Source: a virus (Duplodnaviria > Caudoviricetes). From it: a stretch of DNA of 50,064 bases. Numbering within the stretch: position 1 is the stretch's first letter; each line of letters begins with the position of its first letter. The translations under genes were made by a program, and so were the position numbers. Shown here piece by piece: positions 1 through 50,064 of this stretch. The notes under the pieces are model-generated. The model did not search any database and was not told the DNA's origin. It was given only the letters and a program-made list of their open reading frames with translations. The stretch is taken from positions 1 through 50,064 of the IMG/VR virus record IMGVR_UViG_3300044217_003764, one strand, 5' to 3'.

Positions 1-126
1 ATCCGTCCGATCCTCACAGAGCTCTACATGCATGACGTCAAAATCCTCAAAATCCGGCAGCAGCCGGGCTCGCCCTACTCGGCACGACTTGGCAACTGGT
101 GCACCCAGACCATCGCCCGGACGGTC
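1..126. repeat. Terminal direct repeat, left copy (circular assembly overlap)
   Basis: Identical to 49936-50061; falls inside a gene, so it is an assembly overlap rather than a physical terminus. Confidence 0.95.
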
Positions 127-282
127 GGCATCCGGACCCGTGCGTTCCGGCCGATAGGACTTTACCGCGATCTTGTACGCGCAGGAGCAGTCCCCGCGTT
201 TGAGGAACAAGATGAGCGTCAAAGCCAAAGCCCAGCCTATCGAGGAAGATCCGGAGACGAAGAAACTTCGGGAGCAGGCTGA
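1..282 (+). CDS. 3' part of the gene spanning the circular junction (starts at 49726); possible permuted papain-like protein
   Basis: Frame from ATG 49726 reads through the overlap into ORF 28..282; His (RHVMAFGY) precedes Cys (NWCTQTIAR). Confidence 0.7.
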   Translation: MRPILTELYMHDVKILKIRQQPGSPYSARLGNWCTQTIARTVGIRTRAFRPIGLYRDLVRAGAVPAFEEQDERQSQSPAYRGRSGDEETSGAG

Positions 283-553
283 GGCCCGCGCTGAAGCGAC
301 TCGTTTCGAAGAAGCGCAGGAATACACCGACAACACGACCCGCAAGCTGATCCGCCGGTTTGGCGCGAAGCCGGCGACGCCTGGCGTCAGGGGCTTCAGC
401 TTCGCGCCGGGCGCAACCGGCGGCGGGCTGTCCTCCTTCAACCCGGCCACCGGCCAGTATTCATCCGTGGCGCCGGCCATCGCACCGCGCACAGCGGCCG
501 GGCTTCAGCAGTCCCTGGCGACGCAATTCAAAGACTCGCGGTTCTACGCATGA
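212..553 (+). CDS. Small virion-associated protein upstream of portal
   Basis: GAGG SD before ATG 212; stop overlaps portal start (ATGA). Confidence 0.7.
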   Translation: MSVKAKAQPIEEDPETKKLREQAEARAEATRFEEAQEYTDNTTRKLIRRFGAKPATPGVRGFSFAPGATGGGLSSFNPATGQYSSVAPAIAPRTAAGLQQSLATQFKDSRFYA

Positions 554-2082
554 TCGATCGTCAGTACCACGAGGCTCATACGCCCGAAGGCAAACTGGTC
601 CAACGGATCAAGATGGCGCGGTCAGACCGCGATACCGTCGCATCAGCCCTCAACCGATTCTACGAATTGGCGCTGCCGTTCCGTGTTCCGATCAGCAGCA
701 CCGTCTCCCGCAATACCCAAACCCGCATGGAAGAGCAGGAAGACGTCTTCGATGACACGCTGCAGGCGTGCACCCTGGATTTCGGCGCTGAAATGATGGA
801 CCGGTTCACGCCGCACTATAAGCCGTGGGCCAATCTGAAGCCGACAACACAGCTCGGTGACGCTCTGGCCAAAAAGGCCGAGGGCATGATCAGAGACCGC
901 GAGAGGCTGATCTACGAGGCGATCAAGAATTCAGACTTCTACGAGCAGTCCCAGCAGGCGTGGCTTGACCTGGCGGGCTCGAAGGGCGGGATTATTATTC
1001 CGTATTCGAAGAGCGGCAACATCAAGTGCACGCCGATCGTGATGTCGAACCTGCTGGACGACATCGGCCCACATGGGCAACTGGATCTCCGGGCGATGGA
1101 GTTCCTGACCAAGAAGAAACACCTCCAGCACCTGTTCCCCAAAATCAAGATGGAGCCCCACCTGCGCGACATGGGCATCGGGGAAAATCAGGATGTCGTC
1201 GTCGTGCAGGGCAATTACCGCCTGTATGATGGCCCGTTCGACTGGATGTTCTTCGTCAGCATTCAGGGCAAAGTCGTCCAGATGAAAAAGCAGAAGGGTA
1301 TGGGCGCTTGCGCGGTCCATACGCTCCGCTGGTCGGATGCGCCTTTCTCATCGTGGGGGCCAGGGCCAGCCATGACGGCCATGCCTTCCGCGAACGTCCT
1401 GCAAGAACTCGGATACCTGTTCCTGAAGAATCTCGGCAAGCGCGTCGATCCTCCGTTCAGCTATTACGAGGATGGGCTGTTCAATCCCGAGGGGGGAATC
1501 GATGCCGGCATGGCGCTTCCGCGCGATCGCAACTCCGGTGAAGTGCAATGGCTGATCGCAGAGCAGGATCTTGATACAGCCCTGTTCGAGCGAGAGCAGT
1601 TCCGTCTCGCGGTGAAGCGTGCGCTCTTCCAGGACAAGCCGGATCAGACCGGGAAAACCCCGCCGACGGCAACGCAGTGGATCGATGAGCGCGCCATGAC
1701 CGAGCGCCGCCTGCAGCTATCCCGCCTGCGCGTCTACAAGGAATGGGTGCTGCCGATCCTCGATCGCTTCAATCACATTCTGACCATTCGCGGGGATCTG
1801 CCGCCTCTCAGCATCGATGGCGAAATCATCGATGTCTCGTTCGAAAATCCGATCACGAAAACCTCCGATGCAGAAGAGGTCAGCGCCTCGATGCAGCTTG
1901 CGCAGGCTGCGGCCGGGATCTTCGGTGAAGCGTTCCTGGCGAACACCGACGCGGTGAAAACCCTCGAAAACTGGAAGCAGAAGTCCGGCGACAAACTGCT
2001 TGAGTTCAAACCATTCGATGAACAGCCAGAGGGCCTGCAGGGCCTGCTCAGCAACATGCGCAACCTCTCTAACAAGGCATAG
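550..2082 (+). CDS. Portal (head-tail connector) protein, podovirus type
   Basis: 510 aa; WGPGPAMTAMP and TPPTATQWIDER motifs typical of T7 gp8/BPP-1 portals; follows terL on the circle. Confidence 0.9.
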   Translation: MIDRQYHEAHTPEGKLVQRIKMARSDRDTVASALNRFYELALPFRVPISSTVSRNTQTRMEEQEDVFDDTLQACTLDFGAEMMDRFTPHYKPWANLKPTTQLGDALAKKAEGMIRDRERLIYEAIKNSDFYEQSQQAWLDLAGSKGGIIIPYSKSGNIKCTPIVMSNLLDDIGPHGQLDLRAMEFLTKKKHLQHLFPKIKMEPHLRDMGIGENQDVVVVQGNYRLYDGPFDWMFFVSIQGKVVQMKKQKGMGACAVHTLRWSDAPFSSWGPGPAMTAMPSANVLQELGYLFLKNLGKRVDPPFSYYEDGLFNPEGGIDAGMALPRDRNSGEVQWLIAEQDLDTALFEREQFRLAVKRALFQDKPDQTGKTPPTATQWIDERAMTERRLQLSRLRVYKEWVLPILDRFNHILTIRGDLPPLSIDGEIIDVSFENPITKTSDAEEVSASMQLAQAAAGIFGEAFLANTDAVKTLENWKQKSGDKLLEFKPFDEQPEGLQGLLSNMRNLSNKA

Positions 2083-2085
2083 GTC

Positions 2086-2463
2086 ATGAAGGAATCCACC
2101 GCTCGAAAGTTCCGCGATTTGGCGACTGGGGCGAAGAAGGCGCCCGAACTGCACAAGGTTCATGCGGCCTTCCGTTCCATCGCAACATTGCCGGCCGGGC
2201 AGATTATCGAGAATTGGCTTCTCGACCAACTGGCAGCCATCGAAAAACCCGATTGTTCCGACGGTGCGTCCAAAGAGTTGAGGGCGCGCCGCATTATGGC
2301 TCGAGAAATTATCGCCATGATGAACAAGGACCCGACCAATGACGGATCAGACGAGCGAGCAGCAGCAGGACCAGCCGACGGCAAGCGCAGACGTCACCAG
2401 TCCAGCCCCGGCCTCCGAAGCCAGCCCGACCCAGGACGTCCAGACCTTTCCGACGACGACTGA
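2086..2463 (+). CDS. Hypothetical protein (position of BPP-1 Bbp19-like gene)
   Basis: ORF directly after portal; synteny only. Confidence 0.55.
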   Translation: MKESTARKFRDLATGAKKAPELHKVHAAFRSIATLPAGQIIENWLLDQLAAIEKPDCSDGASKELRARRIMAREIIAMMNKDPTNDGSDERAAAGPADGKRRRHQSSPGLRSQPDPGRPDLSDDD

Positions 2464-2878
2464 CAGCCCGTTTGGCGCATATGCTCAATCTCCGTACCCG
2501 ACCGAGGCCGAGATCAAAGCGGCCGAAGCCGACGCCGAACCCGCGATTGTCGACCCCTTCTTCGGCGGATCGCCCAAAACCCTCCACAACTCCGACCTGA
2601 GCGGCGCGACGATCAACGTATCTGACCTGAATGTCGTGGGTGATGGTGATGCATGGCAATTGCTCTGCAAGGCATCGTCCGAAAACGAGGGCTGGATGAA
2701 GTCGACCAAGGCGATGCCCGTACCCGGTGTGGGTTGCCTGGTCCAGATCACCACTCAGCAGCAAAACTTCGACGGCACATATGCGGTCGCCGAGGCCCTG
2801 ACGATGGTTCACGGCGCCAGCATCGCCCCAGACAAAAACGGCGGACGTCGCCTTGTATTCGGTGTGCCTAGCAAATGA
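2339..2878 (+). CDS. Hypothetical phage protein
   Basis: AAGGA SD; C-terminal domain WQLLCKASSENEGWMKSTKAMPVPGVGCLVQ; stop overlaps next start. Confidence 0.7.
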   Translation: MTDQTSEQQQDQPTASADVTSPAPASEASPTQDVQTFPTTTDSPFGAYAQSPYPTEAEIKAAEADAEPAIVDPFFGGSPKTLHNSDLSGATINVSDLNVVGDGDAWQLLCKASSENEGWMKSTKAMPVPGVGCLVQITTQQQNFDGTYAVAEALTMVHGASIAPDKNGGRRLVFGVPSK

Positions 2879-3645
2879 CCGACGAAACCAAAACTCCGGA
2901 AGGTGAGGGCACGACACCAAGCGCAGTCGAAGCGGCCGCAGCCGCAGCGGCAGAAGGCGGTGCTCTCGCATCGATCGACCCGAATGCCCCCCCTGAAGGC
3001 GAGGAAGATGGCGGCAACGAGTTCGACGTCTCCACGCTTGGCGAGCAGTTCGTCACCGACGGCAAGCCCAATATGCAAGCCATCGCCGACGCGCTCGGCA
3101 AGGTCGCGGCCGATGTTCCAGCCGAAGACGGAGAATACGATCTCTCCTTCGGTGAAGACTTCGACCTGAAGGGCGAAGATGGCGAGGTCGTGAAGGTTGA
3201 TCCAGCCGATCCGATCGTCGCTGACATGACGGCCTGGGCACGCGCCAACAATGTCGGTCAGGAAGCCGTATCCGGCCTGATGGGCATCTATGGCAAGATC
3301 ATCAAGCAGTCCTATGACGTGAATTCGGAGGCCGTGGTCGAGCGCCAGACTGCCGAGTGGAAAAAGCTCGCCGATGACGGTGACGTCGATAAGGCCAAAG
3401 AGCGCGCGAACAAAGCTGCCAGCGGCCTATTCCAAGCGCTCGGCAAAGAGAAGTCGGCCCAATCTATGGCCTTCATCAACGCCATGAATTCGGCCCCCCT
3501 GGTCGAGTTCGCAGAAGCAATCCTTGAGCGCCTTGGCGACGAGGGCTCAGCATCGCCAACCAATGAGACCAACGGGGACGGGCGCAAGTCCGATGCATCG
3601 GTCTTTTTCGATAACCCAACGTCTAGACCTGGAGCTAAAGCCTGA
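2875..3645 (+). CDS. Capsid scaffolding protein
   Basis: Acidic 256-aa protein immediately before the capsid gene; TGATG coupling. Confidence 0.7.
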   Translation: MTDETKTPEGEGTTPSAVEAAAAAAAEGGALASIDPNAPPEGEEDGGNEFDVSTLGEQFVTDGKPNMQAIADALGKVAADVPAEDGEYDLSFGEDFDLKGEDGEVVKVDPADPIVADMTAWARANNVGQEAVSGLMGIYGKIIKQSYDVNSEAVVERQTAEWKKLADDGDVDKAKERANKAASGLFQALGKEKSAQSMAFINAMNSAPLVEFAEAILERLGDEGSASPTNETNGDGRKSDASVFFDNPTSRPGAKA

Positions 3646-4634
3646 TGGACGCCACCCGCAACCCGACTCTCGCCGATCTTGCCAAACGGATGGATTCTAA
3701 TGGCAAGCCAGCCCGCATCATTGAAATCCTGAGCACGCAGGAAGGCATTCTCGAAGACCTCGCCTTCATTGAATGTAACAACGACAAGAAGCACGTCACC
3801 ACGCTGCGCACCAGCCTGCCGACGCCACAGGCTCGCCTGTTCAACCGGGGCACTGCAGCCACCAAGTCGGATGTCGGCACAATCGAAGAATCCTGCATCA
3901 TGCTGGAAGATTGGGCTCAAGCCGACGCTGACCTGGTGGACAAGAATGGCGAGGGCTATCGGATGAGCGAACATGTCGCTCATATCGAAGGCTTCAACCA
4001 AGAGGTTGCGCGCCAGTGTTTCTATGGAAACTCCAACGTGAATCCGCTGGAAGAATTCATGGGCTTCGCTCCGCGCTACAACACCACGGCCGACGAACTT
4101 GAAGATTACGTCATCAAGGGTGGCGGCTCCGGCTCGAACAACACCTCGATCTGGCTGGTTGGCCACGGCGAGAATGCTGTTCACGGCATTTACCCCAAGG
4201 GTTCCGAAGCCGGGCTCAGTCACAGGGATCTCGGGCGTCGCGTCAAGACCTACACAGACAGTGGTGTCGAGCGAAATCTTGAAGTGGTCGAAGACAAATA
4301 CGCCTGGGATATCGGACTTGTTGTCCGCGACTACCGCTTCATCGTCCGTATTTGCAACATCGATGTGAATGCATTGAATGCCGATCCAACCTCTGGCGGC
4401 GCTGACCTGTACGAACTGGTCGCCAGGGCACAAGAACGCATCCCCGGCGGTGCTGCGCGCCTGGCCTTTTACGGGAACCGTAAGGTCCGGGAGGCAATGC
4501 GCCTCCAGGCCCAGAACAAGAAGAATGTGAATATCTCGCCAAGCGAGGTCACGGGCAAACCGGTTCTTTCGGTCGACGGAATTCCGTTCCGGGTCTGCGA
4601 CACGATCGTCAACAACGAAGCCACGATTTCGTAA
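3645..4634 (+). CDS. Major capsid protein (BPP-1 Bbp17/epsilon15-like)
   Basis: N-terminal PTLADLAKR, FYGN..NP.EFMGFAPRY, GGSGSNNTSIWLV and C-terminal GIPFRVCDTIVNNEA motifs. Confidence 0.92.
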   Translation: MDATRNPTLADLAKRMDSNGKPARIIEILSTQEGILEDLAFIECNNDKKHVTTLRTSLPTPQARLFNRGTAATKSDVGTIEESCIMLEDWAQADADLVDKNGEGYRMSEHVAHIEGFNQEVARQCFYGNSNVNPLEEFMGFAPRYNTTADELEDYVIKGGGSGSNNTSIWLVGHGENAVHGIYPKGSEAGLSHRDLGRRVKTYTDSGVERNLEVVEDKYAWDIGLVVRDYRFIVRICNIDVNALNADPTSGGADLYELVARAQERIPGGAARLAFYGNRKVREAMRLQAQNKKNVNISPSEVTGKPVLSVDGIPFRVCDTIVNNEATIS

Positions 4635-4652
4635 GGCTGAAAGGAAACTGAC

Positions 4653-5072
4653 ATGATTGGAGACGCGCTCCTAACAGTGTTCGATGGCGAAGATGCTACC
4701 GCGGCACAAACCCTGACGTCCACGGACATCGGCCTGCCAACTGGCTTCGGTGTTCAGGGCGGCGAGCACATGGATCTCATGTTCTCGGCCGACTCTGTTC
4801 TGACCGACGCAACGAAGGTGGATATTCGGTGGGAAACCTCCGATGCCTCCAACTTCTCGAGTGTCGATACGGTCGTCCGCCAGTCCGAAGATGATGCAAA
4901 ATATCGCTCCGGAGATCTTGTTCCGCTGTTCCTGCGACCGAACCGTCGCGTCAAGCAGTACAACCGGATTGTCATCGACTTCGGTGCCCAGCCTTCTGCC
5001 GGCACCGTCACGGTGGCCTTTGTCAAAGGCGCCGAACACCGCACCAACTTCCCGAAAGGGTACGCGCACTAG
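4653..5072 (+). CDS. Capsid cement/decoration protein (Bbp16-like)
   Basis: 139-aa beta-rich ORF after capsid, MIGDALL start, AAGGA SD. Confidence 0.7.
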   Translation: MIGDALLTVFDGEDATAAQTLTSTDIGLPTGFGVQGGEHMDLMFSADSVLTDATKVDIRWETSDASNFSSVDTVVRQSEDDAKYRSGDLVPLFLRPNRRVKQYNRIVIDFGAQPSAGTVTVAFVKGAEHRTNFPKGYAH

Positions 5073-5096
5073 CCTGCACGGGGCGAGCGCATGGGG

Positions 5097-5128
5097 AAGG
5101 GCCTGGCCATTGTGTCAGGCCCTTTTTT
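5097..5128 (+). terminator. Intrinsic terminator after capsid genes
   Basis: AAGGGCCTGGC-loop-GTCAGGCCCTT followed by T run. Confidence 0.8.
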
Positions 5129-5194
5129 GTTGGTGCGTAGTTTGGGCTGCACCTCCGCCGATAGTCTCGTCGTATCAACCAGGGAGCCCTAACC

Positions 5195-5689
5195 ATGTCC
5201 GACACAGATGTCGAAATCCACTCAGACGATGAAATCGTCGATGTTGTCCTTCGCAGTCCCTTCGTTACGAAAGACGCGCGATATCTCAAGACCAACACGA
5301 AACTGCGTGTGACGCGCCGGCAGATGAACGAGTGCACCGCCATGAAGCTCGATCAGCCTGAGCTGAAGCCGGAGCCGATCGACCTGACCAAGACGGACCG
5401 CATCGATATCGTCTCGGTGCCAACGCTAGCGCCACAGTCCCGCCCTGAGCCTGTCAGCCTTGTCGATTCGAAGAAGACCCCCAAGCTGACGGGCCACGGC
5501 AGCGGCAAGGTCGCGCCAGCCACGGTCGAAGAGGTGGTCGCCGCCGCCAAAGCGATCGATCTCGAAACCATTCCGGACCAACTGACCGCGAAAGGCTACA
5601 TCAAGCAAGCCTATCTGGAAACGGTGACGGGCAAGACCATCGATCAGAAGGTCTACTTTGCCTACATGAACCAGGCCAAAAGCGACTGA
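5195..5689 (+). CDS. Hypothetical protein
   Basis: GGAG SD; 164-aa ORF in the structural module. Confidence 0.7.
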   Translation: MSDTDVEIHSDDEIVDVVLRSPFVTKDARYLKTNTKLRVTRRQMNECTAMKLDQPELKPEPIDLTKTDRIDIVSVPTLAPQSRPEPVSLVDSKKTPKLTGHGSGKVAPATVEEVVAAAKAIDLETIPDQLTAKGYIKQAYLETVTGKTIDQKVYFAYMNQAKSD

Positions 5690-5807
5690 TCTCTTCCTCC
5701 CGTTAGTCATTCTGGCCTGAGAGCCCCCCGCGTGAGGCGATACATGTGGGGGGCTCACTCTGTTGGGTGCGTCGCTCTGCACCCCCGCATGAAGGCATCT
5801 TGGCCTC

Positions 5808-6419
5808 ATGACAACATACGCCGCCCCCGTAAATGTGAAGAACTCGATGCTTCTGTCGCTTGGTGCGAAGCCTCTGACGCCCGGGGTGAACACCTCGAAA
5901 GAGGCCGCAATCCTCGACCAGATTTACGAGCCGATGGTGAAGGCCGCGCTCACCCGCCATGCATGGACATGGGGTGTGAAGGCCCAATCCGTCCAGTCGT
6001 CCGGGCAGGCAGACAATGGAAATTACCTGTATCCCGTTCCATCCGCGTTTCTGAACGTTCGGTGGGTGCGCTGCGGCGGTTCAGATGTGCAGGTGGAATA
6101 CCTCGAGGATGGCGAGATTGCGCTGCCGTTCAGCGGCACGATCGAGGTGCACGGAAACTGGCGTGTCCCAGAGGCACGCTGGCCAGCCGACTTTGCCGAA
6201 GCCATCGTGAAGAAGGGGTATGCGGCCCTGATCCGATCGCTGATGAACGACTTCACCGAAGCTGGCCGCGCCGAGCAAGAGGCGGAAATGATGCTGCGTA
6301 GTTCCATCGCGCGTGACAAGCGGCAGATCCGCGGCCGGGACATCAACCAAAACCCAATTCTTGTGCGGGCATGGAGAGGACGGCGACGCAATGGCTCGAA
6401 GACGGTCCTACCGGAATAG
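5808..6419 (+). CDS. Tail tubular protein A / adaptor (T7 gp11-like)
   Basis: ~200 aa; N-terminal helix, HAWTWG motif and WPADFAEAI; synteny. Confidence 0.8.
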   Translation: MTTYAAPVNVKNSMLLSLGAKPLTPGVNTSKEAAILDQIYEPMVKAALTRHAWTWGVKAQSVQSSGQADNGNYLYPVPSAFLNVRWVRCGGSDVQVEYLEDGEIALPFSGTIEVHGNWRVPEARWPADFAEAIVKKGYAALIRSLMNDFTEAGRAEQEAEMMLRSSIARDKRQIRGRDINQNPILVRAWRGRRRNGSKTVLPE

Positions 6420-8460
6420 TTTTACGGCAGGCGAGGTCGGCCCTGAATTTCTTCAGCGAACCGAAGATGAGCTTCTGAACGAAGCGGCCAGTCGCCTACT
6501 CAACACACTCATCAGCAATGGCGGCGGTGCCCATCGGAGACCGGCAAGCCGTCCTGTTGCATCCACGTCTGGCACGAAGCGCCAACTCGAGGTCTTTGAC
6601 CTGGACGATTCCGATTATCGCCGGATCGTCTTCTCTGCCGGCAAGGTGGAGGTCTTCGACGCGAGCTCACTGCTGCAAACCCTGAGCGGTCCGTGGGTGG
6701 AAGCCGATATTGAGAAGATCACGGTCGCCAATGGCGATGACAAGTTCTTCATCTTCGGCGATTTCGAGACGCAGGAGCTCGCATATTCTGCCGGCGTATT
6801 CTCCATCGGCGCGATCACGTTTGATGACGGCATCGGAAGCGCCGTTCGCCAGCCTTATTGGCGGTATGCAGCCAAGGGAGTGACGCTGCAGCCATCGGCC
6901 ACCACCGGCTCGATCACGCTTGTTGCGTCAGAGAATGTTTTCGTTTCTGGCCATGTCGGTACGAGGTTCCGGTATCTCAACAACGAGATCGAGATCGACA
7001 CAGTTGTAGACGGCAAAAACGCGACGGGGACGGTCATCACGACGCTGTACCCGACGATCACCCTGACGGTGAACAGCACCGCCCCCTTCAAGGTCGGGCA
7101 TATCGTACTCGGCGACACGACCAGCATCGAAGGCCAGGTGGCCGCGGTTGGCTCAGGCACGATCGATGTGACCCTTCGCGCCGGCTATACGTCCTTCGAT
7201 TCGTCAGAAGACATTTCCTCACCAGAGGGCACAGCGACAATCTCGGCCGTCGGATCAACATCGCCCGCTTCAACGACGATCTGGGACGAGCAGATGATCA
7301 GTGCGGTGCGCGGATACCCCAGCACGGGCGCGCTGCACCGCAACCGCCTGATCATGGGTGGGTTCCCGGGCGCGCGCAACGCTGTTGCCGCTTCTGCGGT
7401 TGGGTTCCTCACGGACTTTGATGTCGGCACCGGGGATGACAACGACGCATTCATTGAGGCCCTGGGTGATGATCCGAATGCAGCGATCCGCCATATCATC
7501 GGCGCCGAGCAGCTTATCCTCCTGACTGACCGGAGTTGCTACTACGTGCCGGAAAGTGAGCAGGCGCCGCTGTCTCCGAGCCGCGTGCAATTCCTGCGGA
7601 TCTCACCGGATGGCTCCAAGACCGTGCGGCCGGTGCTGACGCCAGAGGGTGTCGTGTTCACTGACAATGCGAACCGCCTGTTGATCATTGGCGCGACCGG
7701 AAGCGTCCGGGCTTCGTGGTCTGTCTCCGAACTGTCGCTGCTCGCAAGACACCTGATCACTGATCCGGTTCAGCTTGTCTATGTCGACGGGCTTGGCGCG
7801 AGGTCCGAGCGATACCTGATCATTCGGAATTCGGACGGATCTGTGGTGGTCATGAATTACCGTCGCGGCGCGGATCAGATGGGCGCAACCCCCTGGGAGC
7901 CAGCGCCGGGGACTGAATGGCAATCCTTCGCCGCGTGGAAGACCGAACTGTTCTGCGTCCAGGATGGCTTTCTCTGCGACATGGATATGGCCGCGATCAT
8001 GGATGTGCAGTGTGATTACTCGGCATCCTGCCCACTGCTGGCCGGCCGGAGCGTGTATGTCATGCGAGGGCAGCATGTGTGGCAAGGCCCGCTGACCGTG
8101 GACGGATCAGGCAACGTTCCGGGGATTGACCCGGCTGAGGGACTGGCGATTGGGAGTGACTTCGAGGTGGAGATCACGCCTGCGCCGCCGGTTCACAAAC
8201 ATATCGGGCAAGAGCGCCGACGCATTACGCGCGTGATGGTCGATGTTCTGGATACGGGCATGTTCCGCGTTGATGGTGAATTGCGCGTGGGTGGGGACGG
8301 GGCGACCGACATGGGCGCGGAACCACCCCTCATGACCGGCGGTCTCGAGCCCTTTTACATCTGGGGATATGATTTCAATCACATCCCCTCGATCACGCAA
8401 TCCGTCGGGGAGGGCGCGCCGCTCTTCCTGAGATCCCAGACACTTGAGGTGAGTTACTGA
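6391..8460 (+). CDS. Tail tubular protein B / nozzle (T7 gp12-like)
   Basis: Begins MARRRSYRNSFTAGEVGPE; RGYPSTGALHRNRL motif; start moved to ATG 6391. Confidence 0.85.
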   Translation: MARRRSYRNSFTAGEVGPEFLQRTEDELLNEAASRLLNTLISNGGGAHRRPASRPVASTSGTKRQLEVFDLDDSDYRRIVFSAGKVEVFDASSLLQTLSGPWVEADIEKITVANGDDKFFIFGDFETQELAYSAGVFSIGAITFDDGIGSAVRQPYWRYAAKGVTLQPSATTGSITLVASENVFVSGHVGTRFRYLNNEIEIDTVVDGKNATGTVITTLYPTITLTVNSTAPFKVGHIVLGDTTSIEGQVAAVGSGTIDVTLRAGYTSFDSSEDISSPEGTATISAVGSTSPASTTIWDEQMISAVRGYPSTGALHRNRLIMGGFPGARNAVAASAVGFLTDFDVGTGDDNDAFIEALGDDPNAAIRHIIGAEQLILLTDRSCYYVPESEQAPLSPSRVQFLRISPDGSKTVRPVLTPEGVVFTDNANRLLIIGATGSVRASWSVSELSLLARHLITDPVQLVYVDGLGARSERYLIIRNSDGSVVVMNYRRGADQMGATPWEPAPGTEWQSFAAWKTELFCVQDGFLCDMDMAAIMDVQCDYSASCPLLAGRSVYVMRGQHVWQGPLTVDGSGNVPGIDPAEGLAIGSDFEVEITPAPPVHKHIGQERRRITRVMVDVLDTGMFRVDGELRVGGDGATDMGAEPPLMTGGLEPFYIWGYDFNHIPSITQSVGEGAPLFLRSQTLEVSY

Positions 8461-8900
8461 TGGCCGATCCGTTTACATGGACAATGATTGCGGCTGGCGC
8501 TGGTGCGGCGGGTTCTCTGGCCGGCGGCTTCATGGAAGCGAAGGGACTTGATGCGCAGGCCAACGCTGCCGATTACAAGGCCCGGAACCTGGCGTTGCAG
8601 GCAAATCAGACCAAGGCCACGCGCGCGGTCGAGCTGAATGATACGATGGCCACGATCGATGCGATCCGAGGCTCACGGAACGTCTCTCTGGACAGCCCGA
8701 CCGCAATGGTGATCGAGCGTGCCCGGAAGCAGAAGAGCGATGACGTCACCAATGCCGAAGTCCTTGGCATTCGGCAGGGCATCACCGAAGCGAACTATGA
8801 AGCGAAGAATGCCCGTAGCGGCAAGAAGTGGGCGCTCGCCAGTGGAGTGCTCGGCGCCGCCGGGTCGCTCGCGCAAGGCTTCGCACAAGGAGGCGGATAA
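8460..8900 (+). CDS. Small internal virion (ejection) protein
   Basis: Gly/Ala-rich hydrophobic termini; position after tail tube B. Confidence 0.7.
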   Translation: MADPFTWTMIAAGAGAAGSLAGGFMEAKGLDAQANAADYKARNLALQANQTKATRAVELNDTMATIDAIRGSRNVSLDSPTAMVIERARKQKSDDVTNAEVLGIRQGITEANYEAKNARSGKKWALASGVLGAAGSLAQGFAQGGG

Positions 8901-10639
8901 TGCCAGACGGCTTGCCAGACATCAGTGGAAACGCTCTCACGCCGGCCGGAACCATCCGGTCGGCGGGTCAGCATGAGGCCCGGGTTGCATCGGTATTCGA
9001 CCGGGTGGCCAACGTCGCCAACCAGATTGCAGTCCTGACCGGGCAGGCTGATGCGAAAAAGGGTGAAAAGGAAGCCCTGCGCGACTTCAACGAGCGCGCG
9101 CAGTTCGCGGACGATATTGGCGCTCCCGGCCTTGGCAATTTCACCAAGCGAGAACGGGCGCTCGGTCTTCAGACGGCTGGGGACCGGGCATACAACAACA
9201 TGCTCGAGACCCTTTACCTGCAGCGCACCAAGGGGTCGATCGAACAGGAGGCCGCGCGCCTTCGTGCTGACCCGAACACGTTTGGCAATGTCGAGCAGTT
9301 CGACGTCCAGATGGAGGAAGTGAAGAAGAGTATCGGTGGCAATACCGATCCGGACTTCGCCGATGAAGTCTTCTTCATGATGGACACAGTGCAGCAGGAC
9401 GTTCGCGGCAAGGTCGCGGCCGATCGTCAGGCGGCAGACATGAAGGAAGCCCGCGAGGCGATGGATGCCACGATCCAGGGCATGTCCGACGATCTCGATG
9501 CAATCCTGCGCAGCCGGGGGCAGGAGGCACTGGCTGATCCAGAGGTGAAGCGGCTCTCGAATGACCTCCAGCGTCAGATGCAAATCAAGGCTGACAATCC
9601 GGTCTATGGGTATTCGGAAGAGCAGCGCGCTTTGGATGCCGATGTGATTGCATCGCGGCTCGAGGTGGCCACCTTGTTGCCGGATATCGAGAACGTGTTC
9701 GAAGAGCAGGGATATGCTGCAGCGCTCGAGACGGCCGACACATACGCCGATGGCCTGCAGAGAACCACGGCAGAGCGCGAGCGGACCCGGAATGCGCTGC
9801 GCCAGGAAATCAACCTGCTCCAACAGAATCGTTCGGCCCACCTGGCTGAAGTCACGGCAGAAGAGGAGCGCCAGAAAAAGGTGCGCGGGGATCTGGCCGA
9901 AGTCTATGACAAGCGCGCGATCGACATCATCTTCGACCCGACTGCGACCAAGCAGGAAAAGCACACCGCTGTTCTGGCCGCGCGGCCGTATGTGACCGAA
10001 ACCCGGTACGGCACACTGCTCGGAAAGGTGTTCGATGACAGTGCCGGCAAGGGCGTCGGTGACAGTGAATTCACACAATACCGGATCATGGCCCGCAACA
10101 ACGCGCTCGATGAAGATCAGGTGCTGGAGCTCGTGCAGTTCACAGACAGCCAGCGCAACACACTTCTGGCCGATATCGACAAGACCGCAAGCAAGGTCCG
10201 CAAGCCCGGTGTCGATCGCATTGAGGCCGCATTCAAGGATGGTGGGATGCTGGACACCAGCGCCGAGACTGCCCAGCAGCGAGCAACGCAGAAGGTGCAG
10301 GCCATCGAGCAACTGGATGATTGGTTCGAAGGTCTCGAGCACACGCCGAATGCGCGTGAGGTGCAGGACCAGGTAGACGTCATTCTGTCCACGTCCGGCC
10401 GGGTGAATGCGTTGGTTGAGCGCTCGAGCTTCCTGTCGGTCGGCAGCTTTGGATCAGTACCCGGAGCGGAAGACATCGCTGACGCCAAGCGCCGGATCAA
10501 TGAGCGCTACAAGCAAATTCGCCCGAATGAGAATGATATGCGGGGTTTGTCCGCATACCAGGAACAGGAATTAGAGAGGCTTGCCGAAGAGCGCGCGCTT
10601 CTGAACCAGATTGAAGGGAGCATCAACAATGCCCGGTAA
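8900..10639 (+). CDS. Internal virion (ejection) protein
   Basis: Helical ~579 aa; TAATG coupling at 8900; synteny. Confidence 0.7.
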   Translation: MPDGLPDISGNALTPAGTIRSAGQHEARVASVFDRVANVANQIAVLTGQADAKKGEKEALRDFNERAQFADDIGAPGLGNFTKRERALGLQTAGDRAYNNMLETLYLQRTKGSIEQEAARLRADPNTFGNVEQFDVQMEEVKKSIGGNTDPDFADEVFFMMDTVQQDVRGKVAADRQAADMKEAREAMDATIQGMSDDLDAILRSRGQEALADPEVKRLSNDLQRQMQIKADNPVYGYSEEQRALDADVIASRLEVATLLPDIENVFEEQGYAAALETADTYADGLQRTTAERERTRNALRQEINLLQQNRSAHLAEVTAEEERQKKVRGDLAEVYDKRAIDIIFDPTATKQEKHTAVLAARPYVTETRYGTLLGKVFDDSAGKGVGDSEFTQYRIMARNNALDEDQVLELVQFTDSQRNTLLADIDKTASKVRKPGVDRIEAAFKDGGMLDTSAETAQQRATQKVQAIEQLDDWFEGLEHTPNAREVQDQVDVILSTSGRVNALVERSSFLSVGSFGSVPGAEDIADAKRRINERYKQIRPNENDMRGLSAYQEQELERLAEERALLNQIEGSINNAR

Positions 10640-13600
10640 CGCCGCCGACGCCGCCTATGAGGCCCGCCGCAAAGAACGCCTTCGTGGCATCATGTCCCAG
10701 ATGGACGGAGAAATTGCCGCAGAAGAGGCCGCGGCAGCGCCGGCGCCCGTGGCAGAAGACGAGGATCTGTGGAGCGAGCGCCCTGAGCGCGGCGACGTCC
10801 TGAAGAAGCGGGCCGAGACGATGGGCGTGTACGGCGCACTGAAGGCCATCAATGACGGTGGCGGAGATCCGACTGTGAGCTCGGCGGATGTCAACCGCGC
10901 CTTCATCAAGCAGAGCGGCCGCGAATTGCAGATGGCCGGGAAGAACATCGCGGACACGGTTCCAGCGATCGGCACGTCCTGGCAGAAGATGGGCTCGGAT
11001 CTGAATGCCTTCTATCTGGAGAACCCGGGATTGATCCCGCGTGTGCCGCAGGAATTCCGTGCACCGCAGGAAGTGATCGAAGACTTCATTCTGTCGAATG
11101 AGGTCTTTCGCGCAATTCCGGTGGTTGGCGACTCGTTCGGGCCTGCGTCCAAGGAAGAGCGCGAAGCCAAGATCGCCGAGAGCCGGGAAAAGTCGGCCGG
11201 CCTCGAAGAGAAAATGCGCGAGCAATTGCCGGAGGGCGAAAACGCAATCCAGCAGGGCGTGGTCGATACGACCCTGAACCTCGGAATGATGCTGCCATCG
11301 CTGGCCGCGTCTGTGGTCACCAAGAACCCGAATGTCGGCCTGGCCATGATGGGAACCCAGACAGGCGCCACGTCCTATGGGGATGCGCGCCGGGCCGGGG
11401 CTGACCCGACGAAGGCGTATCGCTACGGCATCATGATGGGAGCCGTGGAAGCGGCAACCGAGCGCCTGCCTCTGAAATATCTTGTGGGCGACATCGGCAA
11501 GAAAACACCCTTCCTCGAGACGCTGAAGAAGCAGTTGATCTCCGATGGCCTCGGCGAACAGGCGGCAACCCACATTCAGGACATGCTGACATGGGTAGAG
11601 CTCAACCCGGAGAAGACCTTCGCGGACTATATCGAAGAGCGCCCTGAAGCCATTCAGCGCACAGCGATTACCTCGGCCATGATGTCGCTGGTCATGACCG
11701 GCGGGCAACAGGGCATCAGCCAGCTTGGCGGCAAAGACGAGGCGCCAGCCCCGGAGAGCGAGGGCGGCGCAGGAGAGGTGGCAGAAGCCCCGGCACCCGA
11801 AGCCCCGGAAAATAGTGAAACACCCCCACAACCACAGCCAAATGAGGAAGATCAGGCCGAAACGAGCCCGGACCCGGACAAGCTGGCGGAAGTTGAGGCC
11901 ATTTCAGAGGTCATCGAGCGGGCAGAGCCAGCCCAGCAGCCGACCGCGCGAGAAGAATCGGATGCGTTCGTCGCCGAGTATGAGGCCGCGCTCGGCATCA
12001 CGCCGGAATTTGAAGATCTCGCCGAGTCGCAACCGGACCCGGGGGAGGGTGGACTTGGCCGGACATTCGAAAGCCTGGTCGAAGAGAACGCTGAACCACG
12101 TCCGGAGGCGACGTCCTTCCGCGACCAGTTTGGCACTGACCGTCCCGAAACCCCGATCGAGGCCAAGGCCATTGACGAGATCGAGGCGGCAACTCCGGAG
12201 GCGACGTCCTTCCGCAGCTATTTCGGTCGCAAGTCATTTGGCGGCGAAGGTCTGGAGTCTGCTCCCGAAGCCGCGACCGAGGATGTCGACACCACGCTGT
12301 TGAGCGATGATGAGGTTTCAGCGATCGCTGACAATGAGGTTCTGGCAACACCAGAGGCCGCTGACGCCGAGTCGATGCTCGAGATTGCAGAGCAGAATTA
12401 CGACGAGGTTCTGACCGACGATATTCTGACCGGGCTCGATGACCAGTTCGACATGCCGGCAGAAGAGGTCCGTGAGATCATGGACGGCGCGATCGAGGGC
12501 CAGGGCAGCACCAAGAAGTTCAACACGCTGATGAAGCGCGTGGACAAGGTGCGCCGGTCTGGCGTGAAGGCCGCGCGTGGGGACAAGCTCTCCGACTTCG
12601 ACAAGGAAATGAACGCTCGCCGTCGGCAGCTTCACAGAGTCGCCCTGAACACATTCGGCGAATGGTATCTCGAGCTCGCCAAGTCCGGCCGCGTCGGCTT
12701 TGCGTCCAATATGCAAGATGTTCTGCCCGGTGTTCCGGAAGATACGATGGCGATGGCGATGCCCGACGGCAAAGTTGTCATCAGCGACCGGATCGACCCG
12801 CGGGACTTTGAGGGGCTGTTTCTGCACGAGGTCGGTATTCATGCCGGACTGCAGGGCCTGATCGGCGCCAGTGGCAAAGAGGCCATTCTTGCTGAAGTCG
12901 ATCGACTCGCAGAGACGGGTGAGCGCTTCGCATCTGTTGCCCGTCAGTGGGCGCGCCAGATGGCTTTCCGCCCTGAACATGCTCGTGAGGAAACGTTGGC
13001 CTATCTGGTGCAGTTCGCTCCGGCCGCGCCTATTGTGACCCGCGCGATCGCATCCATGAAGGTTTGGATTGCCCGCCGGTTCCCCGGCCTGATCCCGCGC
13101 CTTGGCTGGAAGACGGCCGACTTCCGCCAACTGGCCCTGCTGTCCATCCGCAACCAGGCGTACAAGGCGCTGGAAATGCCGGTCAGCTTCCGGAGCGGAC
13201 TTGATAGCGACCACACGACGCTGGTACTGGACCGGCCGCACAAGTCGCGTCCGCCCATCCTCAATCCGAAATATCGCAAGTGGCCTTACAGCCAGTTTGG
13301 CGAGCCGGACCCGCTATTGCTGAACCAGACCCGGACAACCATCAATCTCGAGGATGTCGGCAACTTCCGCCAGAACGTCATCAACAACGAGGAAGTGCTG
13401 ACAGATCCGCACACGCTCGAGGCGATGTTTCAGGCGCATACGGACTTTGATGTTTTCGGATATCAGGATCTCATCGAGACCGTGAAGGCGTCCGATGACC
13501 CCGACGCCGCTTATGAGCTATCAGCGATGCTCGAGCCGCTGAAGGGAATGGATGCGCCGCTGGATATTCAGTATGCGCGCGGCGATGGCTTCCTGCGGCC

Positions 13601-16600
13601 GATTGGCTTCAATGATGATTTGGATCGCGGCACAGACACGTTCTTCGATCCGCGCCTGAACGAAGCGCAGAACAAGGCCGTGGAAATGGCCCGGAACAGA
13701 TTCTCGAATGCGGAAATCGCTGAAGAACTCGAATGGGATGGGCAGTCTGTTTCGAATGCCCTGTCTCGAGCGCGCAGCATGGGAATCGATGTGCCGCATG
13801 GATCTCGCGGTGCAGCCGGCATGGATCGCCTCTACATGGAGGAACTGATCGAGGTCGGCTTCAGCAACGAAGTCATTGCCCAGCGGACAGGCAAGACCCG
13901 CAATCACGTCAAGCAGGTTCGTCACCAGGTCAAGAATGGCGATATCAAACGCCTGCCGATGCAAACCGAAGTGAGGATGCAGCGCGCCAGGGATCTCGGC
14001 TGGAACACCGAGCGTCAAGTCTATCACGGCACGCCCGGTGAAATCGAAGGGGACGCGCTGCGCACGTCTCCGGACGGCCTGCTTGGCCGGGGCGTCTATC
14101 TCACGACGGCCACGGACCAGGCCAACACCTATGCGGGCGAAGACGGGGGCGCGGTCCTTCCTCTGTTCATCCGGGGTGAATTGGCCACGCTGGACCAACT
14201 CAAGGAAGCGCAGAAGCGCGCCGCTGCCGGCATCGGCAATGTCATGAATGCCCAGCGCAAGATCGCAGAACTGGCCCAGCACTATCTACAGCAGGCCGGC
14301 TATACGGGCGTTGAGGCTGGAACCACGATCGCGATGTTCGACTTCTCGGATGTGCGCAGCGTCAACGCCCGGTTCGACCCGATGAGGGACAGCCAGTCCG
14401 GGTTCATGCTCTCTCGCGGCGGTCAACAGGATGACATGTTCGACCCATACGCGGAGAAGGATGTCTATGTGAACCTGGCCCGCGTTGCTGGACCTGAAGA
14501 CTTCAAGGCCCTGATCCAGAAGCTGGCCAACGAAGCCCGGCCGGAAGTGAAGGAAAGAGTCGGTGGACGCCGCCCTCTGGCCCAGGTCGAACGCGAGGCA
14601 GCGAATGAGGAAGCCTTCAAGGCGCTCGCCAAACGCCGGCGCGGCAACATCCTGAACGACAAGGAAATGCTGGCCCTGCGCCAGCTTCGCGACTCTTCGG
14701 CGAACAAGATCCGGGAACTGGCGGAACTGTACCAGCAGAGCCCGTCACTCGCAGCCAAGGCTGCGCTTCACCGGGCGATGGTCCTTCATCGCACGATCCA
14801 GGCTGAAGTCTCAGGCGCCTCTGCCGATGCGGCGCGCTTGCTCGGCTCGCTGCGTATCCTGTCGAAAGACAGCACGACCCGCCGCATGGCGATGGAAGAT
14901 GCGTTGGCCCGCTGGGACAATGACGAGAATGTGGATGATCTGGTGAAACGCATCGCGCGCCTTGGCCCGAACCAGCAAGTCGAGCTCGATGATCTTGTTC
15001 GCGTCAGCATGAAGCAGGCGTGGACAGATCTCGGCGGGGCATGGATCAGGGCCATGTTCCTGTCCAACCCGAAGACGCACATCGTCAACGCCACTGGCAA
15101 CATGGCGGTCATGGCGATGGATGTGGGCTCAACCTATTTCGGGGGCGCGCTGACGATGGATCAGCAAATGATCTCCGAGGCCGGGGTGCGAGCATCTGAA
15201 CTGATGGACGCCTTCTACTACCAGATGCGCTATATGGCTCAGCACAGCCAGATGAACCCGACGAAGCCGAACGTCTCCCTGCGCTTTGACGATATGGGCG
15301 TGAATGGCAGGCAGGTTGACGCCGGTTCTGAACGCGCCCTCTCAGCCGGCCGCGTAAGCGCCCTGACGGGTGGGCTGGCCTCCAATCCGAGCGAAGACAG
15401 CATCGTCGGCCACACGATCAACCTGATCGGGTACGGCATCGCCGCTCCGTCGGAAGCGCTTGGTGTGGCGGATGACATGTTCAAGGGCATCAACTATCGC
15501 GTGGAAATGCGGGCGCTTGCCTTGCGCCAGGCGAACGCTGAAGCCCGCGACGGCCGGATCGACAAGGATCAGGTTTCAATGCGCATCGAAGAGCTTCTGG
15601 CAGATCCTTCGGATGAAATGATCCAGACGGCGCGTCATGCCGCACAGGAGCGGACATTCACCAACCGCCCGGGTCCGCTGACAATGGGTGTGCTGCGCTT
15701 CCGCAGGGCACTGAACAATGTGACAGGACTGCCGCTTGGGCACTTGCTGTTGCCGTTCGTCATCACACCTTCGAACATCTTCAGCTACACATTCCGTCAT
15801 CTGCCATCGGCCGCATTCTTCCCAGAGTGGCGGGCGGACTATGCTGCAGGAGGCCAGCGCCGCGCTCGCGCCGTCGGTCAGGTGGCGATGGGCACAAGCG
15901 TCATGATGCTGGGAATGGGCCTTGCCTCTGCCGGCATCATGAACGGCTCCGGCCCGGATGACATCGAGAAGAAGCGGGAACTGCAGGGCCTTGCCGGCGC
16001 TGGCTTCCAGCCCTTCGCTCTGAACATTGATGGTCACAGCTACACGATTGACCGTCTGGACCCCGTGTCTTCGATGCTGCTGATCGGCGCGGAGCTCAAT
16101 GAGATCTGGGCGAACAAGGGCTGGGACAGTGAGCCGGATGATGAACTCGGGGATCTGCTGACGAGCTCGGTTCTCAACATCGGCCGCATGATGCTGGACA
16201 AGTCCTACATGACCGGCCTGCGCGACTTTGTGAGGGCGCTGGAAGATCCGTACTATCGTGAGCGGTACTTCGCACGAACAGCCGCGGCCGTGACCACGCC
16301 AGCCCTGTCGGCCGAGATCCGCCGGCAAACGGACCCGTTCTGGCGGGAGGCAGACACAGCCATCGCCTCGATCAAGAATCGCATTCCCACGATGTCGGAG
16401 ACACTGCCGCAGGAGTATGACCTGTTCGGCCGTCCGAAGGTGTACCAGTCCGGTCATGGCGTTGTGTATGATTCGCTCATGCCGTTCATTGCCAAGAAGA
16501 TCGACCCGTCTCCGATCGATACCGAGTTGATGCGCCTGCACTACTTGCCATCCACAATGGACCGCTCCATCGGAGTGCCGGTCGGACCCCAAAGTATGCA

Positions 16601-16964
16601 AGTCTCGCTTCGAGAGCATCCGGAGATATACTCCCGCATGAGCCAGTTGATGGGGGGAGACAAGGATCTGAAGATCCCGTCCGTTCTTGATCGACTGAAT
16701 GAGCTCGTGGAATCGGATGGGTACGCAAAACTGATGGATGGCCCTGATCCGCTGCGAGGCTCAAAAGCCCGTGCGATCCAGGACGTCCTGGCAGATCATC
16801 GCGAGCGTGTGAGGCAGATCGTCGTCACCGAATATTGGGGCGACCTGCAGCAGCTCGGCCGCGAGGAACTGAAGCGGTCTCTGGCCCGCGCTGCAGAGCA
16901 GGAGGAAGAGCGTCAGTCTGAAATGGCTGCGGCACTTGCTGATGCTGTTGCGCAGGGCGAATAG
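10629..16964 (+). CDS. Large internal virion / polyvalent protein (metallopeptidase-like, HTH and ART-like domains)
   Basis: ~2,111 aa; HEVGIH at ~12825, tandem HTH-like segments ~13655-13935, YHGT...GRGVYLT at ~14020-14110. Confidence 0.8.
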   Translation: MPGNAADAAYEARRKERLRGIMSQMDGEIAAEEAAAAPAPVAEDEDLWSERPERGDVLKKRAETMGVYGALKAINDGGGDPTVSSADVNRAFIKQSGRELQMAGKNIADTVPAIGTSWQKMGSDLNAFYLENPGLIPRVPQEFRAPQEVIEDFILSNEVFRAIPVVGDSFGPASKEEREAKIAESREKSAGLEEKMREQLPEGENAIQQGVVDTTLNLGMMLPSLAASVVTKNPNVGLAMMGTQTGATSYGDARRAGADPTKAYRYGIMMGAVEAATERLPLKYLVGDIGKKTPFLETLKKQLISDGLGEQAATHIQDMLTWVELNPEKTFADYIEERPEAIQRTAITSAMMSLVMTGGQQGISQLGGKDEAPAPESEGGAGEVAEAPAPEAPENSETPPQPQPNEEDQAETSPDPDKLAEVEAISEVIERAEPAQQPTAREESDAFVAEYEAALGITPEFEDLAESQPDPGEGGLGRTFESLVEENAEPRPEATSFRDQFGTDRPETPIEAKAIDEIEAATPEATSFRSYFGRKSFGGEGLESAPEAATEDVDTTLLSDDEVSAIADNEVLATPEAADAESMLEIAEQNYDEVLTDDILTGLDDQFDMPAEEVREIMDGAIEGQGSTKKFNTLMKRVDKVRRSGVKAARGDKLSDFDKEMNARRRQLHRVALNTFGEWYLELAKSGRVGFASNMQDVLPGVPEDTMAMAMPDGKVVISDRIDPRDFEGLFLHEVGIHAGLQGLIGASGKEAILAEVDRLAETGERFASVARQWARQMAFRPEHAREETLAYLVQFAPAAPIVTRAIASMKVWIARRFPGLIPRLGWKTADFRQLALLSIRNQAYKALEMPVSFRSGLDSDHTTLVLDRPHKSRPPILNPKYRKWPYSQFGEPDPLLLNQTRTTINLEDVGNFRQNVINNEEVLTDPHTLEAMFQAHTDFDVFGYQDLIETVKASDDPDAAYELSAMLEPLKGMDAPLDIQYARGDGFLRPIGFNDDLDRGTDTFFDPRLNEAQNKAVEMARNRFSNAEIAEELEWDGQSVSNALSRARSMGIDVPHGSRGAAGMDRLYMEELIEVGFSNEVIAQRTGKTRNHVKQVRHQVKNGDIKRLPMQTEVRMQRARDLGWNTERQVYHGTPGEIEGDALRTSPDGLLGRGVYLTTATDQANTYAGEDGGAVLPLFIRGELATLDQLKEAQKRAAAGIGNVMNAQRKIAELAQHYLQQAGYTGVEAGTTIAMFDFSDVRSVNARFDPMRDSQSGFMLSRGGQQDDMFDPYAEKDVYVNLARVAGPEDFKALIQKLANEARPEVKERVGGRRPLAQVEREAANEEAFKALAKRRRGNILNDKEMLALRQLRDSSANKIRELAELYQQSPSLAAKAALHRAMVLHRTIQAEVSGASADAARLLGSLRILSKDSTTRRMAMEDALARWDNDENVDDLVKRIARLGPNQQVELDDLVRVSMKQAWTDLGGAWIRAMFLSNPKTHIVNATGNMAVMAMDVGSTYFGGALTMDQQMISEAGVRASELMDAFYYQMRYMAQHSQMNPTKPNVSLRFDDMGVNGRQVDAGSERALSAGRVSALTGGLASNPSEDSIVGHTINLIGYGIAAPSEALGVADDMFKGINYRVEMRALALRQANAEARDGRIDKDQVSMRIEELLADPSDEMIQTARHAAQERTFTNRPGPLTMGVLRFRRALNNVTGLPLGHLLLPFVITPSNIFSYTFRHLPSAAFFPEWRADYAAGGQRRARAVGQVAMGTSVMMLGMGLASAGIMNGSGPDDIEKKRELQGLAGAGFQPFALNIDGHSYTIDRLDPVSSMLLIGAELNEIWANKGWDSEPDDELGDLLTSSVLNIGRMMLDKSYMTGLRDFVRALEDPYYRERYFARTAAAVTTPALSAEIRRQTDPFWREADTAIASIKNRIPTMSETLPQEYDLFGRPKVYQSGHGVVYDSLMPFIAKKIDPSPIDTELMRLHYLPSTMDRSIGVPVGPQSMQVSLREHPEIYSRMSQLMGGDKDLKIPSVLDRLNELVESDGYAKLMDGPDPLRGSKARAIQDVLADHRERVRQIVVTEYWGDLQQLGREELKRSLARAAEQEEERQSEMAAALADAVAQGE

Positions 16965-16966
16965 CG

Positions 16967-16995
16967 TTGACTTCAGGGCGGCTCTAGGCCATAAC
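16967..16995 (+). promoter_or_regulatory. Sigma70-type promoter
   Basis: TTGACT-17 nt-CATAAC directly after the large gene's stop. Confidence 0.6.
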
Positions 16996-17001
16996 TGATT
17001 C

Positions 17002-17085
17002 CAGACCTGCGGGCCGTCTACCCGCGTAAATGGGTCTCCATTGGTAAAGCGGTGCGTTCCTTGAACGTGCCGCTTTATTCATTTT
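17002..17085 (+). ncRNA. Candidate small RNA containing GUCUCCAUUGGU (antisense to the CAAUGGAGAC RBS)
   Basis: Bounded by a promoter and a 15-bp terminator hairpin (17045-17077) with a T-rich tail; 5' stem AGACC/GGTCT; no ORF. Confidence 0.5.
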
Positions 17086-17115
17086 CAAGCCTCACCTATC
17101 GCCAAGGAGAGGCCC

Positions 17116-17436
17116 ATGACCGCCCCAAAAATCGACAATTCCGTGATTGCTGCCGCTGCCGCTGCCGGCGTTATGCCGCTGGTCGCCCAAATGCTCGGCA
17201 ATAGCCCGAAGGTCAAAGACCTGATCGATGAGCTCGCCAGCATCGAGGCATTCGCGGCTGATGCTCACAAGGAAGTGGCTGACCGCTACAGTGCCTTCCG
17301 CGTCCGCATCGCCGAATTCTTGAGTGAACGCGGCCTTGGCCAGTTGGTCGAAGACTATCAGGCGGCAACCACAGAGCCAGAGCCGGTTCAGGTGGCAGGC
17401 GATCCGCGCCGCGAAGCCGACATCCCACAAGGCTGA
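17116..17436 (+). CDS. Hypothetical protein
   Basis: AAGGAG SD; 106 aa. Confidence 0.75.
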   Translation: MTAPKIDNSVIAAAAAAGVMPLVAQMLGNSPKVKDLIDELASIEAFAADAHKEVADRYSAFRVRIAEFLSERGLGQLVEDYQAATTEPEPVQVAGDPRREADIPQG

Positions 17437-17439
17437 ACG

Positions 17440-18000
17440 ATGTTCTTCACGCCGCAAGAGGTACGACCATCCAGCCCCGGGGTTGCCCTGGGGCTGGTGC
17501 TCTCGATCCATGACATCGAGGAAACCGGCACGACCCGTCAGGGGCGCCCGGAATACCGACTGTTGCGCCGTGTCTGGTACAAGGATTTCGAGGTGCCTGC
17601 GGGCTTCATCTTCGACGTCCACTCGCTTCCGCGCCTGCTTCGTTTCTGGCAGCCCCGCAATCCCGCATGGTGGGGTCCGCCCGCGCTGCATGATTGGGCG
17701 CTCGAGAGTGGCCTGATCTCGATCAAGGAAGCGAACGAGCTATACCGATCCGCGATGGAAGATCTCGGTGTGAGGCCCATTCACCGTTTCGCAGCCTATC
17801 GCGGCGTTGAGATTGGCCGGCGCTTTTTCCCAGATCGCATCACGCGCATCGATCCGGACAATGCCGACCTGGTTGAGCAGATCGCCGGCCGGGAAGCGGT
17901 CTATCATGAGCGCAATGCCGGTGTTCGCAGGGTATTGTTCAAGGCGGCTAAGTTCGCTGCAACCGGCTATCTCCGGAGCCGTGGAGTTACACTGCTATGA
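17440..18000 (+). CDS. DUF1353-like protein
   Basis: VPAGFIFD..S.PR, ALHDW and AN.LY..AM..LGV pattern. Confidence 0.7.
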   Translation: MFFTPQEVRPSSPGVALGLVLSIHDIEETGTTRQGRPEYRLLRRVWYKDFEVPAGFIFDVHSLPRLLRFWQPRNPAWWGPPALHDWALESGLISIKEANELYRSAMEDLGVRPIHRFAAYRGVEIGRRFFPDRITRIDPDNADLVEQIAGREAVYHERNAGVRRVLFKAAKFAATGYLRSRGVTLL

Positions 18001-18587
18001 CGGCGATCGTTTACTCCCCCAACTTCCGCATCGCCCTGGCTGAGACGCTGAGCCATGAAGGCGGATATGCAAACCACCCGAATGATCCGGGCGGTGTCAC
18101 CATGCGCGGTGTCACGATCGGAACATGGGCAAAGTGGACCCGTCGCGGCAAGTCCTCCATCACGGTTGAGGAAATGCGCTCACTGACGATGGAAGACATC
18201 ATGCCGCTGTACCATGCGTGGTACTGGCGTGCTGTGCGAGCAGACGAATTGCCGGGCGGTCTCGATTTCGTAACCTTCGACATTGCCGTCAACTCCGGTG
18301 CCAAGCGCGCGGTGAAGATGCTGCAGAAGGCGATTAACAAGCTCGGCCGCATCCACATCATCGTGGATGGTGTCATCGGCCCCAAGACGATCAGTGCCGC
18401 GAACAAGATCAACGTCTTTGACCTGATCGATGAGGTCGGCAACACGCGCCTCTGGTTCTATTTCGACCTGTCCACGTTCCGCACTTTTGGAAAAGGCTGG
18501 ATGAAGCGCCTGCTGAAAGTGACCAGCTTTGCAACTGCAATGGCGCTGGGCAAGGCCGAAGCAATGATCCTCGCCCGGGCTGCGTGA
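17997..18587 (+). CDS. Endolysin, glycoside hydrolase family 108 with C-terminal peptidoglycan-binding domain
   Basis: HEGGYANHPNDPGGVTMRGVT, FDIAVNSG, DGVIGPKT and FGKGWMKR motifs. Confidence 0.92.
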   Translation: MTAIVYSPNFRIALAETLSHEGGYANHPNDPGGVTMRGVTIGTWAKWTRRGKSSITVEEMRSLTMEDIMPLYHAWYWRAVRADELPGGLDFVTFDIAVNSGAKRAVKMLQKAINKLGRIHIIVDGVIGPKTISAANKINVFDLIDEVGNTRLWFYFDLSTFRTFGKGWMKRLLKVTSFATAMALGKAEAMILARAA

Positions 18588-18672
18588 ATTGCCCCGGTGC
18601 GGGGACGCCTGAAGGACACGCGCGCAATATAAGCCCTCATCCCGATATCGTCCCTGGAAAGGAAATGAATAA

Positions 18673-19257
18673 ATGAAACTCACGCGCCTCGCTGCATTCC
18701 TGCTCGCCCCGCTCATGCTTGCCGCATGTGGCACCCTTCAAGCGTTGCCCTCTGTCGGCGACAAGGACAGCACGCCTCGCCAGGCTGCGGCCGTTGTGCA
18801 AAACGATGTCGGCCCTGCTGTCGCGGATCTCGCCGATCTGTGTGAGGCCGGCATTCTCCAGCCTGATACCAAGGCGGTCATCGCCGAGTATGGCCCGAAG
18901 ATCCGCCAAGCCGTCGGCGCCTATGCTGAGAGCGCTGCCAACTGTGTCGTCATTGACGGCCGACTGCAGACCGACACGTCCACCGGCAAGGTATGTGCGC
19001 GGGGTGACGTCAAGGCTGTGACCTCTGAGCTGCCCTCTCTCCTGATGGATGCTGGCCGAGCGATCGGACTTGAGACGTCTACGGGGTACAGGGTCTTTCT
19101 TGCCGGCTTCGCGGCCCGACGGATCATCGGAACCAATACGGGCGGCATCATCGATGGCTTCTCGAAGGAACCGGATCTCACGCTCGAGGAATACCAGACC
19201 TTGTGGACCCCAACCCAAGCCGCTGCTGATCGCCTTGAGGCGTGCGCCAAAGGCTAG
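18673..19257 (+). CDS. Lipoprotein (lysis cassette, possible spanin-type function)
   Basis: Signal peptide with LAAC lipobox; follows endolysin. Confidence 0.7.
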   Translation: MKLTRLAAFLLAPLMLAACGTLQALPSVGDKDSTPRQAAAVVQNDVGPAVADLADLCEAGILQPDTKAVIAEYGPKIRQAVGAYAESAANCVVIDGRLQTDTSTGKVCARGDVKAVTSELPSLLMDAGRAIGLETSTGYRVFLAGFAARRIIGTNTGGIIDGFSKEPDLTLEEYQTLWTPTQAAADRLEACAKG

Positions 19258-19285
19258 GCGATGGTAGCTAGACCACACAATCGGG

Positions 19286-19316
19286 AGGGCCTGTCAGCAA
19301 TGGCAGGCCCTTTCTT
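19286..19316 (+). terminator. Intrinsic terminator
   Basis: AGGGCCTGTCA-GCAA-TGGCAGGCCCT followed by TTCTT. Confidence 0.7.
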
Positions 19317-19334
19317 GCATGAGGGCGAAAACTG

Positions 19335-19790
19335 ATGCCAACCCCCGCAGAACGTCGACACGACGAAATGATGGCAGCCATTGGCGCCCTTACAGGCGCG
19401 CTTGCCAAGGATGCGTCCGGCCCCACGATCACGCAGGACTCCCGGGTCTCGATCGCTATGGCCTCTGGCCTGGTTGTCGTCCTTCTTGGTGTCGCCAGCT
19501 TCCTGTTTCAGCTGCAGGGGCGCGTCGACTCCATCGAGAAGAACATGTTCACCCGCGAACAATCATCGGAGTTGACGGCGGAAATAAAGTCCCTGACCCG
19601 CGCGATCGCGGATCTGGAAGAGTTCACCGAGAAGCCCCGCTTCACAGAGCAAGATTTCGACACCCGTATTGTCCCGATCGAGCAGCGTCTGCGCCTGACA
19701 GAAAACGCTTTGGCAAGTCGAAGTGACTGGATGGACGAGATAGAGGACGCGATCGATCAACACGATGATCGTCTGAAAGACTTGGAATAG
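19335..19790 (+). CDS. Single-TM coiled-coil membrane protein
   Basis: TM segment IAMASGLVVVLLGVASFLF then heptad-rich C-terminus. Confidence 0.7.
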   Translation: MPTPAERRHDEMMAAIGALTGALAKDASGPTITQDSRVSIAMASGLVVVLLGVASFLFQLQGRVDSIEKNMFTREQSSELTAEIKSLTRAIADLEEFTEKPRFTEQDFDTRIVPIEQRLRLTENALASRSDWMDEIEDAIDQHDDRLKDLE

Positions 19791-19853
19791 TGCGTTCATG
19801 GGTGCGCCCGCACCTCCGACAATGCAGGCTCAGAAATAGAGCGAGCGCCCCGC

Positions 19854-22800
19854 ATGTCGATCCTGCCGATCATCACCGAAAGTAATTCGAAGCTCCATGA
19901 GGCCGTGTCTGGCACAGGCCCGTTCAGCTTCGATTTCATGTTTATGGAAACGGCGGATATCAGGATCTTCATCGATGATGTTGAGACCCTTGAATTCACC
20001 GTCTCAGGGAATGCGTCTGATGTCGGATACGATGGAGGGGTAATTTACCTGACCAACTCGGTCACGGCCGCGGATGTGAAGATCCAACGTCGCACCCGGC
20101 CGCTACGTGAAACATCTTTCGGTCCGGCCGGCGCGCCACCCTTGGGGATCGACACCGAATTTCACCGCATCGTAATGATGGTTCAAGACCAGACGGAGAG
20201 CGTGAGCAATCTGTCCGCCTTGATCAACGTGCTCCTGGCTGGCGGCGAGGTGGCTCGGTCGGTCTATGAGGTATCCACCTTTGCCAAGGCCAAGGCTATT
20301 GATGGCTCCGGACTGCTGGATGGCCAGACCGTGATGACGCAAGGCTTCCTGTCAGCAGGTGATGGTGGGCACTCCAAGTTCATCTTCGAGGCTGATGTGA
20401 CCGGCACAGGGAACGATCTCGACATCGTGGACCTGACGGACGGCAGCGGCCGGCTCGTGCGCCAATACGAAGACAACGGTGTCGACATGCGCGAGCTCGG
20501 CATCCAGGTCAATCAACGGACACTGGATTGGTCCCGATCCAATGCCCGGACGATCGAGGCATGGGTGGCGCTGGACAATGGCGTGCCGCTACGTGACGGG
20601 CGATCGAAAGATGGTGACATCATCTGGGTTGCCCCTCCGGCCGCGCTGACAAATGGCGCCACAGTTACCCAGACCGGCGCGATTGCTTTGCGTGACGGGG
20701 ACACGCTGACGATCAACGGTTCACGAACGGGCGCGAAGATCCGGCAATTTGACTTCCAATATTGCGCGCTGTTTGCGCTCTATCCCGGATCTGAGTTGAA
20801 CCTGAATCATTGCCGCGTTGACCAATGGAACATTGACCGGGGCAATGATCCTGAAACGAGCGCGAACTATACAACAGGTGTGACCGTCACAGACTCGGCC
20901 CTCAGCGGTACGGGCAGCGATTCCGCCACGGCAATCTATCTCGGTATCATTCAGGGATATGGCGGTACGTATCGCGGTTTCAATTGCGAATACACGAATG
21001 CGGTCTATGGCGACGTGGTGCCAGATGCCCGCTCTCGCGGCGCGATCATGTCTGACCTGTTCGGCTATCATCATGATACATATGTCAGCCTGCACTCGCT
21101 CGGAGACGTGGGCACAAGCTATCAGGCCGATGCGACCGTGAAGGCGTATGATCGCGTGGTGATGGACTATGCCAAGCATGAAGACATCCTGACAGAGACG
21201 TTCGACATCGGCGGCGGGATCATGGACCTGTCCATCTGCCACAATCGCGGGACGCGCTGCTATACAGCCACAGCAAACCCATCGCACAAGGAAGTCTTCG
21301 ACATCCAGGACGTGCGCAAATACACGATCAAGGACAATGACTTTGACCTTGCCGGCGATTGCGGAACGCTGATCCGTCTTAAAGGCGGCAAGAACAGCGG
21401 CGGCGTTATCTCTGGCAACAAGGCGCGCAATGGCCTGTCTGGAATGGTGCAGGCCGGAAGCTTTGCCGACAATGGATCTGGCAAGCTGCGGATCAATTTC
21501 CGCACTGCGCACGGCGCGACAACCGGGGAAACATGGGTGCTTATGGGCGCTCAGACCGTAGGCTTCTCAGTCGCGGGTTCGGTCACTGTGATCGACTCTG
21601 ACACGTTTGACATCACCAGCGTGAACTATACCGGCAACGAGAATGTGGGGCGAAGCGAGATCTATGCGGTAAAGGCCCCGACCGAATACGTCTCGAGCAA
21701 CACGTCAGACTATACGCTCGACACCGGCGTCGCCTTCACCGGCACCGAACTGCGCTGGAATGGAACGGCCGGCACGATCAAGGCCATTCAGGACGACAAC
21801 ACGGCGCTGGGCGGTCTCGACCTCGGAGATCTTGAATCGGTCTCTGCGCTCACGTCCCGTATCTATCTGATGACGGTCACCATTACCGACCGCACGGCCG
21901 GCACACTGACCATCACCACAGCGGCTTCCGGGGCCTATGGAGACTCTGACTACTCTTCGGATGCGCTCGGGGAAAACGGCACGTTTACATTCCTGATGTC
22001 ATCGACCGGGAATGACACGATCACTTATATCGGTGAAGACAGTTTCGATGGCCATATGGAAGTGACAGACTGCTCAATGATCGAGTGGCAGGGCGCAATG
22101 ATTGTCCACTCGAACAGCGAGAACGACATTATCAGCGACAATGAAGGCAGCTTCTTCTTCGATGGCCTGCACTCACTTGACCAGGGCAACAAGCGCGGCC
22201 GAGACAGCAGCATTCGTGGCAACCGTATTTCGGGCATTCTGAACGATGCGATCATTGCGACGCATCACACAAACTATGCTGACCTTGGCGAGATTTTTGA
22301 CCGTCGCCTGTCCTACGAGTTGAACCACTTCACGGACGTCTATCGCAACGCGATCAATCTTGGCGGCAGCGCTGGGACAACGATCTTCGGCGGCTCGTTC
22401 CAGATGATCGGTGACGGCGCCTGTCCGACCGTGTTCAACAATGGCTGCGAGGATGTGCTGTTGCAGGGCGTCCGGTTCCGCAATGGCGTCAGCTTGACAT
22501 TCGACCCGAACCTGACTGAAGAAACAATCGAGTTCAAGGACTGCCCCGGTTTCGTGAGTGACCTGGAAGGCGTGTATGACGACACGGTAAGCGGAACGTC
22601 AGCGACGGCCGTTATTGACCGCACTCCATGCACCTACGCGGCAGTGGATGCTGCTGAGGCAGAAAAGGTGTATCGGGCCTTCGCAACCATGATCGGATCA
22701 TTCACAGCTGGGGGCGTCAATCCGTTCGTTGTCAGGCAAAGCCTGTCCAACATTGCCGCCAACAATGACGTCCGGTTTCAGGTGTTCGATGAAGCCGGCG

Positions 22801-22874
22801 CGCCCGCCCTCTCAAAGCCAGCAACGTTCCGCTGGCACTTCATGGGACCGCGCAAGTTTCCGATTGCAGCCTAG
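19854..22874 (+). CDS. Tailspike / tail fibre with beta-helix region
   Basis: N-terminal T7 gp17-like anchor (GTGPFSFDF...IRIFIDD...IQRRT); GFLSAGDGG motif; repeated I..N beta-helix rungs. Confidence 0.8.
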   Translation: MSILPIITESNSKLHEAVSGTGPFSFDFMFMETADIRIFIDDVETLEFTVSGNASDVGYDGGVIYLTNSVTAADVKIQRRTRPLRETSFGPAGAPPLGIDTEFHRIVMMVQDQTESVSNLSALINVLLAGGEVARSVYEVSTFAKAKAIDGSGLLDGQTVMTQGFLSAGDGGHSKFIFEADVTGTGNDLDIVDLTDGSGRLVRQYEDNGVDMRELGIQVNQRTLDWSRSNARTIEAWVALDNGVPLRDGRSKDGDIIWVAPPAALTNGATVTQTGAIALRDGDTLTINGSRTGAKIRQFDFQYCALFALYPGSELNLNHCRVDQWNIDRGNDPETSANYTTGVTVTDSALSGTGSDSATAIYLGIIQGYGGTYRGFNCEYTNAVYGDVVPDARSRGAIMSDLFGYHHDTYVSLHSLGDVGTSYQADATVKAYDRVVMDYAKHEDILTETFDIGGGIMDLSICHNRGTRCYTATANPSHKEVFDIQDVRKYTIKDNDFDLAGDCGTLIRLKGGKNSGGVISGNKARNGLSGMVQAGSFADNGSGKLRINFRTAHGATTGETWVLMGAQTVGFSVAGSVTVIDSDTFDITSVNYTGNENVGRSEIYAVKAPTEYVSSNTSDYTLDTGVAFTGTELRWNGTAGTIKAIQDDNTALGGLDLGDLESVSALTSRIYLMTVTITDRTAGTLTITTAASGAYGDSDYSSDALGENGTFTFLMSSTGNDTITYIGEDSFDGHMEVTDCSMIEWQGAMIVHSNSENDIISDNEGSFFFDGLHSLDQGNKRGRDSSIRGNRISGILNDAIIATHHTNYADLGEIFDRRLSYELNHFTDVYRNAINLGGSAGTTIFGGSFQMIGDGACPTVFNNGCEDVLLQGVRFRNGVSLTFDPNLTEETIEFKDCPGFVSDLEGVYDDTVSGTSATAVIDRTPCTYAAVDAAEAEKVYRAFATMIGSFTAGGVNPFVVRQSLSNIAANNDVRFQVFDEAGAPALSKPATFRWHFMGPRKFPIAA

Positions 22875-23005
22875 TTGCAGCTGAACTGAACCACCGGGGA
22901 TGGATCTGCACAGGCGTCTGATGCAGCACCGGCTGGATTAGCCAGTGCGGCCGAGATGCCCCCAAGGGCAATTGCGATCAAGGCGATGATGGTTGTTTTC
23001 TTCAT
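22871..23005 (-). CDS. 44-aa secreted peptide (moron-like)
   Basis: GAGG SD; MKKTTIIALIAIALGGISAALA signal peptide; two Cys. Confidence 0.55.
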   Translation of the reverse strand: MKKTTIIALIAIALGGISAALANPAGAASDACADPSPVVQFSCN

Positions 23006-23100
23006 GGCTCGGTTCCTCTTAAGGGTGAATACAATAGATTTGTGGTCTGGGCTACAGGGGGTGTTGGGGGCCGGGGTCGTGAACATCCAGAAAACAAAGA

Positions 23101-23310
23101 GTCAGAATGCGGGTCAGAATGGGAGTCAGAATGCCCACTTGACTGCTGCCGCGATCCCCAATACCCACCGCAGCAGTGCCGGCTTAGCTCAGCTGGTAGA
23201 GCATCTGATTTGTAATCCCGCGACATCCCAATAAACACTGGCACATTCTGACTCTTTCAGGGTTTGTTCTCGTCTGGAAATACTACACCTTCGGGGTGGG
23301 AGTCAGAATG
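23101..23310. repeat. GTCAGAATG repeats, probable integrase arm-type sites
   Basis: Copies at 23101, 23113, 23125 (12-bp period), inverted at 23244 and direct at 23302, flanking the tRNA fragment. Confidence 0.7.
23178..23217 (+). other. attP core: 5' 40 nt of tRNA-Thr(UGU)
   Basis: GCCGGCTTAGCTCAGCTGGTAGAGCATCTGATTTGTAATC covers acceptor 5' strand, D arm and anticodon loop TGT, then tRNA similarity stops. Confidence 0.8.
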
Positions 23311-23634
23311 AACGGTCGTTTTGCCTTCCCCGACAATCCGTGTGGCGTACACCTCGACAGGCTGTTTTTGAATGACGCCCTTTACGGCCTGCTGTATCCT
23401 TTTCTTCACGGCCTGTCTTACGGAGAAAGGCGCCATCATCTCAGTTTTGCCAGAGGGTGCAGGACCAGGGGGTGAACGATCCTTGCTAATGACGTAGCCG
23501 GCTTTCTCTAGCGCCGTCACCGCGGCCTCAGCATCGGCCATGTACCCCTCCAGCACGGCAACTATCAGCTGCGCTTCCGGAAGGACCCCCCGACGGCTCA
23601 TTGATGCCTGGGCTATAATCTGAGCCGGGGTCAT
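23257..23634 (-). CDS. Hypothetical protein
   Basis: ATGA-coupled to the preceding gene. Confidence 0.55.
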   Translation of the reverse strand: MTPAQIIAQASMSRRGVLPEAQLIVAVLEGYMADAEAAVTALEKAGYVISKDRSPPGPAPSGKTEMMAPFSVRQAVKKRIQQAVKGVIQKQPVEVYATRIVGEGKTTVHSDSHPEGVVFPDENKP

Positions 23635-24029
23635 CCCTCTCTCCTGCGATCCTGGACCAGCATGGCTTTCTGTTCGACACGCATCAACGCCACGCGCTCG
23701 ATCTCTGCGATCAAATCGGTTGCCCGGAAAGCGAAGCCTGCGCCAATATCCGAAGCCACGGGACCGATCACGGTTTCGAGCGTTTTCTTGTCAGCCACCA
23801 CGACGTCTTCAGGAAGCAGCGTCAGGATAACCGGCATGTGTTCGACAAAGAGATCACGGACCGAATTGTCCAAAGGCATATGCATGCTGATATCATGTTC
23901 GGGCAGTGTCTCATTTCCGATCGGGTGCGCGACTGCGCACTGACGCAATAATTGCTCCAGCGCATAAAGAAAGCTCCGGAAATTATGAAGCTGCGCTTCC
24001 GCGGCTAGGTTGGTGGCTGTTGCGTTCAT
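23631..24029 (-). CDS. Hypothetical protein
   Basis: ATGA-coupled to the integrase stop; SD present. Confidence 0.6.
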   Translation of the reverse strand: MNATATNLAAEAQLHNFRSFLYALEQLLRQCAVAHPIGNETLPEHDISMHMPLDNSVRDLFVEHMPVILTLLPEDVVVADKKTLETVIGPVASDIGAGFAFRATDLIAEIERVALMRVEQKAMLVQDRRREG

Positions 24030-25207
24030 CCTTCTCTCCTGTGTGCGAGCCGCAGCTTCTGTGCTGAGGCGGATTTGCGGTCATTGGTGTGATCGTAGCG
24101 ATCGAGGGACGCGCGCTGCCGGTGGGCTGTGCGGGCTTGGATCAGCGAGGTCTCGGCGCCGCTCTCTCCAAGCTCGGTGATGCCACCATGCCGGAAGGAC
24201 TTCAGTGTGACCTCATCGGGCAGGCCAGCCTTGGCGCGGATGCGACGGCTGATCGTGGAACTGTTCTTGATGGGAAGCCATGAGCCCGGAATGATCTTCG
24301 TACCCTGGCGCTCTTCCCTCATACAGATCAGCGCGCCCTTCTGTGGCATCATGCGCAACAGATCCTCGAGCTCGGTAAACAATGGCGTCACCCGGCCTTC
24401 CTTCAGATCCTCGGGATCGTCCATTGGTTGCCAGCCGCCGGTGTCGCGCTTCTCGTGCCCGGCGAGGAAGTGATGGGGCTTGTGCTCCGGCCGGTAGCTC
24501 GACCACATGACAGAGCGGAACACCTCAGTCGGCCGGATGTGCATGTCCCAGCAGAGGCGCGCGGCGACGGCCATGCCGATTTCGCCCATTGCGATCGCGG
24601 CCGAGACGTAAGACTGCAGCTGGTCATAGGACGCTGCGAACGTTTCCTGCTCCTTGTGGGAGAGTTTCACATGTGACCACGGGTTGGTCTCCGGAACGGT
24701 TGCCTCGTTCAGACGGAAGCCCTCGGCCCACGCAGCGGAGAATATGGCCCGCGCCTTCTTGGCCGTGGAGCCGCCCCGGGTCTCCTTGATCTTGATGACG
24801 CAGTTCTGCGCTGCCTTCACCGTGACCTTTTCGAGATCCTGATGGATGAATGCCTTGCCGCCCTTCAGCTTCAATTCGCCGGCGATCCGGACATAGCGCG
24901 CCACCTCATCCTTGTATTTGTCAGAGGCGTCGACCAGGCCATACTTCTCGAACTCGGTCAGCAGCCAGCCGAACGTGCCCTTGGCATGGGAGACTTCATC
25001 GCGGTTGGCGCGGCGATCCTTCCGCCATTGATAGAGCGCTGCGTTGAGATCCTGAGCCTTGACCATCGCCTGCGCGAAGTCGGTGCCGAGCGCGGTGTAG
25101 GCCATAGGACACTTGTTCTTCGTGTCTCGGCTGGTTGGCTGCCATGACCACAGGGTTTCCCCGGACGCCAGCGGCTTGCCATATGTGTTTGGTTCCTTGT
25201 CTGCCAT
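24026..25207 (-). CDS. int: Tyrosine recombinase (integrase)
   Basis: HIRPTE (catalytic R), KSFRHG, RTAH...DRY motifs; start placed at ATG 25207 overlapping the xis stop. Confidence 0.88.
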   Translation of the reverse strand: MADKEPNTYGKPLASGETLWSWQPTSRDTKNKCPMAYTALGTDFAQAMVKAQDLNAALYQWRKDRRANRDEVSHAKGTFGWLLTEFEKYGLVDASDKYKDEVARYVRIAGELKLKGGKAFIHQDLEKVTVKAAQNCVIKIKETRGGSTAKKARAIFSAAWAEGFRLNEATVPETNPWSHVKLSHKEQETFAASYDQLQSYVSAAIAMGEIGMAVAARLCWDMHIRPTEVFRSVMWSSYRPEHKPHHFLAGHEKRDTGGWQPMDDPEDLKEGRVTPLFTELEDLLRMMPQKGALICMREERQGTKIIPGSWLPIKNSSTISRRIRAKAGLPDEVTLKSFRHGGITELGESGAETSLIQARTAHRQRASLDRYDHTNDRKSASAQKLRLAHRREG

Positions 25208-25464
25208 CACTCGAACTCTTCCTCTTCGTGTGCGCTGGCTTCCTCCTGTTGGAGCCTCGTCAGCGTTTCGTCCAATTCGGTCTTCAGCCATGCCTGGCGC
25301 TCCCCCGGCCGTTTGTGAGGCCGAGGGTATAACCCTTTTCTGACATGTTCCCGAAACGTGCTGGTGTCCGGCCGACCCTCATCATCAAGGATGCCGACAT
25401 ATGCCGCAGCCATAGGCGCCTGCAGGCGAGCAGGCCATCCGGGGAGAGAGAGGGTGCCAGTCAT
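25207..25464 (-). CDS. Excisionase-like HTH protein
   Basis: AAAYVG...GLYPRP...WLKTELD pattern directly upstream of int. Confidence 0.7.
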   Translation of the reverse strand: MTGTLSLPGWPARLQAPMAAAYVGILDDEGRPDTSTFREHVRKGLYPRPHKRPGERQAWLKTELDETLTRLQQEEASAHEEEEFE

Positions 25465-25469
25465 GTGAA

Positions 25470-25862
25470 TTACCCCCTCTTCGCCTTCTTGTAGTCAGTG
25501 GCCGCGTTGCGCAGGATCTCCACCACCTGGTCAGCGGCCTCGTGGCGCTCCATGTTCTCGTGGACGATGTAGACCCGGATGCTGCCGTCGATCTTCAGCC
25601 ATGCCCAATGAGACTGGTCTTGCACTTCGAGCTCTTCTGCTTCGGGCATGAATTCGTCAGAGAATTCGTCATCAAACTCGATGTTGCCGAGCGAGACATT
25701 CTCAATGAACTTGTCGATGTTCTGCTTACGGTAGGACTTGCCGCGATACCGGAACGTGCCCTGCCGAGACTCGGGCCACCAGTCGATGCGGTGTCCATTC
25801 AGCGTCCCGACGCGGTGCCCGTACTCACTATTTTCGGTGATGGTCCAGTCAAGCTGCTTCAC
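25470..25862 (-). CDS. Hypothetical protein
   Basis: Coupled ORF in the leftward early operon. Confidence 0.6.
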   Translation of the reverse strand: MKQLDWTITENSEYGHRVGTLNGHRIDWWPESRQGTFRYRGKSYRKQNIDKFIENVSLGNIEFDDEFSDEFMPEAEELEVQDQSHWAWLKIDGSIRVYIVHENMERHEAADQVVEILRNAATDYKKAKRG

Positions 25863-26128
25863 GCCTCGGGCCTCCCGTCATGCTGGACGCCATCCTTTGC
25901 CCCGATGAGGTGCGCATCCTGTGGCCACCCCCCGACCACGGTGACGCCTTCCGACACGAACTCGTGAAACCGGCCTTTAGTGTCGGTCAGCTCATAATAT
26001 GTTCCGGGGTTGAGCCTTCCTGTCCGGCGAACCACGCGGACAAATACCAAACGTTTGAGCGGATTCCGATCACTCGCGTGCGGGTTTTCAACGATGTCGC
26101 CAAAGTGTGGATGCTTGCGCTCAGCCAT
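25859..26128 (-). CDS. Hypothetical protein
   Basis: AGGAG SD; coupled ORF. Confidence 0.6.
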   Translation of the reverse strand: MAERKHPHFGDIVENPHASDRNPLKRLVFVRVVRRTGRLNPGTYYELTDTKGRFHEFVSEGVTVVGGWPQDAHLIGAKDGVQHDGRPEA

Positions 26129-26714
26129 CGGCCATCTCCTTCACCGCACCCACATTCGCGCGGATCGTCTCGAATTGAATTGCCACGACTCTCGGATCGT
26201 CCGCCCACGTCTCGCCGGGCTTGGTGTGCAGGCTGTCCCAAAGGTTGCTAAACGCCTCGACGGCCATGCTGGGGCCGACCCCCTTGTTAAGATTTACGCC
26301 CTCTTTTGAGGCATCGGCCTCACTGATGCGCCGGACCTGATCGAAGAATACGCGAGTGACGCGCAGGGTCAGGCGGGACGCTGCGCGGGGGAAGAACATG
26401 GCCGGCCGCATGAATGGCCCGCCATTGGCATCGGGGCGACGCTTCCATGCCGGCTTTACGTCATCGGTCGGCATATCGAACCAGGTGCGCGCTCCATCGG
26501 CCGCATAGTCGAGGCAGGTGTTTGTCACGCGGCCGGTCTCGCTGCTCGAATAGTGACTGCTCTGCTGAATCGTGAACGCCTCCCGCACATAGAGCAAATC
26601 CCCCACTTCGGTTTTTCCCAGCGGGCAAGGCGTTATGCGCCGGGTCTGAGACTTGCGGCCATCGAGCAGGGCGCGAACCATCGGGCCACTGAAGATTATG
26701 GGTCTAATCGTCAT
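26121..26714 (-). CDS. ASCH/PUA-like phage protein
   Basis: RPIIFSGPMVRALLDGRKSQTRR...GDLLYVRE motif. Confidence 0.7.
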   Translation of the reverse strand: MTIRPIIFSGPMVRALLDGRKSQTRRITPCPLGKTEVGDLLYVREAFTIQQSSHYSSSETGRVTNTCLDYAADGARTWFDMPTDDVKPAWKRRPDANGGPFMRPAMFFPRAASRLTLRVTRVFFDQVRRISEADASKEGVNLNKGVGPSMAVEAFSNLWDSLHTKPGETWADDPRVVAIQFETIRANVGAVKEMADG

Positions 26715-27091
26715 GGCTTTGCCCCTTTCGTGCCGAGCAAGTCCGCCGCGCGCTTAGTGTGTTTCTGCTTGATTGTTCCCATACCGTGCGACGGCTTTTC
26801 CGGGTCGGCATTCAGGTGCGGCGCGCCATCGGTTTGCAGCTTGTGCCACGCATCCGCCATCGGCTTCAGCGCCTCCCGCAACCTCTCATTCTCTTCCTGT
26901 AGATCGCGGATGGCGGGAAGTAATTCATCACCGCATTGGCTCATGAACGTGTCGGCCCTTTGGCCAAAGTCCAGTTTTCGTGAAACCCTCTCAGCTTTGG
27001 TTTTTGCGCTTCCCCACAAGTCATGACGCATTTTCAATATGCGAAATTCCCGCTCTATTTTCTCCCAATCCACTTTCACTTCATCAGCCAT
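26711..27091 (-). CDS. Hypothetical protein
   Basis: Start placed at MADEVKV. Confidence 0.55.
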   Translation of the reverse strand: MADEVKVDWEKIEREFRILKMRHDLWGSAKTKAERVSRKLDFGQRADTFMSQCGDELLPAIRDLQEENERLREALKPMADAWHKLQTDGAPHLNADPEKPSHGMGTIKQKHTKRAADLLGTKGAKP

Positions 27092-27317
27092 TGGTTTGGC
27101 CCTCTCCCGCAGCGAAATAAACACCCTCGACATTCGCAAACAGGTGCTCGGAATGAAGCTCCCCGTTTTTGAACACGCGCACCGTGTCGAGCCAATCCAT
27201 ATGCCCCAGGACGCGGCCCCACTCGACCGCGGTGACATCCATGAATCCGACTCGGTAATATTCCTGCGAGGTCTCGGTTGTCTTGACGCAAACAGCGTCC
27301 AGCTTTTCGGTTCTCAT
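27084..27317 (-). CDS. Hypothetical protein
   Basis: GGAG SD; overlaps next start. Confidence 0.6.
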   Translation of the reverse strand: MRTEKLDAVCVKTTETSQEYYRVGFMDVTAVEWGRVLGHMDWLDTVRVFKNGELHSEHLFANVEGVYFAAGEGQTNG

Positions 27318-27337
27318 TTCTCCGCACTCCTGGTGTT

Positions 27338-28636
27338 TCAGACTTCCTCATCCGCTGCCGGCGAATTGTTTGCGTCGGTGATGATCTCCTGCGCCCGGTC
27401 GGTGATCTTCGACGCCTTGTCGGCCAGCTTGTCGAAGGTGCCGCCGATGGACTTGCGCTCAGCCCTGGTCAGCGATTTGTACCAGACCGAAAACGACTCG
27501 GCCCAAGCCTCCGCGCCCTGTCCTGTTTCAATCAGCTTCGCTGGCGGCTGTTTCACGGTCGGTGACGTGGCTGCATCCTCGGCTTCCTCGACAGCCTTGG
27601 CGGCACTGCTCTGTCCAGAGGGGGCGGCTTTCTTCAGTTTCGCGCCGTTGGCATCCGTGGCCGGTGCATCGCCGAGCAGATCTGCCTGCGACTCCTCGAC
27701 TGCATCTTCAATGCCGTCCTCGATGTCTTCTACCGCGCGCTCTGCAAGCTCATTCAACTCGTCCTCGATATGGGAGACGGCCTCGTCATCCGCGGTCTCG
27801 CCGGGCTCGTCGCCATCGATCACCTCGCCCTCAATGGCCGTGGCCTGCTCCTGAAGACGAGACATCAGCGTCGGCTTTGCTGGCTCATGCTCGAGCGTGT
27901 GGAACTTCTCATTGTCCTGATCGAGCATCTTGCGGATCTCGGCCGACACCGGCGCAATCTTGGCGAGGCGCTTGATCGCCGACTTCTTCCACATTTCGTG
28001 CTCGAACGGACCATTCCAGGGGGTGTTCCTTCCCTTGCTGGATGCCTTGATCTTCGCCACGTCCGCCTTTGACAGAACCGCGACATAGAACCCGCCATCC
28101 TTCGTGTTCATGCTGGCATAGACGCCGACGGGCTCGCCCTTGTTCATGTCGAACGGATCGGGATCGTGGAAAAAGTCGACACCGTTCTGTGTGCGGCGGT
28201 AGTGGAACCGCTTTTCGCGGACCTCATTCTGGTAAACGAGTTCGACGCCGATTTCCTTTGCATCGCCTGCCTGCTGAATACGGTTCACGATCCCCCGCAC
28301 CATCGGCATGTATTGCGCGTGCTTCTCCCAGCGGTTGTCGCCAACCTTCTTGTTGAAGGACACAAGGGCAGCTTCGCGATTGTCCGGGATCAGGCCATCG
28401 CTGGCGCACTGCACGCTTGCCGTGAAGATTGACCGACGCCCGCCGGCCGTCAGGGCCACTTCGGCCAACTGATCGGAAGAGGCGACAGCCGTGCACACGA
28501 CCTGGGCGAAGCGCTCCTTGGTCACATGGGACGGCAGCACACTGGTCAGCTGGTCATCCATCGCCATGAGCCCGTCCTTCACAAGTTGGAGCGGCTTGGG
28601 CTGGGGCTTGTCGGTGGTCTGCAGTTCGTTGGACAT
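27338..28636 (-). CDS. recT: RecT-family single-strand annealing recombinase
   Basis: LPSHVTKERF, GLIPDNREAALV, PW...HEMWKKSAIKRLAK motifs; acidic tail. Confidence 0.88.
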   Translation of the reverse strand: MSNELQTTDKPQPKPLQLVKDGLMAMDDQLTSVLPSHVTKERFAQVVCTAVASSDQLAEVALTAGGRRSIFTASVQCASDGLIPDNREAALVSFNKKVGDNRWEKHAQYMPMVRGIVNRIQQAGDAKEIGVELVYQNEVREKRFHYRRTQNGVDFFHDPDPFDMNKGEPVGVYASMNTKDGGFYVAVLSKADVAKIKASSKGRNTPWNGPFEHEMWKKSAIKRLAKIAPVSAEIRKMLDQDNEKFHTLEHEPAKPTLMSRLQEQATAIEGEVIDGDEPGETADDEAVSHIEDELNELAERAVEDIEDGIEDAVEESQADLLGDAPATDANGAKLKKAAPSGQSSAAKAVEEAEDAATSPTVKQPPAKLIETGQGAEAWAESFSVWYKSLTRAERKSIGGTFDKLADKASKITDRAQEIITDANNSPAADEEV

Positions 28637-28644
28637 GATGTCTC

Positions 28645-29601
28645 CTATTGAAGTTCTTCGAGGGTGCCGAGATCGGCGCGCTTGCCACCAGTGGCGCGCT
28701 GTTCCAGCCAGTCAGGCGGGCCAAGCGTCTCGGTGTTGCGGGTGTAGGTGGGCCAGACGCCGCTATCGAGGCAGTCGCGGAAGATCCGCAATGCCGTGTG
28801 ATTGTCGGCGCGGCCGCACGCGATGTAGCGATCATTGAATTCCCAATCCTCGGCGATGTAGGGGAATTCCTTCTCGACACAGAACAGGACAGCGTTTTGC
28901 ATGATCCGGCCAAGAACCTTTTCCATGCCCTCGCCGACCAGCGCGGCCTGCATGTCATAGCGATAGTTCGCCATCGATCGGGATGTGGCCATCTGCGACG
29001 CATCGACAACGAATTTCGTGTCGGCATACGCATCATTCAGGGGCAGGACGTCCGGACGGGACTTCAGCCAGATGCCGGTTTCCTTGTCCTGCCAGATCAT
29101 CGACATTTCGACCATGCCATCGAGCCCGCCTGCCTGAACAAAGGGGTGACGCTCGAGCGCCTGGTAGATCTCCGCGATGGTGCGCAGATCCTCACCGCTC
29201 AGGACGGTCATACCCAAAGCCTCAGCCCGCTTTTTCCATGCGGCCTTGTAGTCCCGGTAATTCTTGTACCGACCATAGGGGCCGACCCGGCCTTCATTGG
29301 TGTTGAAGTCGGAGAAGGCGTGCACCGCAAACTCGCGGCGTGGCAGCACACCTTCCAGCGTGAGCGAGTGCGCGGCCTTACCGAACGCGAACCCACTGGA
29401 TGACTTCATGGGCCGACCGTCCGGATTGTAGATCGATGAGGCCCAATACTTGGCCGGGCAATGAATGATCGTGCGCAGGCCGGTGCTGCTGATCGATGGA
29501 CCAACGCAGCAGTCGTCATGATACCACGACATACGCATTGCATAGAGGCCGGGCCTGTCGATCTTCTCGCCATGTTTGATGATGTCAGGGGTCATTTTCA
29601 A
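28645..29601 (-). CDS. RecE-like (exonuclease VIII, PD-(D/E)XK) exonuclease
   Basis: SISSTGL, FGKAAH, E.SMIW.D.ETGIWLKSRPD, DTK and YDMQAA motifs; adjacent to recT. Confidence 0.85.
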   Translation of the reverse strand: MKMTPDIIKHGEKIDRPGLYAMRMSWYHDDCCVGPSISSTGLRTIIHCPAKYWASSIYNPDGRPMKSSSGFAFGKAAHSLTLEGVLPRREFAVHAFSDFNTNEGRVGPYGRYKNYRDYKAAWKKRAEALGMTVLSGEDLRTIAEIYQALERHPFVQAGGLDGMVEMSMIWQDKETGIWLKSRPDVLPLNDAYADTKFVVDASQMATSRSMANYRYDMQAALVGEGMEKVLGRIMQNAVLFCVEKEFPYIAEDWEFNDRYIACGRADNHTALRIFRDCLDSGVWPTYTRNTETLGPPDWLEQRATGGKRADLGTLEELQ

Positions 29602-29942
29602 GAGCGCTCCCCATCGTCGTGTGCTCGGTAGAACACCTCGTCAGCATGTCCCGCACGGCGGCTCGGCTTAGGGAAGAGCAGGTCCAGGACGTCGCGACTC
29701 TTGCGCTCCACGACAAGGGCGCCCTCGAGTTTGGCCACCTTGATTTCCTGCTTCTGAATATGCGACTCCAGTGACCTGATGTCCTGTAGGGCAGACTGGA
29801 GCTCGGCCTTGGTTAACCTCAAGCCATCTTCGGCCTTTTTTTGCGACCGCATGGCATCATTCCGATCGTGGCGCGCGCGGCTGACGTCATCTTCAAGGTC
29901 AGCGATTATCCCCTCAAGACTGGCGATTGTTTTCCGTGCCAT
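29598..29942 (-). CDS. Hypothetical coiled-coil protein
   Basis: GAGG SD; heptad pattern. Confidence 0.6.
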   Translation of the reverse strand: MARKTIASLEGIIADLEDDVSRARHDRNDAMRSQKKAEDGLRLTKAELQSALQDIRSLESHIQKQEIKVAKLEGALVVERKSRDVLDLLFPKPSRRAGHADEVFYRAHDDGERS

Positions 29943-29955
29943 GATGACTGACCTC

Positions 29956-30981
29956 CTAGAATTTCAGCGTGACGTTTGGGATCTCGCCGGCCTGAATGGC
30001 CAGCATGATGTCTCGGGCGGCGGCGACACTGATCATGCCGGCAGCTTGAATGGCCTCCGACACCTCGGCCTGCACAGACTCGCGGTGGGCTTTGTCCTGC
30101 TGGCGTTGCGCCTCAGCTTTCTGTTCGCGCTCTTCAGTCTCGGCCTTCTCACGCAATTGACGCTGGGCCTCTTCCTTCGCGCGGTTGGCGGCGTCGATCT
30201 CGGCCTGTGCGGCAGCGTCCTTTTTTCGCTGTTCCTCTTCGGCTTCGCGCTTGGCCTGGTCTGCGGCTTCCTTCCGGGCGCGCTCTTCGGCCTGACGAAT
30301 GCGTTCCTCTTCGGCCTCCTTCTGACGCTTGGCCTCGGCCTGGCGCTCCCGCTCGGCATCTTCAGCGCGGCGACGCTCGAGCTCCTGGCGGTCGGCTTCG
30401 TCCTTCTCGGCCTGCGCAAGAAGACTTTCCAGCCGTTCCCTGCGGGCTACCAGGGCCTTCCGTGCTTCGTCGGTGCGCTCACGGAATACTTCGGATGAGA
30501 ATTTCACATCCTTCAGCAATTCCATTTCAGCTTTGATCGCCTGAATCGAGATCGGCAGGGTGGCTTCCAGATTGACCAGCCACTCATTGACCTGATCCTC
30601 ACGCTTGGCCTCGGCCGCTTCCCATTCGTTGAGGGGGTCGCGGGCCTTGTCGCGCAGGGCATCCAGCGTCTCGCGCACGGTAGAGCGCAGCCCGTTCACT
30701 TCATTGACGGCCTTGCGGTGCTCTTCCGTCAGCGCCTTTCCGGCCTCATCCAGCGTGGACTTCATTCGGGCGATGGCATAGGCCCGCGACGCAATGGCCT
30801 TGCGGCCCTTCTCGGTTTCGAGATCGATCGACGCGCCGTCGATGTCTGCCTCTATTTCTGACGCCAACTGCTTCAGCATGTCCGGCTCCTGGTAGAGCAT
30901 GGCTGGCTTCTCGGCGAGAATTTCACCAACGGCCGCGGAGTTGTGGCCGATGTCGGGGGCTGCGGTCTCTGTGTCAGGCAT
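29956..30981 (-). CDS. Long coiled-coil phage protein
   Basis: Start at MPDTET; KGRKAIASRAYAIARMKS motif and E/A/R/K-rich coil. Confidence 0.75.
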   Translation of the reverse strand: MPDTETAAPDIGHNSAAVGEILAEKPAMLYQEPDMLKQLASEIEADIDGASIDLETEKGRKAIASRAYAIARMKSTLDEAGKALTEEHRKAVNEVNGLRSTVRETLDALRDKARDPLNEWEAAEAKREDQVNEWLVNLEATLPISIQAIKAEMELLKDVKFSSEVFRERTDEARKALVARRERLESLLAQAEKDEADRQELERRRAEDAERERQAEAKRQKEAEEERIRQAEERARKEAADQAKREAEEEQRKKDAAAQAEIDAANRAKEEAQRQLREKAETEEREQKAEAQRQQDKAHRESVQAEVSEAIQAAGMISVAAARDIMLAIQAGEIPNVTLKF

Positions 30982-31221
30982 TGGATGCTTCCTTCTGTTT
31001 TGATTTCCACTCGCCACGCCCACCTGCAAAGTCGAAGGCCGTGGCCTTTCCCTGCAGGGCGCGCTCGAGGTCGTTTGCGATTGAGGCAGTGGCTTCAGCG
31101 GCCACCGGAGGATTGCCGGCCGCAGCATTGAATGCCTGCAGCCGGAGACATGCGGCCGCACGCTCCCCTTCGTAGAGGATGCGTTCGCGATCGCGTGCAG
31201 AACGGGGGCGGTAGGCGTCAC
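30974..31221 (-). CDS. Hypothetical protein
   Basis: GTGA-coupled ORF (VSDAYRP...). Confidence 0.45.
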
Positions 31222-31499
31222 TCACCAGCGCCACCCTCCTGCAAGATCCGCTCAACGGCCGACCAAAGCTGGAGACGCGCAACGCCCGTCGTGTTGGCCA
31301 GATAGGCCACGGGGTCGAGCCGGTAATCGTATAGCTCTTCCGGGGTGTTGCAGATCGACAGCGAGATCAGATCATTGTGCGGGACTTTCTTGAGAGCAGC
31401 GGCCTGTCTCAGAAACAGGTCACGGGCCTCTTCGGATACGATCTGCGCAGCAATGGCTGCGTCTTCTCGTTTCATAGCGTGGGTATAGTCGGCGCTCAC
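31218..31499 (-). CDS. Hypothetical protein
   Basis: GGAG SD; GTG start. Confidence 0.6.
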   Translation of the reverse strand: MSADYTHAMKREDAAIAAQIVSEEARDLFLRQAAALKKVPHNDLISLSICNTPEELYDYRLDPVAYLANTTGVARLQLWSAVERILQEGGAGE

Positions 31500-31642
31500 T
31501 GGTCGATGTCTCCACCGTCCATGAATTGCGTGAAACGCTTGTCAGCCGCTGCCGGCAGCTTCGAGAAGCCCCAGACGACCAGTCCGCCGGCACCAATGGC
31601 ACCGAACACCGACGCCAGTGCGATAAGATACGAATACGACAT
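31496..31642 (-). CDS. 48-aa membrane peptide, first gene of the leftward operon (absent from the ORF track)
   Basis: AAGGAGG SD; MSYSYLIALASVFGAIGAGGLVVWGFSKLP...; stop overlaps next GTG. Confidence 0.65.
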   Translation of the reverse strand: MSYSYLIALASVFGAIGAGGLVVWGFSKLPAAADKRFTQFMDGGDIDQ

Positions 31643-31666
31643 CCATTCCTCCTTGCGATGGAGAAA

Positions 31667-31727
31667 CGGGTATCGATATTATCGAACACGGTCAACGGTA
31701 TATTTCGATAAAATCGATTTTCATCGA
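31667..31727 (-). promoter_or_regulatory. Leftward early promoter with repressor operators
   Basis: TTGACC-17-TACCCG on minus; TCGA-N5-TCGA palindromes at 31673 and 31705. Confidence 0.65.
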
Positions 31728-31740
31728 TATTTCAGGGGGG

Positions 31741-32391
31741 TCAGATGCGAGAAACTTTTGCAGCTACCCAGCCGATTACCGTCAGATCCTCGATATTCAC
31801 CTCATATGCGTGATGCTGAGGATTGTCAGAGCTGATTCGAATGCGTGGTGGTTTTGTGCCGGGGATCATTTCAAGCCGCTTGACCACAGCCAGGTCTTGC
31901 ATGGACAGAACATAGATGCCCGGTGTGGCAGGGTTGGATCTGCTCGTATCAATCAGCAGCTTGTCGCCTGACCTCAGCGTCGGCTCCATCGAATCGCCTG
32001 ACACTGTTAGGACTATGAAGGAGTGGGGGTTCATATCGAAAGCGGCAAAGAACCTGCGCGGCCAGGGCCAGTATCCGGCTGGCGCCTCCTGATCAATAAC
32101 CGCGCCACCACCGGCCGCAACAGTCAGAGAAAACTCAGGTATTTGAACCGTTTGAGGCAGGTCATCGGATGTCGTCACCGATCCGTTATCGCCTATGAGA
32201 TCTTCCGCATCGATCCCGAGTTCCCGGGCAATATCGTGCAGTTTGTCGATATCTGGCTGATGTTCGCCATTTTCGTATTCGGACAGGGAACTTTGCGAGA
32301 TATCGACTCGGGCAGCCAAGGTTTTCTGGCTCAGACCTGCGCTCTTGCGAGCGGTCCGAATGCGCCGCCCAAGCGCTTGAACATAAGGCAT
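31741..32391 (-). CDS. cI: CI-like repressor (XRE HTH plus S24 autopeptidase)
   Basis: SQKTLA..ISQSSLSEYENG HTH; AG cleavage site (VAAGGG); VSGDSMEP and VKRL catalytic motifs; alternative start 32406. Confidence 0.92.
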   Translation of the reverse strand: MPYVQALGRRIRTARKSAGLSQKTLAARVDISQSSLSEYENGEHQPDIDKLHDIARELGIDAEDLIGDNGSVTTSDDLPQTVQIPEFSLTVAAGGGAVIDQEAPAGYWPWPRRFFAAFDMNPHSFIVLTVSGDSMEPTLRSGDKLLIDTSRSNPATPGIYVLSMQDLAVVKRLEMIPGTKPPRIRISSDNPQHHAYEVNIEDLTVIGWVAAKVSRI

Positions 32392-32461
32392 TTTTTCAGT
32401 CTCCATTGTCTGCCTTACCTGTATACCAAAGGCGGTTAATATGTCCTAATCGGAATTGGCA

Positions 32462-32503
32462 TCGAAAATATCGATTGCATGTCGATATTATCGACGTTAT
32501 GCG
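32462..32503 (+). promoter_or_regulatory. Rightward (cro) promoter with two operators
   Basis: TCGAAAATATCGA at 32462 and TCGATATTATCGA at 32482; TTGCAT-17-TATGCG. Confidence 0.65.
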
Positions 32504-32511
32504 TTCGGGTC

Positions 32512-32748
32512 ATGGAACCTTTCAACGTTGTGACCCATCTGATCGCCCGGGGATTCAAGTCCCAGGGTCACCTTGCGCGAGAAATCGGCAAGGCCCCCAG
32601 CACTGTTTCGAACTATGCCGAGACCGGGAACATCCCGCATCCGGTGCAGCGCGAAATCATTCTCGCCGCGCGCAGGCTGGGTTTCACCGTTGAGCCAGAT
32701 GACTTCTTCGAGCCGGAACTGAGGGCTCAGGCCCCGGCGCCTGCCTGA
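32512..32748 (+). CDS. cro: Cro-like HTH regulator (probably leaderless)
   Basis: SQGHLAREIGKAPSTVSNY HTH, divergent from cI. Confidence 0.8.
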   Translation: MEPFNVVTHLIARGFKSQGHLAREIGKAPSTVSNYAETGNIPHPVQREIILAARRLGFTVEPDDFFEPELRAQAPAPA

Positions 32749-32813
32749 CGAAACGGGTACGCTGGAGCCCCGTCGCCGAAGCCTCCGGCAAAGCCCTCTA
32801 ACCGGAGGAACGG

Positions 32814-33239
32814 ATGTCAATTCCGAATGACGTATTGCCGAGCAAGGACGTGCTGGCGAAGTATTACGATGAGCTTCTCAGCGGAACGACCGATGCTGCG
32901 CAGGCAAATCAAGCCCTCTCCACAACGAAGAAGAATGCGGAGAAAGAGCACAACATCAGTTGGCACTGGCTGAAGCAGGCCAAGCGGCTCAACAAGATGA
33001 GCGAGACCGACCGTGCCGGAGAAGTGCGCAACATGCTGCACACTTTCGAGGCCCTGGGTGTCTTCGATCAGAACGACCTCATCGACCCGATCGATATGGG
33101 CAAGCTGATGAAGCAGGTCCGTGGCTCGAACTACGAGCAGATGCCCGACTCCGATCAGGCAGATCTCGATCAGGCGTCCCGCGAGCAGGAAGAGAGGGAC
33201 AACGCTGCTCCTGCGGCTGGCGAGACCGAGGACGCTTGA
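32814..33239 (+). CDS. GapR/DUF2312-like DNA-binding protein (tentative)
   Basis: GGAGG SD; KQAKRLNKMSETDR...FEALG resembles the DUF2312 C-terminal helix. Confidence 0.5.
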   Translation: MSIPNDVLPSKDVLAKYYDELLSGTTDAAQANQALSTTKKNAEKEHNISWHWLKQAKRLNKMSETDRAGEVRNMLHTFEALGVFDQNDLIDPIDMGKLMKQVRGSNYEQMPDSDQADLDQASREQEERDNAAPAAGETEDA

Positions 33240-33242
33240 CCG

Positions 33243-33725
33243 ATGGATATTGTTGCCGCCCCCGATAAAAGCATTTCCTTCACCGTACCCGGAGCTCCGG
33301 TTCCGAAGGGTCGACCAAAGGCCCGGGTGGTGAAGGGGGCAGGGGGCGGCTTCGCCCAGATATACACTGATGCCAAAACCCGTGAGTATGAAACGCGCGT
33401 CGGCCAATGGGCGCGCAAGGCGATGACAGGACAGCGGCCGATAGAAGGCCCTTGCTCTCTCGTCGTCATCTTCTACTTCCAGCTTCCCAAGTCGCGGCCG
33501 AAGTACCAATTCGAGGCCATGCGACGGGGTGAGCTTCCGTGCACCAATCAAGTCGACCTCGATAACTGCCTCAAGGCGGTCCAGGACGGCATGAATGAGA
33601 TCGTGTTCAAGGATGACCGGCAGATCGTCTCAGTGGTTGCCCACAAGCGGTGGGCGGACGAGCCCCGTGTTCTGGTCCGGGTGGTGCCTCATGGTGACGG
33701 CCAGGCAATGCGAGGGGCTGAATAA
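33243..33725 (+). CDS. rusA: RusA-family Holliday junction resolvase
   Basis: FTVPGAPVPKGRP, DLDNCLKAVQDGMN and DDRQIV motifs. Confidence 0.9.
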   Translation: MDIVAAPDKSISFTVPGAPVPKGRPKARVVKGAGGGFAQIYTDAKTREYETRVGQWARKAMTGQRPIEGPCSLVVIFYFQLPKSRPKYQFEAMRRGELPCTNQVDLDNCLKAVQDGMNEIVFKDDRQIVSVVAHKRWADEPRVLVRVVPHGDGQAMRGAE

Positions 33726-35308
33726 TGGGCCTCATAATCGACAACTTCGCAGGTGGTGGTGGCGCTAGTGTTGCGCTGGAAGAGGCGCTCGGCCGTCCAG
33801 TCGACATCGCCATCAACCATGACCCCGACGCGATTGCCATGCACAAGGCGAACCATCCAGATACGTTGCACCTGCAGGAAGACGTGTTTGCGATCCGGCC
33901 GGCAGAGTTGTGCGCCGGTCGCCCGATTGACGTCGCGTGGTTCTCCCCTGACTGCAAGCACTTCAGCCGCGCCAAGGGCGGCGCGCCCGTTTCCAAGAAG
34001 ATCCGCGGCCTTGCATGGGTGGTGCTGCGCTGGGCATCGCTCCCGAAGTGGCAGCGCCCGCGCGTGATCTTCCTCGAAAACGTCACCGAGTTTCAAACCT
34101 GGTGCCCGGTCAAGCGGAATGGTCAGCCGGACATGTCGAAGAAGGGCGAAACCTTCCGGCTTTGGGTATCTCACCTCGAAGCGCTCGGCTATGCCGTCGA
34201 GTGGCGCGAACTGGTGGCCTCGGACTTTGGGGCGCCCACGATCCGCAAGCGTTTGTTTCTGGTCGCGCGCTGTGATGGCGAGCCGATCCACTGGCCAGAA
34301 CCGACGCATGGCGATCCGTCTGCGAAGGGCTTCCGCGAGTCAGGTTTGAGCCCGTGGCGCACCGCCGCCGAAATTATAGACTGGTCGATCCCGTGCCCGT
34401 CGATCTTCGAGCGCAAGCGCCCACTGGCAGACAAGACGCTTGCCCGGATCGCTCGCGGCATCCAGCGCTATGTGATCGACGATCCGCAGCCGTTCATCGT
34501 GAACCTGACGCATGGTGTGCGACTGGAATCCATTGATCTCCCCATGAAGACTATCACGGGCGCGAACAGGGGGGAGAAGGCGCTAGTAGCTCCTACGCTC
34601 ATTCAGACAGGGTACGGCGAAAGAGAGGGGCAGAGCCCAAGAACTCTCGATCTGCAGCGGCCGTTAGGAACTGTCGTAGCCGGAGGCTCGAAGCACGCCC
34701 TCGTCGCCGCCTTCCTGGCGCAGCACAATGGCGGGCCGCGCAACGGCTCGCTCAGTGGCCGGTCTGCTGACGCCCCGATTTCCACCATCACCGGACGGGG
34801 CACCCAGCAACAGCTTGTCACCTCGCACCTGCTGAAGCTGCGAGGCACCTGCAAGGATGGCCAGCCCGTCACCGAACCGGCACCGACGATTACGGCGGGC
34901 GGGATGCATATAGGCGAGGTGCGCGCCTTCCTGCTGAAATACTATGGCGCAGGCGTCGGTCAAAGCGTGAAAGAGCCGCTGCATACTGTGACGGTGAAAG
35001 AGCGCTTCGGCCTGGTCACGATCCACGGCGAGACGTTCCAGATTGCCGACATTGGAATGCGGATGCTCGCAGAGCATGAACTCTATGCCGCGCAAGGGTT
35101 CCTTCAGGTCCGCCCCGATTATGCCATCCGCCCCGTGATCAACGGCAAGAAGATGACGAAGACGGCATCGATCGCACGGTGCGGCAATTCAGTCAGCCCC
35201 CCGCCGGCAATCGAACTGGTGCGGGCGAATGCGCCGATGTTCTCCATCCTGCACCGCCCAGCCCGTAACTCCCCACCCTTCGCACCCGCTTACGGTGGCG
35301 CATCATGA
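33725..35308 (+). CDS. DNA (cytosine-5) methyltransferase
   Basis: FAGGGG, SPDCKHFS, LENV, RKRLF and GNSV motifs; repeated P..TIT variable-region units. Confidence 0.92.
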   Translation: MGLIIDNFAGGGGASVALEEALGRPVDIAINHDPDAIAMHKANHPDTLHLQEDVFAIRPAELCAGRPIDVAWFSPDCKHFSRAKGGAPVSKKIRGLAWVVLRWASLPKWQRPRVIFLENVTEFQTWCPVKRNGQPDMSKKGETFRLWVSHLEALGYAVEWRELVASDFGAPTIRKRLFLVARCDGEPIHWPEPTHGDPSAKGFRESGLSPWRTAAEIIDWSIPCPSIFERKRPLADKTLARIARGIQRYVIDDPQPFIVNLTHGVRLESIDLPMKTITGANRGEKALVAPTLIQTGYGEREGQSPRTLDLQRPLGTVVAGGSKHALVAAFLAQHNGGPRNGSLSGRSADAPISTITGRGTQQQLVTSHLLKLRGTCKDGQPVTEPAPTITAGGMHIGEVRAFLLKYYGAGVGQSVKEPLHTVTVKERFGLVTIHGETFQIADIGMRMLAEHELYAAQGFLQVRPDYAIRPVINGKKMTKTASIARCGNSVSPPPAIELVRANAPMFSILHRPARNSPPFAPAYGGAS

Positions 35309-35943
35309 GTGTAGAGATCATCACGGGAGATTGCAGAGAAGTGCTGCCAGGCATCAGACATGCCGATGTTCTGATCACGGACCCGGTATGGCCTAACTGC
35401 CCTGATAATCTTTTGGAAGGGTGGGAGCGCCCTGAAGCCTTGTTGCGGGAAGCCTTGGAGGTCGCGCCCGATAGCCTAAAGCGAATCGTCATCGTTATGC
35501 GGTCAGACAGTGACCCGCGTTTTCTTCGCGCCGTACCTGATCGCTGGCCGTTCTTCAACGCACATTGGCTGCAATATGCCATTCCTAGCTACATCGGCCG
35601 GAAACTTGGGGGCAACGAGATTGCATATGCCTTCGGGGAGCCAGTTCTCTCTGCTAAAGGTCGACGCCTCGTGCCTAGTATCGCGCCGAAGGCGCAGCCG
35701 AGAGACAGATTACCTAACGGGCATCCTTGCAGCAGGGCCTTATGTCACTTCGATTGGCTCGTTCAGTGGTGGAGCGAGCCAGGCGAAACAATCCTGGACC
35801 CCTTTGCGGGATCTGGAACAACAGGGATTGCTGCTGATCGCCAAGGCCGAAATGCAGTCCTAATTGAAAAGGATCCTAAGTACGCCGATTTAGCCAGGCA
35901 CCGGCTTGCTGAGCATGCCCCTCTATTGCGAGGCGCATCATGA
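35305..35943 (+). CDS. N4/N6-type DNA methyltransferase
   Basis: GDCREVL, TDPVW (DPPY position), HPC and LDPFAGSGTT motifs. Confidence 0.8.
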   Translation: MSVEIITGDCREVLPGIRHADVLITDPVWPNCPDNLLEGWERPEALLREALEVAPDSLKRIVIVMRSDSDPRFLRAVPDRWPFFNAHWLQYAIPSYIGRKLGGNEIAYAFGEPVLSAKGRRLVPSIAPKAQPRDRLPNGHPCSRALCHFDWLVQWWSEPGETILDPFAGSGTTGIAADRQGRNAVLIEKDPKYADLARHRLAEHAPLLRGAS

Positions 35944-37457
35944 GCGACCGCAAATCAATGGAAGACATTCACTTCCCGGATCGCCAGCCCAAGGCAGAGC
36001 CGCCCCATAATCTGGGGGCAGAGGCTGCGGTGCTGGGTGCGGTGCTGTTCGATAACATTGCCTATGAGCGGACGCAGGAGATCCTGCGCTTCGATGATTT
36101 CTATACGCCGGTTCACCAGGAGATATACCGCGCAATGGAGGTCCGTATCCAGAACGGACTGGTGGCCAATGGCGTCACCATGCGCGAATACTTCGAGACC
36201 GAAGGCAAGCTGGCCGATATCGGCGGAGCCAAGTATCTCGAACAGTTAATGGACAGCGCCGCGTTCGGCCCGGAGATCCGGGATTACTCGGCGATAATCC
36301 GTCACAATGCGGCACGCCGTGCGATCATTGAGGCGGGAGAGTACCTGCAGGCCACGGCCCAGGACCCCAAGGAGAGCGAGAGCGCATCGGCCCTGATTGA
36401 GCGGGCGCGTGAGCGGCTGCAGGGCGTCGAAGACATGCGCTTGCGTGGATCTCAATGGAAGTCTGCCGCTGAAGCCGTGTTGCCGGTGGTGGTCGAGCTT
36501 GAAGACCGACTGAACAACGGTCGTGGCTCGGAAGTTGCGGGCCTTAAGACGGGGATTGATGATCTAGACAAAGCCATCGGCGGACTGCGGAAGGGGAACC
36601 TGATCATTCTTGCCGGACGGCCGGGCATGGCCAAGTCCGGTATCGCTGGAAACATCGCAGCGAACGTGGCTGGTGATCAGGTGCCGGGCGGCGCGGGTGA
36701 AAAGCAGGTCGTGGGTTTCTTCTCCCTGGAAATGGAGAACCGCGAGCTCGGAACCCGCCTCAGTACACAGATGGCCCACAAAACCGGCATCGGTCGCGTC
36801 GAGTACCAGGACGCCATCAACGGATCTCTCGGCCAGAACCAGTTTGCAATCATTGCCGCTGGCGCGAGAGCTATTCCGGAGACGCTGGTTCTGGATGAGA
36901 CGCCCTATCTGTCGGCTGCAGACATCGGTGCCCGTGCCCGTGCCCTGAAGCGCTCGGCCGGTCGACTGGATCTCATCGTGATCGATTATCTGCAGATCAT
37001 GAATTACCAGATCCAGAAGGGTGAGAACCTGTCATCAGCCATCGGCCGAACGACATCCGCCTTGAAGCGATTGGCCAAGGAACTCGGTGTTCCGATTGTG
37101 GCCCTGTCCCAGCTATCACGCAATTGCGAGCAGCGCGACAACAAGCGGCCGATCCTGTCCGACCTCAGAGAGTCGGGCTCCATCGAGCAGGACGCCGACG
37201 TCGTGCTGTTTGTCTACCGAGACGCCTACTACCACGAAGCGAAGGAGCCCCCTCACGGGGCGAAGGATTCTGCCGCTGCGGTCAAATGGGCCGAGTGGTG
37301 GAGCGAGCTCAAAGCCGTCGAGAACAAAGCCGAGATCCACGCCGCGAAGGTCCGCATGGCCAAGGGTGGCCGCATCATTGCGCACTATGACCTGGGGTCC
37401 GACGCGCTCGTGAACAGCGAAAAAGAACTGACAGTAGAGGGAGACATGTACTCATGA
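35940..37457 (+). CDS. dnaB: DnaB-like replicative helicase
   Basis: PPHNLGAEAAVLG, AGRPGMAKS, FSLEM, IDYLQ, LSQLSR and SDLRESGSIEQDAD motifs. Confidence 0.95.
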   Translation: MSDRKSMEDIHFPDRQPKAEPPHNLGAEAAVLGAVLFDNIAYERTQEILRFDDFYTPVHQEIYRAMEVRIQNGLVANGVTMREYFETEGKLADIGGAKYLEQLMDSAAFGPEIRDYSAIIRHNAARRAIIEAGEYLQATAQDPKESESASALIERARERLQGVEDMRLRGSQWKSAAEAVLPVVVELEDRLNNGRGSEVAGLKTGIDDLDKAIGGLRKGNLIILAGRPGMAKSGIAGNIAANVAGDQVPGGAGEKQVVGFFSLEMENRELGTRLSTQMAHKTGIGRVEYQDAINGSLGQNQFAIIAAGARAIPETLVLDETPYLSAADIGARARALKRSAGRLDLIVIDYLQIMNYQIQKGENLSSAIGRTTSALKRLAKELGVPIVALSQLSRNCEQRDNKRPILSDLRESGSIEQDADVVLFVYRDAYYHEAKEPPHGAKDSAAAVKWAEWWSELKAVENKAEIHAAKVRMAKGGRIIAHYDLGSDALVNSEKELTVEGDMYS

Positions 37458-38308
37458 GCAACAAGGCGATGACGTGGGCTATAGATTGCGGGGTCAGGGG
37501 GTCTCACAAGCTGGTCCTTATTCTGCTGGCGGACTGTCACAACGGCAGTACCGGCGCCTGCTTTCCTGCCCAACAATGGATTGCGGAGAAGGGTGGCATT
37601 GCGAAGAGTACCATTCAGGCGGTTCTGAACGACTTGGAGGAATGGGGTTTCATCACGCGAGAAACCAAGGCGCTAGGTCGCGGCAAAGGCAGCAAGACTC
37701 AGTTCGAATTGCACCTCGATATTTTTGAACCACAAATAATAGGGCCCCAAAATACCGGCGTTAGACCCACAGAATCCTCCGACTTAGACCCACAGAATTC
37801 AGGGTCTCCCTATAAGGATAAACCGGAATCTGAACCGGAAGGAACCGGAAGTCTTGGCGCCACTTGCCTGATGGAAAAAATGTGGAGGGCTGCTCCGGAC
37901 ATGAGCCGGAAGCGCTCATCACGAAAGCTGGTTCTGGCTGCCTGCAAGGCTCAACTGAAGGCCGGAATACCCGCAGAGCAGATTGATTCCGGCTGGGTTG
38001 CTTATCTCGCATCCCCCGAAGCGATGAAGGAGGGCGGCAAGTTCGTCCCTGCGCTGGACCGCTGGATCAAGGATCAGAAGTTTGAGGCGTGGGCGGAAGC
38101 GGCGCCAGACCCGGATCTCTTCAACGGCAGCGGGCCATCGGCGGCGGAGTGGCCTGCTGAGCTCGAGACGTCCTTCCGGATCTACAGCGAAAGCGGCTGC
38201 TGGATCGGATCGCGCTATGGCCACCACGCTCGCCCGGATAGTCCGGAGGCGACGTATCCCGCCGCGCTGTACGAGAAGTTCAAGATCAAAAAAGGAGTGA
38301 CGGCATGA
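37454..38308 (+). CDS. Replication initiator with N-terminal HTH
   Basis: KLVLILLADCHN...CFPAQQWIA HTH; internal DNA repeats. Confidence 0.75.
   Translation: MSNKAMTWAIDCGVRGSHKLVLILLADCHNGSTGACFPAQQWIAEKGGIAKSTIQAVLNDLEEWGFITRETKALGRGKGSKTQFELHLDIFEPQIIGPQNTGVRPTESSDLDPQNSGSPYKDKPESEPEGTGSLGATCLMEKMWRAAPDMSRKRSSRKLVLAACKAQLKAGIPAEQIDSGWVAYLASPEAMKEGGKFVPALDRWIKDQKFEAWAEAAPDPDLFNGSGPSAAEWPAELETSFRIYSESGCWIGSRYGHHARPDSPEATYPAALYEKFKIKKGVTA
37761..37798. repeat. Iteron-like direct repeats (probable origin) inside the initiator gene
   Basis: TTAGACCCACAGAAT at 37761 and 37784, with weaker copies upstream in an AT-richer patch. Confidence 0.55.
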
Positions 38309-39276
38309 AACCCGACATCTGCATTTATCATGGCAACTGTGCCGACGGATTCACCGCCGCGTGGGCTGTCTGGAAGAGGTTCGGCGATAGCGTCGAATAC
38401 ATCCCCGGCGTGTACGGTGAAAGCCCGCCGGACGTGACTGGCAAGAACGTGGTCATCGTGGACTTCAGCTATAAGCGCCCTGTGTTGGCGGAAATGCTCA
38501 AGGCGGCGAACTCAATCCTTGTGCTGGATCACCACAAGACCGCCGAGGCGGATTTGGGAGACGGGTATGAGGGCTATGCCCGCTTCTTCTCGATGGCGCA
38601 TTTCACCGGCACAATAGACTGGAAGCGCTATGGGAACAATCTAGACCAAGATTACTGCGAGAATGCCGGAAAGGCTGTCTACACCCTGTTCGATATGGAC
38701 CGCTCCGGCGCTGGCATCGCGTGGGATTTCTTTCATCCCGAAAAGCCCCGTCCGAGACTGGTGAAATATGTCGAAGATCGAGACTTGTGGCGGTTCCATC
38801 TGGAGCAATCGCGAGAGTGCAATGCGTTTATCTTCGCCCACGCTTATACGTTCGGGAACTGGGAACTGCTCAACACGATATTCGAATCGAGGCCGGACGA
38901 GGCGGCGGTCGGCGGCGGCGCGATTGAGAAAAAGCATCACAAGGACGTGGCGGAACTTGTCGCCAAACTGCGCCGAGAAATGATTATCGGGGGGCATTGG
39001 GTGCCCGTGGCGAACCTGCCTTACACGCTAACCAGCGACGCTGGCCATCTGATGTGCGGTCCATATGCTTCACCGAACCTGTTGGGCGATATGGTAACAC
39101 CCGCATTCGCGGCCTGCTATTGGGACACCCCTGAAGGCCGCGTGTTTTCGCTTCGCAGTGATGACAAGCAGGGCGGTGCGGATGTTTCCGAAATCGCTAA
39201 ATCATACGGCGGCGGCGGACACAAGAACGCTGCCGGTTTCACCATGCCGATAGGTTGGGAGGGGGATGGGGCGTGA
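38305..39276 (+). CDS. DHH/DHHA1 phosphoesterase
   Basis: YHGNCADG, VDFS, LDHHKT and GGGGHKNAAGF motifs. Confidence 0.9.
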   Translation: MKPDICIYHGNCADGFTAAWAVWKRFGDSVEYIPGVYGESPPDVTGKNVVIVDFSYKRPVLAEMLKAANSILVLDHHKTAEADLGDGYEGYARFFSMAHFTGTIDWKRYGNNLDQDYCENAGKAVYTLFDMDRSGAGIAWDFFHPEKPRPRLVKYVEDRDLWRFHLEQSRECNAFIFAHAYTFGNWELLNTIFESRPDEAAVGGGAIEKKHHKDVAELVAKLRREMIIGGHWVPVANLPYTLTSDAGHLMCGPYASPNLLGDMVTPAFAACYWDTPEGRVFSLRSDDKQGGADVSEIAKSYGGGGHKNAAGFTMPIGWEGDGA

Positions 39277-39494
39277 ACCATCGTCTGACACCATCCAGCA
39301 GGCGCTACCGCATGACGAGCATGGAGCTCGAGCAGGAATGCGCTGATCGCATCATCGCCTATTGGGCGGATCGCGGCTTCGACGTCGAAGTCAAAGTTGA
39401 AACCGGCGGCTTCAGCAAAGTGCTGCGCGCGCCACTCTTGGGCCTGAGATCCGACATGGTGAACGGCCTGCCAACACGGGAGCAAGCCAAATGA
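39273..39494 (+). CDS. Hypothetical protein
   Basis: Coupled ORF; LRSDMVNGLP motif. Confidence 0.55.
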   Translation: MNHRLTPSSRRYRMTSMELEQECADRIIAYWADRGFDVEVKVETGGFSKVLRAPLLGLRSDMVNGLPTREQAK

Positions 39495-39922
39495 ACTCCT
39501 CGCCAGCAAGGGACTTTAGGGATCGACAGATACTGAAGTTACGCCACCGAGTTGAAGAGCTTGAAGAAGAGGTCATCACACTGAGGGATGAATTGACAAA
39601 CAAGGACTGGGTTTGCCCGATTGAGTTTGATCTGGCGCCCTCCCTGCGCAACGCTCTGGCGGCGTTGGTAAAAAAAGAACTGTGCACCAAAGCCCATCTT
39701 CATGTCGTGTCTGCGCACCAAGGCATCCTTACAGAGACATCCCCCAAGATTGTTGATGTCACCATTTGCAAGTTGCGAGCCAAGCTGAAGCCCTTCGGGA
39801 TCAAGATTCACACCCATTGGGGGCTGGGTTATTCGATAGGTGCCGTTGACCGCGACCGCTTGAAAAACTGGAACACCCACGAAAGGCCAGAGAATGGAAT
39901 TCGCACGATCGATCCTGACTGA
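39491..39922 (+). CDS. Winged-helix regulator with CtrA/OmpR-like DNA-binding domain
   Basis: KIVDVTICKLRAKL...IHTHWGLGY; no receiver domain. Confidence 0.8.
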   Translation: MNSSPARDFRDRQILKLRHRVEELEEEVITLRDELTNKDWVCPIEFDLAPSLRNALAALVKKELCTKAHLHVVSAHQGILTETSPKIVDVTICKLRAKLKPFGIKIHTHWGLGYSIGAVDRDRLKNWNTHERPENGIRTIDPD

Positions 39923-40502
39923 AACCGACATGTCACACGCCCTGGCCGACCGCCGGAATGACCTCGATCTCAGGCAGGAAGAAGTAGAGCACGATGTGGG
40001 CCTGGCCCACGGACACCTTGGCAAGATTGAAGCAGGAGCCAAATCATGGGGAAAGCGACCCTTCCGGATAAACGATCCGGTCAGCACGACACCGACCCTC
40101 ATGTGGTTGATGGAAGCGTACCAACTCAAACTTCTTCTGGTGGACGAAAACACAGCGCGCCAGATCCTGCCAGTGGACAGGCAGGAGACCCGGCAAAGGC
40201 ATCGCAGCAAGGAAACCGGGGCGGAGCACCCGAACCAGCAGCGAATGACGATCAGCGTGAGACGCCGGCAAAGCTACGAGCTCGGAACATGCGGCGGATA
40301 CTCCCCCGCGTCGATCAATTCCGACTCGCCCTCTTCGCCCTCAATGCAGCAGTGCGAGACGCAGAAGCCGACGGACTCTCCCGAGACGCAATCGTTGAAG
40401 CCATCCACCGCACAACCGACGACTGGCATCTGCAATATCTGCGGCTATCCGAGTGTTCGGATCTCCTCAACGCTGTCCATGCGCCCGTCGCCTTCGACCT
40501 GA
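39894..40502 (+). CDS. HTH-containing protein (3' end uncertain)
   Basis: RQEEVEHDVGLAHGHLGKIEAG XRE-like HTH; C-terminus overlaps next ORF by over 200 nt. Confidence 0.55.
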   Translation: MEFARSILTETDMSHALADRRNDLDLRQEEVEHDVGLAHGHLGKIEAGAKSWGKRPFRINDPVSTTPTLMWLMEAYQLKLLLVDENTARQILPVDRQETRQRHRSKETGAEHPNQQRMTISVRRRQSYELGTCGGYSPASINSDSPSSPSMQQCETQKPTDSPETQSLKPSTAQPTTGICNICGYPSVRISSTLSMRPSPST

Positions 40503-40693
40503 TCCGACTCGATGACCAGCCCGTGAGCTCGAAAGCCATGCGGGCCGAGGCTGCGGCCGAGGATGGATACCATGCGGAGATTGTCGGCCGCTCCATCGAG
40601 GCGTGCCCATACGATCACAGACAATCAGACCTGCGGCGCGCCTGGCGCTCCGGATGGTGTCGCTCAAGAGAAGGACAGGATTTCAATGCTTAG
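40289..40693 (+). CDS. Protein with C-terminal ribosome modulation factor (RMF)-like motif
   Basis: DGYHAEIVGRSIEACPY...RRAWRSGW. Confidence 0.6.
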   Translation: MRRILPRVDQFRLALFALNAAVRDAEADGLSRDAIVEAIHRTTDDWHLQYLRLSECSDLLNAVHAPVAFDLIRLDDQPVSSKAMRAEAAAEDGYHAEIVGRSIEACPYDHRQSDLRRAWRSGWCRSREGQDFNA

Positions 40694-40871
40694 ACCCCTG
40701 CGCAGAGGCGAAGGCCATATCAAGCTGACCGAGGAAGAGGTTGCGATCATCAAGCGCGACCAGGGCAAGGTCAAACGCAAGACGCTGGCCGAGAAATTCG
40801 GTGTCGATCCGTCCACGATCAGCAAGATCTGGTACGGGCAGGCATGGGGACATGTGGAGCCAGCGGAATAA
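40686..40871 (+). CDS. Small HTH protein
   Basis: KLTEEEVAIIK...LAEKFGVDPSTISKIW. Confidence 0.65.
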   Translation: MLRPLRRGEGHIKLTEEEVAIIKRDQGKVKRKTLAEKFGVDPSTISKIWYGQAWGHVEPAE

Positions 40872-41126
40872 ATCAACGCTGCATGGGAAATTCTTGCGCG
40901 TGGCGCGTGTTTCACACTTTTCTATCGTGGGGTATCCCAGACCACGGATCGCGGCTGGTGACGATGCAGCGCAATTCTTCGGGCGGGGTGGTCACTCTGA
41001 TTTCCGGGATCTGTGCCAGCGTCTCGAGGTCAGCCGCCTCCCTTGCTCCAGGTCGGAAAGCGTACCGTAGGCGGCGGAGTATCCAGGGCAGGTTGCGCAT
41101 GTTGATGGTGTGCCTGACTTCCGGAC

Positions 41127-41165
41127 AAAAGAAAAGCCCCCGCCGGACGTATCCAGCGGGGGCTT
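41127..41165 (-). terminator. Intrinsic terminator ending the ribozyme operon
   Basis: AAGCCCCCGCTGGA-loop-TCCGGCGGGGGCTT followed by TTCTTTT on minus. Confidence 0.85.
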
Positions 41166-41182
41166 CCTTGTTGGGGACAAGC

Positions 41183-41356
41183 CTAGTTCGTTTTGGCCGG
41201 GCCTTGGGTAGCTGGCACGGGGTCCAGCGCGGCCAGGGCGGCGGTCGCAGATGTCACGCGGGCTTCTACCCGCTCGATGGCTTCGGCCAGACGCTTTGCT
41301 GATGTCTCCAGACGTTCAGCGGCTTTCTCTGCATCCACGAAATTCTTGTTAGCCAT
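41183..41356 (-). CDS. Operon gene 9, 57-aa helical protein
   Basis: CAATGGAGAC SD then ATG (MANKNFVD). Confidence 0.7.
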   Translation of the reverse strand: MANKNFVDAEKAAERLETSAKRLAEAIERVEARVTSATAALAALDPVPATQGPAKTN

Positions 41357-41380
41357 TGTCTTAGTCTCCATTGGTCTATC

Positions 41381-41433
41381 GGTGCACAGCGCACCCGATG
41401 CCCGCCACCCTTGCAGATGGCGGGACACGGCTA
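41381..41433 (-). ncRNA. Structured intergenic RNA motif B, copy 1 (not a hammerhead)
   Basis: TAG-CCGTG-T-[10-bp stem, GCAA loop]-CATCGG-GTGC-GCTGT-GCACC; covaries with copy 2. Confidence 0.6.
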
Positions 41434-41676
41434 GGCTGGTTCGGCTTCGGCCTCTTCCTCCTGCACTTCGGCCTCATAGTTGAAAACCGAAGCGACAAAG
41501 GTGGCTTCAACATTCTCTATCCCTTCAACGTCCGCCAGGTGGCGCAGGTCGCAGGCGAGATCTTTAATCCAGGTGTCGGTATCGTTTGCGTTCGGGCTGT
41601 CGCCGGTGTGGCTGATGTATGTTGCCAGCGCAGCACGAGCCCGTTCCGCACGATCCGCATTTGTCCAAGTGCCCAT
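41431..41676 (-). CDS. Operon gene 8, hypothetical
   Basis: CAATGGAGAC SD; TNADRAERARAAL...IKDLACDLRHLAD. Confidence 0.8.
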   Translation of the reverse strand: MGTWTNADRAERARAALATYISHTGDSPNANDTDTWIKDLACDLRHLADVEGIENVEATFVASVFNYEAEVQEEEAEAEPA

Positions 41677-41695
41677 TTGTGTCTCCATTGATTGT

Positions 41696-41752
41696 GGTGG
41701 AAAAGCCCACCGGATGGCCCTGCTGCCAGTTCAGCAACAGGGCGCACCGCTA
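41696..41752 (-). ncRNA. Structured intergenic RNA motif B, copy 2
   Basis: TAG-CGGTG-C-[12-bp stem]-CATCCG-GTGG-GCTTTT-CCACC. Confidence 0.6.
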
Positions 41753-42295
41753 GGCTCCGGTGCCGACGACTTGCTCGAGTCGGTCAGCTACCGCGTCCAG
41801 GTCTCCCCGATACGTTGGGAAGGCAACAACCTGCGCACCGTCGGTGGCGTAATTGATCACCTCGATGTTCAGGTCGGTTGGGAGTGCAGGGGATTCGGTT
41901 GCCGGTTCTGGCACCTTGTCGCCTGTCATGTAGAGCCACTTGGCCGTGACCGTGGCGAACACAAAGCCCGCCGCCGCCGCGTATTGCATCACGAGCGGGG
42001 TATTGTCCCCGAACAGCCAGAGCGCGCCGTAATGGTGCACCCAGACCTCAACGCAAGCCAGGAAGAAGGCAAAGATGGCCGTGGCCGTTGCTTTCCACTT
42101 GGCAAATCCCGCGCGCATCATGACCAGTTCCAGCGACTCCGAAAGGAGCCATGTGAACGTGGCCAGGAAGCCGAGCAGGACCGCGACACGATCCCAGCCA
42201 AATCCCGCGTGACGTAGGCCGATGGCTGCAATCACGTTGGACATGAGGACGATGGCCACCGGCGCAAGCGTGGTGGCGTTCTGTCTTAGGTTCAT
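41750..42295 (-). CDS. Operon gene 7, multi-pass membrane protein
   Basis: AATGGAGAC SD then MNLRQNA; about 4 hydrophobic segments. Confidence 0.8.
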   Translation of the reverse strand: MNLRQNATTLAPVAIVLMSNVIAAIGLRHAGFGWDRVAVLLGFLATFTWLLSESLELVMMRAGFAKWKATATAIFAFFLACVEVWVHHYGALWLFGDNTPLVMQYAAAAGFVFATVTAKWLYMTGDKVPEPATESPALPTDLNIEVINYATDGAQVVAFPTYRGDLDAVADRLEQVVGTGA

Positions 42296-42318
42296 GGTTG
42301 GTCTCCATTTATTGAGCT

Positions 42319-42372
42319 GTCTCATCAGTGGCGCTTGCTCAAGACGCCAGACCCGCCGGGGCGGGTTTCGAC
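42319..42372 (-). ncRNA. Type II hammerhead ribozyme HH1
   Basis: GUC-GAAA-CCCGCC/GGCGGG-UC^UGGCG/CGCCA-CUGAUGA-GAC; loop I UUGAGC pairs with 3' tail GCUCAA; cleavage 42350/42349. Confidence 0.93.
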
Positions 42373-42584
42373 TAGGTGTCATCCTCCTGTGTTGCGATTT
42401 TGATCAATTCACGCTGTGGGCTGAGTATTGCGCCCAGCAGCAGGAACGCGCCCAGCGTGGCGGCAATGAACACCGCCAGCCCTGCCAGCCCGTGAATCTC
42501 GAATGCAGCAGGCACCATAAGGCTGCAGCAAACAAGGATCACCAGGCCGGACAGAATGCCGGTCAGGCGCATGGGGTCGTTCAT
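42372..42584 (-). CDS. Operon gene 6, two-TM membrane protein
   Basis: CAATGGAGG SD; TAG stop overlaps HH1 stem II. Confidence 0.8.
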   Translation of the reverse strand: MNDPMRLTGILSGLVILVCCSLMVPAAFEIHGLAGLAVFIAATLGAFLLLGAILSPQRELIKIATQEDDT

Positions 42585-42617
42585 GCGGTATCCTCCATTG
42601 GTTTTAGGGTGTGGCCT

Positions 42618-42680
42618 GTCTCATCAGTAGCGAGGGGCCAATCTCGCCAGACCCCACCCCTTGCGGGGTAGGGTTTCGAC
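42618..42680 (-). ncRNA. Type II hammerhead ribozyme HH2
   Basis: Stem III ACCCUACCCC-GCAA-GGGGUGGGGU, C^, stem I UGGCGAG/CUCGCUA, CUGAUGA; pseudoknot UGGCC/GGCCA; cleavage 42650/42649. Confidence 0.95.
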
Positions 42681-43417
42681 TATGCCGCAACCGGCATTTT
42701 CTCCGGTTCTTGCACGATCGCCAGGGGCGCGCCCGTGGTGTCAAACCATTGCGGACGTCCAGAGTCCGCGCCGGCATTGGCACGCAAGGGCATAAGCACG
42801 CCGAACAGGTCGCGCTTACCGTCATCTGCAGGCCCGAACGTCACCAAAGCGGGATCATTCGGCCCCTCACTCCAGATGGAGATCGGGGCAGACCTTTGAT
42901 TGCAGAAGTCTGCAGCGGCCATTGTGAACGCCTTGAGGTAATTGGCGTCATACGTTGACGCCTGCGTCACGGGCTTGCAGTTGGAGAACCGGGGAACGAC
43001 TCGCGTGATGTCTGGAAAGTCTCCGTCTATCACCTCGAACATGTGAGCCCCAACGGGCAGGCGCCCTCCGTTTTCGTCCATGTCGAACAGGAAGCCCGGC
43101 GCGCAACATGACTCGGTATCATCGGGGTTCACCTCGATCATGCGAGTGCCAAGCGTTTTGCGGTCTTCCTTGAACACTGCGCCGGGCAGCTTGTGGCCTT
43201 CCGTTCGCAGGATCACGCCTTTACCGTCCGGCGCGAAGCCGTCCGGATCATAGGCAACAATGAGCTTGTGACCGTCCGTTGCCGCCAGCATCACACCGGG
43301 CTGATTGCCAGGCGCGCGGCTGACGTGAAGCCCATTCAGGTAATAGCGGCTCTTCTCTTTCGAGGTGAACCGATAAACCGTGCGGAAAAGGGCGGCACTA
43401 AAGCGATAATTGGTCAT
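42680..43417 (-). CDS. Operon gene 5, DNA polymerase III beta (sliding clamp)-like protein
   Basis: SRYYLNGL...AATDGHKL and IDGDFPDITRVVP match DnaN central-domain motifs; only 245 aa. Confidence 0.75.
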   Translation of the reverse strand: MTNYRFSAALFRTVYRFTSKEKSRYYLNGLHVSRAPGNQPGVMLAATDGHKLIVAYDPDGFAPDGKGVILRTEGHKLPGAVFKEDRKTLGTRMIEVNPDDTESCCAPGFLFDMDENGGRLPVGAHMFEVIDGDFPDITRVVPRFSNCKPVTQASTYDANYLKAFTMAAADFCNQRSAPISIWSEGPNDPALVTFGPADDGKRDLFGVLMPLRANAGADSGRPQWFDTTGAPLAIVQEPEKMPVAA

Positions 43418-43444
43418 TGTGTAGTCTCCATTGATTGTAACCCT

Positions 43445-43506
43445 GTCTCATCAGTGCAAGGCGGGTTAGGCCCTTGCAGACCCCGGCGCGCGGCCGGGGT
43501 TTCGAC
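43445..43506 (-). ncRNA. Type II hammerhead ribozyme HH3
   Basis: Stem III ACCCCGGC/GCCGGGGU, C^, stem I UGCAAGG/CCUUGCA, CUGAUGA; pseudoknot UAACCC/GGGUUA; cleavage 43479/43478. Confidence 0.95.
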
Positions 43507-43988
43507 TATCCGCGCTTTCGGCGCATCAGGTCAGTGAGGGAAACGACTTGCGGCGTCCCCTCCGGTTCGTCAAAGCCCCAAGGGGCATCGTCGTAACCAG
43601 GAAGTTTCGAGATCATGGATTTTCGCAGTTGCTGCACCCATTTTGCGGCCCAGCGTTCGTGATAATCGTTCGTTTCACATGCCTGATAGTCGTAACAATC
43701 GCAGGCTTTCAGCACGATCACGGGAGTCACGAAGGTTGGGTGAATCCGTCGAAAGGTGTAGCGTTCGATTGCTTCCATCCCTTCCAGGTCGTCACCTTGA
43801 TAGCGGAACAGCACCGAGCGCGTGTTTTCACGCAACAGGGCCTTTCCGAGAGCGTCCGCATCATCCGGGTCGTCACCTTTTGGCGCGCCGGGTAATGTGG
43901 AAAAATACGAGCTGGAAAAGTGGCGATCATCCATAGCTGCTGTTACCAGCAGGCTGATATGATCGTCGCTCACAACAAAAGCGGACAT
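43506..43988 (-). CDS. Operon gene 4, hypothetical phage protein
   Basis: CAATGGAGA SD then MSAFVVSDDHI; ENTRSV..RY and CYDYQACE motifs. Confidence 0.8.
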   Translation of the reverse strand: MSAFVVSDDHISLLVTAAMDDRHFSSSYFSTLPGAPKGDDPDDADALGKALLRENTRSVLFRYQGDDLEGMEAIERYTFRRIHPTFVTPVIVLKACDCYDYQACETNDYHERWAAKWVQQLRKSMISKLPGYDDAPWGFDEPEGTPQVVSLTDLMRRKRG

Positions 43989-44010
43989 AGGTATCTCCAT
44001 TGTTTAGCCT

Positions 44011-44071
44011 GTCTCATCAGACCGCAGGCGGCTAATCCTGCGATGACGCTCCGGTTAGGGAGCGTTTCGAC
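44011..44071 (-). ncRNA. Type II hammerhead ribozyme HH4
   Basis: Stem III ACGCUCC/GGAGCGU, C^, stem I AUCGCAGG/CCUGCGGU, CUGAUGA; pseudoknot UUAGCC/GGCUAA; cleavage 44045/44044. Confidence 0.95.
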
Positions 44072-44289
44072 TATTGGAAATCTTCGAGTCGGTGGCGTAC
44101 CGGCCGCCCATTGATCATGGGAACACCCCAGACCGTGGCCACACCGGCCGCATTGACCAGCGGTAGGTAAATAGGCGCAATTTCCCATGCAGCGCGCTGC
44201 TCTGACACGGTTTCCCATGTCCACCCTTTCGGCAGGTCGTAGCCAATAGGTGCAGCAAGGCACTCGCGTTCCGAGTTCGTGAGTTGCAT
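44071..44289 (-). CDS. Operon gene 3, 72-aa hypothetical
   Basis: CAATGGAGAC SD then MQLTNSERE; TAG overlaps HH4. Confidence 0.75.
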   Translation of the reverse strand: MQLTNSERECLAAPIGYDLPKGWTWETVSEQRAAWEIAPIYLPLVNAAGVATVWGVPMINGRPVRHRLEDFQ

Positions 44290-44317
44290 TTCAGTCTCCA
44301 TTGTATGGGTTTCGCGT

Positions 44318-44372
44318 GTCTCATCAGTGCCAGGCCGCGAGCCCTGACAGACGCCCCGGAGGGCGTTTCGAC
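44318..44372 (-). ncRNA. Type II hammerhead ribozyme HH5
   Basis: Stem III ACGCCC-UCCG-GGGCGU, C^, stem I UGUCAGG/CCUGGCA, CUGAUGA; pseudoknot UCGCG/CGCGA; cleavage 44350/44349. Confidence 0.95.
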
Positions 44373-44374
44373 TA

Positions 44375-44620
44375 TTAGATCGGTTCAAATTCCGCGCACG
44401 GTAGGCGTTCAAAGCCTGAAGGCTTGTGCACCTTCACAAACCGCCATCCGAGGCACTTCAGCACCGCGCGCATTTCATCGCAGGCTTGGTTGTCTCCCTC
44501 GGCGAAGTAGGCGAAGACTCTGCGCGTGACGCCCTCGCCAATCGTCCGAACCCCTCGGCAGGCGATGTCTTGCGCCTTAAATTGCGCCAGCGCTTCGCCC
44601 GGTTTAATTGGGTACGTCAT
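44375..44620 (-). CDS. Operon gene 2, 81-aa hypothetical
   Basis: CAATGGAGA SD then MTYPIKPG; ends TAA-TAG abutting HH5. Confidence 0.75.
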   Translation of the reverse strand: MTYPIKPGEALAQFKAQDIACRGVRTIGEGVTRRVFAYFAEGDNQACDEMRAVLKCLGWRFVKVHKPSGFERLPCAEFEPI

Positions 44621-44651
44621 TAGTTCAATCTCCATTGTAGGTAATTGGCCT

Positions 44652-44708
44652 GTCTCATCAGTGCAGCTAGGCCAGATGCTGCAGACCGGGCCGGAGCCCG
44701 GTTTCGAC
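44652..44708 (-). ncRNA. Type II hammerhead ribozyme HH6
   Basis: Stem III ACCGGGC-UCCG-GCCCGGU, C^, stem I UGCAGC/GCUGCA, CUGAUGA; pseudoknot UGGCC/GGCCA; cleavage 44684/44683. Confidence 0.95.
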
Positions 44709-44878
44709 TAATTGGCGTCTTTCCCGTCATGCCAGTGACCTTGAACCAGGTTCACGGATGCGATGAGGGCAACGGCGACAGCAAGTGCGAATAGAGTTGC
44801 GAAGGGCCACAGGGCCAGCAATGTAGCCATGACCTTCACGCCCATCAGCGCGGCGAGTGCCATAAGTGCAAAACGCAT
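44708..44878 (-). CDS. Operon gene 1, 56-aa hydrophobic peptide (absent from the ORF track)
   Basis: CAATGGAGA SD; MRFALMALAALMGVKVMATLLALWPFATLFALAVAVALIASVNLVQGHWHDGKDAN ends exactly at the TAG of HH6. Confidence 0.75.
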   Translation of the reverse strand: MRFALMALAALMGVKVMATLLALWPFATLFALAVAVALIASVNLVQGHWHDGKDAN

Positions 44879-44904
44879 AATTCAATCTCCATTGAGTGTG
44901 ATCT

Positions 44905-44993
44905 GTCTCTTCAGGCCCAGCGCGATCAATCACCAGGCGACACGGCACGCGCTTAGACATGGGCTGGAGAGGCCCGGCGCGCCGTGTTTCGAC
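44905..44993 (-). ncRNA. Type II hammerhead ribozyme HH7 (5' leader, extended stem III, CUGAAGA core)
   Basis: GUC-GAAA-CACGGC.../...GCCGUG-UC^GCCUGGUG/CGCUGGGC-CUGAAGA-GAC; pseudoknot UGAUC/GAUCA; cleavage 44939/44938. Confidence 0.9.
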
Positions 44994-45048
44994 TTGTCCC
45001 TAACGATGTCAAACAACATGAGCGGGGAAATGAGCCCGTCCCATGCAT

Positions 45049-45093
45049 TCGATAATATCGAACATATCGAGCAATTGCAATCGAAAATATCGA
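45049..45093 (-). promoter_or_regulatory. Promoter of the ribozyme operon overlapped by three operators
   Basis: TTGCAA(45080-45075)-17-TATTAT(45057-45052); TCGA-N5-TCGA at 45049, 45058 and 45081. Confidence 0.75.
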
Positions 45094-45127
45094 ACAAAAC
45101 CCCCAAGCGATAGACAAAACGCCATAG

Positions 45128-45160
45128 ATGCTAGAGACAATGCTAGAGACAACAGAGACA
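45128..45160. repeat. Tandem 12-bp repeat ATGCTAGAGACA x2 plus a partial copy
   Basis: Seen directly upstream of terS. Confidence 0.7.
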
Positions 45161-45196
45161 CAGGCGCGCCAGCGCCGCGCAGCGGGATCATGACCA

Positions 45197-45694
45197 ATGG
45201 CCGGTAAACCCCTTCAACGTGAAGCCAACGCCGCATTGCAGGCTCGTATCGAAGAACTCGAGAAAGAACTAAGCCAAGCCCTGCAACAACTCGCCATTCA
45301 CGCGCCCGGTGTGGTCCTGAATGCCATTCCGCCCGAAATGACAGAGTATTCAGCCGACTTGCCCGATAAGGTCGTGGCATTGGGGTCGCTCGGCATGACA
45401 CAGGCCATGATGATCGCTCAATTGGGTATTTCACGGGATACGTGGGATGAGTGGAAGGATACCTTCCCTGCACTCAAAGCCGCCGCCACTCGCGCGCGCA
45501 CGTTGGCACTGGCCAAGATGGATGAGTTACAGCAGCAGGCCGTGCATCGCAAAGACAACAAGTTCCCACACCAGGCCGCGAACGAATTCAGGAAAACCCT
45601 GCAGAATGAGGGGCTTAGTGAGGGTGGCGCTGGTGATGCGTCTAAGCTGGTGCGCGTTGTTAATGGTCTGACTGCTGATAAGGTATCAGGCTAA
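45197..45694 (+). CDS. Terminase small subunit (probable)
   Basis: EYSADL...LGISRDTWDEWKDTFPALKAA HTH typical of TerS; upstream of terL. Confidence 0.7.
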   Translation: MAGKPLQREANAALQARIEELEKELSQALQQLAIHAPGVVLNAIPPEMTEYSADLPDKVVALGSLGMTQAMMIAQLGISRDTWDEWKDTFPALKAAATRARTLALAKMDELQQQAVHRKDNKFPHQAANEFRKTLQNEGLSEGGAGDASKLVRVVNGLTADKVSG

Positions 45695-45946
45695 CCGGTC
45701 ATGCTCAAACTGTAGTATCTATTGGGGATTGCGCCGCGCGTTCTGACTGCTGGCATAGAGTCAGAATGCAAATCGAGGGGGTGGGGGGGTCTCTTCAAAA
45801 AGCCGGGGCGGGGGGCAAAATCGCGCCGCTCCCGTGTCCGATGGGTATCCGTCCCCCAACTTTTGCTGACCCTCAAGACGTTTCAGTGCGTAGGCTCGGG
45901 GCGGTCGTTCCCTCATCCTCTTGTCCACACAACGAGGATCTGGGCT

Positions 45947-46216
45947 ATGGACATTTCGCTTTCGGCAACGGGTAGCAGCGACTGGACGTCAGACGTGAAG
46001 AAGTCTCTGGTGCGGTTCTGGGGCACATGGGTTGGCACGGCGGCGATCGAGTGTCGTGAGGTTGGCGACACGACTGAGATCAGTCAGGTGGCGGAGATTG
46101 CGGACACGGATGCTTCGCACCTCTTCGAGTTGCCGCATGTGCCCGGGATTGATCTGGAATGGCGTGTGACCTTCACCAGGACGAGCGGTCAGCTTGAGGG
46201 CCGGATAGGCGGGTAG
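45947..46216 (+). CDS. Hypothetical protein
   Basis: GAGG SD then MDISLSATG. Confidence 0.65.
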   Translation: MDISLSATGSSDWTSDVKKSLVRFWGTWVGTAAIECREVGDTTEISQVAEIADTDASHLFELPHVPGIDLEWRVTFTRTSGQLEGRIGG

Positions 46217-46444
46217 GGGGCTGTCCCGTGGCGTGTGCTGAATTGGGGCTACGCGACGGCATGGGTGACGTCTCAGATACCGCTGGTATGATTTTTCGAT
46301 CCAAGGCTTGATACCGGGTAATATCGATGCTACCGATGGTTCATACCCGAGAGGCCAAATTGGCCGTGAAAAAGACCGCAAGGTCGGGGGAGGGAGTTTG
46401 GCATCGCGCATGAGCGTTGGAATTCCTTCCCTTTTTCGGGGTGG

Positions 46445-46519
46445 TGTGGGGTGGCGCAGAGGTAGCGCGTCGGTCTCATAATCCGAAGGTCGGAGGTTCG
46501 AATCCTCTCCCTGCACCCA
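46445..46519 (+). tRNA. tRNA with CAU anticodon (fMet-like sequence, atypical identity elements)
   Basis: Cloverleaf: TGTGGGG/CCCTGCA, D stem GCGC, loop CTCATAA, GGAGG-TTCGAAT-CCTCT, encoded CCA. Confidence 0.85.
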
Positions 46520-46604
46520 ATTTTCTTCTTGACGTATCGAAAATATCGGATCAATGTCGATATTGAGGTTGCGACCCCCCTCAGAAGCCTCAACACCCCC
46601 ACTG

Positions 46605-46640
46605 TGACCCCGGACGTTTTCGCGTCTGGGGTTATTTTTT
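46605..46640 (+). terminator. Intrinsic terminator
   Basis: GACCCCGGACG-loop-CGTCTGGGGTT followed by ATTTTTT. Confidence 0.7.
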
Positions 46641-46696
46641 GGGTTGCGCTTCCTGCAAATATCGACATTATCGAAATCCGAAAGGGAGACACGATC

Positions 46697-47332
46697 ATGG
46701 ATGATGGAACATTGCCGGAGGATGCGTTCGTGGCAGGGACGGGGCCGGCGCGGCAAGCGGTCGAAACCCAAGCCACAGTCAACGAGGATACTGCGGCGCG
46801 GTTGGGCGAACAGTTCGATGAGGACTTCCCCGAAGTCGGCGAGGAAATGCCGGCTGACGGTCAGGATGAGATCTCTGTCCAGATCGAGGGGCGCCAAGCC
46901 TATGTGAACATTCGTCAGCCGGGCGAAGAGGCGGTGCAGGTCACGTTCTTCTGTGGACTGAACCCGATGCGATCGACGGCCTTTGCATACGCTTACGCGG
47001 CGATGTTGCGAAATCCGGACCTGTCGCGCGTGCTGGAGATGCTGGACGCGCATATGGAAGGCGTAATCCATCCGGGAATGATCCTCGGCTCGGAAGACGA
47101 AACCGCACTTCACCGCGTTCTGGGCGATCCGGAGCGCAATGAGGATCGTGTCTATTCGTCGTTCTTGGCCGGTGAGCCGAAGCCGTTCGGTGAAGATCCG
47201 ATCGATAAGGTCCGGACCCAGGCGATGGCCGACGCAATGCTCTGGGCGCAATCGCAACAAAACGTAAAGCCCGAAGAGATCGTTGCAGCGGCCCGCGAGT
47301 TCACGGCCTTCTATCAGTACGGAGATCAGTGA
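46697..47332 (+). CDS. Hypothetical acidic protein
   Basis: GGGAG SD then ATG 46697; operator at 46662 just upstream. Confidence 0.7.
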   Translation: MDDGTLPEDAFVAGTGPARQAVETQATVNEDTAARLGEQFDEDFPEVGEEMPADGQDEISVQIEGRQAYVNIRQPGEEAVQVTFFCGLNPMRSTAFAYAYAAMLRNPDLSRVLEMLDAHMEGVIHPGMILGSEDETALHRVLGDPERNEDRVYSSFLAGEPKPFGEDPIDKVRTQAMADAMLWAQSQQNVKPEEIVAAAREFTAFYQYGDQ

Positions 47333-47574
47333 TGAAGAAGGTACTGATGCATGGAATGTCGCTAAGCGCACTGGTTGCGGGCCTCGCCGCGATGAAGCCG
47401 TCACCGGACCCGAAGCCAGCGCCAGCCAAAAAGCTGCCAGAGGGAACACGCTCCCATCGGGGTGATCCGTTTCTGATTGGGATAGAGCCGGACGAAAGCC
47501 ATGCTGACAGGATGATCCGGAAGAAGAAGCAGCGCATCCTGCGCCGCCACATTCACCTGAACGGCAATGCCTGA
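47329..47574 (+). CDS. Hypothetical protein
   Basis: GGAG SD; coupled ORF. Confidence 0.55.
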   Translation: MMKKVLMHGMSLSALVAGLAAMKPSPDPKPAPAKKLPEGTRSHRGDPFLIGIEPDESHADRMIRKKKQRILRRHIHLNGNA

Positions 47575-47893
47575 TCACGCCATGTCTTCGGCCTCACCCT
47601 GCGCGTACATCACCCTGCACGCGGCCCACCGTTTCAAGGAAGCCCGGTATGGCACCCCGCCTTGCGACAAACTCCCCCTGCACGAGGTGGACGAGCTTCA
47701 GGAAGAAATGATGTCTGAGGCGCTTCTGGCCAAGATCCGGGCCGGTGCGGCGCGCCACCGGGCCTTCGGGTGCATATTCGTCATCCAGAACGGCGTGGTC
47801 GTGACGGTGATAGGTGGAAAGCGCCGCCTCAACCCCAAGACCCGCCGGCCAGTTGACCGCCCCGGCAGGAGAAAACCTCGGAGAAATGGGTGA
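47567..47893 (+). CDS. Hypothetical protein
   Basis: ITLHAAHRF...VIQNGVVVTV pattern; coupled to terL. Confidence 0.55.
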   Translation: MPDHAMSSASPCAYITLHAAHRFKEARYGTPPCDKLPLHEVDELQEEMMSEALLAKIRAGAARHRAFGCIFVIQNGVVVTVIGGKRRLNPKTRRPVDRPGRRKPRRNG

Positions 47894-49451
47894 CGTAATT
47901 TCCTTCGAGTATGCGCCGGTCCTGGACGCGGCTTCTCTCTCGAAGGCGTCATGCCGAATTGTCGAAGGCCCGGTCAATAGCGGAAAATCCGTCTGGTCCG
48001 CCTCCGAAGTTTACAAGAAAATGTGCACGATCCCGCGCGGCAAGGATGGCCTGCGGCACTCCAAGTTCATCGTCGTGCGCGACACCTATCCGAACCTGAA
48101 GGGCTCCACGATCAAGACCTGGGTGCAATGGTTCCCCGAAGAAGTCTACGGCAAGATGACCGGCAGCGAGCCGGTGATCCACACGATCGAGTTTCTGGAC
48201 GTGCGCTGCATCGTGGAATTCCGCGCGTTCGACTTCAACAACCCGGAAAAGGCGATCAAGGATCTCAAGTCGACCGAGTGGACCGGCGCATGGGGCAACG
48301 AGATCCAGTTCATGCCGCTCTCGATCGCCAAGGAGCTCTACTCGCGTACCGGCCGCTATCCGGCCAAGAAGGATTGTCCGGCCTACAACCGAGAAAAGTG
48401 GATGGTGGGCGACATGAACGCGCCGGCCACCCATCAGTATTGGGGCTACTACATGCGGGGCAAGACCCCGATCCCGCTGGACTGGACCGACGAGCAGAAG
48501 TTCGAAATGCAATGCCCGGATGATTGGGAGTTCTTCGAACAGCCGGCTGCGGTGATCGAGATCCGCGACGATGCGAACCGCTTTGTCGAGTTCCAGGTCA
48601 ATCCCGAAGCAGAGAACCTTCCACACATTGGCGAGAAAGGTGTCCGCCAGGAACTGTCCGGCCGGACCTATAACGATGTGCGGCGGGATCTGATGAACAA
48701 GGTCGTGCCGATGCGCAAAGGTTTCCCCCGATATACGCAATTCCTGCGCGGCGTTCATGTGGTGGACCGGATCGAGGCGTTCGACCACCTGCCGATGATC
48801 GCCGGCTATGACCCGGGCGTTCATGGCTGCATCCATCTGCTGCAGCAATGGGAAGACCGCTGGCAGGCCCTCTACACGATCCAGTCGAACGGGCTGGGGG
48901 TGTCCAACCTTGCTGACAAGGTGCTGGCCATCCTCAATTCCCGGTTCGCGTTCTGGAAGGAAACCGGATTTGTCGGCTGGGGCGATCCCTACGGCCAGAC
49001 CCGATTCGGTGCCCAAGGTGGCGAAGGCATGGTACGCCAGGAAGATACCGCGTTCGACATCATGGGCGCGAAGGGGCTGAAATTCCGGACGCCCGGCGGC
49101 AAGGATGATCCATCCCTGCGCCGTGAGGCGACAATCAGCCTGCTGAAAGGCCGAACCGACACCGGCGCACCGCGGCTGATCGTGGACAAGCAGAATTGTG
49201 GACCGCTGATCATGGCGCTCGATGGCGGCTGCACCATGAAATCCCAGAAAACCCCGGACGGGATGCGCGTCGAAGAGGTCGTGGACAAGAAAAATTCGCT
49301 CGCCGACGTCATGGAAGCTGCCGAGTACGCATTCCTGGGTGGCGGCGAGGGCGAGGGAATCGTCCGGCCGAAGAACCAGACCAAACCGAAACCGAAGTCC
49401 TACACAGGGAACAGCACTGTCTGGCGTTCCCGCAGCAAAAGGAGAGCGTAA
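47886..49451 (+). CDS. terL: Terminase large subunit
   Basis: Walker A GPVNSGKS, VVRDTYPNLK, Walker B GAWGNE, nuclease GYDPG and WGDP. Confidence 0.92.
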   Translation: MGDVISFEYAPVLDAASLSKASCRIVEGPVNSGKSVWSASEVYKKMCTIPRGKDGLRHSKFIVVRDTYPNLKGSTIKTWVQWFPEEVYGKMTGSEPVIHTIEFLDVRCIVEFRAFDFNNPEKAIKDLKSTEWTGAWGNEIQFMPLSIAKELYSRTGRYPAKKDCPAYNREKWMVGDMNAPATHQYWGYYMRGKTPIPLDWTDEQKFEMQCPDDWEFFEQPAAVIEIRDDANRFVEFQVNPEAENLPHIGEKGVRQELSGRTYNDVRRDLMNKVVPMRKGFPRYTQFLRGVHVVDRIEAFDHLPMIAGYDPGVHGCIHLLQQWEDRWQALYTIQSNGLGVSNLADKVLAILNSRFAFWKETGFVGWGDPYGQTRFGAQGGEGMVRQEDTAFDIMGAKGLKFRTPGGKDDPSLRREATISLLKGRTDTGAPRLIVDKQNCGPLIMALDGGCTMKSQKTPDGMRVEEVVDKKNSLADVMEAAEYAFLGGGEGEGIVRPKNQTKPKPKSYTGNSTVWRSRSKRRA

Positions 49452-49726
49452 TGGCTCGCTATCGCAAGAAACCCGTTGTCATCGAGGCCGTCCCGGCCGC
49501 TGACGTCATCGCACAGTCCGGCAAGCGTCAGAAGGATCTGCCAAATTGGGCGGTCGAGGCCATCGAGGCAGAGAAGATATTCTCGATCACGCCTCATGGG
49601 CTGATGATCAGCACGCTCGAGGGCGACCATTTTGCCAACTCGGACGATATGATCCTGCAGGGCGTCAATGGGGAGATCTACCCCTGCAAGCCAGACATCT
49701 TCGAGAAGACATACGAGGCCGTCTGA
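49451..49726 (+). CDS. Conserved small phage protein
   Basis: MARYRKKPVVIEA...TLEG...GVNGEIYPCKPDIFEKTYE. Confidence 0.8.
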   Translation: MARYRKKPVVIEAVPAADVIAQSGKRQKDLPNWAVEAIEAEKIFSITPHGLMISTLEGDHFANSDDMILQGVNGEIYPCKPDIFEKTYEAV

Positions 49727-50061
49727 TGGATTATGCGACCGATAGCACTCCGTTCCGGCCGACCATCTGGTATGTGGCGTTTGTCGGTCGCAAGCGCCAG
49801 GCGTGGTTTGATGTCCTGTCTCCGAATTGGGCGCGTCACGTCATGGCGTTCGGCTACATTCAGGCCAGCGACCACTGGCTCATCGTCAACCCGGTCTTGC
49901 ACCTGCATGAAATCAACGCGGTTCCGGACGAGTATATCCGTCCGATCCTCACAGAGCTCTACATGCATGACGTCAAAATCCTCAAAATCCGGCAGCAGCC
50001 GGGCTCGCCCTACTCGGCACGACTTGGCAACTGGTGCACCCAGACCATCGCCCGGACGGTC
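49726..50061 (+). CDS. 5' part of the junction-spanning gene (continues to position 282)
   Basis: TGATG coupling; open frame MDYATDSTPFRPTIWYVAF... Confidence 0.75.
49936..50061. repeat. Terminal direct repeat, right copy
   Basis: Identical to 1-126. Confidence 0.95.
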
Positions 50062-50064
50062 TCT

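Follow-up and report, generated by a model that had tools for sequence, protein, structure and literature searches.

Genomic setting and anatomy of the unit

The window, by which we mean the whole stretch of DNA that was analysed, is a complete IMG/VR virus record of 50,064 bp (59% G+C) and belongs to a marine, temperate phage. Its virion block lies on the plus strand and comprises terminase, portal-like, and tail genes along with the gene for a 2117-aa internal virion protein, and it is followed by lysis-type genes that include a DUF1353 gene and a GH108 endolysin with a PG-binding domain. The unit described here is placed between two plus-strand genes, that of the internal virion protein and one of 106 aa, and additional plus-strand late genes are found 3′ of its terminator. 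The minus strand carries the two other features that concern us, a gene for a cI-like repressor and an operon of nine small genes with hammerhead ribozymes inside it. The main coordinates, including those of the ribosome-binding site (RBS) motifs discussed below, are given in Table 1. The product of operon gene 5 bears a weak, sub-threshold likeness to a sliding clamp.

Table 1. Features of the window, in order of position. The net cofold ddG values (kcal/mol) are predictions for pairing of each start region with the candidate RNA.
Feature	Position	Strand	Remarks
Internal-virion-protein gene, 2117 aa	10611-16964	plus	directly upstream of the unit; stop codon adjoins the unit
-35 box TTGACT	16967-16972	plus	read from the sequence; TTGAC invariant in 5/5 aligned sequences from four lineages; putative function
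-10 box CATAAC	16990-16995	plus	17-nt spacer after the -35 box
Predicted RNA, ~76-83 nt	17003-17085	plus	start placed from the -10 box; end within the T run
5′ hairpin	17003-17037	plus	outer stem 17003-17008/17032-17037; inner stem 17009-17013/17021-17025
GGTCTCCATTGGT	17033-17045	plus	sequence named by the first-pass annotation; confirmed by reading
Proposed seed, invariant 11-mer GTCTCCATTGG	17034-17044	plus	complement of CAATGGAGAC
Intrinsic terminator	17046-17085	plus	14-bp stem, 3-nt loop, run TTTATTCATTTT
106-aa gene	start 17116	plus	directly downstream of the unit
cI-like repressor gene, 216 aa	31741-32391	minus	HTH_3 + Peptidase_S24
cI-like repressor RBS motif (216 aa)	32399-32408	minus	ddG -8.8
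Operon of nine small genes	41183-44878	minus	six Rfam type II hammerheads inside
Gene 9 RBS motif (57 aa)	41364-41373	minus	12-nt seed match; ddG -11.2
Gene 8 RBS motif (81 aa)	41681-41690	minus	ddG -11.2
Gene 7 RBS motif AAATGGAGAC (181 aa)	42301-42310	minus	ddG -9.9
Six type II hammerheads, genes 1 to 7	42311-44709	minus	Rfam RF02276, 38.8-45.9 bits vs gathering score 37
Gene 6 RBS motif CAATGGAGGA (70 aa)	42591-42600	minus	ddG -10.8
Gene 5 RBS motif (245 aa)	43424-43433	minus	ddG -12.4
Gene 4 RBS motif (160 aa)	43993-44002	minus	ddG -8.7
Gene 3 RBS motif (72 aa)	44294-44303	minus	ddG -10.5
Gene 2 RBS motif (81 aa)	44628-44637	minus	ddG -6.8, weak
Gene 1 RBS motif (56 aa)	44885-44894	minus	ddG -5.2, weak

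A first-pass annotation made from the letters of the sequence had described the unit (16967-17085) as bounded by a promoter, TTGACT-17-CATAAC, and a terminator hairpin, and the promoter-like boxes and the hairpin are present where it had placed them. The two strands of the terminator stem (17046-17059 paired with 17063-17076) are followed by TTTATTCATTTT, which ends at 17085. The fold of positions 17001-17085 has a predicted energy of -38.2 kcal/mol (z = -5.5 vs shuffles) and that of 17003-17086 a minimum free energy (MFE) of -37.7 kcal/mol (z = -5.2). In the MFE folds only about 5 nt of the proposed seed are open, given that its GUCU is paired within the conserved outer stem while its CCAUU(GG) lies in the linker between hairpin and terminator. 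A simple consensus scan called neither a promoter here, the -10 box having no T at position 6, nor a terminator, the T run being interrupted; despite this, both elements are supported by the folding and by comparison with relatives (see below), with the qualification that the putative promoter of the window, having CATAAC as its -10 box, is weak.

Rfam 15 returned only chance-level matches (≤17 bits, E ≥0.35) on 16900-17200, all of them on the minus strand. A plus-strand mini-ORF, MGLHW, is present in the window only among the lineages compared, and on the minus strand after the motif at the unit we found no conserved small ORF and, in the window, no start codon. Parts of 15000-19000 were covered by three metatranscriptome runs and one run of unstated kind. 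Among the assembled RNA contigs of the three metatranscriptome runs, which are of low depth here, none lies over 16217-17094, a gap that no DNA run bridges, and the RNA contigs of three studies start at 17095, 17106, and 17126.

A ribosome-binding motif shared by the operon and the repressor

The 10-mer CAATGGAGAC occurs as six exact copies in the window, all on the minus strand (17034, 32399, 41364, 41681, 43424, and 44294), as compared with a mean of 0.14 in 100 shuffled sequences, none of which reached six. Five of the copies precede start codons, those of operon genes 3, 5, 8, and 9 and of the cI-like repressor, and the sixth (17034-17043) has no nearby ATG and lies inside the plus-strand unit. 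The exact complementarity between the unit and these five start regions, on which the first-pass annotation had built its proposal of a trans-acting small RNA, is thereby confirmed, and the match lengths that it reported are likewise borne out: 12 nt for gene 9 (ACCAATGGAGAC) and, for the genes without an exact copy of the 10-mer, 10 nt (genes 6 and 7) or 9 nt (genes 1, 2, and 4). The shorter 8-mer AATGGAGA has 11 copies in the window where 1.93 are expected, and one copy, at 36731 on the plus strand, falls within a DnaB-like gene. Copies of the motif are positioned 5-11 nt before the ATG of all nine operon genes and of the cI-like repressor, so that ten start regions, situated 15-28 kb from the unit, match the seed over 9-12 nt.

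Each of the six hammerheads ends 0-25 nt before an RBS motif, and a variant hammerhead with a CUGAAGAG core, recognised by eye before gene 1, is a possible seventh. Genes 8 and 9 have plain hairpins upstream in place of ribozymes. The earlier description of nine processed mRNAs was consequently overstated, since a hammerhead stands before six of the nine genes, or seven at most.

With all motif copies on the minus strand, only rightward transcription of the unit would yield an RNA antisense to the RBSs. The T run 3′ of the hairpin is found on the plus strand only. The terminator stem includes U-G and G-U pairs in three of the four lineages compared, which on the minus strand would be C-A mismatches, and the plus-strand folds (-33.9 to -38.3 kcal/mol) are stronger than the minus-strand folds (-29.1 to -32.1 kcal/mol) in all four. 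The promoter-like boxes and both flanking genes are also on the plus strand. Judged by these features, namely T run, wobble pairs, fold strength, boxes, and flanking genes, the orientation of the unit is plus.

Relatives and conservation of the unit

Relatives were sought with the C-terminal 399 aa of the upstream protein, the seed itself playing no part in the search. Among viruses this yielded one IMG/VR relative, G001 (38.5 kb, 73% protein identity), and among metagenomes eight loci, one of which is the window again and another G001 again. The remaining six loci fall into two lineages, the L094 group of five loci (68-75% identity) and L097 (57%). At every locus the unit is found directly after the stop codon of the internal virion protein, and four distinct lineages are represented when the window is included. 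G001 and the L094 group have an amidase as the downstream gene and the other two lineages the 106-aa gene; the unit is thus not tied to one neighbour.

Other searches added no members. GenBank phages had nothing to match 15500-18600 in a distant BLAST, and the flanking protein was without relatives in the collection of species genomes. Scans of viral contigs by pattern returned 14 stretches for the terminator only and one stretch for hairpin plus seed, in neither case with a family member beyond G001, and seven stretches for the operon leader, of which only G001 and a 6.8-kb contig (L079) are related. A seed-plus-terminator pattern match in a contig of a Rhodospirillaceae MAG was set aside as chance, being situated amid long overlapping ORFs and having no match to the covariance model described next.

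We built a covariance model of the family (R1) and ran it over 38 sources totalling 378 kb, which consisted of the window, 11 unit-bearing loci, the locus of the G001 operon (L026), and 25 loci from other phages, 24 of these being hammerhead-bearing loci picked from 66. The model matched only the nine known copies of the unit, that of the window scoring 92.3 bits, apart from two further matches of 18.4 bits in the window and L092, both of which are minus-strand partial matches to the terminator.

The promoter-like boxes are preserved among the relatives. Their -10 boxes read GATACC, GATACT, and TATATC at the same spacing, with ATA invariant, and the most distant lineage, L097, has TTGACA-17-TATATC. 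The length of the spacer is fixed at 17 nt while its sequence shares only 4-11 matches per 17-18 aligned columns between lineages, and the first stem likewise begins at a constant distance from the -10 box. Within the unit, 59 of the 142 columns of the alignment (A2) are invariant, and the longest invariant run, of 11 columns, is exactly GTCTCCATTGG (permutation p 0.003).

The seed and the RBS are both invariant in every lineage seen, and there is accordingly no co-variation between them. The only relative with the operon sequenced is G001, in which the motif precedes nine of nine operon genes; its 8-mer is present in ten copies on one strand, nine before the operon genes and one in its own unit. 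We saw no relative that has the RBS motif and lacks the seed, a comparison that can be made in G001 alone, which has both. No cI homologue was found in the 85%-complete record of G001.

Structure, covariation, and the case for a terminator alone

The alignment supports 24 base pairs, with 97.9% of 94 cells paired and changes on both sides in four pairs. Covariation scores 0.313, as compared with 0.191 in shuffles, and none of 500 shuffles reached it; sliding the partners by 1-3 columns reduced pairing to 37-55%. RNAalifold, unaided, gave the same fold. Both helices of the 5′ hairpin are 100% paired in the four sequences, with pair 15-23 appearing as G-C, A-U, and C-G and pair 9-35 as C-G and U-A. 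In the terminator, 96.3% of cells are paired and two pairs are changed on both sides, and a terminator stem with compensatory changes is followed by a T run in all four lineages. The folds of the four lineages also agree in leaving CCAUU(GG) unpaired and holding GUCU in a stem. In the outer stem, column 5 of the 5′ strand is either A or G, whereas its U partner on the seed side does not vary, and a frozen seed strand opposite a variable partner strand suggests that more than pairing constrains the seed strand. The statistics of structure and conservation, resting on four distinct sequences, are modest, and all point one way. We are confident that a conserved, structured plus-strand RNA element is real, and the discrete unit proposed in the first-pass annotation has held up as such an element in four distinct lineages, its transcription being predicted.

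The main rival to a regulatory RNA is that the element serves transcriptional punctuation only, either as a 3′ UTR and terminator or as an attenuator of late transcription similar to the lambda PR′/6S-RNA/tR′ arrangement, with the match to the RBS being a coincidence or relic. Much of the setting agrees with this: the unit immediately follows the internal-virion-protein gene, and a terminator is to be expected where a long structural operon ends; it is directly upstream of lysis-type genes in all four lineages (amidases in G001 and the L094 group), the downstream cassette of the window including the GH108 endolysin; plus-strand late genes continue past the terminator; and the strong terminator and promoter-like boxes fit the model. 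Punctuation would, however, give no reason for the longest invariant block being the complement of the most over-represented RBS word, nor for the frozen seed-side strand facing a varying partner strand. By eye, there is no conserved antiterminator pairing, the GCGG of the terminator being CCGG in L097. A Q-type antiterminator also appears to be missing from the complete record, as PF06530 and PF03589 gave no match while their controls matched; the search with PF06323 carries no weight, its own control having been without a match, and an antiterminator unrelated to these families may be present. Taken together, we regard punctuation alone as unlikely, albeit the alternative to be taken most seriously.

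A second alternative is that the 11-mer is kept for some other reason, such as a site for an RNA chaperone or nuclease or a stabiliser of the 3′ end, and owes its likeness to the RBS to an inverted duplication. On the minus strand the unit does read as a hairpin and then ACCAATGGAGAC, which is the layout of the leaders of genes 8 and 9, and visual comparison with the gene 9 leader gives matches at 19 of 23 ungapped positions. MAFFT, on the other hand, gave no homology with the gene 9 leader beyond the motif, and a relic of duplication would have changed between lineages with flanking proteins as far apart as 57% identity. We consider this alternative improbable. An inverted duplication would in any case be compatible with an antisense regulator as well, being a classical route to one, and the gene 9 leader, duplicated in inverted orientation, may be the source of the unit's gene.

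Predicted pairing with the start regions

For each of 52 start regions in the window we ranked the net cofold ddG, which subtracts the self-structure of both RNAs. The ten motif-bearing start regions have values of -5.2 to -12.4 kcal/mol, and eight of them are within the top 11 of the 52 (-8.7 to -12.4 kcal/mol; Mann-Whitney p 2e-5). In G001, all nine operon start regions fall between -8.6 and -14.3 kcal/mol. The predicted net energies are favourable, but they do not set the targets wholly apart: genes 1 and 2 are weak, and two motif-less start regions (-12.7 and -10.9 kcal/mol) score like targets. A genome-wide scan of duplex energies with a 25-nt seed window did not separate the RBS sites from the GC-rich background, and its best non-self match (-26.4 kcal/mol) is within coding sequence.

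The cofold values also bear on whether the seed might act in cis, with read-through transcripts pairing with the downstream RBS and thereby gating translation of the lysis genes. The downstream RBS of the window, CCAAGGAGAGGCC (17101-17113), is like the target motif except that one U is missing, and the amidase start of the L094 group is situated within CCCAATGGCGAGA. The downstream gene and its start nevertheless differ by lineage, with G001 (GACCCCATGCC) and L097 (AACAGGAGGTCCATG) having no comparable match, and the cofold with the downstream gene of the window reaches only -4.4 kcal/mol. A cis role of this kind strikes us as very improbable.

Use of the motif in other hammerhead phages

In many IMG/VR phages unrelated to this one, too, type II hammerheads are followed by AAUGGAGA, the core of the shared RBS. 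These phages use it for one to a few genes, and the R1 model detected no such RNA in the partial loci of theirs that were searched. As the motif follows hammerheads in phages in which the RNA was not detected, a small RNA is not required for the existence of the motif. It would account only for the uniform use of the motif in this lineage. The conserved CAAU flank, which the first-pass annotation ascribed to a small RNA, would thus be explained by it only in part.

At the loci of other phages, 17 hammerheads had not been selected by the search pattern; another GGAG-type site (as a rule AAAGGAGA or TAAGGAGA) comes after 11 of these, ATGGAG after one, and no such site after five. Ten long records of hammerhead phages contain 1-5 copies of AATGGAGA each, on mixed strands, and no comparable regulon was found in them. 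What is special here is the uniformity of use, with the motif before nine of nine operon genes in two phages, ribozyme-less genes included, and before cI as well.

Proposed mechanism

On balance, and with some reservation, we favour the reading that the unit encodes a new family of trans-acting anti-RBS small RNA of about 80 nt. Since the 11-mer exactly complements the common RBS, such an RNA would probably switch off the translation of the early genes and the repressor together. In this form the first-pass proposal that one small RNA could silence the operon and possibly cI keeps the support of complementarity, conservation, and predicted energies and loses its premise of nine processed mRNAs. 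From the anatomy, conservation, covariation, complementarity, and favourable predicted energies of the element we infer its transcription, pairing in vivo, repressive outcome, and timing as follows.

The RNA would be made from its own sigma-70-type promoter, with a start near 17003; alternatively, the long transcript of the structural genes, which ends at this terminator too, could give rise to it by release of its 3′ end. The predicted fold of the small RNA has a short open linker between the 5′ hairpin and the intrinsic terminator. The open CCAUU(GG) of the invariant GUCUCCAUUGG would nucleate on the CCAAUGG of the shared RBS, (C/A)AAUGGAGA(C), after which pairing would spread into GUCU and displace the outer stem, giving 9-12 bp over the Shine-Dalgarno GGAG. 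Binding of the 30S subunit would thus be blocked on each early-operon mRNA and on the mRNA of the cI-like repressor.

The hammerheads would have a part in this scheme: they would divide most of the early operon, which is under repressor control, into mRNAs of one gene apiece, and each of these would depend on its own copy of the private RBS. Cleavage would also remove the translational coupling between cistrons, which would allow one RNA to silence each of them. Hammerhead cleavage leaves 5′-OH ends, which are poor substrates for 5′-end-dependent decay, and for this reason the small RNA may be the sole efficient off-switch for these mRNAs.

Two timings can be envisaged. Being encoded at the end of the virion block, the RNA could build up at a late stage and turn off the early-left operon together with cI; or, if made from a constitutive promoter, it could provide silencing and superinfection immunity in the lysogen, as an immunity RNA comparable to c4 of P1 and P7. 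More tentatively, and short of what we would favour, the arrangement can be read as a private translation code, in which one unusual RBS (CAAUGGAGAC) is placed on the early mRNAs and on the repressor and a dedicated 80-nt RNA silences all of them. A code of this sort could be the RNA counterpart of RegA and RegB of T4, acting in late shut-off or in immunity against related superinfecting phages.

Comparison with known systems

Multiple hammerheads are known to flank single prophage genes (Perreault et al. 2011, PMC3088659), and cleavage in vitro has been shown for hammerheads of Agrobacterium, Azorhizobium, and Clostridium in the same paper (PMC3088659). The target operon here is of the kind described there, with clustered hammerheads in a prophage operon. 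The terms 'Shine-Dalgarno' and 'ribosome binding' do not appear in the main text of PMC3088659, the available text of which describes no partner small RNA for the hammerhead operons, whereas a candidate RNA is present here.

Among phage RNAs, the closest likeness in action is to c4 of P1 and P7, a structured RNA that binds around the RBS of a phage mRNA, blocks translation, and underlies immunity, as summarised in a review (PMC12197685). Both c4 and the candidate are phage-encoded small structured RNAs complementary to an RBS region. The c4 RNA is processed from the transcript of its own target and controls one operon leader (icd-ant); the RNA proposed here differs in being encoded 24 kb away on the other strand, with a seed that matches ten separate start regions.

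The bacterial GcvB and the C-rich RsaE-type small RNAs are trans-encoded and pair with the Shine-Dalgarno regions of many mRNAs. The candidate resembles them in its 5′ stem-loop, accessible conserved seed, and Rho-independent terminator, and in directing one seed to many start regions. It is unlike them in that the regulon would be the phage's own early operon and repressor, the RBS is a private variant, and most of the targets are ribozyme-cut. In lambda, the short 6S RNA (PR′-tR′) is transcribed from a promoter just ahead of the lysis genes and soon terminated; no base-pairing role is known for it. The unit shares with lambda 6S a predicted short, terminated RNA before lysis genes, a position that holds in four lineages, and is distinguished from it by the conserved anti-RBS core and by the failure to find a Q-family gene. 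In T4, the translational repressor RegA and the endoribonuclease RegB bring about a global shut-off of early mRNAs via their RBSs, RegB cutting within GGAG. The parallel is a phage-encoded post-transcriptional shut-off acting through RBSs, with the difference that proteins are the agents in T4 and an RNA is proposed here.

We found no precedent among the openly accessible articles searched. The RNA family is new, and the regulatory kind is already known. The targets of known phage small RNAs are for the most part either a single neighbouring gene (sar, OOP, c4) or host mRNAs, according to a review (PMC12197685). If the proposed reading is true, the unit would represent a regulon-wide RNA translational switch over about ten of the phage's own genes, an idea open to testing with synthetic constructs although the host is uncultured, and it would give a purpose to the puzzling hammerhead clusters of prophages, that of making each gene individually addressable via its own RBS.

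Operon leader and divergent control region

The leader of the hammerhead operon looks like a seventh hammerhead, stem III of which carries a long insertion that includes CCUCUCCAGCC, complementary to UGGAGA of the RBS word; the Rfam search did not detect this leader as a hammerhead. The same leader is found in the IMG/VR relative G001 and in L079, a related 6.8-kb viral contig in which the operon also begins. Operon gene 5 encodes a protein whose likeness to the DNA polymerase III beta clamp, in its central domain, is weak and sub-threshold (17.9 bits, with a cut-off of 27).

The cI-like gene (32440-32490) and the operon (45040-45100) are each preceded by operator-like repeats that are nearly identical to one another (TCGATATTTTCGAT / TTCGATATTATCGAA), which suggests that the gene and the operon would be under one common repressor. 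At the operon, the repeats are overlapped by a sigma-70-like TTGCAA-17-TATTAT. The divergent control region that separates the operon from the rightward genes contains, at 45130-45180, two copies of TTGTCTCTAGCAT with a partial copy, GTGTCTCTG, ahead of them; these copies share GTCTC with the seed of the RNA unit. Among these rightward genes, a tRNA gene is located ahead of the terminase gene.

Additional features of the window
Feature	Position	Strand	Basis or size
Operon gene 5	42680-43417	minus	245 aa
Putative seventh hammerhead, operon leader	44895-45020	minus	resemblance, CUGAAGAG core
tRNA gene	46445-46516		Rfam, 61 bits

Relationship of the RNA unit to the operon

In three of the four lineages, the loop of the unit's 5' hairpin is CGUCUCA (positions 3749-3755 of the unit-bearing locus L093, and the same place in the metagenome lineages L094 and L097), of which GUCUCA is complementary to UGAGAC of the hammerhead core CUGAUGAGAC, situated 10-30 nt upstream of each RBS. 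The window's own loop (17014-17020) reads CCGUCUA and is a poorer match to this core; the complementarity may reflect an additional site of contact, or it may be a coincidence.

Compared by eye, the leader of gene 9 (41374-41396), in which the hairpin arm GCACCG is followed by 4 nt and then CCAATGGAGAC, is identical to the minus strand of the unit (17045-17066) at 19 of 23 ungapped positions, a likeness that was not reproduced by MAFFT. This by-eye match hints that the RNA gene may have originated as an inverted duplication of the gene 9 leader, and the likeness would permit six additional base pairs with the gene 9 mRNA.

Just past the unit's terminator, RNA contigs assembled in three separate metatranscriptome studies start within 31 nt of one another (17095-17126) and span the 106-aa gene, at a depth too low to interpret.

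Hammerhead and RBS in unrelated phages

At many IMG/VR loci of unrelated phages (e.g., L025, L036, L048, and L066), a type II hammerhead often stands directly 5' of the pseudoknot strand, which is often followed by AAUGGAGA and the start codon, as in CTGATGAGACAAGCCAATGGAGA; the ribozyme and the RBS appear to move together as a single cassette.

Follow-up and report, generated by a model that had tools for sequence, protein, structure and literature searches.

The minus strand of this virus record carries a run of small genes, from about position 44880 down to 41183, that is punctuated by five type II hammerheads, and the last two junctions of the operon are filled by two copies of a motif that are not hammerheads. 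What this motif is, whether it belongs to a wider family, and what it might do in a slot that hammerheads occupy at the other junctions are the questions that the locus raises. The original prediction, made from the letters, suggested that the two copies, an unrecognised structured RNA motif, are a processing element, either an RNase III-type site or an undescribed self-cleaving RNA. The window (the whole stretch of DNA that was analysed) is the complete virus record of 50064 bases, and the motif copies in this record are these two only. Hammerheads were called with the Rfam covariance model (gathering score 37), and the five scored 38.8-45.9 bits:

42610..42681, minus strand: type II hammerhead, at the junction upstream of the motif copies, 43.7 bits
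43437..43507, minus strand: type II hammerhead, 38.8 bits
44003..44072, minus strand: type II hammerhead, 44.8 bits
44310..44373, minus strand: type II hammerhead, 45.9 bits
44644..44709, minus strand: type II hammerhead, 41.9 bits

Each of these five has a UAG stop at its start (UAGUCGAAAC) and the ribosome-binding site CAAUGGAGA after its end. The neighbouring proteins in the window are small and mostly without assigned function.

Two copies of the motif in the window

Both copies were present on the minus strand exactly as the original prediction had written them, with copy 1 running from its UAG at 41433-41431 to GCACC at 41385-41381, and copy 2 from its UAG at 41752-41750 to CCACC at 41700-41696. 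When the bases before the UAG are included, copy 2 reads GGAGCC UAG CGGUG C (stem B) CAUCCG GUGG GCUUUU CCACC (41758-41696) and copy 1 reads CAGCC UAG CCGUG U (stem B) CAUCGG GUGC GCUGU GCACC (41438-41381). We numbered the motif so that the UAG occupies positions 13-15, CGGUG 16-20, the bulge N21 and CAUCCG 49-54, with GGUG ending at 57; X denotes the six bases before the UAG, and X' the bases after GGUG. The parts of the two elements, and the ribosome-binding sites beside them, are the following:

41696..41758, minus strand: whole element of motif copy 2, first in the transcript, separating the 210-aa membrane protein gene from the 85-aa gene; 61.8 bits with covariance model R1
41753..41758, minus strand: copy 2 segment X (GGAGCC), in the last codons of the upstream gene; pairs with GGCUUU after GGUG in a run of 6 pairs
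41750..41752, minus strand: copy 2 UAG (positions 13-15), stop codon of the 210-aa gene
41744..41749, minus strand: copy 2 helix A 5' strand (CGGUG) and bulged N21 (C), from sequence and folding
41717..41743, minus strand: hairpin B of copy 2, the variable upper hairpin, with about 11-12 bp in its stem, from sequence and folding
41711..41716, minus strand: copy 2 helix A 3' strand (CAUCCG) with bulged U51, from sequence and folding
41696..41711, minus strand: hairpin C of copy 2 (GGUGG, loop GCUUUU, CCACC), whose 5' strand and loop double as the 3' strand of the long hairpin
41681..41690, minus strand: ribosome-binding site CAAUGGAGAC of the 85-aa gene; context, outside the motif
41381..41438, minus strand: whole element of motif copy 1, separating the 85-aa gene from the 57-aa gene; 62.1 bits with R1
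41434..41438, minus strand: copy 1 segment X (CAGCC), whose CAGC forms a run of 4 pairs with GCUG of the hairpin C loop
41431..41433, minus strand: copy 1 UAG, stop codon of the 85-aa gene
41425..41430, minus strand: copy 1 helix A 5' strand (CCGUG) and bulged N21 (U), from sequence and folding
41401..41424, minus strand: copy 1 upper hairpin B, 10 bp with a GCAA loop, from sequence and folding
41395..41400, minus strand: copy 1 helix A 3' strand (CAUCGG) with bulged U51, from sequence and folding
41381..41395, minus strand: copy 1 hairpin C (GGUGC, loop GCUGU, GCACC), from sequence and folding
41364..41373, minus strand: ribosome-binding site CAAUGGAGAC of the 57-aa gene; context, outside the motif

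The two copies had been described as sharing a basal helix with a compensatory change (CCG/CGG in one, CGG/CCG in the other), upper stems that are unrelated and yet paired, and a second hairpin that changes from GUGC/GCAC to GUGG/CCAC, and all three of these features were seen in both copies. It was also correct that the same ribosome-binding site follows both copies; however, CAAUGGAGA serves the whole operon, and because it follows the five hammerheads too, it belongs to the operon and is not a part of the motif.

The pattern TAGCSGTG-N(18-40)-CATCSGGTGSGCT matched twice in the window, against a mean of 0.00 in 100 dinucleotide-preserving shuffles, and a backwards-read control of the shared pattern gave 0 matches in the window. 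The fold with two hairpins was the minimum-free-energy fold of both bare elements. For copy 2 this fold had -33.6 kcal/mol (z -3.87), and none of 200 shuffles was equally good; the fold of copy 1 was weaker (-30.5 kcal/mol, z -1.99), with 8 of 200 shuffles equally good.

Comparison with known RNA families

The statement that the motif lacks a hammerhead core was borne out, as the motif region had no hammerhead match at E values up to 10 with the models of Rfam clan CL00010. When the window copies were scanned against Rfam 15, no family matched them, and the models of the pistol, hatchet, twister, twister-sister, HDV-like and hairpin ribozymes gave no match in 41300-41800 at E up to 10. The only Rfam matches in that interval at this threshold were to L25 leader on stem B (E 0.2), to sar on the opposite strand and to Lacto-phage-1 (E 9.3), and four further loci with nine copies had no overlapping Rfam match at E up to 1. 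The strand order of the motif (X, A, B, B', A', C, X', C') presumably fits none of the pistol, hatchet, twister, twister-sister or HDV-like ribozymes. Like the motif, these five are small RNAs with a defined structure that frequently occur close to hammerheads in DNA of phage-like kind, but none of their Rfam models matches the motif.

In the parts covered of the literature on phage and prophage ribozymes and on intercistronic RNase III processing, we found no description of the motif, which may nevertheless be among the supplementary candidate motifs of earlier ribozyme surveys (including PMC5737381). The core written in RNA letters was found in no publication, and its DNA-letter forms, among the matches listed, only in unrelated papers. 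The family described below is apparently unlisted and merits a family entry, as genome annotation now leaves such junctions blank.

Relatives of the motif

Relatives were sought by five exact-pattern scans and then with a covariance model. A loose pattern gave at least 120 viral loci, mostly chance matches among the matches listed, while a complete scan with a strict pattern gave 13 viral loci, all of which had the stem and all of which had TAG. With TAA or TGA substituted for TAG, this core occurred in 20 viral loci, none of which had both the hairpin and the contact between X and X', and the core with no triplet requirement occurred in at least 120 loci, where the true motifs among the matches listed all carried TAG. 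In the genome collection, the matches listed included locus L351 and a Filomicrobium MAG contig (L261) with five tandem motif copies spaced by about 305 nt; a complete scan of the metagenome collection gave 71 loci. The covariance model R1, built from 12 copies, picked up copies in the same operons that the patterns had missed, including 7 more in locus L386, which carries 8 copies in all on one strand, the most at any locus. At E up to 1e-6, R1 gave 59 matches in 38 sources, of which 55 were distinct (alignment A5). Pattern scans and the covariance model together gave these 55 distinct relatives, which show covariation, and the two copies of the window belong to a genuine RNA family with two competing, covarying folds that lies at gene ends in phage operons.

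We compared all 2355 open reading frames of 45 loci with each other, and no protein cluster was common to the groups of loci. The largest cluster covered 18 of the 45 loci, all in one group, the hammerhead-bearing group had its own clusters of 9 loci, and the two largest locus groups had no protein family in common. We therefore rejected a phage-encoded partner protein, as no cluster spans the contexts; since no protein family is common to all of the gene contexts, the partner of the motif would be either the RNA itself or a factor of the host. In the core, about 17 bases are the same across phages with unrelated genes, and part of this identity stems from the exact-pattern searching. U19, U51, C52 and G57 are kept in the divergent copies too, with L389:525-594, which was not confidently alignable, left aside.

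The motif occurs without hammerheads in other phages. Same-strand hammerheads lie upstream of it in five to six loci besides the window, with counts of four in L010, one in L101, two in L410, one in L411 and one in L424. A second, unrelated RNA element thus sits in the hammerhead slots of the same operons and stands alone elsewhere. Among the loci collected, no gene family had a hammerhead before it in one locus and the motif in another; this comparison gave 8 cross hits, all of which were the gene between hammerhead and motif. Cultured phages had no DNA match to the operon (41150-45000). Two public runs matched it, both as contigs, one of RNA and the other of an unrecorded kind; contigs covered none of 41150-41653, and 41654-41779 was covered only from the run of unrecorded kind, the contigs of the RNA run including a part of the operon but not the motif.

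Covariation and the long hairpin

Alignment A5 gave covariation support to three helices (the variable upper stem B, hairpin C, and the pairing of X with X'), with the caution that kinship among the sequences inflates all of these counts. Stem B had full support: for helix A and stem B taken together, 99.8% of cells were paired, and two-sided changes occur at 6 of the 9 pairs. For hairpin C (54-58 with 70-74) the values were 98.5% and 3 of 5 pairs, with the change of G55 to C accompanied by that of C73 to G in 8 sequences, and hairpin C is under selection. The original prediction had suggested that GCU in the loop of the second hairpin could pair with AGC at the stop codon, and this contact proved to be real: in the 55 distinct relatives X:X' was paired in 79.7% of cells, and all 6 of its pairs change on both sides. 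Because R1 lacked X:X', the alignment was not fitted to it. Four or more consecutive X/X' pairs formed in 23 of the 32 distinct cognate combinations, compared to 73 of 964 non-cognate ones, while the other 9 of the 32 had a lower stem that was weak or lay out of register. Real selection on the contact is suggested by the sheer variety of X/X' sequences.

X:X' continues helix A without a gap (12-58, 13-57, 14-56, 15-55, 16-54, 17-53, 18-52), and since the two are in register, they make up one long imperfect hairpin. When it was evaluated as one helix of 20 pairs, 87.2% of cells were paired, relative to 68.1% after shuffling; none of 500 shuffles reached 87.2%, and slid controls were 25-51% paired. 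The total length had a median of 21 bp and was 20-24 bp in 44 of the 55 copies. With flanks included, the minimum-free-energy fold of both window copies was this long hairpin, in which the UAG of copy 2 has U13 opposite G57, A14 paired with U56, and G15 opposite G55.

Divergent copies change in ways that preserve the long helix. Pair 16-54, canonically C-G, is U-A in 7 of the L386 copies and in L047:13656-13727, and 17-53 covaries within the core between G-C and C-G. At 15-55 we observed G.G in 46 copies, G-C in 8 and C-G in 1 of 55, and most L386 copies also carry a Watson-Crick pair there; 13-57 is U.G in 52 of 55 and C-G in 3, and 14-56 turns to G.U in divergent copies. One copy (L060:5-81) has an extra pair (CGGG/CCCG), and in another (L386:9291-9345) the change of A50 to G leaves U19 paired. 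The only constant irregularities of the long hairpin are two bulges, U51 (bulged in 55 of 55 copies) and N21, which may be any base (A 22, U 24, C 8, G 1); these lie on opposite strands with 2 bp between them in all 55 copies.

These observations bear on the possibility that a sequence-specific protein other than RNase III, either a host endonuclease or an RNA-binding regulator, recognises the CGGUG/CAUCCG helix and its bulges. The identical core bases in phages with unrelated genes are more than RNase III is said to need, and the factor would have to be the host's, given that no phage protein is common to all contexts. However, no candidate protein was identified, and the core pairs themselves covary (16-54 from C-G to U-A, 17-53 from G-C to C-G), which fits recognition of shape better than of sequence. 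We regard this explanation as improbable.

Shuffling of genes at the motif

A comparison of the window with L010 showed one extra unit in the window, consisting of the motif and the 85-aa gene; in L010 the motif and a homologue of the 57-aa gene come straight after the gene for the membrane protein. Relatives of the 85-aa protein were found in only 1 distant locus. In loci L239 and L381 an X from one subfamily is combined with an X' from a different subfamily, with loss of pairing. These recombinants and the extra unit of the window show shuffling at the element, as would be expected if the motif were a DNA-level boundary for gene-cassette shuffling, with its conserved core serving as a short homology patch or a recombination site. 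Nevertheless, we consider such a boundary very improbable. Compensatory changes keep the helices, which would be needless for a homology patch, and G.U pairs are frequent in all helices on the sense strand, which points to a sense-strand RNA; despite the shuffling, both features point to RNA. No recombinase is common to the loci, and the shuffling may be a mere by-product of the conserved core.

Integron attC sites have conserved inverse core sites and a neighbouring integron integrase. The conserved core of the motif in A5 is not known to resemble the attC core, and an attC-type site was rejected, since no recombinase or other protein was common to the 45 loci.

Two competing states

Hairpin C and the long hairpin draw on the same bases. 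The loop of hairpin C has 5-6 nt in 39 of the 55 copies, X' uses 4-6 nt of this loop, and in L427 and L408:2789-2865 X' overlaps even the stem of hairpin C. In partition-function calculations (n=53), the predicted unpaired probability of the 3' strand of hairpin C was 0.50 for the complete RNA, as against 0.12 with X through G20 kept single-stranded. One copy (L047:13656-13727) has A at position 54, and both of its partners, 16 in the long hairpin and 74 in hairpin C, are now U. We rejected an H-type pseudoknot because the loop leaves at most 1 base to span a helix of 4-6 bp, which we judged too short by geometric reasoning and not from a model, and folding predicts a trade-off. The RNA is accordingly predicted to be bistable, with the long hairpin and hairpin C mutually exclusive states and not simultaneous tertiary partners.

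Relation of the motif to genes

The original prediction had both copies starting at the UAG stop of the upstream gene. This held in the window, but in the family it applied to only 14 of the 55 members, where the longest upstream open reading frame ended exactly at the motif triplet (UAG in 52 copies and CAG in 3). In 37 of 55 this reading frame ended within X, 3-11 nt short of the triplet and frequently not in phase with the UAG, and in 4 of 55 elsewhere; taken together, the end of the upstream gene coincides with the UAG or precedes it by 3-11 nt in 51 of 55. As few reading frames end exactly at the UAG, the triplet is a part of the RNA element, which the group of the window also uses as a stop codon. 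Downstream, a Shine-Dalgarno sequence and a start codon follow hairpin C in 53 of 55 copies, with the start codon 12-29 nt from the hairpin in 50 of these.

The predicted accessibility of this downstream ribosome-binding site was 0.60 in one state and 0.60 in the other (n=53), and a switch that works by occlusion of the ribosome-binding site was therefore rejected on prediction. A terminator was rejected because neither hairpin is followed by a U tract, and a stimulator of read-through or frameshifting because the stop codon is inside the 5' strand and not ahead of the structure.

The position of the stop codon could also suit a bistable hairpin that is never cut and that blocks 3'-to-5' exonucleases, prevents Rho loading, or reports on upstream translation. 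Such a role would be consistent with a stable, G+C-rich hairpin between cistrons; as 51 of 55 copies have the stop inside the 5' strand or immediately ahead of it, each terminating ribosome would turn the RNA from one fold to the other, and hairpin C is the predicted outcome of blocking the 5' strand. However, the equal accessibility of the ribosome-binding site in the two states leaves no switch output visible, and a plain barrier hairpin needs neither a conserved core nor a selected alternative hairpin. We consider a never-cut element to be quite unlikely.

A candidate processing site

The proposal that a processing element occupies the hammerhead slot is plausible, since the motif lies in the same slot as the hammerheads, in the window with a UAG stop at its start and the same ribosome-binding site after it. 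Type II hammerheads clustered in prophage operons are described by Perreault et al. 2011 (PMC3088659), and the hammerheads of the window and the motif resemble each other in starting at a UAG stop and preceding the same ribosome-binding site. The motif differs from them in lacking the hammerhead core, and in forming one hairpin with an alternative 3' hairpin instead of a three-way junction.

One form of this proposal is that the motif is a new class of self-cleaving ribozyme. Its active fold would be a compact one, built from the A/B hairpin together with hairpin C and an X:X' contact that is partial; it would cut itself, perhaps at the bulged U51 or near the UAG, and so take on the task of the neighbouring hammerheads. 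The slot shared with type II hammerheads within one operon, the position downstream of hammerheads in five other loci, and the constant, bulged U51 would all agree with this, as would the lack of a matching Rfam family. A conserved core in contexts without a common protein, joined to variable, covarying helices, is the pattern of small ribozymes, and earlier new classes, according to PMC5737381, came from searches near hammerhead- and twister-associated genes. On the other hand, the loop of hairpin C is mostly consumed by X', so that by geometric reasoning both helices are not complete together and no stable tertiary fold is evident. The non-canonical positions also vary, with G15.G55 replaced by Watson-Crick pairs in 9 of 55 copies and in most L386 copies and U13.G57 by C-G in 3, and the constant remainder, a helix with two one-base bulges, offers very little for an active site. 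On balance we think a new ribozyme class rather unlikely. It is doubtful to the same degree that a new small ribozyme is used interchangeably with type II hammerheads to punctuate operons, with the long hairpin as an off-state from which it would be freed by the terminating ribosome, tying cleavage to upstream translation.

The anatomy of the motif leans to an RNase III-type site over a self-cleaving RNA, as the contact between loop and stop codon runs on in register from the basal helix to give a hairpin of roughly 21 bp, hairpin C competes with that fold instead of joining it as a tertiary partner, and the irregular U13.G57 and G15.G55 are replaced by ordinary pairs in variants. We tentatively propose, with somewhat less than even confidence, that the motif is a processing site for a host RNase III-type enzyme and that the downstream product refolds into a 5'-terminal hairpin. 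One review of RNase III (PMC3867540) describes an idealised substrate of 22 bp, or two helical turns, in which two cuts across the minor groove produce 3' overhangs of 2 nt; where the target has bulges, loops or mismatches, only a single strand is cut, and stabilising 3' hairpins are left, and proximal boxes in cellular substrates are degenerate. The long hairpin, by its median length and by the 44 of 55 copies that fall at 20-24 bp, agrees with a length of about two turns, and its two bulges, 2 bp apart on opposite strands, may fit the 2-nt stagger of the two cuts.

According to this RNase III model, segment X, the UAG, helix A (CGGUG/CAUCCG) and stem B would stack in the primary transcript as an imperfect hairpin of about 21 bp, which a host double-strand-specific endonuclease of the RNase III type would cut at or beside the bulges. 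The cut would separate the cistrons, which is the same job as that of the type II hammerheads at other junctions. Cuts at G20/N21 and A50/U51 would give classical RNase III ends, and the downstream RNA would then begin with U51-C52-C53, with hairpin C directly after, some 3 nt behind the newly made 5' end. After loss of the 5' strand, or while a terminating ribosome occupies it, the freed 3' strand (GGUGS...) would refold as hairpin C, which would shield the new 5' end of the downstream mRNA. If the 3' strand alone were cut, stem B would remain as a 3' hairpin on the upstream mRNA. Refolding of the downstream product into hairpin C would explain why a fold that competes with the substrate is conserved.

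Several observations stand against the RNase III model. As proximal boxes are degenerate according to the review cited, RNase III alone does not explain some 17 identical core bases; the upstream stop lies inside the 5' strand in 51 of 55 copies, so that terminating ribosomes must melt the proposed substrate; and 9 of the 32 X/X' types pair poorly.

Comparison with processing sites of other phages and with leader hairpins

The early genes of phage T7 carry RNase III processing signals (R sites) between cistrons. Like these sites, the motif is an imperfect hairpin that spans about two turns, lies between cistrons of a phage transcript and is distorted where the cut would be. At such sites, by the substrate rules of PMC3867540, single-strand cutting leaves a 3' hairpin that stabilises the upstream RNA, and the same is proposed for the motif. 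This likeness is one of layout, and the motif differs in having a core that is common to phages without a common flanking protein family, a 5' strand that overlaps the end of the upstream gene, and a second, competing conserved hairpin.

If a host nuclease cuts the motif, the purpose of the hammerheads in such operons would be ordinary cistron separation, which is directly testable; if the motif cuts itself, it would be a new ribozyme class. Either way, the motif is a small RNA module with two states, represented by about 55 natural variants, and could serve as a gene insulator in synthetic operons.

Stem-loops at the 5' terminus protect bacterial mRNAs, as in the ompA leader. Hairpin C would resemble these in lying about 3 nt from the proposed new 5' end, at a distance of 12-30 nt from the start codon, and a similar role may be suggested for it. 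As a separate observation, the downstream RNA that a hammerhead leaves at the other junctions also has a hairpin (stem I) at its start.

Junctions and start codons of the window operon

Each of the five type II hammerheads in the window operon (UAGUCGAAAC; window 42610-44709, minus strand) opens with the UAG that terminates the gene before it, so that a UAG stop is overlapped by every junction element of this operon, whether hammerhead or motif (the bistable intercistronic RNA element). The operon-wide ribosome-binding site CAAUGGAGA, present on the minus strand at window 41364-41373 and 41681-41690 as well as after each hammerhead, has an AUG within it, and mechanical ORF calls consequently begin 4-6 codons too early (MET.., MEI..). 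The true start codon of these genes is probably the next AUG, located 5-8 nt 3' of GGAGA.

In the public RNA sequencing run X1, a metatranscriptome contig from a relative (contig record 3; 18 differences in 493 bases) spans window 42972-43464 and ends at 43464, within the hammerhead at 43437-43507. One contig end of this kind is insufficient as evidence of cleavage.

Neighbouring genes

Two further genes of the window were annotated:

42680-43417, minus strand, gene for a 245-aa protein, flanked by two hammerheads
46445-46516, plus strand, tRNA gene (61 bits), about 1.5 kb past the start of the hammerhead operon

The 245-aa protein matched PHROG 3007, labelled RusA-like resolvase (E 6e-22). 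A second match, to PHROG 947 (E 1.4e-05), is to a DNA polymerase processivity factor, and the central domain of the beta-clamp gave a weak Pfam match below threshold; these labels are in conflict. The tRNA gene may be an integration site.

Variation among motif relatives at other loci

Two of the motif relatives found at other loci (L239:3174-3245 and L381:2326-2396) join segment X, which precedes the UAG, from one subfamily (GGACCA) to the X' loop bases of another (CAAUCA), and the X:X' pairing is absent from both. This mixing of subfamilies with loss of pairing suggests recombination inside the conserved core of the motif. Identical copies also lie on opposite strands of the 1504-base contig L409, at 601-671 (plus) and 834-904 (minus), a pair that is probably an inverted-repeat assembly artefact.

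In L386 2921-10398 (minus strand; GCGCCAC GGUG GUGGCGC), L261:68-147 and L351:6567-6642, hairpin C is separated from the Shine-Dalgarno sequence by a third conserved hairpin, possibly an additional module of the element. On the minus strand of L261, a TAGGGCGTTTTGCCCT-like sequence is repeated three times 5' of a five-copy motif operon, at about 6500-6630 when numbered on the reverse complement; the repeats look like operators. The first motif copy in L261 has CAG in place of UAG and is situated about 60 nt downstream of the first small gene.

Follow-up and report, generated by a model that had tools for sequence, protein, structure and literature searches.

We propose, with a probability of roughly 0.8, that a temperate phage carries a repressor-controlled, probably early operon in which seven functional type II hammerhead ribozymes cut the transcript gene by gene. 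The window (the whole stretch of 50,064 nucleotides analysed here) comprises the entire virus record of a temperate marine phage, whose gene set includes an integrase, a CI-like repressor, RecT/exonuclease, replication, head and tail genes. Its minus strand holds seven type II hammerheads, each with every core residue, packed within 2.7 kb; every unit lies ahead of one gene, and three genes follow the last. The units, with their predicted cut sites, pseudoknots and Rfam scores, are:

44905 to 44993, minus strand: HH1, the leader hammerhead; cut 3' of C 44939; UGAUC/GAUCA
44644 to 44709, minus strand: HH2; cut 3' of 44684; UGGCCU/AGGCCA; 41.9 bits
44310 to 44373, minus strand: HH3; cut 3' of 44350; UCGCG/CGCGA; 45.9 bits
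44003 to 44072, minus strand: HH4; cut 3' of 44045; UUAGCC/GGCUAA; 44.8 bits
43437 to 43507, minus strand: HH5; cut 3' of 43479; UAACCC/GGGUUA; 38.8 bits
42610 to 42681, minus strand: HH6; cut 3' of 42650; UGGCC/GGCCA; 43.7 bits
42311 to 42373, minus strand: HH7; cut 3' of 42350; UUGAGC/GCUCAA; 41.0 bits

Parsing the array unit by unit established the identity of the motif. In all seven copies, stem II is GUC/GAC, G12, A13 and A14 are intact, an A15.1-U16.1 pair closes a stem III hairpin of 6-11 bp, H17 is a C, stem I is a hairpin of 6-8 bp, and the core reads CUGA(U/A)GA, N7 being U in six units and A in HH1. The core-adjoining pairs 10.1-11.1 and 1.1-2.1 are likewise formed throughout, and stems I and III are loop-closed while stem II is open, which is the type II topology. 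The string GTCGAAAC occurs seven times on the minus strand, solely in these units, and once on the plus strand; CTGANGAGAC also has seven minus-strand copies, confined to the same places, and none on the plus strand. Scanning the whole window with the Rfam model Hammerhead_II (RF02276; gathering score 37 bits) matched five of the seven units under default filters and six under laxer ones, at 38.8-45.9 bits and thus all at or above the gathering score. The leader unit (44905-44993) was not matched even at E<=10, because its stem III, of 11 bp, carries a 26-nt loop insert that holds a small hairpin; HH1 further has a stem I of 8 bp and the core CUGAAGA, in which the A at N7 occupies the sole free core position.

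Every copy also has a pseudoknot, in which loop I forms 5-6 Watson-Crick pairs with the 3' tail, always preceded by a spacer consisting of one A. Pairing of at least 5 bp was found between a loop and its own tail in 7/7 units, as compared to 3/42 combinations (7%) of a loop with the tail of another copy. In the accessible text of Perreault et al. 2011 (PMC3088659), a pseudoknot of four or more pairs is reported for the majority of type II units. We further aligned 14 units, six from the window, seven from the related phage L017 and one from a second relative, L128. Among 218 cells, 99.1% were paired, compared to 70.1% in shuffles (none of 500 shuffles reached this level), and the fraction fell to 27-43% when the partners were slid against each other. 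Changes on both sides were present in 11 of 16 pairs, while the GUC/GAC of stem II was invariant in all 14 units. This strong covariation of the stems argues that selection acts on the RNA fold, and not merely on DNA repeats. The first-pass annotation had called seven type II hammerheads on the minus strand, with stems that differ between copies yet pair and with a loop I complementary to its own tail; these features were all confirmed. The parsed C17 positions are also identical to the cut sites it had given for all seven units, and its fragment sizes therefore hold too.

The array is conserved in relatives. At the corresponding position, a related phage of about 70% identity has eight hammerheads, and its orthologous units show compensatory changes. 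The leader unit together with its insert is conserved across three phages, its orthologues in L017 and L128 scoring 36.8 and 33.3 bits, and its pseudoknot covaries among them (UGAUC/GAUCA versus UAAGC/GCUUA). The L017 orthologues of HH5 (at 9128) and HH7 (at 11264) keep an identical loop I and show compensatory changes in stem I, two of them in the case of HH5. Variants from metagenomes carry substitutions where the fold tolerates them, for example UCCG to GAAA in the tetraloop of HH2, and those of HH1 change at the free core position N7 (44910). Such layouts also recur more widely: in a survey sample of 120 viral loci (contigs), our hammerhead descriptor gave 194 matches as compared to 2 in shuffled loci, and arrays of 6-9 hammerheads were present in 4/120.

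The ribozymes are tightly fitted to the genes, which are:

44708 to 44878, minus strand: gene A, 56 aa, hydrophobic
44375 to 44620, minus strand: gene B, 81 aa
44071 to 44289, minus strand: gene C, 72 aa
43506 to 43988, minus strand: gene D, 160 aa
42680 to 43417, minus strand: gene E, 245 aa, short sliding-clamp (DnaN)-like protein
42372 to 42584, minus strand: gene F, 70 aa, hydrophobic
41750 to 42295, minus strand: gene G, 181 aa, membrane-like
41431 to 41688, minus strand: gene H, 85 aa, with a match to phrog_3963 and without a preceding hammerhead
41183 to 41428, minus strand: gene I, 81 aa

An ORF of at least 40 codons ends at the 5' edge of each of the six intergenic units, its stop codon overlapping or abutting the ribozyme in all six cases, and a ribosome-binding site and start codon follow within 24-35 nt after all seven units. 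The same layout prevails among 58 units from other viral contigs that were chosen independently of the search pattern: an ORF ends at the unit edge in 39 and a start follows in 49, with UAA at -5 in 14 and UAG at -4 in 8. As to the gene products, E has 47 relatives, many of them with PF02767 and some named DNA polymerase III beta at source, and is 50.6% identical to its L017 homologue. The product of gene D shares 26% identity with an ORF of L043 located directly 3' of a hammerhead, G shares 39.8% with the ORF after the last hammerhead of L017, and I shares 53% with another L017 ORF, while H has no counterpart in L017. Protein family searches of genes A, B, C, D and F gave no match, nor did a protein atlas search with gene D.

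Candidate control elements frame the operon:

45052 to 45080, minus strand: promoter-like site, -35 TTGCAA, 17-nt spacer, -10 TATTAT
45048 to 45094, no strand assigned: two palindromic operator-like sites, one at 45048-45062 (perfect TTCGATAATATCGAA), the other at 45080-45094
41132 to 41167, minus strand: terminator-like hairpin at the operon end, 16 pairs followed by a U run

Promoter scanning of 40900-45300 returned 1 match where 1.7 are expected by chance; the site is nevertheless credible because of its position and the operators over it, and we infer that transcription of the operon starts near 45045. The palindromes overlap the -10 element and adjoin the -35 element. Searching the whole window for this palindrome, with at most three mismatches, returned 10 matches against 0.46 expected, including two next to the 3' terminus of the gene for the CI-like repressor (31672 and 31704), two in the cI/cro-type intergenic region (32461 and 32481), others at 46536 and 46661, and weak ones at 3975 and 37715. 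Since its promoter and the cI/cro region have these palindromes in common, the operon is probably early and repressor-controlled. The designation of an early operon, made in the first-pass annotation, is plausible given a promoter-like site overlapped by the palindrome that also flanks the CI-like repressor gene; the promoter scan by itself did not rise above chance. At the other end, genes G, H and I are followed by the strong terminator-like hairpin, in agreement with the proposed three-gene 3' piece, and the ribozymes indeed occupy the leader and then six gene junctions in a row within one putative transcription unit on the minus strand. Weak ctRNA-like matches in this region arise from the same hairpin.

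Self-cleavage into one-gene RNAs would be the natural consequence of this sequence, and RNA contigs of one metatranscriptome run, which show neither ends nor strand and may contain DNA, give a weak hint of it. Minus-strand transcription is expected to begin at about 45045 and to stop at the terminator near 41130, and each unit would fold into two self-contained hairpins (III and I), a 3-bp stem II and the pseudoknot, cutting after C17. Cleavage would remove a leader of about 105 nt and yield six one-gene RNAs for A to F (255, 334, 305, 566, 829 and 300 nt) as well as a 3' remainder of about 1.2 kb carrying G, H and I. If the general hammerhead mechanism is taken as a guide to end chemistry, each RNA released in the cell would begin with a 5'-OH, the stem I hairpin and the pseudoknot, followed by the ribosome-binding site and start about 25-35 nt beyond the core; its 3' end would lie shortly after the stop codon and consist of the stem III hairpin with a 2',3'-cyclic phosphate. 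The probable advantage is that each cistron would obtain standard, protected ends, making its stability and translation independent of its neighbours. In phage T7, the early polycistronic RNA is cut between genes by RNase III, a host protein enzyme acting on double-stranded sites, to give stable mRNAs with hairpin ends; here, in contrast, the RNA would cut itself and leave 5'-OH and 2',3'-cyclic phosphate ends. Synthetic insulators of the hammerhead type, such as RiboJ, are placed between promoter, 5' UTR and gene, where they trim the upstream RNA and free expression of the downstream gene from the preceding sequence. While those are engineered parts, the units described here would be natural and repeated across a whole operon.

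The main role of the hammerheads might also lie in the DNA, where they would be the joints of a modular array: the cores and ribosome-binding sites that they have in common would offer short homologies for gene gain, loss and swap, with RNA cleavage being secondary and only making each newcomer independent. We advance this idea tentatively; it extends the explanation by self-cleavage and does not exclude it. Differences among metagenomic variants and the two relatives amount to whole genes, and the breakpoints fall inside hammerhead units: the leader unit and gene E are common to the window, L017 and L128 while the genes between them differ, L017 also has G and I (the contig of L128 stops inside E), and the second unit of L128 resembles a hybrid of two L017 units. 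In a DNA contig of run X10 (depth 142.7), 42614 is joined to 43442, skipping 827 b, that is, gene E and one ribozyme-length unit, and fourteen letters at the joint fit both sides, corresponding to the 3' core common to HH5 and HH6. Run X16 contains the joints 43507 to 44629 and 44073 to 44629. Among the breakpoints listed in the DNA runs, 11 of 12 fall inside hammerhead units, which make up about 16% of the stretch, and the remaining one lies one base outside; homology is, however, directly visible at one joint only. Homology breakpoints were likewise found at 28/48 junctions with a hammerhead and at 177/733 without (odds ratio 4.4), a comparison based on crude gene calls and non-independent pairs. 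Against this explanation, the joints of phage mosaics coincide with gene boundaries in any case, and a hammerhead occupies each of these boundaries here; the covariation of the stems, moreover, points to selection on the RNA fold.

It is conceivable, though less likely than not, that the phage has a natural plug-and-play gene array, with the hammerheads as its joints and with DNA cassettes that almost coincide with the released RNAs. Each accessory gene would then travel with its own ribozyme halves: a front half of stem I, core, pseudoknot tail and ribosome-binding site, and a rear half of stop codon, 5' core and stem III. Since the cores are invariant and all units have stem II in common, a functional ribozyme could be reassembled from any pair of neighbours; these short stretches of shared sequence would also provide homologies for gain, loss or swap of single genes among related phages, and self-cleavage would give every newcomer identical protected ends and autonomous expression. 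Integron arrays are made of promoterless single-gene units that lie behind one promoter and are bounded by repeated structured sites. The likeness is one of analogy only, in that both form a row of variable single-gene units behind one promoter: no integron integrase adjoins the array, the sole integrase-like gene being the phage integrase 17 kb away, and exchange appears to use short homology in ribozyme cores.

Cleavage might instead be conditional on translation and adjust cistron decay or relative dosage. Given the overlap between stop codon and stem II, the 5' strand of the ribozyme would be covered by a ribosome at termination; such overlap or abutment is seen at all six intergenic units here and at most units elsewhere. 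Tight packing alone could, however, explain it, and natural pseudoknotted type II units are fast in vitro (>1.2 per min at 0.5 mM Mg2+, according to the available text of PMC3088659), and we regard such conditional cleavage as improbable. We give still less credence to cleavage followed by ligation, in which one-gene RNAs would be circularised or spliced together through the common stem II. Stem II is GUC/GAC in 14/14 aligned units and, since stems I and III are self-contained hairpins, the two ends of one released RNA could rebuild a complete core, a possibility that Perreault et al. raise in the part of PMC3088659 at hand. The same text, however, reports spliced and circular products as undetected (data not shown there), and the contigs of one metatranscriptome run, which are blind to ends and strand and may derive from DNA, included no back-joined or skipped RNA contig, which is weak evidence. 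Finally, the view that the array consists, in part or in whole, of inactive relics or chance matches is hardly credible: HH1 does escape the Rfam model and some clustered hammerheads may be non-functional according to the excerpted PMC3088659, but core residues are intact in 7/7 units, orthologues show compensatory change, the descriptor separates real from shuffled loci by 194 to 2, and three phages have kept the leader unit and its insert.

The assumption of the first-pass annotation that an array of this kind was uncharacterised is not supported, given the long arrays in our sample and a description of the layout from 2011 (PMC3088659, available text). There, Perreault et al. describe clustered prophage hammerheads flanking single genes, propose that a long phage transcript is processed into gene-length mRNAs, and report three triple arrays (in Agrobacterium tumefaciens, around ardA, Azorhizobium caulinodans and Clostridium scindens) that cleave in vitro, one of them also in E. 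coli. As in those arrays, the units here lie on one strand of temperate-phage DNA, are of type II with a pseudoknot and flank single genes of variable identity; we count seven units including the leader as compared to triples in the available text, and the full paper may include larger arrays. Relative to that text, our analysis adds the repressor-type operators, the layout of stop codons and ribosome-binding sites, and the cassette differences between relatives. Three hammerheads of the same class in Desulfovibrio vulgaris are active in vivo by cyPhyRNA-seq and adjoin hypothetical and phage-like genes, two of them being close together (PMC8782182, available portion); those are single or paired chromosomal units, whereas the array described here runs through an operon and is known from sequence.

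As to the biological role of the many bacterial and phage hammerheads, the accessible part of a 2019 review (PMC6765202) calls for additional work to define the purpose of such ribozymes. While our finding mainly confirms and extends a published pattern, the locus offers a clean and dense candidate test system: a single repressor-controlled promoter precedes seven intact units, the leader unit is conserved, two relatives carry the same array with different genes, and natural variants differ by single cassettes. Should the hammerheads indeed serve as joints between gene cassettes, this would link a ribozyme to the modularity of phage genomes and give the ribozyme insulators of synthetic operons a counterpart in nature.

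The seven units on the minus strand, namely the leader unit HH1 (44905-44993) and the intergenic units HH2 to HH7 in six consecutive junctions between genes A and G, are real ribozymes by every available sequence criterion. Seven copies each of the core boxes GTCGAAAC and CTGANGAGAC are present on the minus strand, nowhere but in these units; on the plus strand, the former was found once and the latter not at all. In 7/7 cases, parsing gave a GUC/GAC stem II with GAAA, a 6-11 bp hairpin as stem III with A15.1-U16.1 as its closing pair, C17, a 6-8 bp hairpin as stem I and the CUGA(U/A)GA core strand. C17 lies at 44939, 44684, 44350, 44045, 43479, 42650 and 42350, identical to the seven cut sites of the first-pass annotation, and its predicted fragment lengths therefore hold too. 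In every unit, loop I is complementary to the 3′ tail of the same copy over 5-6 Watson-Crick pairs after a constant A, whereas such a run was seen against the tails of other copies in only 3/42 cases. In an alignment of six window units with seven of L017 and one of L128 (14 in total; L017 and L128 are viral contigs related to the window phage), standard pairs occupy 99.1% of 218 cells, compared to 70.1% in a shuffled control (0/500 shuffles reach the observed value) and 27-43% when partners were slid. Both sides have changed in 11 of the 16 pairs, and stem II is invariant. Core, pairing controls and covariation all agree with the initial reading of seven type II hammerheads with a pseudoknot between loop I and the 3′ tail.

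The search with the Rfam Hammerhead_II model (cut-off 37 bits), which had been suggested alongside that reading, recovered five units in a default scan of the whole window and six, at 38.8-45.9 bits, with laxer filters. The leader unit had no match to this model even at E<=10. Its stem III loop contains a 26-nt insert (44951-44976) folding into a small hairpin, and it carries an A at N7, the sole core position free to vary.

Natural type II hammerheads and their loop I/3′-tail pseudoknot were introduced by Perreault et al., 2011 (PMC3088659). As described in the available portions of that paper, the triple arrangements of C. scindens, A. caulinodans and A. tumefaciens cleave as expected in vitro, and that of A. 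tumefaciens also cleaves in E. coli; splicing or circularisation was raised as an alternative, neither of which was detected. The processing idea recurs in a 2019 review, which considers its purpose to still need work (PMC6765202), and three type II units of D. vulgaris are reported to be active in vivo (PMC8782182). The array can hence not be called uncharacterised, as the first-pass annotation had it, given that gene-flanking clusters have been known in kind since 2011 (PMC3088659, available portions) and comparable arrays exist in other viral contigs. Arrays as large as seven units may also be present in the figures or supplements of PMC3088659.

We sampled 120 loci among the matches listed (at least 120 viral-contig stretches) to a strict one-unit pattern, and the resulting counts are not a measure of prevalence. 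A descriptor comprising the core, the closing pairs and two hairpins of at least 4 bp found 194 units in the 120 listed loci and 2 in shuffled copies. Among the matches listed, its highest one-strand counts were 8 in L017, 8 in L045, 7 in L087 and 6 in L113, followed by 4 units in four loci and 3 in eleven; the Rfam model at E<=0.01 gave 6, 8, 6 and 5 units for the four named contigs, and descriptor-only units bring the total of L045 to 9. With arrays of up to 8-9 units among the listed loci, an array of seven is therefore large, not exceptional. One unit of L045 (5023-5160, plus strand) has a stem III loop insert of ~80 nt, far longer than that of HH1, and was detected by the descriptor only and not by Rfam.

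The nine genes of the operon are as follows.

Genes of the hammerhead operon (minus strand)
Gene A, 56 aa, hydrophobic
Gene B, 81 aa
Gene C, 72 aa
Gene D, 160 aa
Gene E, 42680-43417, minus strand, 245 aa, short sliding-clamp-like protein
Gene F, 70 aa, hydrophobic
Gene G, 181 aa, membrane-like
Gene H, 85 aa
Gene I, 81 aa

Genes H and I lack a preceding hammerhead. Judged by its relatives, gene E encodes a short sliding-clamp-like protein and is the sole operon gene with a recognisable relationship; members of its family span 190-260 aa, many with a central DnaN domain, and some are located on large bacterial contigs (one cluster, 97% identical, on a 410-kb contig). Genes A, B, C, D, F, G and I yielded nothing above the curated cut-offs of Pfam, PHROGs, NCBIfam and PADLOC, and gene D had no match in the protein atlas. 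The sole hint to a host comes from alphaproteobacterial names on distant relatives of gene E.

In each of HH2 to HH7, the stop codon of the preceding ORF either overlaps or abuts the base with which stem II begins (UAG-UC in five, UAA followed by UAG in HH3). On the other side, 7/7 units have a start codon with a GGAG-type ribosome-binding site 24-35 nt past the core. This stop-codon/ribosome-binding-site layout is general: among pattern-independent units of the 120 listed loci, an ORF ends at the 5′ edge in 39/58, and a start with a ribosome-binding site lies within 14-59 nt in 49/58. Cleavage would leave a released RNA with the stem I hairpin and pseudoknot at its 5′ end and the stem III hairpin at its 3′ end, about 25-30 nt past the stop codon; by the established hammerhead mechanism, these ends would bear a 5′-OH and a 2′,3′-cyclic phosphate. 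On the precedent of the published clusters, self-cleavage of the polycistronic RNA into gene-length RNAs appears to be the best explanation of the array, with a probability of roughly 0.8.

Contigs of one metatranscriptome run (X20, a single study) cover gene E and include two pieces consisting of a hammerhead and a ribosome-binding site that run into unrelated genes. Three of four pieces terminate within a unit, in its 3′ half and 12-28 nt beyond the predicted cut, and 0/4 cross a cut site; neither ends nor strand can be read from contigs, DNA may be present in the library, and parts lacking RNA coverage are uninformative. These data from one study are consistent with cleavage and no more than a hint of it.

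The window, 50,064 bases long, represents a complete virus record, and the phage is temperate.

Genome context of the hammerhead operon
Plus strand: terminase, portal, major head, tail and 2117-aa internal-virion-like protein
10611-16964, plus strand: very long ORF, 2117 aa, C-terminal part matching an internal virion protein family
Minus strand: integrase, RecT, exonuclease and CI-like repressor (31741-32406)
After the minus-strand integrase-repressor genes: rightward replication block with methyltransferase, DnaB-like helicase, O-like initiator and DHH phosphoesterase
45197-45694, strand opposite to the hammerhead operon: TerS-like gene

The operon lies between the replication block and the TerS-like gene, on the strand opposite to both. 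A tRNA-Met gene (anticodon CAT; 46445-46519, plus strand) is found between the TerS-like gene and the large terminase gene.

A sigma-70 scan of 40900-45300, in which the number of matches is not above chance, returned only one promoter-like site (45080-45052, minus strand). A perfect 15-nt palindrome (45048-45062) overlaps this site and a second one is located at 45080-45094; the TTCGATAwTATCGAA type has 10 matches in the window vs 0.46 expected, with pairs at four places.

Palindrome pairs and transcription end
31672 and 31704 (31672-31718): beside the 3′ end of the CI-like repressor gene
32461 and 32481 (32461-32495): cI/cro-type intergenic region
45048-45094: over the hammerhead operon promoter
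46536-46675: just after the tRNA gene
41167-41132, minus strand: 16-bp hairpin with a U run, end of the transcription unit after gene I

The palindromes look like the operator set of one repressor, and given that the same palindrome occurs at the CI region and at the operon promoter, we infer that the latter is controlled by the CI-region repressor. Such control in turn supports the designation as an early operon in the first-pass annotation. Between the start of the TerS-like gene and the promoter, the 12-nt unit ATGCTAGAGACA (plus strand) is present as a perfect tandem duplication (45128-45151); elsewhere in the window the 12-nt repeat TGTCTCTAGCAT has 3 matches vs 2.4 expected and is not enriched.

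Searches for related loci gave blanks with several queries, none of which indicates that the phage is rare: 41100-45200 by blastn against 50,697 deposited phage records, gene E alone against viral contigs, the TerS-like protein against viral and metagenome contigs, and the gene E alignment against genome contigs. A conserved 17-mer located 5′ of the leader unit matched 57 stretches in genome contigs; as a clue to the host these were rejected, being chance matches because the descriptor found a hammerhead in 0/57 loci.

The same layout in a related phage, which the first-pass annotation had proposed to look for, is present in L017. Over 6.6 kb, this contig shares about 70% identity with the window, and its array of eight units is syntenic, running from the TerS-like gene through the array to the replication-side genes. 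It encodes proteins matching E (50.6%), G (39.8%) and I (53%), ordered as in the window, and lacks counterparts of A, B, C, D, F and H. Between the two phages, loop I is identical in the unit before E, which has two double changes in stem I, and in the unit before G, where stem I has also changed in a compensatory manner. In the leader unit the long stem III insert is retained, and the pseudoknot covaries (UGAUC/GAUCA vs UAAGC/GCUUA). Orthologous units thus preserve their fold by compensatory change.

Conservation around the leader extends to an 18-nt block, CTTTGACATCGTTAGGGA, immediately 5′ of HH1 (window 44996-45013), with counterparts in L017 (8104-8121) and, with one change, L128 (about 5522-5540). 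It is near-identical in three phages whose overall similarity is only 70-80% and whose operator-like palindromes differ. The block contains TTGACA without a matching -10 and may act as a leader RNA element or bind a protein. The stem III insert, a small hairpin followed by AUGUCUAA, is likewise kept in the window and both relatives.

Stem III insert of the leader unit
Window, 44951-44976
L017, 8139-8168
L128, 5554-5589

A leader peptide upstream of HH1 was considered and dropped, its frame not being kept in the alignment with L128.

Metagenomes of marine, vent and hydrocarbon origin contain the hammerhead stretch in 19 DNA runs (10 studies), and contigs of three of these runs were aligned to it. 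Among the matches listed, the HH2 tetraloop is GAAA instead of UCCG and HH1 varies at N7 only; these point differences respect the ribozyme fold. Larger differences involve whole genes. A high-depth contig of run X10 joins 42614 to 43442, with 827 bases gone (gene E and one ribozyme unit's worth), and the fourteen letters common to both sides of the joint are the 3′ core shared by HH5 and HH6. Run X16 has two joints, 43507->44629 and 44073->44629, by which the ribosome-binding site downstream of HH2 is connected to the 5′ edge of HH5 and of HH4, respectively. Among the matches listed, 11 of 12 breakpoints in DNA runs (5 joint ends and 7 loose ends) fall inside hammerhead units, which account for about 16% of the stretch, and the remaining one is a single base outside. 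Both X10 and X16 hold a common alternative sequence from 42363, inside the 5′ core/stem III of HH7, which reads as a different stem III; another hammerhead half therefore circulates at this joint, probably together with another downstream cassette. L128 presents the order leader unit, one gene, one unit, then E, and lacks two of the three L017 genes of this interval; its second unit has a stem III similar to that of one L017 unit, and a stem I, tail and ribosome-binding site similar to those of another.

In the 48 sampled loci that have close relatives, homology breakpoints occurred at 28/48 gene junctions with a hammerhead vs 177/733 without (odds ratio 4.4, Fisher p 1.5e-6; the gene calls were crude and the pairs not independent). 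This comparison between gene junctions replaced a random-position null, which was too lenient (60/838 breakpoints inside a unit vs 1.0%). The variant joints and the breakpoint test suggest, tentatively, that hammerhead units mark the joints of exchangeable genes. The main caveat is that phage mosaics have joints at gene boundaries in any case, and we consider such a role possible rather than probable. No account of cassette exchange at hammerheads was found in the hammerhead literature searched, within the portions available.

The interest of the array lies in its repressor-type control, its conserved leader unit and the general stop/ribozyme/start layout and, further, in the evidence that hammerhead units may mark the joints of exchangeable gene cassettes.

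Follow-up and report, generated by a model that had tools for sequence, protein, structure and literature searches.

Clustered type II hammerhead ribozymes of prophages are the closest described systems to the array analysed here. According to the report on the Agrobacterium tumefaciens ardA triple, Azorhizobium caulinodans and Clostridium scindens, such hammerheads lie beside single non-constant genes and cleave in vitro, and one set of them also cleaves in vivo (PMC3088659). In vivo cleavage by three type II hammerheads has been reported for Desulfovibrio vulgaris as well (PMC8782182). Reviews have suggested a role in the processing of polycistronic transcripts into parts of differing stability or translation, and the same reviews still list the role of many phage hammerheads as open (PMC6765202; PMC6155905). 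Ribozymes placed upstream of a ribosome binding site (RBS) are described as insulating an expression cassette from its context, with their hairpin stabilising the mRNA (PMC6993053).

The array of the present study belongs to this known kind of clustered phage hammerheads, to which the phage adds another example. It shares the topology, the pseudoknot between loop I and the tail and the short stem II with the prophage clusters, and it also resembles the arrays of Perreault et al. 2011, as described there, in that several copies are present per polycistronic transcript, each with one small variable gene, in a phage context (PMC3088659). There are also clear differences to those arrays. The phage, which is uncultured and marine-type, has seven copies within 2.7 kb, all with a near-identical Shine-Dalgarno (SD) leader and with a stop codon overlapping stem II, and we document the replacement of genes alone, with the linkers conserved. 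In a collection of bacterial and archaeal genomes with one genome per species, the specific module was not detected, as the 24 pattern matches included 0 hammerheads.

We consider it likely that this part of the 50-kb phage is a leftward operon, in which the seven type II hammerheads act as punctuation, insulating and capping gene cassettes that can be swapped. A promoter near 45080 and a terminator near 41132 would delimit the operon. During transcription each ribozyme would fold into closed stem III and stem I hairpins, a 3-bp stem II and a pseudoknot of 5-6 bp and, as we infer for the situation in vivo, cut after GUC. Besides six one-gene RNAs of 255-829 nt, the expected products would comprise a short leader and a 3' remainder of about 1.2 kb. 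Each one-gene RNA would start with a 5'-OH that is paired in the stem I hairpin, followed by the pseudoknot tail and the common SD, and would end with the stem III hairpin and a 2',3'-cyclic phosphate. The ribozymes might shield small, often exchanged genes from their neighbours and supply them with standard hairpin-protected ends.

A regular expression for the core motif detected 7 type II hammerheads on the minus strand and 0 on the plus strand of the window (the whole analysed stretch of 50,064 nucleotides), and the cleavage nucleotides (C17) were located with a structural finder. The array of seven copies described in the initial annotation is real, and the C17 positions agree with the limits given there (42350-44939) as well as with its example of a junction between 44684 and 44938. 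Six one-gene units of 255-829 nt each are located between the ribozymes. The features are listed in the direction of transcription, with L267 and L019 denoting two relatives.

45052..45080, minus strand: candidate sigma-70-like promoter (TTGCAA-17-TATTAT), 9/12 positions matching, first hammerhead about 60 nt downstream
44897..44994, minus strand: hammerhead a in the 5' leader, C17 44939, core CUGAAGA, 11-bp stem III with a large loop (structural finder)
44708..44878, minus strand: ORF of 56 aa (unit 1; RNA 44938..44684, 255 nt), no family, L267 protein identical
44644..44709, minus strand: hammerhead b, C17 44684, RF02276 with 41.9 bits
44375..44620, minus strand: ORF of 81 aa (unit 2; RNA 44683..44350, 334 nt), no family, UAA end followed by an in-frame UAG
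44310..44373, minus strand: hammerhead c, C17 44350, RF02276 with 45.9 bits
44071..44289, minus strand: ORF of 72 aa (unit 3; RNA 44349..44045, 305 nt), no family
44003..44072, minus strand: hammerhead d, C17 44045, RF02276 with 44.8 bits
43506..43988, minus strand: ORF of 160 aa (unit 4; RNA 44044..43479, 566 nt), no family, L267 has an unrelated ORF of 128 aa in its place
43437..43507, minus strand: hammerhead e, C17 43479, RF02276 with 38.8 bits
42680..43417, minus strand: ORF of 245 aa, sliding-clamp-like (unit 5; RNA 43478..42650, 829 nt), phrog_3007 E 6e-22, phrog_947 E 1.4e-5
42610..42681, minus strand: hammerhead f, C17 42650, RF02276 with 43.7 bits
42372..42584, minus strand: ORF of 70 aa, hydrophobic (unit 6; RNA 42649..42350, 300 nt), from ORF reading
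42311..42373, minus strand: hammerhead g, final copy of the array, C17 42350, RF02276 with 41 bits
41750..42295, minus strand: ORF of 181 aa that opens the 3' remainder, no hammerhead further downstream, from ORF reading
41132..41167, minus strand: intrinsic-terminator-like hairpin of 16 pairs followed by a T-run, probable operon end

What supports the promoter candidate is its position, and not the number of promoter-like sites in the region (3, compared to 1.8 +/- 1.3 in shuffled sequences), which is not above chance. For five of the seven genes following a hammerhead, no known family was found in profile searches, so that these genes give no hint at the role of the array. The 245-aa ORF exhibits further weak matches to DNA_pol3_beta_2 / dnaN, and it is 98.4% identical to its homolog in L267 and 50.6% identical to that in L019. 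The 70-aa ORF shares 29.6% identity (E 2.5e-7) with the L019 ORF that follows the orthologous hammerhead, and the 181-aa ORF is 39% identical to the L019 ORF located behind the last hammerhead of that relative.

All seven copies can be written as A-GUC-GAAA ... CUGA(U/A)GA-GAC-A, and the conserved core with CUGA(U/A)GA, GAAA, the closing A...U pair and GUC is complete in each of them. The CUGAAGA of the leader copy has an A at the free core position 7, which is an allowed variant. This copy has no match to the Rfam model RF02276 (Hammerhead_II) even at E ≤ 10 and is kept in both L019 and L267; the other six score above the gathering score of 37 bits (38.8-45.9 bits). The permutation is that of type II, with stems I and III closed by loops and an open stem II whose 3 pairs are formed by the flanks. 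Stem III comprises 6-11 and stem I 6-8 contiguous pairs, and the sequences of both stems differ in every copy. Between loop I and the tail behind GAC, 5-6 pairs can be formed in 7/7 copies, compared to a minimum of 4 pairs expected of a type II pseudoknot, which links loop I to the tail located 3' of stem II (Perreault et al. 2011).

The initial annotation had described stem II (GUC/GAC) as the only helix common to all copies, with stems I, III and the pseudoknot being copy-specific. The sequences bear this out for the three stems, but not entirely for the pseudoknot, as its core UGGCC/GGCCA occurs in two copies (C17 at 44684 and at 42650). Moreover, the identity of stem II, although true for 7/7 copies, concerns only one pair that is free to vary, because C-G is a universal hammerhead pair and the G of GUC is part of a UAG.

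The ribozymes are all joined to near-identical SD leaders (..AAUGGAG..AUG), and the cut site lies 54-66 nt ahead of the GGAG of AAUGGAG in 7/7 copies. In nearest-neighbour folding of the excised units, the 3'-terminal stem III hairpin reaches P 0.85-0.88 in five of six units. The 5'-terminal stem I hairpin is predicted with P 0.91, 0.60, 0.22, 0.00, 0.28 and 0.02 in units 1-6 by a model that ignores the pseudoknot. Judged from their sequences, the seven hammerheads most likely self-cleave and would thus cut a long transcript into hairpin-capped one-gene messages.

The comparison with relatives revealed that the linkers are kept and the genes are exchanged. L267 is 96-99% identical to the window over the promoter region, hammerheads a, b, d, e and f and two genes. 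However, it possesses a single gene of about 94 aa where the window has the 81-aa gene, hammerhead c and the 72-aa gene, and a 128-aa gene where the window has the 160-aa gene. The breakpoints coincide with the SD/start codon on the one side and the stop codon/AGUC on the other. Between the homologs of the 245-aa and the 181-aa gene, L019 carries three cassettes and the window only one, and three RNA contigs from relatives continue from the 3' half of a hammerhead into a different gene. The flanking proteins of L019 and the window are only 30-51% identical, and the orthologous hammerheads differ by two-sided pair changes without any broken pair in the compared sequences. In stem I, two compensated pairs were found in copy e and one each in copies g and d; one further compensatory change affects the pseudoknot of copy d. 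These compensatory changes relative to L019 argue that the RNA structure is under selection.

The same comparison also offers an explanation in which cleavage of the RNA is secondary, namely that the conserved ribozyme-plus-SD blocks of about 70-100 bp are patches of DNA homology, through which small genes are exchanged, deleted or inserted by recombination. This would agree with the ORF-only replacements, whose breakpoints lie at the linker edges in the otherwise 96-99% identical L267, and with the varying number of cassettes between conserved genes. It would also agree with hammerheads whose 5' and 3' parts are most similar to two different copies in L019; for instance, copy 8 of L019 resembles copy b in stem III (0.94) and copy g in stem I and tail (0.89). 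However, a patch of homology requires neither an intact catalytic core nor compensatory changes nor a strand bias, yet all seven cores are intact, stem I and the pseudoknot contain compensatory changes and all copies are located on one strand. In addition, the published arrays of this kind cleave, as reported for the prophage clusters (PMC3088659). As the main function of the blocks we regard recombination as quite unlikely, and such a role could coexist with RNA processing rather than replace it. The retention of the linkers and the swapping of the genes point to natural insulators or end-caps for plug-in gene cassettes.

A further possibility is a switch coupled to translation, where ribosome traffic decides on the folding and cutting of each ribozyme and sets gene ratios or timing, rather than plain insulation. 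Such gating is conceivable because stem II overlaps with the stop codon of the preceding ORF, and the SD is located behind the pseudoknot tail, 10-19 nt beyond the stem II strand. The UAG that provides the G of GUC terminates the upstream ORF in five of six cases and follows a UAA stop in frame in the sixth, and UAGUC is also the commonest context of GUC-type copies elsewhere (34/68). On the other hand, one orthologous copy in L267 has a UAA just ahead of GUC and no overlapping UAG, and no ORF precedes the leader copy. A switch of this type appears improbable to us, and plain insulation and capping is still the preferred reading.

The initial annotation had gone one step further and proposed that the excised units become circular mRNAs, with the invariance of stem II as the main argument for ends that are always compatible. 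Among solitary hammerheads of this kind, no stem II is more frequent than GUC/GAC (11/26 strictly solitary copies, 32/85 single copies). The equal invariance in solitary copies, which had been named there as a ground for dropping the argument, was thus not literally found, as GUC/GAC is the commonest and not an invariant stem II in these. We also surveyed 87 neighbour pairs in 28 arrays for compatibility. The chimeric stem II is shorter than both native stems in 15/87 pairs and has 1 bp or none in 12/87. Among the arrays with at least 5 copies, 4/11 are compatible throughout and 7/11 contain at least one misfitting pair. In the misfitting pairs of L149 (1 bp) and L156 (0 bp), both members score above the Rfam gathering score. 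Thus, always compatible ends are a property of all six units of the window and of L019, but not of arrays in general. Compatibility of neighbours within arrays (72/87) is far above that of random pairs from different loci (36.5%), as common descent of the copies predicts. Since the G of GUC sits in the stop codon and a 3-bp helix adjoining the core tolerates little change, stem II can be invariant without any interchangeability. As an argument for interchangeable ends, the invariance of stem II is therefore weak, given its frequency in solitary copies and the misfits in 7/11 large arrays.

The end topology that had been deduced for the units is nevertheless correct. Each unit has the order N1.1-stem I-CUGAUGA-GAC-pseudoknot tail-SD-ORF-GUC-GAAA-stem III-C17>p, with complementary ends and the ORF as 'loop II', so that docking of the two ends could form a nicked hammerhead. 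Docking via GUC/GAC, followed by ligation through reversal of the hammerhead cleavage or through an RtcB-type enzyme of the host, would result in six circular translatable mRNAs or in shuffled trans-ligated products. The stem II strands match in 6/6 units, and any 3' half fits any 5' half because both pseudoknot partners stay on one end. Nearest-neighbour folding gives the chimeric 3-bp stem II a probability (P 0-0.042) that is not below that of its native counterpart in the uncut transcript (P 0-0.012), and the high compatibility of neighbours mentioned above would suit circles as well. Ends with a 2',3'-cyclic phosphate and a 5'-OH are described as substrates of RtcB and tRNA ligases (PMC8782182), and eukaryotic retrozymes are reported to form circles by such a route (PMC7229834).

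Several points speak against this proposal, for which, apart from the end topology, no support was found. 'Spliced or circular RNA products' have already been proposed for clustered prophage hammerheads, and neither was detected according to a data-not-shown statement in that report (Perreault et al. 2011, PMC3088659). Hammerhead ligation is slow (~0.01 vs 1 per min; PMC12118343) and reaches only about 10% even with long helices holding the products (PMC3884650), compared to only 3 bp here. In any circle the hammerhead would again be complete and active, with its stems I and III and its pseudoknot being stable, and the circle should re-open. The frequency of GUC/GAC in solitary copies and the misfitting neighbours in other arrays count against circles, too. 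RtcB is encoded neither in the window nor in any of 10 other array-bearing phage records, and PF09414 and PF13563 have no match in the window; these searches covered phage genes only, and the host might provide such an enzyme. Eight assembled RNA contig pieces of relatives (from two RNA runs) contain no back-joined joint, with none of them reaching the 3' end of a unit.

Docking and joining of the excised ends is consequently unlikely. The stronger version, in which some or all of the six units, or halves of different units, become closed translatable circles through the 3-bp stem II and a host RtcB-type ligase or the ribozyme itself, with ribosome traffic over the stop-codon/stem II overlap blocking renewed cutting, is very unlikely. 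If true, natural circular mRNAs that encode proteins would be known from a bacterial virus for the first time, which would be remarkable but is unlikely on present evidence. We expect the unit RNAs to be overwhelmingly linear, with re-closing being formally possible, rare and short-lived.

Like the units of viroids (Avsunviroidae) and retrozymes, as described in the cited reports, the phage units are bounded by hammerheads and would possess 5'-OH and 2',3'-cyclic phosphate ends that proteins can ligate (PMC7229834; PMC6765202). However, viroid and retrozyme units are identical tandem repeats or contain type I/III motifs and are non-coding, whereas the units here are different mRNAs. In those RNAs alternative folds silence the ribozyme, while the phage ribozymes look constitutively stable. 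Moreover, their circles depend on tRNA ligase or RtcB, and neither a phage-encoded ligase nor a circle was found here. In the engineered 'Tornado' system, flanking self-cleaving ribozymes reportedly create ends that RtcB joins into circles. These designs are said to hold the ends together by a long engineered stem and to remove the ribozymes from the product, in contrast to the phage with its stem of 3 bp and a junction that would regenerate an active ribozyme.

The role in insulation and stability that we favour would make the phage ribozymes a natural counterpart of synthetic ribozyme insulators. In RiboJ and related insulators (Lou et al. 2012, as cited in PMC6993053), a hammerhead just upstream of the RBS is described as removing the upstream context and leaving a stabilising structured 5' end. 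RiboJ is an engineered type III hammerhead from satellite RNA with an added hairpin, whereas the phage ribozymes are natural ones of type II that are found at each boundary between genes and additionally provide the upstream product with a 3' hairpin. The locus is a compact and well-conserved example with 7 ribozymes, six single-gene units and standard leaders, from which a set of natural ribozyme-SD parts of type II could be drawn. As in RiboJ, the predicted cut lies upstream of the SD and would leave a defined structured leader in 7/7 copies.

The array is a clear case of the already known clustered type II hammerheads in phage operons, to which it usefully adds gene exchange between conserved ribozyme linkers. 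The complete virus record (50,064 bp) carries seven type II hammerheads on the minus strand (44994-42311), and the core-motif search of the window yielded none on the plus strand. Six of the seven copies score 38.8-45.9 bits with the Rfam type II model Hammerhead_II (RF02276), whose gathering score is 37 bits. Judging from the positions of a promoter-like site and a terminator-like hairpin, the array would take up the leading 2.7 kb of an approximately 3.9-kb operon. Hammerhead a, the first in the transcript, lies within the leader, and hammerhead g, the last one, is followed by a 3' remainder of approximately 1.2 kb with a 181-aa and an 85-aa ORF and without a downstream ribozyme.

Features of the hammerhead operon in transcript order
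45080-45052, minus strand: promoter-like site (sequence motif)
44939, 44684, 44350, 44045, 43479, 42650 and 42350, minus strand: cleavage nucleotides (C17) of hammerheads a to g, located by our structural hammerhead search (the finder)
Between successive cuts, minus strand: six units of 255, 334, 305, 566, 829 and 300 nt, with one ORF each of 56, 81, 72, 160, 245 and 70 aa
41167-41132, minus strand: predicted strong terminator-like hairpin

Each copy consists, in this order, of A-GUC-GAAA, a stem III hairpin of 6-11 bp, U-C, the cut, a stem I hairpin of 6-8 bp and CUGA(U/A)GA-GAC-A, followed by a tail that pairs over 5-6 bp with loop I and then by AAUGGAG and the start codon. The sequences of stem III and stem I each differ between every pair of the seven copies, and the pseudoknot core UGGCC/GGCCA is common to two of them (C17 at 44684 and 42650). 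As the initial annotation had observed, stem II reads GUC/GAC in all seven, and the cuts coincide exactly with its array limits and with its example of a re-joined unit; from this helix it had proposed that excised one-gene RNAs re-close into circular mRNAs. The C-G pair of stem II is universal among hammerheads, and the stem II G belongs to a UAG; for five of the six upstream ORFs this UAG is the stop codon, and for the remaining one it follows in frame after a UAA stop. The invariant helix therefore comes down to one unconstrained base pair.

Hammerhead a (44897-44994, minus strand) has no Rfam match even at E ≤ 10 and passes the finder. Its core reads CUGAAGA, position 7 of the hammerhead core being free, and its 11-bp stem III carries a large loop of approximately 24 nt. 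The hammerhead and its loop (..CUCUCCAGCC.AUGUCUAA..) are conserved in L019, a relative from IMG/VR, and in L267, a relative from a metagenome, and the conserved loop may bind something.

We consider it probable that the array serves the processing of the transcript into mainly linear products. Self-cleavage during transcription would release the leader, six monocistronic RNAs and the 3' remainder. At the start of each of these RNAs, a hairpin would enclose the 5'-OH and precede a standard Shine-Dalgarno (SD) leader, and at its end there would be a GC-rich hairpin bearing a cyclic phosphate; in nearest-neighbour folding, the 3' hairpin reaches a probability of 0.85-0.88 in five of six units. 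This mechanism agrees with a role in processing that reviews have suggested (PMC6765202, PMC6155905). A switch coupled to translation is a lesser possibility and can coexist with processing.

Two marine metatranscriptome runs contain small shares of the region (0.09 and 0.05 of the sampled words) as assembled contigs, and eight contig pieces from 95-99% identical relatives align to 41700-45250. Four pieces stop inside a hammerhead 3' half, 10-28 nt before the predicted 5'-OH end is reached (in assembled contigs, which do not display RNA ends), and three of these four run on into genes differing from those of the window. None of the eight assembled pieces contains a joint, crosses a cleavage site or reaches the 3' end of a unit. 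Since contigs cannot show RNA ends, the pieces provide neither firm support for cleavage nor a test of circles.

L019 contains eight hammerheads within 3.1 kb, all with the linker design of the window, and homologues of the 245-aa (50.6% identity), 70-aa (29.6%, E 2.5e-7) and 181-aa ORFs (39%), each preceded by a hammerhead with a 3' half orthologous to the one in the window (0.81-0.89 identity). Read from the aligned sequences, the orthologous hammerheads differ by two-sided pair changes in stem I and one pseudoknot, with no broken pairs, which speaks for selection acting at the level of RNA structure. The 245-aa and 181-aa genes enclose a single cassette in the window and three cassettes in L019. 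L267, a contig of 2.4 kb and the only one matched by a 24-base stretch of hammerhead e in one metagenome scan, is 96-99% identical to the window where aligned. It retains the promoter region, hammerheads a, b, d, e and f and the 56-aa and 245-aa genes, and is collinear with the native order, no permuted junction being seen. At 765-1047 (window 44623-44074), L267 has one 94-aa gene instead of the 81-aa gene, hammerhead c and the 72-aa gene; by eye, this gene looks homologous to a differently placed gene of L019. At 1128-1522 (window 43994-43507), it has an unrelated 128-aa gene instead of the 160-aa gene. The breakpoints of both exchanges lie at the SD/start codon and at the stop codon/AGUC, and the RNA contigs of relatives switch likewise at 44623, 44004 and 42301. 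Because the breakpoints fall at the linker edges, the ribozyme-plus-SD linkers are the conserved frame and the ORFs the exchangeable content. A role of the linkers in DNA recombination is a lesser possibility, which again can coexist with processing. The array resembles synthetic ribozyme insulators, which, according to one report (PMC6993053), free translation from its upstream context and stabilise the message. This resemblance makes sense, since genes are swapped in and out of the region.

Halves of individual hammerheads were also compared (window b and g versus the L019 copies at 8778 and 11286). Copy 8 of L019 has a stem III that is 0.94 identical to window b and a stem I plus tail that is 0.89 identical to window g, and in copy 3 a b-like stem III is joined to a c-like 3' half. 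As the two halves best match different copies of the relative, hammerheads that are mutually chimeric at the DNA level exist.

The geometry behind the proposed re-closure is right, as the two ends of a unit could come together into a nicked hammerhead in which the ORF takes the place of loop II. A doubly cut unit bears stem I, the CUGAUGA strand, GAC and its own pseudoknot partner at the 5' end, and GUC-GAAA, stem III of the next ribozyme and C17 with a cyclic phosphate at the 3' end. Each of stems I and III is a hairpin complete in itself, so that a 3' half can combine with every 5' half that shares its stem II. In nearest-neighbour folding, which includes neither the pseudoknot nor tertiary terms, a chimeric stem II (strands from both ends of one unit) has a probability of 0.000-0.042 in the six units, and the native stem II one of 0.000-0.012 in seven uncut contexts. 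The chimeric helix is thus no worse than the native one, which favours circles; both are predicted to be improbable without tertiary terms, so that this model does not separate the two readings.

For a survey of stem II, IMG/VR was scanned with a pattern that fixed the core and the bases adjacent to stems I and III and left stem II free beyond the universal C-G pair, which gave at least 120 loci. Among the matches listed, the finder called 200 hammerheads in 113 of 120 loci; judging from 2 hits in 24 chance loci, it yields approximately one false positive in 90 kb of unrelated sequence. Because the pattern was derived from the window copies, the sample leans towards their subfamily. Stem II is diverse in the survey (GUC/GAC, GC/GC, GGUC/GACC, GGCC/GGCC, GGAC/GUCC and others). 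Among the matches listed, GUC/GAC occurs in 11 of 26 hammerheads without another copy within 3 kb on either side, in 32 of 85 single copies and in 35 of 115 clustered copies, and is therefore the commonest stem II with or without a compatible neighbour.

Stem II compatibility of neighbouring hammerheads (28 arrays, 87 neighbour pairs, all among the matches listed)
Chimeric stem II equal to or longer than the shorter of the two native ones: 72 of 87 neighbour pairs
Chimeric stem II shorter than both native ones: 15 of 87 neighbour pairs
Chimeric stem II of 1 bp or none: 12 of 87 neighbour pairs
Arrays in which every neighbour pair is compatible: 19 of 28
Large arrays (at least five copies) in which every neighbour pair is compatible: 4 of 11
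Compatible pairs among hammerheads drawn at random from different loci: 36.5%

High compatibility within arrays is expected from the common descent of the copies. The invariance of stem II does not imply selected interchangeability, since GUC/GAC is also commonest in solitary copies and the misfitting neighbour pairs show that compatibility is not maintained. Of the 78 hammerheads that the finder calls in the 11 large arrays, 45 exceed the Rfam gathering score, and both members are above it in two of the pairs with at most 1 bp, in the loci L149 (1 bp) and L156 (0 bp). A 3-bp helix adjoining the catalytic core should be much less tolerant of wobble intermediates than a 7-bp hairpin, which by itself can account for the drift of stems I and III alongside a constant stem II.

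Three of the 11 large arrays (loci L154, L165 and L225), with 5-9 copies each, have complete cores, stems of 7-12 bp and a 4-bp stem II (GGUC/GACC, GGAC/GUCC, AGCC/GGCU). None of their 19 copies is above the Rfam gathering score, and 10 of the 19 match below the threshold with 25-36 bits; copies of this 4-bp stem II subfamily thus seem to be missed too often by the curated model. In L156, U-G or U-A replaces C11.1-G10.1 at the base of stem II in the copies near 6038 and 4889, which are above the gathering score.

The circular mRNAs themselves are unsupported and unlikely, given poor hammerhead ligation, docking by 3 bp, an active junction, the lack of a phage RtcB and a negative test from 2011, and we regard biologically meaningful circles or trans-ligation of excised units as very doubtful. 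The idea is not new: Perreault et al. 2011 (PMC3088659) describe such arrays and already raise spliced or circular RNA products, with a negative, unpublished test. Hammerhead ligation is poor, at approximately 0.01 versus 1 per min (PMC12118343). For natural genomic hammerheads, PMC3884650 gives approximately 10% ligation versus 90% cleavage with products held by long helices, whereas here they would be held by only 3 bp. From hammerhead enzymology, a circle should re-open, since joining the ends would restore an entire hammerhead, with its stable stems and its pseudoknot. Viroids escape re-opening through alternative folds. Family searches of the window gave no match to RtcB, Rnl2-type ligases or the 2H/LigT family, a host enzyme being possible, and a search for T4 Rnl1 was uninformative, as its control gave no signal anywhere. 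RtcB was found in none of 10 other array-bearing phage records, two of which are at least 90% complete. Apart from the negative remark of 2011, the literature searches yielded no report of phage hammerhead arrays giving rise to circular mRNAs.

The operon has no blastn match among GenBank phages, and five of the seven genes located behind a hammerhead obtained no functional assignment from Pfam, PHROGs, NCBIfam or a single ESM Atlas query. A CUGAUGAG-to-SD pattern matched 117 stretches in viral contigs, six of them with a hammerhead by the finder and the rest by chance. In a genome collection, the module pattern matched 24 stretches, approximately the chance number estimated beforehand, with no hammerhead at a matched site and no clue to the host. 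The 245-aa protein had six pattern hits in viral contigs, none of which was confirmed. Its gene (42680-43417, minus strand) matches phrog_3007 ('RusA-like resolvase', E 6e-22) and phrog_947 (DNA polymerase processivity factor), with weak matches to beta-clamp domains, and may encode a half-size sliding-clamp-like protein.

An 11-base direct repeat, AATATCGAACA, is found at 45054-45064 and 45086-45096, with a third, partial copy at 45064-45070. The repeats are situated where the hammerhead operon and a small-terminase-like gene diverge, and they flank or overlap the promoter-like hexamers and look operator-like. A tRNA gene with the anticodon CAU (46445-46516, plus strand; Rfam tRNA, 61 bits) is located 750 bp downstream of the small-terminase-like gene.
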